A DNA stretch of 32,000 bases from Mycolicibacterium smegmatis (GCF_001457595.1 NZ_LN831039.1:1650001-1682000); one strand, 5' to 3'; numbered from the stretch's first letter, positions 1 to 32,000 are shown. Numbers and translations are program-made. Notes: generated by a model from the sequence alone, not told the origin.

Positions 1-230
1 GCGCGCACCCGGGCGGCCGACTCCGGGAGGACCTTTTCGATGTCAAACTTGCCGTCTGCCAGCATCGTCAACGCCTCGATACCGACCGCCCGCACCAGCG
101 GTGCCGCGAACGGATCGTTGATCAGGCCGTCGGGATCCTGGCTGACGACCGCACGCCCGGCCGCCACCATCGTCGCCGTCGCCCCCACACTCGACGCCAG
201 ATCCCACGTGTCGTTGTCGCTGCGCACCAT
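1..230 (-). CDS. SAM-dependent methyltransferase, mycobacterial Rv0725c/Rv0731c-like family (N-terminal fragment; 3' end lies outside the window)
   Basis: Reverse-strand translation from ATG (complement of 228-230) reads [50 protein letters not shown]..., the same N-terminal signature as the three complete paralogs. It is absent from the ORF track because it runs off the window edge. Confidence 0.8.
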
Positions 231-238
231 GGACGTCC

Positions 239-1135
239 TCACTTCAGATGTGCCGAAAGGTAACCCGAGTCGCCCGAGAGTTCGGCCATCTCCTCGGGGA
301 GTTCGAAACCATGATCAGCGTAGGCCTCTTTCGACGGCCGCACCGTGACCTGCCAGCCCAGCCCGCGCAGGTAGTCGCCCGCGGTGTTGCGCTCACCGGT
401 GTAGAAGAGGTCGGCGATGTCCAGCGAGCTGCCCACACGTCGCGACCATTCACCGATTCGCTTGCCGGCACCTTCGGCGAGAATGCGGTGGTCCATGTGC
501 TCGGTGGCCAGCCTGCTGCCCGGAGCCGACAGCGCGGTGATGTTGTCCAGCAGGCGATCCTGGGCCTCGGCAGGCAGATAGATCAGCAGGCCTTCGGCGA
601 TCCATGCGGTCGGCTCGGCCGGATCGAATCCGGCGTCGCGCAGGGCCGCGGGCCAGTCGTCACGAAGATCGACGGCCACCGTGCGGCGTTCTGCGGTGGG
701 CTGGGCGCCCAGATCGGCCAGGGTGCGGGTCTTGAACTCGATCACCTGCGGTTGGTCGACCTCGAACAACACGGTCCCGGCGGGCCAGTCCAGCCGGTAG
801 GCGCGGGTGTCCAGACCCGAGGCCAGGATCACGGCCTGGCGTACCCCGTCGGCACCGGCGGCGATGAAGAGCTCGTCGAAATACCGTGTGCGCACGGCGA
901 TCTGCTCGCACATCCGGTTCAGGTCGAGCATCGGGTCGCCCTCGACGCATGTCTCGCCGTCGGCGAGTGCGATGCAGTGCTCGAGGCCGACGGCCTTGAC
1001 GAGCGCGTCGGCGTACGGGTCGTCGATCAGTGGGTCGGGCTGTTTGGTCGCAAGCGCCCGCATCGCCGCGACGCCGGTCGCGGTGGACCCGACGCTGGTC
1101 GCCAGATCCCAGGTGTCGCCGTCGGTTCGTGTCAT
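239..1135 (-). CDS. SAM-dependent methyltransferase (leucine carboxyl methyltransferase-like, mycobacterial O-methyltransferase family)
   Basis: The track ORF 239-1141 begins at TTG. The ATG at 1135 gives [14 protein letters not shown], matching the paralog N-termini, with AGGAG (complement of 1142-1146) 6 nt upstream. Motifs [13 protein letters not shown] and [11 protein letters not shown] are present. Confidence 0.9.
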
Positions 1136-1144
1136 CGTCAACTC

Positions 1145-2059
1145 CTAACTGCGTGTCGCGGTGATGGCCACCGACTGCCGCATCGCAGCGTTGTCGTCAC
1201 CGGTGAGCGTGAGGTCGGGGAAGGTGCGGCCATATGCGGCGAACACCTCGGGTCGGGGGCGGGTGCTGACCTGCCAGCCGTGGCCGGCGAGATATTCGTC
1301 GGCGGCGTTGCGGTCGCCGCCGTACCAGAGGTCGGACAGGTCGACGTCGAATCCGTGGTCGCGCCACCGCTCGCTCATCGCCTGCCCGCGGCCACGCAGG
1401 GTCGAGGTGATGTCGGGGTGGTACTCGGTGGCCAATCGGCTACCGCGCGCGGACAGCGCGGTGATGTTGTCGAACAAGCGGTCCTGCGCCTCGGGCGGCA
1501 GGTAGACCAGAAGGCCCTCGGCGATCCACGCCGTCGGCGTCGCCGCGTCGAAGCCTGCGGCGTGCAGCGCGGCGGGCCAGTCGTCACGCAGATCCACCGC
1601 GACCGTGCGGCGCTCGGCGGTCGGTGACGCGCCGATCTCGGCCATGGCCGCGGTCTTCGCCTCGATGACGCGAGGTTGGTCGATCTCGTAGACGACGGTG
1701 CCCGCAGGCCAGCCCAGCCGGTAGGCCCGCGAATCGAGCCCCGCGGCGAGGATCACCGCCTGCCGGATGCCCGCGCCTGCCGCGTCGCAGAAGAAGTCGT
1801 CGAAGAACCGTGTCCGCACGGCCATCATCGAGACCATCAACCCGGCGGCGGCCGCGTCGTCGCCGTCCAGTGCGATGTCCCCGTCGACCAACTTGGTGAA
1901 GAACTCCAGGCCGACCTTGCGCACCAGATCGGCGGCGTAGGGATCGTCGATCAGCGCGTTGGGTTCGGTGCTGGCGATCGCGCGGGCGGCGGCCACCATG
2001 GTGGCCGTCGCGCCGACGCTCGACGCGAGGTCCCAGCTGTCGGTGTCCGTCCGTGCCAT
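1145..2059 (-). CDS. SAM-dependent methyltransferase paralog
   Basis: 304 aa starting [24 protein letters not shown], with [13 protein letters not shown] and [11 protein letters not shown] motifs. Only 3 nt separate it from the downstream paralog. Confidence 0.9.
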
Positions 2060-2065
2060 CTGCGC

Positions 2066-2980
2066 CTACCTGGTGGCCGTGACGTAGACGACGGACCCGA
2101 TCTGAGCGTCGTCGTCCACCCGCGGCAGCCCGTTGTGGACGAGCAGCTCATCGGAGGTCATGCTCGTGGTCTTCCAGCCGTGGCCCTGCAGGTAGCTCGA
2201 GACGTCGGCGCGATCACCCAGGAAAACCAGCTCGGTGAAGTCCAGATCGAACCCGTGGGCCCGCCAGCGGTCGGAGAAGTCCTTCATCCGGGCCGCGATC
2301 TCCTCGTGGTCCTCCTCCTCAATGGCGGGAATCTCCTCGACGGCGACCCGGCTGCCCGGGGCGCTGAGTTCGGCGATCTGGTCCAGCAGGCGGTCCTGGG
2401 CCTCCGGCGGCAGGTAACCCAGCAGGCCCTCGGCGATCCACGCGGTGGGCTCGGCCGGGTCGAAGCCCGCTTCGGTCAGCGCGGCGGGCCAGTCGAAGCG
2501 CAGATCCACGGCCACGGCGCGGCGGTCGGTGGTGGGCAGTGCACCCAGATCCGCCAGCGCCTTGGTCTTGAACTCGATGACATCGGGTTGGTCGATCTCG
2601 AACACGACGCTCCCGGCCGGCCACGGCAGCCGGTAGGCGCGCGCATCGAGACCTGACGCGAGGATCACGAACTGGCGGACGCCGGCGCGCGCGGCGTCGA
2701 GGAAGAAGTCGTCGAAGAAGCGGGTGCGCGCGGCCATGCCGTTGGCGAACCGGGTCAGCCCCTCGGCGGCCTCCGGCTCGAGGGCCGTGAGGTCGAAGTT
2801 GTCGTCGACCAGTTTGGTGAAGAAGTCGACACCGACCGCGCGTACGAGCGGCGCGGCGAACGGGTCGTCGATGGCCGGTTCATCGGCGTTGGTGGCCAGT
2901 GCCCGCGCAGCGGCGACCATCGTCGCGGTTGCGCCGACGCTGGATGCGAGGTCCCACGTGTCGTTCTCGGTGCGCGCCAT
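2066..2980 (-). CDS. SAM-dependent methyltransferase paralog
   Basis: 304 aa starting [24 protein letters not shown], with [13 protein letters not shown] and [11 protein letters not shown] motifs. A 6 nt gap separates it from the next paralog. Confidence 0.9.
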
Positions 2981-3010
2981 GACGCCCCCTTACATGTCTC
3001 AAGATGAGCG

Positions 3011-3037
3011 CCGCACCCGCTGGAACCGCGGGTGCGG
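3011..3037. other. GC-rich hairpin (10 bp perfect stem CCGCACCCGC/GCGGGTGCGG, 7 nt loop) 31 nt upstream of the methyltransferase operon start
   Basis: Read directly from the sequence: arms 3011-3020 and 3028-3037. The arm 10-mer CCGCACCCGC recurs at 3151-3160. Function unknown. Confidence 0.4.
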
Positions 3038-3331
3038 ATATTAGTTAGGCCCTATAACGAGCTGTCGCCGACTGTACGCTTCGAATCTGAAAAGAAACTT
3101 CGACCGAGTGGCAGTCGCCTGGGAGTCGGTCAGAACCGGCGCGGACAAGGCCGCACCCGCCATCGATGCGGGCCGACGCAAGGGCTCCTGTTACTCTCGT
3201 AGACTGTTTGACGGCTGAGTTCGCAGGCTGCGCGCCTGCAGACAAGCCGGACATGACTTGACCATTGACGCTGGACCCACCAGCCCCATTTGGCACGCCG
3301 CGCTGAGAAGGTCGGCTGCGCAGGAGGAAGA

Positions 3332-4657
3332 GTGCTTTCGGCTTTCATCTCGTCGCTGCGAACGGCCGACCTCAGACGCAAGATCCTGTTCACCTTGGGC
3401 CTGGTAATCCTTTACCGGGTCGGTGCCTCGATCCCGTCTCCCGGGGTGAACTACCCCAACGTTCAGCAATGCATCGCGCAGGTCAGCGGTGGCGACTCGG
3501 CTCAGATCTACTCGCTGATCAACCTGTTTTCCGGCGGTGCGCTGCTGCAGCTCACGGTGTTCGCGGTGGGCGTCATGCCCTACATCACCGCGAGCATCAT
3601 CGTGCAGCTGCTCACCGTGGTGATCCCGCGGTTCGAGCAGCTGCGTAAGGAAGGTCAGGCCGGCCAGGCCAAGATGACCCAGTACACGCGGTACCTGTCG
3701 ATCGCGCTCGCGATCCTGCAGGCCACCAGCATCGTGGCGCTCGCGGCCAACGGCGGCCTGCTGCAGGGCTGCTCGCTGGACATCATCCAGGACAGCTCGA
3801 TCTTCGGTCTGATCGTGATCGTGCTGGTCATGACCGCCGGTGCGGCCCTGGTCATGTGGATGGGCGAGCTGGTCACCGAGCGCGGCATCGGCAACGGCAT
3901 GTCGCTGCTGATCTTCGCCGGTATCGCCGCCCGCATCCCCGCCGAGGGCCAGACCATCCTGGAGAGCCGCGGCGGCGTCGTGTTCACCGCCGTGGTCATC
4001 GCCGCGCTGGTGATCATCATCGGCGTGGTGTTCGTCGAGCAGGGCCAGCGCCGCATCCCGGTCCAGTACGCCAAGCGCATGGTGGGCCGCAAGATGTACG
4101 GCGGCACCTCGACCTACCTGCCGCTCAAGGTCAACCAGGCCGGCGTCATCCCCGTCATCTTCGCGTCGTCGCTGATCTACATCCCGCACCTGATCACGCA
4201 GCTGATCCAGAGCGGGAGCTCGAACCCCGGCACCGGCTGGTGGGACAAGTTCGTCGCGGACTACCTGACCAACCCGGCCGACCCCGTTTACATCGCGGTC
4301 TACTTCGGCCTGATCGTGTTCTTCACGTACTTCTACGTGTCGATCACGTTCAACCCCGACGAGCGTGCCGACGAGATGAAGAAGTTCGGCGGCTTCATCC
4401 CGGGTATCCGTCCCGGCAAGCCGACGGCGGACTACCTGAGGTACGTGCTGAGCCGGATCACCCTGCCGGGCTCGATCTACCTCGGCGTGATCGCCGTTCT
4501 GCCCAACCTGTTCCTGGAGATCGGGAACACCGGTTCGGTACAGAACCTGCCGTTCGGCGGGACCGCGGTTCTGATCATGATCGGTGTCGGTCTCGACACC
4601 GTGAAGCAGATCGAGAGCCAGCTGATGCAACGTAACTACGAAGGGTTCCTGAAGTGA
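3332..4657 (+). CDS. secY: Preprotein translocase subunit SecY
   Basis: Multi-pass membrane protein with typical SecY sequence ([38 protein letters not shown]..., ...[18 protein letters not shown]). I trimmed the start to GTG 3332, preceded by AGGAGGA at 3322-3328, giving 441 aa. It is followed by adk and map as in mycobacteria. Confidence 0.95.
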
Positions 4658-5199
4658 GAGTCGTTCTGCTCGGACCGCCTGGGGCGGGCAAGGGTACGCA
4701 GGCGGAGAAGCTGTCCGAGAAACTCGGCATCCCGCAGATCTCCACCGGGGACCTCTTCCGCAAGAACATCGGTGACGGCACGCCGCTGGGCCTGGAGGCC
4801 AAGCGCTACCTCGACGCCGGCGACCTCGTGCCTGCCGAGCTGACGAACCGTCTGGTCGAGGACCGGATCGACCAGCCCGACGCGGCCGAGGGATTCATCC
4901 TCGACGGCTACCCGCGCTCGGTCGAGCAGGCCGGCGCGCTCAAGGACATGCTGGCCGCGCGCAACACCAAGCTCGACGCGGTGCTGGAGTTCCAGGTGTC
5001 CGAGGACGAGCTGCTGACGCGCCTCAAGGGCCGCGGCCGCGCCGACGACACCGACGAGGTGATCCGCAACCGCATGAAGGTCTACCGCGAGGAGACCGAG
5101 CCGCTGCTGGAGTACTACCGCGACGACCTGAAGACCGTAAACGCAGTAGGTGCGCTCGACGAGGTGTTCGCACGGGCGTTGAGCGCGCTCGGTCAGTGA
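4654..5199 (+). CDS. adk: Adenylate kinase
   Basis: 181 aa with P-loop [11 protein letters not shown] and a short (zinc-less) lid. The GTG start overlaps the secY stop (GTGA). Confidence 0.95.
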
Positions 5200-5218
5200 G
5201 CCCAAGCGGAGCGGTGCC

Positions 5219-6016
5219 GTGATCAATCTGCGTGGAAGACGTAAGCCCAAGGTGGTCACGCAACGCACGTCCGCGGAACTGGACGCCATGGCGGTGGCCG
5301 GTGCGCTCGTCGCGTCGGCCCTGCGGGCCGTCAAGACCGCGGCCGCACCCGGCGTCTCCACCCTGGAACTGGACCGCATCGCCGAAACGGTCATCCGCGA
5401 CGGCGGCGGCACGCCGTCGTTCCTCGGCTACCACGGCTTCCCGGCCAGCATCTGTGCGTCGGTCAACGAACGCGTGGTGCACGGCATCCCCTCGGCCGAC
5501 GAGGTGCTGGCCGCCGGCGACCTGGTCTCCATCGACTGCGGCGCGATCGTCGACGGCTGGCACGGCGACTCCGCCGTGACATTCGGCGTCGGCCCGCTGA
5601 TCCCTGCCGACGAGGCCCTATCGGAGGCGACCAAGGCCGCCATGGAGGCAGGCATCGCCGCAATGGTGCCCGGCAACCGGCTCACCGACGTCTCGCACGC
5701 CATCGAGGTGGAGACGCACGCCGCCGAGAAGCGCGACGACCGCAAGTACGGCATCGTCGCCAACTACGGCGGACACGGGATCGGACGCCAGATGCACATG
5801 GATCCGTTCCTGCCCAACGAGGGCGCCCCGGGCCGCGGACCGTACCTGGCCCCGGGTTCGGTGCTGGCCATCGAACCGATGCTGACCCTCGGCACCACCA
5901 AGACCGTGGTGCTCGACGACGAGTGGACCGTGGTCACCGCCGACGGCACCCGCGCCGCCCACTGGGAGCACACCGTCGCCGTCACCGAGGACGGCCCCCG
6001 CATCCTGACGCAGTAA
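5219..6016 (+). CDS. map: Methionine aminopeptidase type I
   Basis: 265 aa with the pita-bread fold signature: [34 protein letters not shown]. It follows secY-adk. Confidence 0.93.
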
Positions 6017-6079
6017 CACCTTCAGCAATTGCTGGAAAGCGCCGGAACCGTGATGTGGTCGACAGGCGCAAAGGTGTAA

Positions 6080-6107
6080 TGAACTGGATCACGCCCAACG
6101 TCGTATC
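6080..6107 (+). promoter_or_regulatory. Putative SigL-type (ECF) autoregulatory promoter: TGAACT-N16-CGTATC
   Basis: -35-like TGAACT at 6080-6085, a 16 nt spacer, and -10-like CGTATC at 6102-6107, lying 17 nt upstream of the sigL ATG. It resembles the published M. tuberculosis SigL consensus (-35 TGAACC, -10 CGTgtc; quoted from memory). Confidence 0.6.
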
Positions 6108-6124
6108 AATGACGGAGGTTGGGA

Positions 6125-6667
6125 ATGGAGGATCCGGAGGCCGCCATGATGCGGGCGCTCTATGACGAGCACGCCACCGCACTGTGGCGATACGCGCTGC
6201 GCCTGACCGGCGACCCCGCGCGTGCCGAGGATGTCGTGCAGGAGACATTGCTGCGCGCCTGGCGCCACCAACCCGACCTCCGCACCGGTGGCGGAGCCGA
6301 CGGTATCGCCGGTCCCGACCGCTCGCCACGGGCCTGGCTTTTCACCGTGGCACGCAACATGATTATCGATGAACGACGGAGTGCTCGTTTCCGCAACGAG
6401 ACCGACGTCCCCGACCCAGAACAGGTGGCCGATCACGCCACCTCCGACCAGGTGGATACCGCGTTGGACCGGCTTTTGTTGGGCACAGCTCTACGCCAGC
6501 TCTCCGATGACCATCGTGCGGTGATCCGACGCGCCTACTACCAGGGACTGACCACCGGGCAGATCGCGGCCGAGCTGCAGATACCCGAGGGAACCGTGAA
6601 ATCGCGGCTGCACTACGCCGTGCGCGCACTGAAACTGAGCTTGCAGGAGATGGGGGTGACACGATGA
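6125..6667 (+). CDS. sigL: ECF RNA polymerase sigma factor SigL
   Basis: Region 2 (ALWRYALRLTGDPARAEDVVQETLLRAW, AWLFTVARNMIIDERRSARF) and region 4 (TTGQIAAELQIPEGTVKSRLHYAVRAL) motifs are present. Start taken at ATG 6125 with GGAGG 6 nt upstream (the track ORF starts at TTG 6119). The secY-adk-map-sigL-rslA synteny matches M. tuberculosis. Confidence 0.85.
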   Translation: MEDPEAAMMRALYDEHATALWRYALRLTGDPARAEDVVQETLLRAWRHQPDLRTGGGADGIAGPDRSPRAWLFTVARNMIIDERRSARFRNETDVPDPEQVADHATSDQVDTALDRLLLGTALRQLSDDHRAVIRRAYYQGLTTGQIAAELQIPEGTVKSRLHYAVRALKLSLQEMGVTR

Positions 6668-7395
6668 CTCAATCCGAACCCCATCGAATCGGGCCAGTCG
6701 ACCCCGACCGATATTCGACATGGGACGCGGCGTATGTGCTCGGATCGCTGTCCAGCGAGGAGCGCCGCGAATACGAGGCGCACCTGACGACGTGCCCGCA
6801 GTGCCGCGCGGGCGTCGCCGAACTGAGCGGCATGCCCGCGCTGCTGTCGCTGATCGACCTCGACGACGTGCGCGCCATCGACGGCGAGCAGCCCGATTCG
6901 CCACTGCGCCCCGAGGTGCTGGACTCCGTGATGGCCGAGGTGGGCGCGCGCAGGCGCCGCACCCGGTGGCTGACGACATCGGTCGCCGCGCTGGCCGCGG
7001 TGCTGCTGGCGGTCGGGATCGTCGTGCTGGCCCGGCCCGAGACCTTCGGCCTGCAGCGCGGAACCGAACAGCAGACCGCGCAGATGCTGGAGATGTCGAA
7101 GGTCGCGCAGACGCCGATCAACGCCAGCATCGCGCTCACGGGCTACACCTGGGGCACCCGCATCGACATGGCGTGCTCGTACGGCGACTGGGGGAGCAAG
7201 GGCGCCCAACCGCAGGATCTGGGCATGGTGGTTGTCGGCCGCGACGGCAGCCGTGAACAGGTGGCCACCTGGCTGGGGCTCTCCGGGGCGACCGCACTGC
7301 CCAGTGGCAACACCCAGAAGCCGATGGACGACATTGCCGCCATCCAGATGGTGTCGGTCGCCGACGGGAAAGTTCTGCTCGAAAAGAAGCTCTGA
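6664..7395 (+). CDS. rslA: Anti-sigma-L factor, zinc-binding (ZAS) membrane protein RslA
   Basis: H-x3-C-x2-C motif (EAHLTTCPQCRAG), a single TM segment (WLTTSVAALAAVLLAVGIVVLA) and an extracytoplasmic C-terminal domain. The ATGA overlap with sigL indicates translational coupling. Confidence 0.85.
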   Translation: MTQSEPHRIGPVDPDRYSTWDAAYVLGSLSSEERREYEAHLTTCPQCRAGVAELSGMPALLSLIDLDDVRAIDGEQPDSPLRPEVLDSVMAEVGARRRRTRWLTTSVAALAAVLLAVGIVVLARPETFGLQRGTEQQTAQMLEMSKVAQTPINASIALTGYTWGTRIDMACSYGDWGSKGAQPQDLGMVVVGRDGSREQVATWLGLSGATALPSGNTQKPMDDIAAIQMVSVADGKVLLEKKL

Positions 7396-7437
7396 GACCC
7401 GCGATTCGGCGCGACACTCCCGGGCCCTGCTCGGAGT

Positions 7438-7454
7438 CAGCTGTTTGACAGCTG
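7438..7454 (+). terminator. Short hairpin CAGCTGT-TTG-ACAGCTG downstream of rslA (possible terminator or attenuator)
   Basis: Perfect 7 bp stem and 3 nt loop, 43 nt after the rslA stop and 39 nt before the next promoter-like element. There is no U-tract, as is common in mycobacteria. Confidence 0.35.
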
Positions 7455-7492
7455 CGCACCCGGTGGGAAAACAGCGAAAACGCCCATCGGTT

Positions 7493-7520
7493 TGAACCGG
7501 CCCTGCGCACCCCTCGTGTC
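7493..7520 (+). promoter_or_regulatory. Putative SigL-dependent promoter: TGAACC-N16-CGTGTC
   Basis: Exact match to the remembered SigL consensus hexamers (TGAACC 7493-7498, CGTGTC 7515-7520). The 16 nt spacing is the same as in the element upstream of sigL. It lies 29 nt upstream of ATG 7550, with GGGAG in between. Confidence 0.65.
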
Positions 7521-7549
7521 ACTAGGCACACGACGGGAGTAGGTGACAA

Positions 7550-9298
7550 ATGGCCAATGGGTGCAGAGTGGTGGACCACATCGTCGGCTGTCTCGCACAG
7601 AGCGGGATCAGCCACATCTTCGGGGTCGACGGGGCCAACATCGAGGACCTCTACGATGCGGCGTTCTTTCGTGACGACATCACCGCGGTGCTTGCCAAAC
7701 ACGAATTCTCCGCTGCCGCAATGGCAGACGGATACAGCCGCAGCGGCGCCGGGATCGGTGTGGTGGCCGCGACCTCGGGAGGCGGCTGCCTCAACACGGT
7801 GCCGGGGCTCGGCGAATCGCTCGCCAGCCGGGTCCCGGTGCTCGCGCTGATCGGACAACCGCCCACGACGCTCGACGGACAGGGTTCTTTCCAGGACACC
7901 AGCGGCGACAACGGCGCGCTCGACGCGCTTTCGTTGTTCTCGGCCGTGTCGGTGTACTGCCGCCGGGTGCTCTCACCCGATGCGATCCACACCGTGCTGC
8001 CGGAGGCGCTTGCCGCCGCACGTACCGGCGGACCGGCAGTGTTGTTGCTGCCCAAGGATGTTCAGCAGGCAGTGCTCGGTGAGCACGTCAACGGGCACGT
8101 TCCCGTCATGCAGCTGGGAACCCGGATCTCCGAGCTGACCATGATGGTGCGGGCACTGCGCCGCGCCGACGGGCCCATCACGATCTTCGCCGGGGAGCAG
8201 GTCGCCAGGGACGATGCCCGCGCCGAACTGGAACGGCTGCGCGCTACCCTGCGCGCCCGTATCGCCACCGTGCCCGACGCGAAAGACGTCGGCGGCACGC
8301 CGGGTTTCGGGTCGTCGTCGGCCCTCGGGGTGTGCGGGGTGATGGGACATCCGGGTGTCGTCGCGGCAGCCGCGGGAAGCGGGGCGTGCCTGCTGGTGGG
8401 GACCCGCATGACCGTGACCGCGCGCGCCGGCCTCGACGGTGTGCTGGGTTCGGTGCCCACGTACTCGATCGGCTCGCAGCAGCCGTACGTGCCCGCCACG
8501 CACGTGCACACCGACGACCTGCGCGGCGCGCTGACGATGCTGGCCGAGGCGCTGACCGGCAACGGCAGGCCGCACCAGATCCGCGTCCCGGATGTGGTGC
8601 CGCACACCGAACTACCGACACCACCCCATGACGGGCCCGGCATCCGGTACCGCGACGCGATGCGCGTGCTCGACCGGGCGCTGCCCGACGGTACCGACAT
8701 CGTCGTCGACGCGGGCAACATCGGGGCGTCGGCCATCCACCACCTGCCGGTGCGCCGCGACGGACGCTTCCTCGTCGCGCTCGGGATGGGCGGCATGGGG
8801 TACAGCTTCGGCGCGGGCATCGGCATGACCTTCCACCGCGCCGCCCGGCCCGACCCGCACGGGCAGCGGCGTACCGTGGTGATCGCCGGTGACGGGTCGT
8901 TCTTCATGCACGGCATGGAAATTCACACCGCCGTGCAGTACCGGCTCCCCATCACCTTCCTGCTGTTCGACAACCACGCACACGCCATGTGCGTCACACG
9001 CGAGCAGTTGTTCTACGGCGACCGCTACACCTACAACCGATTCGGCCCGAGCCATCTCGGCGCCGGACTCGCCGCGATGCTGCCCGGACTGACCGCGCTG
9101 GACGTCGACGACATCGATGATCTGTCCGCCGCACTCGACGCCGCGTTGCGCACCGACGGCCCGGTAGTCATCAGCGTCGAATGCTCGCCCGACGAAATCC
9201 CCCCGTTCGCAGCGTTTCTCGGCACCGCAACCGAAATCGCAACCGCAACCACCCCGAACACACAGGAGAACGATTCCCATGCCACTGCCCGCGCTTGA
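7550..9298 (+). CDS. Thiamine diphosphate-dependent enzyme (acetolactate synthase / benzoylformate or indolepyruvate decarboxylase-like)
   Basis: 582 aa. N-terminal PYR domain (GISHIFGVDGANIEDLYDA, catalytic-Glu context AKHEFSAAAMADGYSR) and C-terminal ThDP-binding motif GDGSFFMHGMEIHTAVQYRLPITFLLFDNHAHAM. Confidence 0.88.
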   Translation: MANGCRVVDHIVGCLAQSGISHIFGVDGANIEDLYDAAFFRDDITAVLAKHEFSAAAMADGYSRSGAGIGVVAATSGGGCLNTVPGLGESLASRVPVLALIGQPPTTLDGQGSFQDTSGDNGALDALSLFSAVSVYCRRVLSPDAIHTVLPEALAAARTGGPAVLLLPKDVQQAVLGEHVNGHVPVMQLGTRISELTMMVRALRRADGPITIFAGEQVARDDARAELERLRATLRARIATVPDAKDVGGTPGFGSSSALGVCGVMGHPGVVAAAAGSGACLLVGTRMTVTARAGLDGVLGSVPTYSIGSQQPYVPATHVHTDDLRGALTMLAEALTGNGRPHQIRVPDVVPHTELPTPPHDGPGIRYRDAMRVLDRALPDGTDIVVDAGNIGASAIHHLPVRRDGRFLVALGMGGMGYSFGAGIGMTFHRAARPDPHGQRRTVVIAGDGSFFMHGMEIHTAVQYRLPITFLLFDNHAHAMCVTREQLFYGDRYTYNRFGPSHLGAGLAAMLPGLTALDVDDIDDLSAALDAALRTDGPVVISVECSPDEIPPFAAFLGTATEIATATTPNTQENDSHATARA

Positions 9299-9959
9299 AG
9301 ACATCACCACCCACCGGGGCACCGCCGATCCGATCGACGGGCTGATCCGCATCGAGACCTCACCGAAGGAGGCCGCGACCCCGATCATCATGGAGATGAT
9401 GCGGTCGGTGTACCCGCACGAGCAGGTGTTCGGTGAGTACTGCACGGTCAACGACTACATCGCGTGCCCGCCCGACGAACTGTTCGACTACCTCGCCGAT
9501 ACCCGAAGCCTCGAGGAGTGGACCTACAGTCTGCGGGGATTCGCCACCACCGAGGAGCCCGGACTGTGGGTGGCCCGCGACCGCCTCGGTGAGGGCAGCG
9601 GTGGACCCGGCAGCGCGATCTACACGCGCACGGTCGCCAACCGTGACGCGATGACCGTCGACTACCACTGCGCCTGGGATCAGGGCAAGCACCTGTGGAT
9701 GATCTACCTGATGCGCATCGTCGACGCCCAGGTGGTGTTCGACAAGCCGGGATCGGTTGTGCTGTGGACCAATTGCCACCATCCCTTCTACGACGAGAAC
9801 CCGTACCCCGAGACCGCGCCGCCCGGGCGACCGGTCTGGGTCGGTGACTTCTGGGACATGTTCGGCCCCGGTCACCTGCTGGAACTGAAGAACCTCAAGG
9901 CGATCGCCGAGTACCGGCACCGCAACGGACTGCCGCTCACCCCGGCCTGGATGAAATGA
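9279..9959 (+). CDS. Hypothetical protein, possibly SRPBCC/START-like (polyketide cyclase/dehydratase-type fold)
   Basis: 226 aa with strong GC3 bias and AGGAGA about 10 nt upstream. It overlaps the upstream gene by 20 nt. The segment CTVNDYIACPPDELFDYLADTRSLEEWTYSL resembles the start of SRPBCC domains; the fold call is by eye only. Confidence 0.7.
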   Translation: MPLPALEDITTHRGTADPIDGLIRIETSPKEAATPIIMEMMRSVYPHEQVFGEYCTVNDYIACPPDELFDYLADTRSLEEWTYSLRGFATTEEPGLWVARDRLGEGSGGPGSAIYTRTVANRDAMTVDYHCAWDQGKHLWMIYLMRIVDAQVVFDKPGSVVLWTNCHHPFYDENPYPETAPPGRPVWVGDFWDMFGPGHLLELKNLKAIAEYRHRNGLPLTPAWMK

Positions 9960-10990
9960 GCATCCCCATGAACACCACCACCCCCGTGAGCCTCGTCGAC
10001 GTTTCGACCTACCTTCCCGGTGAACCGATCGGCGCCGAGTACTACGCGCAGTTCGCCGAGACCGACGACCTGCGGGACAACCTGATGTTCCGCGCACCGC
10101 GGTTCCGGCACCACGTCGCGCCCGACGAGACCGCCACCGACATGATCGAGCGCGCCGCGGCCGGACTGATCGAACGCCACGGCGCCGACACGGTGCAGGG
10201 TGCCGACGTGCTGATCACCCACACGCAGATGCCCGACATGCCGTTCTACGGCGGCGGCGGCGGCATCGCGCACCGCCTCGGCATGAAACCGAACTGGGTG
10301 ATCGACCTGCACAACGGAGGCTGCGCGGCGTTTGTCCTCGGCATGAAAGTGGCCCGTACGCTGCTGGCCTCGGGCGAAGGCCACACCGCGGTCATCGCGG
10401 TGGCGCAGAACGCCGCGGGCCAGATCTTCGACCAGGAGACCATCCGCCGCAAGGCCCAGGCGTCGGTGCCCGGCGACGGCGCGGCCGTCGGCCTGGTGAC
10501 GGTGTCGGACGCCTCACCGATCCTGGACGTCGAGTGCCGCACCTACGGCGAGTACGCCGGTGACATGACCATCGCGTCGGATCCGCCACGCAAGTGGTGG
10601 CAGCCCGGACCGGGGGAGGGCTACATCGGGTTCACGGAAAGCAAGATCACCAAGGTGCTGGCCCGCGGCAACCGGCAGGTGCCCGAGGTGTCGTATGCCG
10701 TGTGCGACCGGATCGGCATCCACCCCAGGGACATCGACCTGTTCGTCACCAACCAGCCCAACCGGGTGTTCCTGCGCAACTGGCGCGAGGCCCTTGAGTT
10801 GCCTGCCGAACGCCACGTCGACACATTCGACACGTGCGGCAACCTCTTCGGCGCGGGCATCCCGATCAACTTCGACCGCGCGGTCACCGACGGGCGCGTG
10901 AAGGCCGGTGACACGGTGCTGATGGCGGCGTTCGCGCACGCAGGGGACTTCGCCGGCGCGGCCGCGGTGCGCTGGGGAGGCCGGGACTGA
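9956..10990 (+). CDS. KAS III (FabH)-like thiolase-fold enzyme with an atypical active site
   Basis: 344 aa. It aligns by eye to FabH: nucleophile Cys in HNGGCAAFVLG, then VPGDGAAVGLV and CGNLFGAGIP (Asn retained). The FabH motif PHQAN reads TNQPN here. ATGA overlap with the upstream gene. Confidence 0.85.
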   Translation: MSIPMNTTTPVSLVDVSTYLPGEPIGAEYYAQFAETDDLRDNLMFRAPRFRHHVAPDETATDMIERAAAGLIERHGADTVQGADVLITHTQMPDMPFYGGGGGIAHRLGMKPNWVIDLHNGGCAAFVLGMKVARTLLASGEGHTAVIAVAQNAAGQIFDQETIRRKAQASVPGDGAAVGLVTVSDASPILDVECRTYGEYAGDMTIASDPPRKWWQPGPGEGYIGFTESKITKVLARGNRQVPEVSYAVCDRIGIHPRDIDLFVTNQPNRVFLRNWREALELPAERHVDTFDTCGNLFGAGIPINFDRAVTDGRVKAGDTVLMAAFAHAGDFAGAAAVRWGGRD

Positions 10991-12024
10991 TGGCCGCCCC
11001 GCGTGGCGCCCTGGTGGAGGCGGTCGACGCGCTTCCCCCGGCGGTCAACCCACTGGCGTTGTCACTCAACGAGTTTCCGTATCCGCCGCTACCCGCGGTG
11101 AAGGCCGCGCTGAGCGCCGCGGTGGATGCGGCCAACCGCTATCCGGAGTTCCTTCCCGAACGGTTGCGGTCGCTGATCGCCGGCCGGGTAGGCGTCGACG
11201 AAAGGCAGGTGATCATCGGCGTCGGCGCGACCGGCGTCATCATGCAGGTGCTGCACGCGGTCACCAGCCCCGGTGACACCATGGTGATGTCGGCGCCCAC
11301 GTTCGACGGGTACCCGATCTTCGCGCAGATGGCCCGGCTGCGGTCGGTGACCGTCGACCTGGACGTGTACGGCCACCACAATCTGCACGCGATGGCCGAC
11401 GCCGCGCGCGATGCCCGGGTGGTGGTGGTGTGCCGTCCGCACAACCCCACCGGCACGATCGAACCCGCCGAGGACATCGAGCGGTTCCTGGAGAGCATCC
11501 CCGAGGACACCGTGGTGCTGCTCGACGAGGCATATGCCGAATTCCTCGGCCCCGCCAACCGGATCGACGGGCCGCGGCTGGTCGAACGGTTCCGCAATGT
11601 CGTGGTGGTGCGCACGTTCTCGAAGGCCTACGGTCTGGCCGGCCTGCGGATCGGCTACGGCTTCTGCGCACCGCAACTGGCGCGTCAACTGTGGACCATG
11701 CAGTTGCCGTTCGGGATCGGGCTTCCCGCACTGGTCGCGGTCGCGGCATCTTATGACGCCGAAGGCCAGCTGCGGCAACGCATCCGGATGATCTCCGCCG
11801 AGCGCCGGTTCCTGCAGATGCGGCTGCGCTCGATGGGCGTGTACAGCACCGACGGGCAGGCCAACTTCGTGTACCTGCCCGCGACGGGCGTGCCGTGGCA
11901 CGACGTGTTCGACGATGCGGGGCTCAAGGTGCGGCACTATGCCGACGGCGGCGTGCGCATCACCGTGGGCACCAGGGAATCCACGCGTGAGGTGCTGCGC
12001 GCAACGCGCCTGGCTTTGCGGTGA
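10990..12024 (+). CDS. PLP-dependent aminotransferase, class I/II, histidinol-phosphate/aromatic (HisC-like)
   Basis: 344 aa with CRPHNPTGT and the Schiff-base lysine motif RTFSKAYGLAGLRIGYG. TGATG overlap with the upstream gene. Confidence 0.88.
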   Translation: MAAPRGALVEAVDALPPAVNPLALSLNEFPYPPLPAVKAALSAAVDAANRYPEFLPERLRSLIAGRVGVDERQVIIGVGATGVIMQVLHAVTSPGDTMVMSAPTFDGYPIFAQMARLRSVTVDLDVYGHHNLHAMADAARDARVVVVCRPHNPTGTIEPAEDIERFLESIPEDTVVLLDEAYAEFLGPANRIDGPRLVERFRNVVVVRTFSKAYGLAGLRIGYGFCAPQLARQLWTMQLPFGIGLPALVAVAASYDAEGQLRQRIRMISAERRFLQMRLRSMGVYSTDGQANFVYLPATGVPWHDVFDDAGLKVRHYADGGVRITVGTRESTREVLRATRLALR

Positions 12025-12059
12025 GTTCCGTGCCGCACAGAGATGCGGTATGAAGAGGC

Positions 12060-12581
12060 GTGCCCTCGTCACCGGACAGCTTCGACCACGCCGACCACAC
12101 GGATCCCATCGCCCTGGCACGCGCCAACTGGGAGGCGGCCGGGTGGGGTGACGTGGCCGACGGCATGGTGGCGGTGACCTCGGTCATGCGGGCCCACCAG
12201 ATCCTGCTGGCCCGCGTCGAGAACGCACTGCGGCCCTACGATCTGAGCTTCTCGCGGTTCGAACTGCTGCGCCTGCTGGCCTTCAGCCGGTCCGGGGCCC
12301 TGCCCATCACCAAGGCGTCGGACCGGCTGCAGGTGCACGTCACCAGCGTCACGCACGCCATCCGGCGGCTGGAGGCCGCAGGCCTGGTGGAACGCGTCCC
12401 GCACCCCACCGACGGCCGCACCACGCTGGTGCGGATCACCGACCTGGGGCGTTCGACCGTCGAGGACGCGACCGTGACGCTCAACAAGCAGGTGTTCGCC
12501 GATGTGGGGATGTCCGACGAGGAGTCGCGCGCGCTCGCGGCGTCGATCGAGACGTTGCGCCGCAATTCGGGTGACTTCTGA
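12060..12581 (+). CDS. MarR-family transcriptional regulator (Rv0737-like position)
   Basis: 173 aa with a winged-helix region: LSFSRFELLRLLAFSRSGALPITKASDRLQVHVTSVTHAIRRLEAAGLVERVPHPTDGRTTLVRIT. The GTG start is uncertain. Confidence 0.8.
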   Translation: MPSSPDSFDHADHTDPIALARANWEAAGWGDVADGMVAVTSVMRAHQILLARVENALRPYDLSFSRFELLRLLAFSRSGALPITKASDRLQVHVTSVTHAIRRLEAAGLVERVPHPTDGRTTLVRITDLGRSTVEDATVTLNKQVFADVGMSDEESRALAASIETLRRNSGDF

Positions 12582-12608
12582 GAGTTCCGAGAATTTCCCG
12601 AAAATGAC

Positions 12609-12636
12609 GTGAACGCCGCTCGCGGGGCGTGTTCAC
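12609..12636. terminator. Imperfect hairpin between convergent MarR and kinase genes
   Basis: GTGAACGCC...GGCGTGTTCAC, a stem with a 2 nt bulge. It overlaps the kinase stop codon at 12633-12635. Confidence 0.3.
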
Positions 12637-13874
12637 GGCAGTTTCGTCGAGTTCGGCGCGGGCTCGTGCGAGGGCAGCGGGATGGTCGCGGTGACCGCGG
12701 TGCCCGCGCCGGGCCGTGAGCGGATGTTGAGCCGCCCGCCCACGATCTCGGCGCGTTCGGCCATCGACAGCAGGCCGTACCCGCTCATCTCGTCACTGCC
12801 GAGCGGATGTTCGAATGTGTCGAAACCGATTCCGTCATCGACGATTTCGAGTCTCGCGATACCGTCCTCGACCGCGAAGGTCAGACGCGCGGTGGTGGCG
12901 CGGGCATGCTTGACGACGTTCTGCAGGCATTCCTGCGCGATGCGGTAGAGCGCGAGCTCGATGTGGTCGGGCACGCGGGTATCGGCCAGGTCGACGTCGA
13001 GGTCGACCTGGGGGATCGACCTGGCCAGGCTCGCCAGCCCGCCCGAGAGGCCGAGGTCGTCGAGCACCGGCGGGCGCAGCCCGCTGATCGCGGCGCGCGC
13101 CTCCTGCAGCGTCAGGTCCGCGAGTTCGCGGGCCTTGCCCAGCTGTTCGGCCACGGCCCGCGGGTCGTCGGCCGCGCGGGCCGCGGCGTCGAGCCGGTAG
13201 GACAGCGTCACGAGCCGCTGTGAGATGCCGTCGTGGATGTCGGCCGCGAGCCTGCGCCGCTCGAGTTCCTGTGCCTCGATGACCTGCTCGACGAAGTTCT
13301 CGTGCGCGCGTTCGCGGGCCACGAGTTGCCGGTGCAGACGGGCCTGGTGCAACGCTCCGGCGATGAGCCTGCCGATCACCACGAGCAATTCCACATCACG
13401 CGGCGTGAACTCGCGTCGCCGCACGGTGTGCACGTTGAGCACGCCGACCAACCCGCCCGGCTCGGCCTCCATCGGCACCGACACCATCGACGTGAAATCC
13501 CGCCCGCGCAGCGACTCGAACGGCATGTAGCGGGGATCGGCCTCCTTGTCGTGGCTGATCACCACGGGCTCGCAATGATCGGCGACCCATCCGGAGATGC
13601 CCTGCCCGATGGGCAGCCGGATCTTGCCGACCTCGCTGTCGAACGGCGGTGTGGCCCCGGCCAACGTCAGCGACCGGTCGGAATCGTCGAGCACGTGCAC
13701 GAAGCACACGTCGGTGCCGGTCGCCGCGGTGATCATGCGCGCCGCGGCCGCGGCGAGCGGTTCCACCCCCGGCCCGCTGGACGCGGCCTGGATGAGCTCG
13801 CGCAGCAACGCCAGCTCGCGGTCGGCGTCGACGAGGTCGCGCACGGGTTTCACGGCGCGTTTCGCGGCGTTCAC
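12633..13874 (-). CDS. Cytoplasmic GAF-domain sensor histidine kinase (HisKA_3 / NarL-partner type)
   Basis: 413 aa with no obvious TM segment. It has an N-terminal GAF-like region, the H-box RRRLAADIHDGISQRLV and HATPase motifs (QECLQNVVKHA, DDGIGF, GYGLLSMAERA). The GTG start overlaps the regulator stop (GTGA). Confidence 0.88.
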   Translation of the reverse strand: MNAAKRAVKPVRDLVDADRELALLRELIQAASSGPGVEPLAAAAARMITAATGTDVCFVHVLDDSDRSLTLAGATPPFDSEVGKIRLPIGQGISGWVADHCEPVVISHDKEADPRYMPFESLRGRDFTSMVSVPMEAEPGGLVGVLNVHTVRRREFTPRDVELLVVIGRLIAGALHQARLHRQLVARERAHENFVEQVIEAQELERRRLAADIHDGISQRLVTLSYRLDAAARAADDPRAVAEQLGKARELADLTLQEARAAISGLRPPVLDDLGLSGGLASLARSIPQVDLDVDLADTRVPDHIELALYRIAQECLQNVVKHARATTARLTFAVEDGIARLEIVDDGIGFDTFEHPLGSDEMSGYGLLSMAERAEIVGGRLNIRSRPGAGTAVTATIPLPSHEPAPNSTKLP

Positions 13875-14533
13875 TGGTAGATGCCTTCACGCAGCGCCGT
13901 GGCCACCGCGCCCGCGCGGTCGCTCACACCCAGCTTGCGGTAGATCGAGCGCAGGTGGGTCTTCACGGTCTCCTCGCCGATCACGAGCTTGTTGGCGATG
14001 CCGCGGTTGGACAGCCCCGCCACCACGAACGACAGGATCTCGCTCTCGCGCTGCGTGAGCCCCTGCCGTGCGCCCGGCCAGAACTCGTCACGCTGAAGGC
14101 GCGCCGCGGTACCTGCGGCTCTGGCCGCCATGACCGGGTCGATCGCGGTCTCGCCGCTGTGCGCGAACTCCAACTGGTGCACCAGATCGTCGCTGCTGAT
14201 GCTCTTGAGCAGGTAACCCGCCGCGCCCACCCGCAGCGCCTGGAACAGGTACTGCTCGTCGTCGTAGACCGACAGCATCACGACCTTGCGTTCCGGATTG
14301 CGTTCGAGCAGCGTCTGGCACAGGTCCAGGCCGCTGACACCCTGCATCCGGACGTCGCACAAGACGATGTCGGGGTCGAGTTCCTCGACCACGCTGACGG
14401 CCTTCTCGGCGCCGACGGCCTGCCCGACCACCAGCACGCGGTCGGAGAACGCGGCGAGCATGGCCTTGAGCCCCTCGATGACCATCTCGTGGTCGTCGAC
14501 CAGCACAAGGCGCACCGGGCTGGAGGGCGCCAT
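13871..14533 (-). CDS. NarL/LuxR-family response regulator
   Basis: Trimmed from the track ORF 13871-14743 to ATG 14533 (MAPSSPVRLVLVDDHEMV...). Receiver Asp in IVLCDVRMQG; C-terminal LuxR HTH LTQRESEILSFVVAGLSNRGIANKLVIGEETVKTHLRSIYRKLGV. Confidence 0.9.
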   Translation of the reverse strand: MAPSSPVRLVLVDDHEMVIEGLKAMLAAFSDRVLVVGQAVGAEKAVSVVEELDPDIVLCDVRMQGVSGLDLCQTLLERNPERKVVMLSVYDDEQYLFQALRVGAAGYLLKSISSDDLVHQLEFAHSGETAIDPVMAARAAGTAARLQRDEFWPGARQGLTQRESEILSFVVAGLSNRGIANKLVIGEETVKTHLRSIYRKLGVSDRAGAVATALREGIYQ

Positions 14534-14631
14534 GGCAACACGATAGATGTGCGGGAACCGTCGGTGGCTCAACTCCCGCGCGCAATTCGCCTGCCGAATC
14601 CCCCGTAGGGGGGACGCGGGAACGCTGTGAC

Positions 14632-15456
14632 ATGCGCCACTCTGACGGTGTGTCCCCTGTACAGGAGAAAGCATGGCGTGCCGGCAGGTTCTGGTGGGAC
14701 TGTACGCAGTCGGCTGACCCCGGTGCGCATCCGCTGCGAGCACTGATCCTCGATCTCGACGCGATGTCGGATCTCGACCTCGACGGGCACCGCGTCGTGT
14801 TCAACGCGGCGTTCGCCGCGCACGGCCTGGAACTCACATGGTCACCCGCGCGCTACCGGCAGCTGCTGGCGCTGCACGACGAACGCCAGCGCGTCGGCGC
14901 CGAGCTGCGCAAACGCTGCGTCGGACCCGAGTGCGACGTACTGGTGGAACTGCTGGCCGACGAGATCTGCGCGACCAAGGACATGATCTTCGACGAGATG
15001 ATCCTGGACCTGGGGCCCTCGCCGCGGGCGGGCCTGGTCGACCTCGTGATGGACGCGTTCGCCGACGGGGTTCCGGTGGGCGTGGTCTCGGGCGGCAGGC
15101 GGCGCTGGGTCGAACCGCTCGTGCGTCAGTTGGTGGGCGACGGACTCGTCGACACCATCGTGACCGGTGACGACGTGAGCGACACCGCCGCACGCGGGGA
15201 GGCCTACCGCCACGCACTGTGGGAACTCGGCGTCGCGCCGCACGAGGCACTCGGCATCGCGGGGTCCGGCGCTGCCCTGCGCGCAGCCAACGCCACCGGG
15301 CTGGGCACTGTGCTCGTGGGCGCCGACACCGATGGAGCGGGCCGGCCCGCCATCGCGGTGCGCGCGGACTACGCGTGTGCCGACGGCCTGCGCCTGACCA
15401 CGTGCCGACGGCTGCTCGGTCAGTGGTGGGCCCAGCACAGCCCGTCCGCGGCCTGA
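14632..15456 (+). CDS. HAD-superfamily (CbbY-like) protein, possibly catalytically degenerate
   Basis: ALILDLDAMSDLDLDGHRVVFNAAFAAHGL resembles the CbbY N-terminus. The start is uncertain (ATG 14632 or GTG 14650). The later HAD motifs look eroded by eye. Confidence 0.65.
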   Translation: MRHSDGVSPVQEKAWRAGRFWWDCTQSADPGAHPLRALILDLDAMSDLDLDGHRVVFNAAFAAHGLELTWSPARYRQLLALHDERQRVGAELRKRCVGPECDVLVELLADEICATKDMIFDEMILDLGPSPRAGLVDLVMDAFADGVPVGVVSGGRRRWVEPLVRQLVGDGLVDTIVTGDDVSDTAARGEAYRHALWELGVAPHEALGIAGSGAALRAANATGLGTVLVGADTDGAGRPAIAVRADYACADGLRLTTCRRLLGQWWAQHSPSAA

Positions 15457-15484
15457 AACCCGCCCAGATCTCTCCGACGCAGCG

Positions 15485-15517
15485 CTGAGGGGCAGATCCG
15501 CGGGATCTGCCCCTCAG
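15485..15517. terminator. Bidirectional intrinsic terminator-like hairpin (15 bp perfect stem, 3 nt loop)
   Basis: CTGAGGGGCAGATCC-GCG-GGATCTGCCCCTCAG lies between the convergent HAD-like gene (stop 15456) and mmsB (stop 15537). Confidence 0.75.
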
Positions 15518-15536
15518 TGCAACTCGTGCGTCCGGA

Positions 15537-16409
15537 CTAGCCGCGCAGCAGTTCGATGACCGCGCTGAAGTCCTTGTCCGCGTGCTCTTCGTTGAACTTG
15601 GCGTAGATCTCGGCGGCGTGGCTGCCGAGCGGTGCGCTGGCACCGGTCGACGACACCGCCGCCATCGCCAGGCCCAGATCCTTGTTCATCAGCGACGTCG
15701 CGAAGCCCGGCTTGAAATCGTTGTTGGCCGGTGACGTCGGCACCGGACCGGGAACCGGGCAGTTGGTGTGCACCGACCAGCAGTTGCCGGTGGCGCCGGT
15801 GATCACGTCGAACAGCGACTGCGCGGACAGACCCAGCTTTTCGGCGAGCACGAACGCCTCACCGATCGCGATCTGCTGCACCGCCAGCACCATGTTGTTG
15901 CACAACTTGGCCGCCTGCCCGGTACCGGACCCGCCGCAGTGAATGATCTTGCCCGCCATGGGATCGAGGATCGGACGTGCGCGCTCCACGGCGTCGTCCT
16001 CACCGCCCACCATGAACGCGAGCGTGCCCGCGGTGGCACCCTTCACGCCGCCGGAGACCGGCGCGTCGAGTTGGGCGTGGCCCTTCTCGAGGGCCTGTGT
16101 GTGGACCGTGCGGGCGTCGTCGACCGAGATGGTCGAGGTGTCGATGAACAGCGTGCCCGTCGGCGCCGCGGGCAGGACCTCGGCGTAGCAGGACTTCACG
16201 ATGTCGCCGTTGGGCAACGACGTGATGACCACCTCGGCTTCGGACGCGGCCTCGGCACCGGTGCCGAACACCTTGATGCCCTTGGCCTCCGCGGCCTCCC
16301 TGGAGGCGGGCATCGGGTCGAAACCCCGCACGGTGTGGCCCGCGGCGGCGAGGTTGGCCGCCATCGGGCCGCCCATGTGGCCCAATCCCAGGAACGCAAT
16401 GGTCGCCAT
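15537..16409 (-). CDS. mmsB: 3-hydroxyisobutyrate dehydrogenase
   Basis: Trimmed from the track ORF 15537-16856 to ATG 16409 (MATIAFLGLGHMGGPMAANL, a Rossmann motif), giving 290 aa, with GGAGA upstream. It is the last gene of the mmsA-fadE9-mmsB arrangement. Confidence 0.9.
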   Translation of the reverse strand: MATIAFLGLGHMGGPMAANLAAAGHTVRGFDPMPASREAAEAKGIKVFGTGAEAASEAEVVITSLPNGDIVKSCYAEVLPAAPTGTLFIDTSTISVDDARTVHTQALEKGHAQLDAPVSGGVKGATAGTLAFMVGGEDDAVERARPILDPMAGKIIHCGGSGTGQAAKLCNNMVLAVQQIAIGEAFVLAEKLGLSAQSLFDVITGATGNCWSVHTNCPVPGPVPTSPANNDFKPGFATSLMNKDLGLAMAAVSSTGASAPLGSHAAEIYAKFNEEHADKDFSAVIELLRG

Positions 16410-16425
16410 CTGATCTCCTGTCCTG

Positions 16426-17613
16426 CTACGCCGTGGCGCGTGGCCGGGCCGCATCTGCCTGATTGCGGGCTGCGCCCGCGACAGAACGACCGATGACCAC
16501 ACGCATGATTTCGTTGGTTCCTTCAAGGATGCGATGTACCCGGAGATCTCGGACGATTTTCTCCAGGCCGTACTCGCGCAGGTAGCCGTAACCGCCGTGC
16601 AACTGCAGCGCCGAGTCGGCGACGTCGAAGCACGTGTCGGTGACGTAGCGCTTGGCCATCGCGCACAGCGTGACCTTGTCGGGATGGTTGGCATCGAGTG
16701 CCGATGCCGCGCGCCACAAAAGGTTTCGCGATGTCTCCAACCCGGTCGCCATGTCGGCAAGGGTGAACCGGATGGTGGGCTCGTCGAGCAGCGCCGCGCC
16801 GAACGCCTGCCGGTCGGCCAGGTACCCCACGGCCTTGTCGTAGGCCGCCTGGGCACCGCCCAGCGAGCACGCCGCGATGTTGATGCGACCGCCGTTGAGC
16901 CCGTTCATCGCGATACCGAAGCCCGTGCCCTCGGTGTTGCCGAGCAACGCCTCGGCGGGCACCCGCACGCCCTCGAAGATCACCTGGGCGGTGGGCTGGG
17001 CGTTCCAGCCCATCTTCTGCTCGTCGGCTCCGAAACTGAGCCCCGGCGTGTCCTTCTCGACGATGAACGTCGAGATGCCGCGCGGCCCTTCGCCTCCCGT
17101 GCGGGCCATCACCACGTACAGATCCGAGGTGCCCGCTCCCGAGATGAACTGCTTGACGCCGTCGAGGACGTAGTGATCGCCGTCTTTGACCGCGCGGGTG
17201 CGCAGCGCCGCGGCGTCGGACCCGGCGCCCGGTTCGGTGAGGCAGTAGCTGGCGATGGTCTCCATCGACGCCAGCCTGGGCACCCACGTCTTGCGCTGGT
17301 CCTCGGTGCCGTACGTGTCGACCATCCACGCGCACATGTTGTGGATCGACAGGAACGCCGCGAGGGTGGGATCGGCCGCCGACAGCGCCTCGAAGATGCG
17401 CACGGCGTCGAGCCGCCGCAACTCCGAGCCGCCGACGTCCTCACGGCAGTAGATCGCACCCATGCCGAGTTCGGCCGCCTCGCGCAGCACGTCGGTGGGG
17501 AAGTGGTGTTTGTCGTCCCACTCCAACGCGTAAGGCGCGATGCGTTTTTCGGCGAACGCGGCCGCCGTCTCGACGATCACGCGTTCGTCGTCGTCCAGAT
17601 CGCTCAGGTACAC
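16426..17613 (-). CDS. fadE9: Acyl-CoA dehydrogenase (isobutyryl-CoA dehydrogenase-like, FadE9 position)
   Basis: 395 aa of typical ACAD sequence (CLTEPGAGSDAA, ...QLHGGYGYLREYGLEKIVRDLRVHRILEGTNEIM). It lies between mmsA and mmsB, as Rv0752c does in M. tuberculosis (from memory). Confidence 0.88.
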   Translation of the reverse strand: MYLSDLDDDERVIVETAAAFAEKRIAPYALEWDDKHHFPTDVLREAAELGMGAIYCREDVGGSELRRLDAVRIFEALSAADPTLAAFLSIHNMCAWMVDTYGTEDQRKTWVPRLASMETIASYCLTEPGAGSDAAALRTRAVKDGDHYVLDGVKQFISGAGTSDLYVVMARTGGEGPRGISTFIVEKDTPGLSFGADEQKMGWNAQPTAQVIFEGVRVPAEALLGNTEGTGFGIAMNGLNGGRINIAACSLGGAQAAYDKAVGYLADRQAFGAALLDEPTIRFTLADMATGLETSRNLLWRAASALDANHPDKVTLCAMAKRYVTDTCFDVADSALQLHGGYGYLREYGLEKIVRDLRVHRILEGTNEIMRVVIGRSVAGAARNQADAARPRATA

Positions 17614-17619
17614 GTGTTG

Positions 17620-19140
17620 CTACTTCATGGTCGGGATGACGAACTCGGCGCCATCCTTGATTCCGGACGGCCACCGCTCGGTGACGGTCTTGGTCTTGGT
17701 GTAGAACTGGATCGAGGCCGGTCCGTGCTGGTTGAGATCGCCGAAGCCGGAACGCTTCCAGCCGCCGAAGGTGTGGTAGGCCACCGGAACCGGGATCGGC
17801 ACGTTCACGCCGACCATGCCCACCTGGACCCGCGAGACGAAGTCGCGGGCGGCGTCGCCGTCACGCGTGAAGATCGCCACGCCGTTGCCGTATTCGTGCT
17901 TGGTGGGCAGGCTCAGCGCCTCTTCGTAGTCGTGCGCGCGCACGATGCACAGCACCGGGCCGAAGATCTCGTCGGTGTAGATCGACATGTCGGTCTTGAC
18001 GTGGTCGAACAGGGTGGGGCCGATGAAATAGCCGCCCTCGAGGCTCTGATCGTCGAACGTGAGTTCGTCGGTGGCGCGTTCACGGCCGTCGACCACCAGT
18101 TCGGCGCCGGCCTCGACACCCTGGCCGATGTAGTCCTTGACGCGGTTGAGCGCGGCCTCGGTGACCAGCGGGCCGTAGTCGGCCTTGGGGTCGAGGCTGT
18201 GGCCGACGCGCAGCTGCTTGACGCGCTCGATGAGCCTGGCGCGCAACCGGTTTGCGGTTTCCTCGCCCACCGGAACCGCGACGCTGATGGCCATGCAACG
18301 CTCGCCGGCGGAGCCGTAGCCCGCGCCGATCAACGCATCGACGGCCTGGTCGAGATCGGCGTCGGGCATGATGATCATGTGGTTCTTCGCGCCGCCGAAG
18401 CACTGCGAGCGCTTACCGTGGGCGGCCGCGGTCGAGTAGATGTACTGCGCGATGTCGGAGCTGCCGACGAAGCCCACGGCCTGCACGGTCGGGTGCGTGA
18501 GGATCGCGTCGACGGCTTCCTTGTCACCCTGCACGACCTGGAAGACGCCCGGCGGCAGACCGGCCTCGATGAACAGCTCGGCCAGGCGCACCGGCACCGA
18601 TGGGTCACGCTCAGAAGGCTTGAGGATGAAGGCGTTTCCGCATGCGAGCGCGGGGCCGGCCTTCCACAGCGGGATCATGGCCGGGAAGTTGAAGGGCGTG
18701 ATCCCCGCGACGACGCCGAGGGGCTGACGGATCGAGTAGACGTCGATACCGGTGCCCGCGCCCTCGGTGAACTCGCCCTTGAGCAGGTGCGGGATGCCGA
18801 CGGCGAACTCGATGACCTCGATGCCGCGCTGGATGTCGCCCAGCGAGTCGGCGACGGTCTTGCCGTGCTCGATCGAGAGCAGTCGGGCCAGCTCATCGGC
18901 GTTCTGGTTCACCAGGTCGATGAACTTCATGAGTACGCGGGCGCGGCGCTGCGGGTTGTAGGCGGCCCACTCCTTCTGCGCCTCGGCGGCGCCGGTGACC
19001 GCGGCGTCGACGTCTGCTGCTGAGGCCAGCAGCACCTGAGCCTGCACCTCGCCGGTGCTGGGGTTCATCACGTCGGCGGTACGGGTCGAGCCCGCGCTGG
19101 TGCGCCGGCCGTTGATGAAGTGCTGGATCTGTGTGGTCAT
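17620..19140 (-). CDS. mmsA: Methylmalonate-semialdehyde dehydrogenase (CoA-acylating)
   Basis: 506 aa of the aldehyde dehydrogenase family (catalytic Cys context GERCMAIS, FGGWKRSGFGD). It is the first gene of the valine-catabolism operon. Confidence 0.9.
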   Translation of the reverse strand: MTTQIQHFINGRRTSAGSTRTADVMNPSTGEVQAQVLLASAADVDAAVTGAAEAQKEWAAYNPQRRARVLMKFIDLVNQNADELARLLSIEHGKTVADSLGDIQRGIEVIEFAVGIPHLLKGEFTEGAGTGIDVYSIRQPLGVVAGITPFNFPAMIPLWKAGPALACGNAFILKPSERDPSVPVRLAELFIEAGLPPGVFQVVQGDKEAVDAILTHPTVQAVGFVGSSDIAQYIYSTAAAHGKRSQCFGGAKNHMIIMPDADLDQAVDALIGAGYGSAGERCMAISVAVPVGEETANRLRARLIERVKQLRVGHSLDPKADYGPLVTEAALNRVKDYIGQGVEAGAELVVDGRERATDELTFDDQSLEGGYFIGPTLFDHVKTDMSIYTDEIFGPVLCIVRAHDYEEALSLPTKHEYGNGVAIFTRDGDAARDFVSRVQVGMVGVNVPIPVPVAYHTFGGWKRSGFGDLNQHGPASIQFYTKTKTVTERWPSGIKDGAEFVIPTMK

Positions 19141-19270
19141 GACATCCGTCCAAAAGAGGGTGTGCGCGGTGATATCGCTCGGTGTGATCCGAGATACTTG
19201 GATATCCTAGTAATTCGTCGGAGGGTTTGGCAATAGCCCCTCGGTGCGCCCGGGGCGACGCCCTTTAAAT

Positions 19271-19282
19271 TACGGAACCGTA
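19271..19282. promoter_or_regulatory. Palindrome TACGGAACCGTA next to a TATTAT -10-like hexamer (19287-19292), immediately upstream of the monooxygenase ATG
   Basis: Read directly from the sequence. It is a candidate operator for the co-transcribed TetR. The geometry (the -10 ends 7 nt before ATG 19300, with no RBS) suggests a leaderless transcript. Confidence 0.4.
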
Positions 19283-19299
19283 TCGTTATTATTTTGTCC

Positions 19300-20805
19300 A
19301 TGGCAGCCACCGATTGCGACGTGATCGTCGTGGGCGCCGGGCCGACCGGCCTGACCCTCGCGTGTTCCCTGCGCCTGCACGGACTTTCAGTTCGTGTGCT
19401 CGACGGCGCGGCAGGCCCCGCGACGACCTCGCGTGCGAACTTCCTGCACGCACGCGGTTCGGAGGTGCTCAACCGGATCGGAGCCCTTGGCCCGCTGCCG
19501 GACGAGTCCCTGCGGGCCATGCGCATCACCAACTACCTCGGTGACCGACCGGTGATGACGCTGGCTTTCGGCGATCCCGGCATGCGCACGGCCGCACCAC
19601 CCATGGTGGTGTCACAGGCCAGGGTCGAAGCCGCGCTGCGGGCCCGGCTTGCCCGGCTCGGGGTGGAACCCGAGTGGGGCAGGAAGGTGGCCGGTGTCCG
19701 GCAGGCCGGGGACCGGGTGGTCGCCGATCTCGCCGACGGTGTGCAGGTGAGCGGACAGTGGCTCGTCGGGTGCGACGGCACGTCGAGCGTCACGCGGGAG
19801 CAGGTGGGCATTCCGTTTCCCGGCGTCAAACTGTCGGAACGTTTTCTGCTGGCCGACATCCACCTCGACTGGGCGGTGGACCGCGGCGGGACCACCGGCT
19901 GGATCCATCCCGATGGCGTGGTCGGCGCGATGCCGATGCCGAGCGGGGACGGCCGCAACGACCTGTGGCGCCTGTTCGTCTACGACCCCGCGCTCAACCG
20001 AAAGCCCAGCGACAGTGAGATCCTGCAGCGCATCGAACAGATCGTCCCGTACCGCACCGGCCGCGCCATCACGATCGGGCAGCCGGAATGGTTGTCGATG
20101 TTCACCGTGCACCGCCGCCTGGCCCAGTCATATCGGCGCGGACGCGTGCTCATCGCAGGCGACGCCGCGCACGCCCACGCGCCGTTCGGCGGGCAGGGAA
20201 TGCTGACCGGCATCGGAGACGCCGAGAACCTCGCGTTCAAGCTTGCACTCGTGATCCGCGGACTCGCGGCCGATGCCCTGATCGACACCTACGAGGCCGA
20301 ACGCAGACCTCTGGCCACCGAGGTGCTCCGCGGTACCAGCGCGATCACGCGGGTCAACGTCGCGAGCAATCCGGTCGGCCGGTTCCTGCGCGACCGGGTG
20401 GCCACCCGGATCTTCGGGCTGCCCTTCGTTCAACGGTGGACCACCTACACGGCGTCGCAGCTGTGGGTCAGTTACCGCAAGGGCCCGCTCGGCGGACACG
20501 GGCGCAAGCCGCGTCCCGGTGACCGGATCGACGACCGGCCCTGCACCCGCGCCGACGGCGCCGCCACCAGGCTGCACAACGAACTCGCCGGGCGCTGGGC
20601 GCTGCTGTGGCCGCGAGACGCCCCGGCCCCTGGTGCATCCCTACTCGCCCGGCTCGGTGACTTCGGCGTGACGCTGCGGCACGACGGGGCCGAAGCCATG
20701 CTGATCCGCCCCGATGCGCACCTCGCGTGGCGTGGCGCCCCCGACGACACCGCTGGTCTCGACCATTGGCTGGCAAAGGCTTTGGGCTCCGGGGCGGTGC
20801 GATGA
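19300..20805 (+). CDS. FAD-dependent (class A) aromatic-ring monooxygenase
   Basis: DVIVVGAGPTGLTLA dinucleotide fold, the CDG motif region LVGCDGTSSVTRE, and GDAAHAHAPFGGQGMLTGIGDAENLAFKL. Start taken at ATG 19300 (the track ORF begins at TTG 19294). Confidence 0.88.
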   Translation: MAATDCDVIVVGAGPTGLTLACSLRLHGLSVRVLDGAAGPATTSRANFLHARGSEVLNRIGALGPLPDESLRAMRITNYLGDRPVMTLAFGDPGMRTAAPPMVVSQARVEAALRARLARLGVEPEWGRKVAGVRQAGDRVVADLADGVQVSGQWLVGCDGTSSVTREQVGIPFPGVKLSERFLLADIHLDWAVDRGGTTGWIHPDGVVGAMPMPSGDGRNDLWRLFVYDPALNRKPSDSEILQRIEQIVPYRTGRAITIGQPEWLSMFTVHRRLAQSYRRGRVLIAGDAAHAHAPFGGQGMLTGIGDAENLAFKLALVIRGLAADALIDTYEAERRPLATEVLRGTSAITRVNVASNPVGRFLRDRVATRIFGLPFVQRWTTYTASQLWVSYRKGPLGGHGRKPRPGDRIDDRPCTRADGAATRLHNELAGRWALLWPRDAPAPGASLLARLGDFGVTLRHDGAEAMLIRPDAHLAWRGAPDDTAGLDHWLAKALGSGAVR

Positions 20806-21401
20806 CCGGGCCTGGTCGTGGCCGGCCCCGCGATGCCGAGGCCGACCGCGCGATCCTGCAGGCCGCGCTGGAGGTGTTCATCGAGCGCGGCGTGGAAGGC
20901 TCCAGCATCGAACAGATCGCCAGGCGCGCGGGGGTGGGAAAGCCCACCGTCTACCGGCGCTGGTCGTCCAAAGAGGATCTGATCGCCGCCGCCATGGAGA
21001 CGCTGGTCGCCGAGGAGGTCCTGTGGGCCTCACCGGAGGCGATCGAGAGGCAGTCCCCGCATGTGCTCGTCGAGGCCGCGATCGAGAGCGCCGCCGCCAC
21101 CACGGCCACACCGTCCTACCGGGCGCTGGTCGCGCGTGTGTACGGTTCCGCCGTGAGCCATCCGGGTTTGATGGCCGTGTACTGGGATCGCTACATCCTG
21201 CCGCGCCGCGCGCAGGCCAGGCGGCTTCTGGAACGGGCCCGTGAGCTCGGAACCGTCTCCGAGGACACCGATCTCGACGTGGCCATCGACATGATGGTCG
21301 GTGCCATCACCTACCGCGTACTGCAGCCGGATCCGCCCGACGTCGACGGGATGCGCCGGTATCTGCGCGCCGTCTACCGACAGATAGGGCTGCTTTCCTG
21401 A
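20802..21401 (+). CDS. TetR-family transcriptional regulator
   Basis: Trimmed to ATG 20802, which overlaps the monooxygenase stop (ATGA). HTH: ILQAALEVFIERGVEGSSIEQIARRAGVGKPTVYRRWSSKEDL. Confidence 0.88.
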   Translation: MTGPGRGRPRDAEADRAILQAALEVFIERGVEGSSIEQIARRAGVGKPTVYRRWSSKEDLIAAAMETLVAEEVLWASPEAIERQSPHVLVEAAIESAAATTATPSYRALVARVYGSAVSHPGLMAVYWDRYILPRRAQARRLLERARELGTVSEDTDLDVAIDMMVGAITYRVLQPDPPDVDGMRRYLRAVYRQIGLLS

Positions 21402-21427
21402 GTCCTGAACTGCTACCGTCGACAGCG

Positions 21428-21667
21428 GTGCGCCGGGAAGCCTGGTCGGCAAGAGTTGGTTCTTCGACCAGGGAGGGCACCGATGGGTGTGTCAGTGGAG
21501 CGGACGGCGGTCGGTCCGACGCTGATCTGCCGCCGTACTGGGCGGCCAAGGCGTTCTGGGTCGCGAGCGCGTACGGCACCTGGTGGCACTATCTCGTGGT
21601 CGGCGCGGTGTACAACGTCGTCGTCGCATGGCCGTTGTTCCGGAGGTTCCAGGCCAGACACGGGTGA
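21428..21667 (+). CDS. Possible small membrane protein (start and frame uncertain)
   Basis: The 3' two-thirds (LPPYWAAKAFWVASAYGTWWHYLVVGAVYNVVVAWPLFRRFQARHG) is hydrophobic with strong GC3 bias. The best RBS+ATG (GGAGG at 21472-21476, ATG 21483) is in a different frame; see findings. Confidence 0.35.
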   Translation: MRREAWSARVGSSTREGTDGCVSGADGGRSDADLPPYWAAKAFWVASAYGTWWHYLVVGAVYNVVVAWPLFRRFQARHG

Positions 21668-21685
21668 GCACGCCGAACCGGACTT

Positions 21686-22564
21686 TCAGGCCAGTGGTTC
21701 GGCCGGTCCGGTGTGTGCGGTGCGCACCGCGCCGATGCTCGCCGCGGTCACCAGCGCCACCCCGAGATAGCCCAGCGTGCCGATCTGCTGGCCGAGCACC
21801 ATCAGACCCGCGAGGGCGGCCACAACGGGGGACAGGCTGGTCAGCACGGCAAACACCGAGGGATGCAGATGCCGCAGCGACAGCAACTCCAACGAGTACG
21901 GCACCAGCGAACTCAGCACCGACACCGACACGGCGAGGACGATCACATCGAAACGCAGGGCGCCGGCGAAGTCGACGAGAAGCAGTGCGAACGGCGTGAG
22001 GGCCAGGGCCCCGAGGCCGGTGGCCAGTGCGAGTCCGTCGATGCGCCGGAACTGTGCCGCGGTGCGCGACGACGCGAGGATGTAGCCGGCCCAACTCGCC
22101 CCGGCGACGGCGGCGAAACCGAACCCCGCGGCGTCGAGGCGGCCGTCGTCGTGCCGGGTCAAACCCAGCATGGCCACGCCGGCGAGGGCGAGCACCGCCC
22201 ACAGCCAGGCGACACGCCGGGTGCTCGCCGCCACCGAAAGAATCAGCGGGCCAAGGACTTCGATGGTGACGGCGATGCCGAGCGGGATGCGCGCGATCGC
22301 GCAGTAGAAGCTGAAGTTCATCACGACCAGCGTGGTGGCCAGCGCCAGTGCCGACAGCCAGGCCCGCCCGGACACCCCGCGCAGGCGGGGTCGCACGGCC
22401 GCACACAGGATCACGCCGGCCACGGCGAACCTGGTGAACACCGCGCCCAGTGTGCCGAGCGTCGCGAACAGTCCGACGGCGAACGCCGCGCCGACCTCCT
22501 GGCTGATCGACGCCACGACCACCAGGACCGCGGCGCCGGCCGGGCGTCGCGGACCTTCCGTCAC
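21686..22564 (-). CDS. EamA/DMT-family transporter
   Basis: Trimmed from the track ORF 21686-22927 to GTG 22564, which overlaps the TetR stop (GTGA). 292 aa and about 10 hydrophobic helices, with two EamA-like halves. Confidence 0.82.
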   Translation of the reverse strand: MTEGPRRPAGAAVLVVVASISQEVGAAFAVGLFATLGTLGAVFTRFAVAGVILCAAVRPRLRGVSGRAWLSALALATTLVVMNFSFYCAIARIPLGIAVTIEVLGPLILSVAASTRRVAWLWAVLALAGVAMLGLTRHDDGRLDAAGFGFAAVAGASWAGYILASSRTAAQFRRIDGLALATGLGALALTPFALLLVDFAGALRFDVIVLAVSVSVLSSLVPYSLELLSLRHLHPSVFAVLTSLSPVVAALAGLMVLGQQIGTLGYLGVALVTAASIGAVRTAHTGPAEPLA

Positions 22565-23229
22565 GCCGTCACCGGAAGCGTTGCACCCGTGGCCATCTCG
22601 GCATAGCCGCGCATGAGTCGCAGGGCCGTCTCGCGGTCCAGGTCGGGATCGCGCGCGACGATGCGGTAGCCCAGGTAGTCCTCCATGGCCATGAGCGTCA
22701 TCGCGACGTCGCGCGCGGGGGACCGGAGCTCGAACGCCCCGGCGCGCGCACCGCCGTCGAGGATGTCTGTGTACAGCCCCACCTGACGGTGGTAGATGTG
22801 CTGGACGTCGCGACGTTGGTCCAGCTCGAACCCGGCGGCCAGCACAGCGCGCCAGATCGCGCGCCATTCGGCGTCCTCCGGCCCGGTCGGCAGCCCGGCG
22901 CCGATGGTCAGGGCGAGCTGGGCGCACGGATCGTCGATGCGCTCCACGACCGCGAGACGGTCGTCGTAGAACCGCGTATCGGAACGCTGTGCCAGCTCGG
23001 AGAGCAGCTGGTCCATCTCCTTGAAGTAGTAGCGCACGGCGTTGGGGGTCAGGCCGAGCTCGGCGGCCACGTCGGCGATGCGCAGCGTGGCGAGGTCGTG
23101 TCGCTCGATCAGGGCGATGGCGGCGTCGAGGATCTCCTCGCGCCGCTGCGCCTGTCGATTGGGTCTGCCCACCTGTCCATAGTTACCGATTTCGCTCCAG
23201 CTCTTGCGCGCGGCGCCGCCGGGCCGCAT
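22561..23229 (-). CDS. TetR-family transcriptional regulator
   Basis: HTH: REEILDAAIALIERHDLATLRIADVAAELGLTPNAVRYYFKEMDQL. Start is either ATG 23229 or GTG 23172; GC3 between the two favours 23229. Confidence 0.85.
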   Translation of the reverse strand: MRPGGAARKSWSEIGNYGQVGRPNRQAQRREEILDAAIALIERHDLATLRIADVAAELGLTPNAVRYYFKEMDQLLSELAQRSDTRFYDDRLAVVERIDDPCAQLALTIGAGLPTGPEDAEWRAIWRAVLAAGFELDQRRDVQHIYHRQVGLYTDILDGGARAGAFELRSPARDVAMTLMAMEDYLGYRIVARDPDLDRETALRLMRGYAEMATGATLPVTA

Positions 23230-23275
23230 TATTTTCCAAACGTGAAAAAAACTTATCGGCAGATCCGGAGAACTT

Positions 23276-24385
23276 GTGGCTGACAGTCCGCGCAAACGCG
23301 TCCGCGACCTCGGCGTCGTCGTCGGCGAACACCCGACCGGCCCGTACAACGCGATCACCGATGTGGCGGGCGTCCGCGTCGGCCACACCACCATCCAGGA
23401 CGGTGCCGCGGTCAACACGGGCGTCACGGTCGTCGTCCCGCACGACGACATCTGGGGTGAACCGGTGTTCGCAGGCGCGCACCGCCTCAACGGCAGCGGA
23501 GAGATGACCGGGCTGGAGTGGATCCGCGAATCCGGCGAGCTCACCACGGCCATCGGGCTGACCAACACCCACAGCGCCGGCGTCGTGCGCGACGCCCTCG
23601 TCGATGCGCAGGTCGCCGCGCGCGGCGACGGCCTGTACTGGTCGCTCCCGGTGGTCGGGGAGACCTACGACGGTCTGCTCAACGACATCAACGGCCATCA
23701 CGTGCGAGCCGAACACGTCCACGCCGCGCTCGCCGCCGCTTGTGACGGCCCGGTCGCCGAGGGCAACGTCGGCGGCGGAACCGGCATGATCTGCCACGGC
23801 TTCAAGGGCGGCATCGGCACCGCGTCGCGGGTCACCGACACCGCGGCGGGCCGTTACACCGTGGGTGTGCTGGTGCAGGCCAACCACGGACGTCGGGAAC
23901 GGTTGCGGGTCAACGGTGTTCCGGTGGGCGAGGTGATCGGCCCCGAGGCGGTGCCCCTGCCGGAGATGCCGCGGGCGTACGAGCCCGGATCGGGATCGAT
24001 CATCGTCATCGTCGCCACCGACGCGCCGCTGCTGCCGCACCAGTGTGCGCGGTTGGCGCAGCGGTCGGCGCTGGCCGTCGGGCGCCTCGGCGGCACGGGC
24101 GAGCAGTACAGCGGCGATCTGATGCTCGCGTTCTCCACCGGCAACCGCGGCATCCCGCCGTACGCGTGGGACGAGAACGTCGACACCGAGCGTCCGGAGA
24201 TCGACGTGCGCATGGTCGCCCCTCAGCTCATGACCCGTCTGTTCGACCTCACGATCGAGGCCACCGAGGAGGCCATCCTCAACGTCCTCGTCACCGCCGA
24301 AACCCTCACCGGTCGCGACGGCCGCACCGCACATGCCCTCGACCACAAACTGTTCCGCACCGCACTTCTCCTGGAGGACCACTGA
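23276..24385 (+). CDS. Peptidase family S58 (DmpA/BapA-like L-aminopeptidase / D-Ala-esterase-amidase, Ntn-hydrolase)
   Basis: 369 aa. NAITDVAGVRVGHTT...NTGVTVVVP at the N-terminus, and the self-processing/nucleophile region EPGSGSIIVIVATDAPL. Confidence 0.82.
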   Translation: MADSPRKRVRDLGVVVGEHPTGPYNAITDVAGVRVGHTTIQDGAAVNTGVTVVVPHDDIWGEPVFAGAHRLNGSGEMTGLEWIRESGELTTAIGLTNTHSAGVVRDALVDAQVAARGDGLYWSLPVVGETYDGLLNDINGHHVRAEHVHAALAAACDGPVAEGNVGGGTGMICHGFKGGIGTASRVTDTAAGRYTVGVLVQANHGRRERLRVNGVPVGEVIGPEAVPLPEMPRAYEPGSGSIIVIVATDAPLLPHQCARLAQRSALAVGRLGGTGEQYSGDLMLAFSTGNRGIPPYAWDENVDTERPEIDVRMVAPQLMTRLFDLTIEATEEAILNVLVTAETLTGRDGRTAHALDHKLFRTALLLEDH

Positions 24386-25809
24386 TGAGCGCCAACGCCC
24401 CCACCTCCGACGATCAAGGCGATCTACGCGACGAGCAGCGCCTGCACGGCAGGCTCGGCCCCATCGGGGTCGTGTTCATGGTGGTCGCGGCCGCCGCGCC
24501 GCTCACCGTCATCGGCGGCAACATGCCCCTGGGCATGGGTCTCGGCAACGGCGCCGGAGCGCCGGTCGGGTTCCTCATCGCCGCACTGGTGCTGCTGCTG
24601 TTCAGCATCGGTTTCGTCGCGATGACCCCGTACGTGCCGGAGGCCGGTGCGTTCTTCTCGTACGTGACGCTGGGCCTGGGCAGGCGTCTGGGCAGTGGCA
24701 TCGCCGCGGTCGCGCTGATCGCCTACACCGCGATCCAGGTGGGCATCTACGGCTACATCGGCTGGGCCATCGACGACACCGTGCGCTTCTACGGTGGACC
24801 GGAGATACCCTGGCCCGTCTACTCTTTCGCGACACTGGCGATAGTGGCGGTGCTCGGCTACCGCCATATCGAACTGTCTGCGAAGGTGCTCGGCGTCGCC
24901 CTCGCACTCGAGATCGGCATCGTGGTCCTGCTCGACCTGGTGATCGTCGCGAACCCGGGACCGGCCGGCCTGACGTTGTCGTCGTTCACACCCGGTGTGT
25001 TCACCGACGGCGTGCTGGGCATCGCGGTGTTGTTCGCGCTCACCGGGTTCATCGGTTTCGAGGCCACCGCGGTGTTCCGCGACGAGGCCCGCGACCCCGA
25101 ACGCACCATCCCGCGCGCGACGTACGCGGCCGTGCTGATCATCGGCGGCTTCTACGCGTTGACCTGCTGGGCGTTCGTCGTCGCGATCGGACCGGATCAG
25201 GTCGCCGAGGTGGCCCAGCGCACCCTCGACGGCGAGGCGAACATGCTGCTGGACACCACGGGTGACAATCTGGGGCGCATCGGCCGTGACGTGGTCAACG
25301 TGCTGTTGCTGACCAGCCTGTTCGCGTGCGTGCTGTCGTTCCACAACGTGATCGCGCGCTACCAGTTCGCGCTGGCCCGAAAAGGCCTGCTGCCCAAGCC
25401 TTTGGCCACCGTGCACCCGAGCCACGGGTCACCCTCGGTGTCGTCGCTGGTGCAGACCGCGACCGCGGCGGTGATCGTCGCGATCCTCGCGGCGCTGGGC
25501 ATCGATCCCCTGGTGGGCGTGTTCGGGTCGATGGCGGGCGTGGCGACCGTCGGCATGGTCCTGTTGATGCTGACGACGTCGGTCGCCGTCCTGGTGTTCT
25601 TCGCGCGGCACGCGGATCTCGCGAGCGGGCGGGTGTGGCAGACGCGCATCGCGCCGGTGCTCGCGTGCCTGGGCCTGGTGGGTGCCCTGCTGCTGGTGCT
25701 CACCAACTTCACGCTGGTGACCGGGGGCAGCGCCACGGTCAGCGCGATCCTGGCCGCGGTGCCGTTCGTGGGCCTGCTCGCCGGCGCGGCCCGGCGACCG
25801 CGCGACTGA
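24385..25809 (+). CDS. APC-superfamily amino acid permease
   Basis: Trimmed from the track ORF 24043-25809 to ATG 24385 (TGATG overlap with the peptidase stop). 474 aa and about 12 TM helices, with amino-acid permease-like sequence (GFEATAVFRDEARDPERTIPRATY). Confidence 0.85.
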   Translation: MSANAPTSDDQGDLRDEQRLHGRLGPIGVVFMVVAAAAPLTVIGGNMPLGMGLGNGAGAPVGFLIAALVLLLFSIGFVAMTPYVPEAGAFFSYVTLGLGRRLGSGIAAVALIAYTAIQVGIYGYIGWAIDDTVRFYGGPEIPWPVYSFATLAIVAVLGYRHIELSAKVLGVALALEIGIVVLLDLVIVANPGPAGLTLSSFTPGVFTDGVLGIAVLFALTGFIGFEATAVFRDEARDPERTIPRATYAAVLIIGGFYALTCWAFVVAIGPDQVAEVAQRTLDGEANMLLDTTGDNLGRIGRDVVNVLLLTSLFACVLSFHNVIARYQFALARKGLLPKPLATVHPSHGSPSVSSLVQTATAAVIVAILAALGIDPLVGVFGSMAGVATVGMVLLMLTTSVAVLVFFARHADLASGRVWQTRIAPVLACLGLVGALLLVLTNFTLVTGGSATVSAILAAVPFVGLLAGAARRPRD

Positions 25810-25815
25810 CGCGGG

Positions 25816-26412
25816 TCACCGGGCCCGCAGTCCGGCCAGCGCGGACTCGACGGTACGGGCGATGCGCCCGCGTTGGTCGGCACCCGCGCGGGAGAGCACC
25901 TGCAGCCCGTTGAGCACGGTCGTCAGAAGCGTTGCCGTCGAACTGATTTCGCTGTCATCGCACAGGCGGGTGTCGAGGTCGCCCTCGGCGCGCGCCCGCA
26001 GCAGCGCATCGCGGAACACCGTCTCCATGCGTTCGCGGTTGCGTTCGAGTCGCGCGCCGATCTCCGGGTCGGTGTCACCGTGCTCGACCGTGGCGTTGAC
26101 CGAGAAGCACCCCGGCGGCAGGCCCTGATCGGGTTGTCGCGCAGCCGACTCCAGCAGGGCCCGCACAGCGTCGAGCCCCGATGCCGCCGATGCGACGAGC
26201 TGTGCCGGGTCGCCGCCACCGGTGAGGTACCGGTCCAGCGCGGCCAGGTAGAGGCCCCGCTTGGAACCGTATGTGCCGTAGAGGCTGGCGCGGGCGATAC
26301 CCAGTTCGGTCACCAGATCCTCGGTCGACGTGTGCGCGTAGCCGCTGCGCCAGAACACCCGCATCGCGGTGTCCAGTGCGACGTCCGGATCGAACTCCTT
26401 GTGACGGGCCAT
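25816..26412 (-). CDS. TetR-family transcriptional regulator
   Basis: 198 aa. HTH: ALDTAMRVFWRSGYAHTSTEDLVTELGIARASLYGTYGSKRGLY. Confidence 0.88.
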   Translation of the reverse strand: MARHKEFDPDVALDTAMRVFWRSGYAHTSTEDLVTELGIARASLYGTYGSKRGLYLAALDRYLTGGGDPAQLVASAASGLDAVRALLESAARQPDQGLPPGCFSVNATVEHGDTDPEIGARLERNRERMETVFRDALLRARAEGDLDTRLCDDSEISSTATLLTTVLNGLQVLSRAGADQRGRIARTVESALAGLRAR

Positions 26413-26415
26413 GTG

Positions 26416-26445
26416 CCAATTCTAGATCGATCAGTCTAGAATTGG
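26416..26445. promoter_or_regulatory. Perfect inverted repeat CCAATTCTAGA-N8-TCTAGAATTGG (candidate TetR operator)
   Basis: 11 bp arms at 26416-26426 and 26435-26445, in the 52 nt divergent intergenic region between the TetR gene (start 26412) and the nitroreductase gene (start 26465). Confidence 0.7.
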
Positions 26446-26464
26446 GGGCGAAGGGGGAAATGAC

Positions 26465-27159
26465 ATGGTCGAAGGGGAGAAGCGGCTCGGATTGACCGCC
26501 GATGAGGTGCTGACGACGACGCGCGCGGTGCGCAAGCGACTCGACTACTCACGGCCCGTGCCGCGCGAACTGGTCACCGAATGCGTCCGCATCGCCACGC
26601 AGGCGCCCAGTGGGCGCAACCGTCAGCGCTGGGACTTCGTCGTGGTCGACGATCCGCGCCTGCGGTCGCGGGTCGCCGAGATCTGGCGTCGCGGGCTGTT
26701 CGCCGGGGTGCCCGGAACGGGTGGCAGGCATGAGGTCAGCCGCATGACGTCGCCCGAGGAGTGGCGCCGCATCGCCGCGGGTCTCGATCACCTGGCCGCA
26801 CACCTGCACGAGGCGCCGATGCTGTTGATCCCGTGTGTGCGCGTCGCATCACGACGCGAATTGGCGACGGTGCGCGGACAGGCCGGCGCGTGGGGTTCGG
26901 TGCTGCCTGCGGTGTGGAGCTTCATGCTCGCCGCCCGCGAACGTGGGCTCGGAACAGCCTGGACCACATGTCATCTCAGTTACGAGCTGGAGATGGCGGA
27001 GCTTCTGGGGATCGACGCCGACCATGTGGTGCAGGCCGCGCTCACCCCCGTCGCCTTCACCCGCGGCACCGAATTCCGGCCCGGTCCCCGTGCCGATCAC
27101 CGCGATTTCCTGCACTGGAACACCTGGGACGGGCGCAGCCGTGCGGGCCGGAAAACCGG

Positions 27160-27163
<4 letters not shown>
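26465..27163 (+). CDS. Nitroreductase-family (FMN-dependent) protein
   Basis: 232 aa. TTRAVRKRLDYSRPVPRELVTECVRIATQAPSGRNRQRWDFVVV is a typical nitroreductase N-terminus. RBS AAGGGGGA lies upstream. Confidence 0.8.
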
Positions 27164-29635
<2,472 letters not shown>

Positions 29636-29663
29636 GGGTGAAGTCCTCACTGTTGTCGTGTCG

Positions 29664-30518
29664 TCAGGCCAGGCCGAGCGGCCCGGCGAGTTCGGCCAGC
29701 GCCGGGACCAGCTTGTCCGGCGAGGTCAGCACCTGCACGGGTACGTGGTCGGCGCCCGCGGCGAGATGTTCGGAAAGACGTGCGGCGATCGCATCAACCG
29801 TGCCATAGGCCACGACCGCGTCGATGAACCGGTCGGCGCCTGGTTTCGCGAGTTCGTCATCGGCGAAACCGAGCCGCTTGAAGTTGTTGAGATAGTTCGC
29901 GAGTCCGAGGTAGAGGTCGAGCGCCTTGCGGCCCACGGCGCGGGCCTGTTCCGCATCGGTGGTCAGCACCACCTTGTGTTCGGGCGCCAGAAACGCGTCG
30001 GGCCCGATGATCTCGCGCGCGCTTCTGGTGTGTTCGGGAGTCGTCAAGTAGGGATGTGCGCCGGCCGAGTGCTCGGCGGACAGCTGCAGCACCTTGGGGC
30101 CGAGGGCGGCGACCACCCGGCGGTGCTTGGGCACGCCGTAGGAATCGAGCTTGTCGAGGTAATCGGTGAGCGCATCCAGCGGCTTGCGGTACTCGACGTG
30201 CGCCTCGCGGTGCCCCACGCCGATCCCCAGCAGGAACCGCCCCGGATAGGCCGCCTCGATGCGGTGGAACGACTCGGCGACCGGACCCGGCGCGGCCGTC
30301 CAGATGTTGACGATGCCGGTGGCCACCTGCAGCGTCGTCGTGGCCTCCAGAATCGGCTCGACCCACTCCAGTTCGGCGGGCGGTGAGCCGCCCACCCACA
30401 CGGCGCCGTAGCCGAGCGCCTCGATCTCCTTGGCCTGCGCAGGTGTCACCCCGCGACCGAACGAACCGTACCTGCCCAGATCTGGTTTCGGCCCCGCCGC
30501 CGAAGTGGTGTCAGTCAT
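29664..30518 (-). CDS. Luciferase-like monooxygenase family, F420-dependent oxidoreductase type (tandem paralog)
   Basis: Trimmed from the track ORF 29664-30581 to ATG 30518, giving 284 aa. It is collinear with the downstream paralog (LGRYGSFGRG..., IEALGYGAVWVGGSP, LQVATGIVNIW). Confidence 0.8.
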   Translation of the reverse strand: MTDTTSAAGPKPDLGRYGSFGRGVTPAQAKEIEALGYGAVWVGGSPPAELEWVEPILEATTTLQVATGIVNIWTAAPGPVAESFHRIEAAYPGRFLLGIGVGHREAHVEYRKPLDALTDYLDKLDSYGVPKHRRVVAALGPKVLQLSAEHSAGAHPYLTTPEHTRSAREIIGPDAFLAPEHKVVLTTDAEQARAVGRKALDLYLGLANYLNNFKRLGFADDELAKPGADRFIDAVVAYGTVDAIAARLSEHLAAGADHVPVQVLTSPDKLVPALAELAGPLGLA

Positions 30519-30569
30519 GTCTGCCTCAACCCCGCCGCCTTCGCGCGGTATTCCGGTCACCGGGACATG

Positions 30570-30627
30570 CCGAGATTGCACTCAGGGACAAAGTTCGCCT
30601 CTTTTCTGTCCCTCACGGCAATCTCGG
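30570..30627. other. 58 nt composite inverted repeat: outer arms CCGAGATTGC/GCAATCTCGG, inner arms AGGGACA/TGTCCCT
   Basis: Read directly from the sequence. It lies between the kinase stop (30662) and the LLM start (30518), both on the minus strand, so it could be a terminator or a 5'-UTR element. Confidence 0.5.
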
Positions 30628-30661
30628 TGCGCAGACATGGGGCCGGCCGCGACAGACGGCG

Positions 30662-32000
30662 TCAGTTCGAGGAGTCGCCGTCGGGCGGTGGCGCCTGCAG
30701 CGGCAGCAGCACCACGAAGCGGGTGTTGCCGGGCTCGGAGTACACCCGCAGATCCCCGTTGTGCTTCTCGACGACGATGCGCCACGCCAGGTCGAGGCCC
30801 AGCCCGGTGCCCTCGCCGAACGGTTTGGTGGTGAAGAACGGCGTGAAGATGCGGTTGATGATGTCCTCGGGGATACCCGGGCCGTCATCGCAGATCTCGA
30901 CGCGGATCATCTCGTCGTTCTCGCGCGCGGTGCGGATGGTCAGGGTGCCGTGACCGTCCATGGCCTGGATGGCGTTGTCGATGATGTTGGTCCAGACCTG
31001 GTTCAGATCGCCTGGGTAGCACTGCAATTCGGGCAGTGTCTTGTCCATGTCCTTGACCAGGGTGATGGGCTTGTCCTTGCCGATCTTGCCGCCGAACATC
31101 ATCAGCGTGCTTCGCAGCAACTCGTGCACGTCGGCGCTCTGGTAGGCGCCGCGGTCCATCTGCGAGTACTGCTTGGCCCCCGCGAGCAGCGCCGAGATGC
31201 GCCTGCTGGCCTCACCGATCTCGTTCATGCGCAACTCGGTGTCGATCGTGTACTTGAGCCACCCGAGCGCGGACTGCAGCGTCTTCGCACCGCACGTCTC
31301 GTCGTGGACGTCCTCGATGGATGCCGAGATCCGTTCCAGCCAGTCGATGTCGAGACCGGCCTCCACGAAGGTCGGCGCGTACTCCCACGCCATCGGGATG
31401 TTGTGGTCCTCGAGCCAGTCGCCGATCTGGTCCTCGCGGTCGGACGCCTCCAGCGCGGTGAGTTCGACGCTCTTGTTCTTGGCCACCTGCTCGGCGACCT
31501 CGTCCTGGATCGTCACGAGCACCCGCAGGGTCTCGGCGCTGAACTTGCCGTCGGCGAGCATCGCGAGCTTGTGGCGCATCTTGCCGACGCCCTCGCGCAG
31601 GTCCGCGACCGCGCGCGCGGTGGCGGCGGCGGGATTGTTGAGCTGATGTGTCAGGCCCGCGGTGATGGTGCCCAGCGCCAGGAGCTTCTCGCGCTGGCCG
31701 ATGATCTGGCTCTGCCGCCTGCCGCCGACCTTGTGCCCCTCCAGCAGATGCACGGCCATCGGGAACTGCGACTGCATGAACACCGCGAACGTGTCGGCGT
31801 CGAGCACGAAGATCCGCGACGGCTGCGTCAACCGGACCGAGGCCTCGTAGATGTGCTCCTCGCCGGGGATGTAGGCCGACCAGGCGCCGAAGTACACGCC
31901 GCGCTGCGAGGTGCGGTTGGTCTGGATGTCGACGCCGCCCGAGCGCTTCGACATCACCAGCTCGCCGTCGATCAACACGTAGAAGCAGGTCGCGGGCTCA
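30662..32000 (-). CDS. Sensor histidine kinase with N-terminal cNMP-binding-like domain (5' end outside the window)
   Basis: The reading frame stays open to the window edge (...EPATCFYVLIDGELV...). H-box GLTHQLNNPAAA; HATPase N, G1 and G2 boxes (NIIDNAIQA, DDGPGIP, GTGLGLD). No TM segment is seen in the visible part. Confidence 0.85.
   Translation of the reverse strand, partial: EPATCFYVLIDGELVMSKRSGGVDIQTNRTSQRGVYFGAWSAYIPGEEHIYEASVRLTQPSRIFVLDADTFAVFMQSQFPMAVHLLEGHKVGGRRQSQIIGQREKLLALGTITAGLTHQLNNPAAATARAVADLREGVGKMRHKLAMLADGKFSAETLRVLVTIQDEVAEQVAKNKSVELTALEASDREDQIGDWLEDHNIPMAWEYAPTFVEAGLDIDWLERISASIEDVHDETCGAKTLQSALGWLKYTIDTELRMNEIGEASRRISALLAGAKQYSQMDRGAYQSADVHELLRSTLMMFGGKIGKDKPITLVKDMDKTLPELQCYPGDLNQVWTNIIDNAIQAMDGHGTLTIRTARENDEMIRVEICDDGPGIPEDIINRIFTPFFTTKPFGEGTGLGLDLAWRIVVEKHNGDLRVYSEPGNTRFVVLLPLQAPPPDGDSSN

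Follow-up and report, generated by a model that had tools for sequence, protein, structure and literature searches.

Organization of the locus

The analysed stretch of DNA (the window, 32,000 nucleotides from Mycolicibacterium smegmatis, whose genome has 68% GC) carries an operon of four ORFs, all on the plus strand, at 7550-9298, 9279-9959, 9956-10990 and 10990-12024, with products of 582, 226, 344 and 344 aa, respectively. In this order, they encode a CqsB3/NzsH-like ThDP-dependent carboligase (probably MSMEG_1488; assigned by homology to CqsB3 and Pfam), a carbazole-synthase-like cyclase of the CqsB2/NzsI family with a Bet v1/SRPBCC fold (probably MSMEG_1489; match to PDB 6IPV), a CqsB1/NzsJ-like KAS III-like condensing enzyme with the triad Cys123-Asn266-Asn296 (probably MSMEG_1490; BLASTP to CqsB1) and a CqsB7/NzsD-like aminotransferase of the HisC fold (probably MSMEG_1491; homology to CqsB7). 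The GC3 values of 0.85-0.92 fall in the range usual for genuine genes. The translational coupling proposed in a preliminary description of this DNA is borne out exactly: the cyclase ATG at 9279, preceded by AGGAGA, opens a 20-nt overlap that ends with the ThDP stop at 9298, the cyclase and KAS genes share ATGA at 9956-9959, and the KAS and aminotransferase genes meet in TGATG at 10988-10992. Pfam likewise agrees with the domains named there, namely TPP_enzyme_N/M/C, ACP_syn_III with ACP_syn_III_C, and Aminotran_1_2. A literature search found no published description of the mycobacterial operon. A search for expression of MSMEG_1488-1491 in sigL or rslA mutants returned nothing, and the sole transcript note found in the literature for these genes concerns the induction of MSMEG_1488 by G-quadruplex ligands.

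Upstream on the same strand lies the gene for an ECF sigma factor (6119-6667, probably MSMEG_1486; Pfam Sigma70_r2/r4), which is orthologous to SigL (272 bits against the cut-off of 202 for NCBIfam PRK09645) and keeps the synteny with secY-adk-mapA seen in M. tuberculosis. It is followed by a gene for an RslA-like, zinc-associated anti-sigma factor (6664-7395, plus strand; Pfam zf-HC2) with the arrangement H40-x3-C44-x2-C47, seen as HLTTCPQC in the translation; the CXXC motif of M. tuberculosis RslA is a redox switch (PMC2877774). Beginning 35 nt downstream of the operon, also on the plus strand, is the gene for a MarR regulator (12060-12581; Pfam MarR), the Rv0737/Ms_1492 orthologue, whose product is identical to ABK71249.1 of M. 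smegmatis mc2155. This gene is syntenic in 49 complete loci, and binding of the regulator to the promoter of sigL-rslA has been reported (PMC13002591). The earlier description had placed the operon between rslA and the MarR gene, and Pfam supports these flanks.

Relatives of the four proteins

The ThDP enzyme aligns with CqsB3 over its full length (34% identity, 580 aligned columns, E 7e-73). It scores above the Pfam cut-offs for TPP_enzyme_N and TPP_enzyme_C, and the central TPP_enzyme_M reaches 27.9 bits, under its 30.4-bit cut-off; ~80 orthologues retain the catalytic Glu52 and, in the ThDP motif, the GDG and the Asn. A bacterial carbazole core, the product of which is a tricyclic carbazole to which tryptophan, pyruvate and an acyl unit contribute, comprises a CqsB3/NzsH-homologous carboligase next to the cyclase, and the operon has such a carboligase. 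Acetolactate synthase (IlvB/AlsS) was rejected as an identity for this enzyme, the best model, TIGR00118, giving 186.7 bits against a 538-bit cut-off and the other acetolactate synthase models of NCBIfam being missed by still more.

The cyclase ORF has no Pfam match. It matches PDB 6IPV (CqsB2) at E 6.2e-45, with 41% identity to CqsB2, and its AlphaFold model (pLDDT 80.5) returned the same structure as the top Foldseek match (E 3.6e-20), followed by PYR/PYL and other START/Bet v1 (SRPBCC) proteins at probability 1.00. The protein thus has the helix-grip fold and internal pocket of SRPBCC/Bet v1-like proteins, which had been correctly guessed for this ORF. Residues D101, Y143, Y171, H199 and E202 correspond to E105, Y144, Y172, H206 and E209 of CqsB2 and are invariant in 85/85 orthologues, except Y171, which is found in 84/85. 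The Tyr144, Tyr172, His206 and Glu209 of carbazole synthase and an acidic residue at position 105 are therefore all represented, the latter as Asp, which also occupies this position in 21 of 111 CqsB2-like sequences. The Mycobacteriales cyclases form the most divergent branch seen, with ~40% identity to CqsB2 compared to 56-66% for the myxobacterial, cyanobacterial and Legionella clades, and they share a 4-residue deletion and a C-terminal tail of their own; this divergence counts against a carbazole product.

In BLASTP, the KAS III-like enzyme scored 138 bits against CqsB1 (E 7e-43) versus 68 bits against the classical KAS III CqsB5. Homology to CqsB1/NzsJ is clear, at 26% identity, and the Cys-His-Asn triad is absent: all 82 Mycobacteriales orthologues scored have Asn in place of the His, which CqsB1 and all non-Mycobacteriales homologues examined (Sorangium, cyanobacterial and Legionella) retain. 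Given the low identity, the reaction could differ from that of CqsB1. FabH was rejected (PRK09352, 117.9 versus 249 bits; TIGR00747, 94.8 versus 292 bits), the replaced His being a further mark against it.

The aminotransferase shares 41% identity with CqsB7 (E 1e-80, 236 BLASTP bits), and its best PDB match is 4R2N, a 'putative phenylalanine aminotransferase' (184 phmmer bits), the two scores coming from different programs and giving no ranking between these relatives. Of 77 orthologues, 76 have the PLP lysine, K212. HisC was rejected (TIGR01141, 246.3 versus 276.55 bits; PRK03321, 294.6 versus 374 bits), and a his operon context is lacking.

In these comparisons, the closest characterised relative found for each protein is the corresponding enzyme of the Streptomyces carquinostatin/neocarazostatin carbazole core, and the quartet reads as a stripped-down, diverged copy of the Streptomyces carbazole alkaloid enzyme set. 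The proteins carry the public names 'acetolactate synthase', '3-oxoacyl-ACP synthase III family' and 'histidinol-phosphate aminotransferase 2', and the NCBIfam models that they match best are those for ilvB, fabH and hisC, as would be the case for primary-metabolism paralogues (IlvB, FabH, HisC) clustered by chance, or for such metabolism, with an unrelated lipid-binding SRPBCC protein. We consider this very improbable, because all of these models are missed by a wide margin and the coupled genes are inherited together with a CqsB2 homologue in three genera, where their surroundings differ. Moreover, no ilvN/ilvC, fab or his partner genes lie nearby. The simpler Ehrlich or indolepyruvate-decarboxylase route that the preliminary description had offered as an alternative leaves both the cyclase and the KAS unexplained.

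A SigL-type promoter precedes the operon

Directly upstream of the quartet, 29 nt before the ThDP ATG, we found a promoter of the SigL type (7493-7520, plus strand), overlooked in the earlier reading, in which TGAACC (-35) and CGTGTC (extended -10) are separated by a 16-nt spacer. It is the sole exact TGAACC-N16-CGTGTC match in a scan of the window. The motif recurs upstream of the ThDP gene in 64 of 80 related loci, with a 16-nt spacer in all of these and a median distance to the gene of 29 nt, against a background expectation of ~0.02 per 166 nt. A relaxed scan of the window's intergenic sequence (16-nt spacer, at most one mismatch per hexamer) returned only this site and TGAACT-N16-CGTATC at 6080-6107 (plus strand), a putative autoregulatory SigL-type promoter upstream of sigL. 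The identical motif and spacer stand upstream of sigL in 46 of 61 related loci, and this occurrence of the hexamer supports TGAACC, which is reportedly the -35 consensus of SigL. In the operon promoter, CGTGTCAC compares with CGTGTCAG of the M. tuberculosis P-sigL; the -10 region matches and fits the published SigL -10 consensus CG-TGN(C/A)AG (PMC6372665). With TGAACC, a spacer of ~16 nt and the CGTGTC extended -10, the site has the elements of a SigL-regulon promoter, and transcription of the operon is predicted from this motif to be SigL-dependent.

The quartet is a conserved and probably old unit

The cassette is kept intact across Mycobacteriales. The gene-neighbourhood comparison proposed in the preliminary description shows the four genes conserved as a unit: they are complete in 65 of the 80 closest loci (at the same position in 58) and also occur together in Nocardia and Tsukamurella, there in unrelated contexts. 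Loci retrieved separately from M. attenuatum and Mycolicibacter terrae have the quartet as well, in the latter directly after mapA and without sigL-rslA, and M. shimoidei retains a remnant at the locus. A gene for the cyclase is present in at least 562 species genomes, usually at the same locus. Across 49 complete syntenic loci, the median identities of the cyclase (84%) and KAS (83%) equal those of adk and mapA, with sigL at 73%; purifying selection is evident from these identities.

In M. tuberculosis, by contrast, the operon is absent and Rv0736 and Rv0737 are adjacent, as indicated by gene numbering and PMC13002591. The block had accordingly been taken for an accessory insertion in a conserved locus, a view at odds with its shared position and with the conservation of its cyclase and KAS, which equals that of adk and mapA. 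Loss of an old block from the M. tuberculosis lineage agrees better with these observations and is the more likely history, given the number of genomes with the cyclase at this locus, which argues against a local insertion. The cassette can evidently move, since extra copies lie elsewhere in chromosomes, mostly without the SigL motif (for example, L035, L053, L054, L067, L072, L073 and L077), and since the Nocardia and Tsukamurella cassettes have other surroundings. Such mobility might suggest a recent accessory island that the M. smegmatis lineage acquired between rslA and the MarR gene, with an incidental link to SigL. We regard this as improbable, however: the shared position spans Mycolicibacterium and Mycobacterium (M. 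attenuatum and the M. shimoidei remnant), the M. terrae quartet follows mapA, there is no GC or skew anomaly, the quartet diverges in step with its neighbours, the promoter motif is conserved along with the genes, and the second copies in L041 and L056 are accompanied by paralogous sigL-rslA pairs.

Predicted pathway

In the published carbazole route, an aminotransferase yields an aryl-pyruvate, which is followed by ThDP-dependent acyloin-type carboligation, thiolase-fold condensation and SRPBCC cyclisation (PMC7466098). The enzyme logic sketched in the preliminary description is essentially this route; its statement that no characterised pathway has exactly this set, which left the genes an orphan group, did not survive, for the set is that of CqsB7/B3/B1/B2 (NzsD/H/J/I), the closest characterised relatives found. 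We favour a reading, probably correct, in which the four genes form an operon under a SigL-dependent promoter and encode a minimal, diverged bacterial carbazole-core pathway. The HisC-fold aminotransferase would convert an aromatic amino acid, most likely L-tryptophan, into an aryl-pyruvate (indole-3-pyruvate). The KAS III-like enzyme would load its Cys123 with an acyl group taken from a housekeeping acyl-CoA or acyl-ACP and join this group to the pathway's keto acid by decarboxylative condensation, and the CqsB2-like cyclase would then close and aromatise the new ring to give a catechol- or ortho-quinone carbazole-type product.

The same folds might instead carry out other chemistry, acting on another 2-oxo acid (phenylpyruvate, 4-hydroxyphenylpyruvate or a branched-chain one) or using the KAS as an acyltransferase, with an acylated acyloin or another ring as the product. 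We hold this to be the less probable course. In its favour, the His-to-Asn change in the KAS is invariant here and absent elsewhere, the KAS shares little identity with CqsB1, the aminotransferase has as its best solved relative a protein labelled phenylalanine aminotransferase, the cyclase clade is divergent in sequence and in its deletion and tail, and a supply of 3-hydroxybutyryl-ACP is missing. Nevertheless, the cyclase retains the catalytic residues assigned to the closure of the carbazole ring (E105 as Asp), the Asn of the KAS could still provide the oxyanion-site hydrogen bond given by His, and the relative matched by the aminotransferase, CqsB7, is a Trp aminotransferase. In addition, general chemistry would make it harder to close the ring onto benzene than onto indole C2.

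Besides the cyclase divergence mentioned above, the KAS without its triad His and the absence of a 3-hydroxybutyryl-ACP supply pair and of tailoring genes count against the carbazole reading. A further point against it is that we know of no carbazole from mycobacteria, and literature searches for one found none. The quartet is kept in hundreds of mycobacterial species and missing from M. tuberculosis. From this wide retention, together with the carbazole-type set and the conserved SigL-type promoter beside sigL-rslA, the predicted small-molecule pathway probably belongs to the SigL stress response.

Comparison with known systems

The carquinostatin A/neocarazostatin A core consists of CqsB7-B3-B1-B2 (NzsD-H-J-I), and all four types have homologues in the mycobacterial operon (PMC7466098). 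The cyclase gene adjoins both the ThDP and the KAS genes, likewise in cqsB1-B2-B3, although the order is ThDP-cyclase-KAS-aminotransferase in mycobacteria and KAS-cyclase-ThDP...aminotransferase in Streptomyces cqs, and the KAS triad is Cys-Asn-Asn rather than the Cys-His-Asn of CqsB1. The mycobacterial operon lacks the ACP (CqsB6/NzsE), the classical KAS III (CqsB5/NzsF), the prenyltransferase (CqsB4/NzsG) and the P450. The dedicated ACP and classical KAS III that supply 3-hydroxybutyryl-ACP are present in the cqs cluster, recovered for this comparison as locus L081, whereas the whole 32-kb window has neither a PP-binding gene nor a second KAS III gene. Neither an ACP nor a second KAS III flanks the quartet in L083, L085, L086 and L090, where the called genes were inspected, the remaining loci having been searched just for genes homologous to those of the window. 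Finally, cqs is a secondary-metabolite island, while the mycobacterial quartet is translationally coupled and lies in the core genome beside secY-adk-mapA, behind an ECF-sigma-type promoter.

Section 4 of PMC7466098 points out orphan NzsH/I/J-type trios in S. cattleya, Sorangium cellulosum and Scytonema, and we also found ThDP-KAS-cyclase trios in Sorangium, Gloeotrichia (cyanobacteria) and Legionella loci (L087-L089). These trios and the mycobacterial operon have in common a core of ThDP enzyme, KAS III-like enzyme and cyclase without the full Streptomyces tailoring set, and the Legionella trio, which has no ACP or second KAS III, suggests that a minimal core is viable elsewhere. The aminotransferase lies within the operon in Mycobacteriales, whereas the cyanobacterial trio locus has a Glu/Leu/Phe/Val-type dehydrogenase instead.

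The earlier analogy to scytonemin has substance, in that ScyA/ScyB/ScyC share the logic of indole-3-pyruvate, ThDP-dependent acyloin coupling and a dedicated cyclase. The mycobacterial cyclase misses the ScyC model NF035924 by far (17.9 bits, E 0.0016; cut-off 400 bits), and the relation runs only through intermediate sequences, as a distant family member, P0221, matches ScyC at 5e-32. In scytonemin synthesis, a dehydrogenase takes the place of the aminotransferase, a KAS III-like step is lacking, and ScyA couples two aryl-pyruvates.

The SigL regulon of M. tuberculosis comprises sigL-rslA, mpt53-Rv2877c, pks10-pks7 and Rv1139c-Rv1138c. The sigma/anti-sigma pair, the MarR neighbour and a CGTGTC-type extended -10 like that of P-sigL are common to M. 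tuberculosis and M. smegmatis, and the operon genes, by the prediction made here from the motif, would resemble pks10-pks7 as a case of SigL-controlled small-molecule synthesis.

Organization of the operon and its neighbourhood

The quartet consists of four forward-strand genes, which encode a three-domain ThDP enzyme (Pfam; 7550–9298, 582 aa), a cyclase without a Pfam family (ORF2; 9279–9959, 226 aa), a KAS III-like enzyme, here KAS, with the Pfam domains ACP_syn_III and ACP_syn_III_C (9956–10990, 344 aa) and a class I/II aminotransferase (Pfam; 10990–12024, 344 aa). On inspection, the four ORFs and their junctions lay exactly where the preliminary description had placed them. The ThDP and cyclase genes overlap by 20 nt, with an AGGAGA Shine-Dalgarno sequence ahead of the ATG at 9279, the cyclase and KAS genes share an ATGA (9956–9959), and the KAS and aminotransferase genes meet in a TGATG (10988–10992).

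Located 5′ of the quartet are secY, adk and mapA, together with genes for an ECF sigma factor scoring above the NCBIfam PRK09645 cut-off and for a zf-HC2 anti-sigma factor with an H40-x3-C44-x2-C47 motif; a MarR gene lies 3′. By exact-sequence look-up, the MarR protein is identical to M. smegmatis mc2155 ABK71249.1, and in mc2155 the ThDP enzyme is represented by ABK71806.1 and the aminotransferase by ABK69695.1. MSMEG_1486 is a sigma factor, and the homologue of Rv0737, a MarR protein, is Ms_1492 (PMC13002591); from the numbering between these two, together with ABK71806.1 and ABK69695.1, we infer that the quartet corresponds to MSMEG_1488–1491.

Further out, three tandem genes for LCM-family (leucine carboxyl methyltransferase-like) SAM methyltransferases (239–2980, reverse strand) lie upstream of secY, and nearly all related loci carry two to four copies of such genes. 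Directly after the MarR gene come a GAF-domain histidine kinase and a LuxR-type response regulator (12633–14743, reverse strand), a pair kept in most related loci with kinase identities of 83–93%. Because the longest ORF of a neighbouring HAD gene (14632–15456) runs 112 nt into the LuxR-type regulator gene, the HAD gene probably starts further downstream than this ORF.

Identity of the four enzymes

Public annotation of the quartet is generic or misleading (acetolactate synthase, HisC2, hypothetical protein). A primary-metabolism reading, which would make these genes ilvB, fabH and hisC, was rejected on curated NCBIfam cut-offs and gene context: the ThDP enzyme scored 187 bits against an acetolactate synthase cut-off of 538, KAS scored 118 and 95 bits against FabH cut-offs of 249 and 292, and the aminotransferase scored 246 and 295 bits against HisC cut-offs of 277 and 374.

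For ORF2, which had no match in Pfam and only a sub-threshold ScyC match in NCBIfam, the decisive match came from a PDB sequence search and was to CqsB2, the carbazole synthase of Streptomyces exfoliatus (PDB 6IPV; E = 6.2e-45 over residues 37–217). An AlphaFold model of ORF2 (pLDDT 80.5) likewise had 6IPV as its top Foldseek match (E = 3.6e-20), followed by Bet v1/START proteins, which bore out an initial guess that the protein has an SRPBCC fold. A protein with 100% identity to CqsB2 then led us to the cqs cluster (L081), with which we compared the window proteins pairwise. Identity was 34% over the full length between the ThDP enzyme and CqsB3 (E = 7e-73), 41% between the cyclase and CqsB2 (E = 1e-50), 41% between the aminotransferase and CqsB7 (E = 1e-80) and 26% between KAS and CqsB1 (138 bits, E = 7e-43); the classical KAS III of that cluster, CqsB5, reached 68 bits with KAS. 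The set had been regarded as an orphan, which is incorrect, as its members are homologues of CqsB7, CqsB3, CqsB1 and CqsB2.

CqsB2 itself is recognised by no NCBIfam model. The window cyclase (9279–9959) has a weak ScyC match (E = 0.0016), and among its distant relatives, which include the database proteins P0221 and P0234, the former (304 aa, two domain copies) matches the NCBIfam ScyC model at 5e-32. These matches point to a distant homology between the CqsB2 family and ScyC, the scytonemin cyclase. The nearest solved relatives of the ThDP enzyme are BbmA and CsmA (PDB 8X3X/8X3Z; E = 2e-44 and 3e-39), one entry having been solved with the bound ligand CBOA; nothing relevant on a BbmA/CsmA pathway was found in the open-access literature.

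A predicted SigL promoter

An exact TGAACC-N16-CGTGTC at 7493–7520, separated from the ATG at 7550 by 29 nt, is the sole exact match in the 32 kb. With at most one mismatch per hexamer, 64 of 80 loci had the motif 5′ of the ThDP gene, the spacer measuring 16 nt in every case, and 46 of 61 had it 5′ of sigL, the window instance there being TGAACT-N16-CGTATC (6080–6107); the background was 0.02 per 166-nt window with true sites counted in. TGAACC is said to be the SigL −35 consensus, reportedly going back to Hahn and colleagues in 2005, and this assignment has internal support because the hexamer recurs at the autoregulated sigL promoter position. The −10 region of the operon promoter in the window is CGTGTCAC. 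That of M. tuberculosis P-sigL is CGTGTCAG, and the experimentally revised SigL −10 consensus is CG followed by T-G-N-C/A-A-G (PMC6372665). A simple scan of the window for sigma-70 promoters and terminators returned nothing meaningful. Judging from these promoter sequences, SigL very probably controls the operon directly.

Second quartet copies distant from sigL mostly lacked the motif, including that in L053, an M. peregrinum strain; motif exceptions were L066 (a metagenome-assembled genome), the second pair of M. shimoidei and Nocardia (CGTATC). Two loci (L041 and L056) carry a paralogous sigL-rslA pair with a second quartet, and the quartet of Mycolicibacter terrae (L090) is preceded by a weaker TGAACC-N16-CGTTTA.

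Oxidation of the CXXC-zinc site of M. tuberculosis RslA leads to SigL release (PMC2877774), and the RslA of the window keeps the CXXC-zinc motif. Binding of the adjoining MarR to the sigL promoter has been reported (PMC13002591), and this regulator may belong to a SigL-operon circuit.

Distribution and origin

The cyclase belongs to a small family, with 169 representatives, many of them fragments, at the 50%-identity level of 1.84 billion proteins, and a close relative of the window cyclase occurs in at least 562 species-representative genomes. In the 80 closest loci, all four genes were adjacent in 65, sigL lay within 4.5 kb upstream in 58, and the full series sigL-rslA-ThDP-cyclase-KAS-aminotransferase-MarR was present in 49, mostly after secY-adk-mapA. 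Median identities across these 49 complete syntenic loci were 84% for the cyclase, 83% for KAS, 82% for adk, 84% for mapA, 73% for sigL and 63% for rslA; cyclase and KAS identities thus equal those of adk and mapA and exceed those of sigL and rslA, which argues for strong purifying selection.

The quartet had been proposed to be an accessory insertion on the basis of its absence between rslA and Rv0737 in M. tuberculosis. A recent insertion is contradicted both by the synteny (58 of 80 loci) and by the divergence pattern. No compositional anomaly was seen at the quartet, whose GC content at third codon positions (0.85–0.92) is the same as that of adjoining housekeeping genes. The slow grower M. 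attenuatum has the quartet at the same locus, Mycolicibacter terrae has it directly after mapA (L090, 4447–12948) with no sigL-rslA at the locus, and the four-gene cassette occurs intact, but in unrelated contexts, in Nocardia uniformis and Tsukamurella. On the simplest reading, the quartet is an old block of the Mycobacteriaceae and the M. tuberculosis lineage has lost it. Second copies in L035, L053, L054, L066 and other loci indicate that the cassette can be duplicated or moved.

Several loci showed variant arrangements. An ABC ATPase gene overlaps the end of the L090 quartet by 4 nt and is accompanied by one for an FtsX-type permease; the pair may be an exporter. The second quartet of L053 (8317–12800; flanks 2771–8119 and 14895–16413) sits beside der, cmk, scpA and parA, with an O-methyltransferase and an FMN reductase ~2 kb downstream that could be tailoring genes. 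In M. shimoidei (L075), the gene directly after rslA encodes a cyclase (80% identity), and ThDP, KAS and aminotransferase genes are missing there (8465–10666); a separate ThDP gene and second cyclase (60% identity) lie 8 kb downstream (18066–20500) with their own TGAACC-N16-CGTGTC. Going by gene content, this slow grower appears to have a rearranged or eroding form of the locus. The ThDP enzyme and cyclase of L066 are read as one 830-aa ORF (8174–10666, forward strand), and several database proteins of 549–587 aa (P0142, P0235, P0236 and P0389) have a C-terminal cyclase domain; either ThDP and cyclase are naturally fused in these cases, or a frameshift has led to reading through the 20-nt overlap. 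Gloeotrichia echinulata (L088, 5055–11239) has a ThDP-KAS-cyclase trio with an O-methyltransferase and, instead of an aminotransferase, a Glu/Leu/Phe/Val-type dehydrogenase (ScyB-like), and Legionella dresdenensis (L089, 8001–11340) has cyclase-ThDP-KAS only. From these two loci, the core trio is far more widespread than Streptomyces.

Proposed function and significance

By homology, the first step would be formation of an aryl-pyruvate, most likely indole-3-pyruvate, by the aminotransferase. In the third, a housekeeping acyl-CoA or acyl-ACP would acylate KAS Cys123 and KAS would join this acyl group to the keto acid in a decarboxylative condensation, with Asn266 and Asn296 presumably standing in for the His/Asn oxyanion site; in the fourth, ring closure and aromatisation by the cyclase would yield a catechol and, on its oxidation, an ortho-quinone. 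Radical scavenging is known for bacterial carbazole-3,4-quinones, and one may speculate that oxidative stress, through SigL release, would lead to an antioxidant or redox-active carbazole-type metabolite. An FAD-dependent aromatic-ring hydroxylase followed by a TetR regulator (19294–21401, forward strand; ~7 kb downstream) is too distant to link to the operon, although the hydroxylase could in principle act on an aromatic product. The related loci, 20 kb long with 10-kb flanks, stop short of this position, and the pair gave no hits in them.

Taken jointly, these elements suggest a reading that we consider rather unlikely in its entirety: that the ancestral role of the SigL-RslA-MarR module, retained in most environmental species, was to control the synthesis of a redox-active carbazole-type catechol/quinone, that M. 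tuberculosis kept the regulators and lost the chemistry, and that the Cys-Asn-Asn KAS is a new mechanistic subclass. Oxidation of the RslA CXXC-zinc site would free SigL to fire the TGAACC-N16-CGTGTC promoter, the four enzymes would turn tryptophan, pyruvate and a housekeeping acyl thioester into a radical-scavenging small molecule, the adjacent MarR (the Rv0737 orthologue) might sense that molecule, and the invariant Cys-Asn-Asn arrangement would define the new subclass of KAS III-like condensing enzymes.

The pathway type is already known, and a review has pointed out orphan NzsH/I/J trios in S. cattleya, Sorangium and Scytonema (PMC7466098). In open-access papers we found no description of a mycobacterial homologue, the SigL link or a Cys-Asn-Asn KAS, a prior description elsewhere being possible, and nothing functional on MSMEG_1486–1491 or a mycobacterial carbazole cluster; the only mention of quartet genes that we found lists MSMEG_1488 among genes induced by G-quadruplex ligands. 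To our knowledge, carbazole-synthase chemistry has so far been characterised in Streptomyces only. What appears new is a predicted minimal carbazole-synthase cassette that is conserved across Mycobacteriales and has an apparent SigL promoter; M. smegmatis carries it and M. tuberculosis lacks it.

A compact carbazole-type set would thereby belong to the core genome in at least 562 Mycobacteriales species, the laboratory model M. smegmatis among them, and the poorly understood SigL regulon would gain a concrete, testable chemical output in non-tuberculous mycobacteria. The co-occurrence of sigL, rslA and Rv0737 in M. tuberculosis would be the remnant of a regulator-plus-pathway module. Both a natural His-to-Asn KAS III-like variant and a minimal four-enzyme route without a dedicated ACP would be useful for enzymology and biocatalytic carbazole synthesis, and the predictions on the operon are open to standard M. 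smegmatis genetics and LC-MS.

Comparison with the Streptomyces carbazole core

The window carries the same four enzyme types as the Streptomyces carbazole core reviewed by Kobayashi and Kuzuyama (PMC7466098). There, the aminotransferase CqsB7/NzsD converts Trp to indole-3-pyruvate, the KAS III-like CqsB1/NzsJ performs a decarboxylative condensation of the acid with 3-hydroxybutyryl-ACP, CqsB1 reportedly also taking 3-hydroxybutyryl-CoA, and CqsB2/NzsI closes ring A (PMC7466098); the order of reactions that we had first deduced from the enzyme types agrees with this published route. Cyclase residues Tyr143, Tyr171, His199 and Glu202 correspond to CqsB2 Y144, Y172, H206 and E209. CqsB2 Glu105 is Asp in the window cyclase; we rejected this change as a mycobacterial peculiarity, and it is not distinctive because 21 of 111 CqsB2-like sequences also have Asp.

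The differences are nevertheless substantial. The order ThDP-cyclase-KAS-aminotransferase, translationally coupled, differs from that of the Streptomyces pathway. Whereas the cqs cluster includes CqsB4 (prenyltransferase), CqsB5 (KAS III), CqsB6 (ACP) and a P450, the 32-kb window contains no ACP, second KAS III, prenyltransferase or P450, and none of these types flanks the quartet among the called genes of four further loci (L083, L085, L086 and L090); the remaining related loci were screened with the window's own proteins only. The KAS triad positions are Cys123, Asn266 and Asn296, the canonical His being Asn in all 82 Mycobacteriales orthologues scored, whereas CqsB1 and the Sorangium, cyanobacterial and Legionella homologues read THQPN. 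Mycobacteriales cyclases share ~40% identity with CqsB2, compared with 56–66% for myxobacterial, cyanobacterial, acidobacterial and Legionella members, have a 4-residue deletion and a C-terminal tail of their own, and are the most divergent branch seen.

With an invariant His-to-Asn change, a KAS of low identity to CqsB1, no acyl-supply genes and a divergent clade, there is room for the main alternative, that the homology holds and the product differs, through another aryl-pyruvate or an acyltransferase-type reaction. Because KAS departs from the canonical triad and the acyl-supply genes are missing, we regard the quartet as a variant of the carbazole core rather than a plain member of it.
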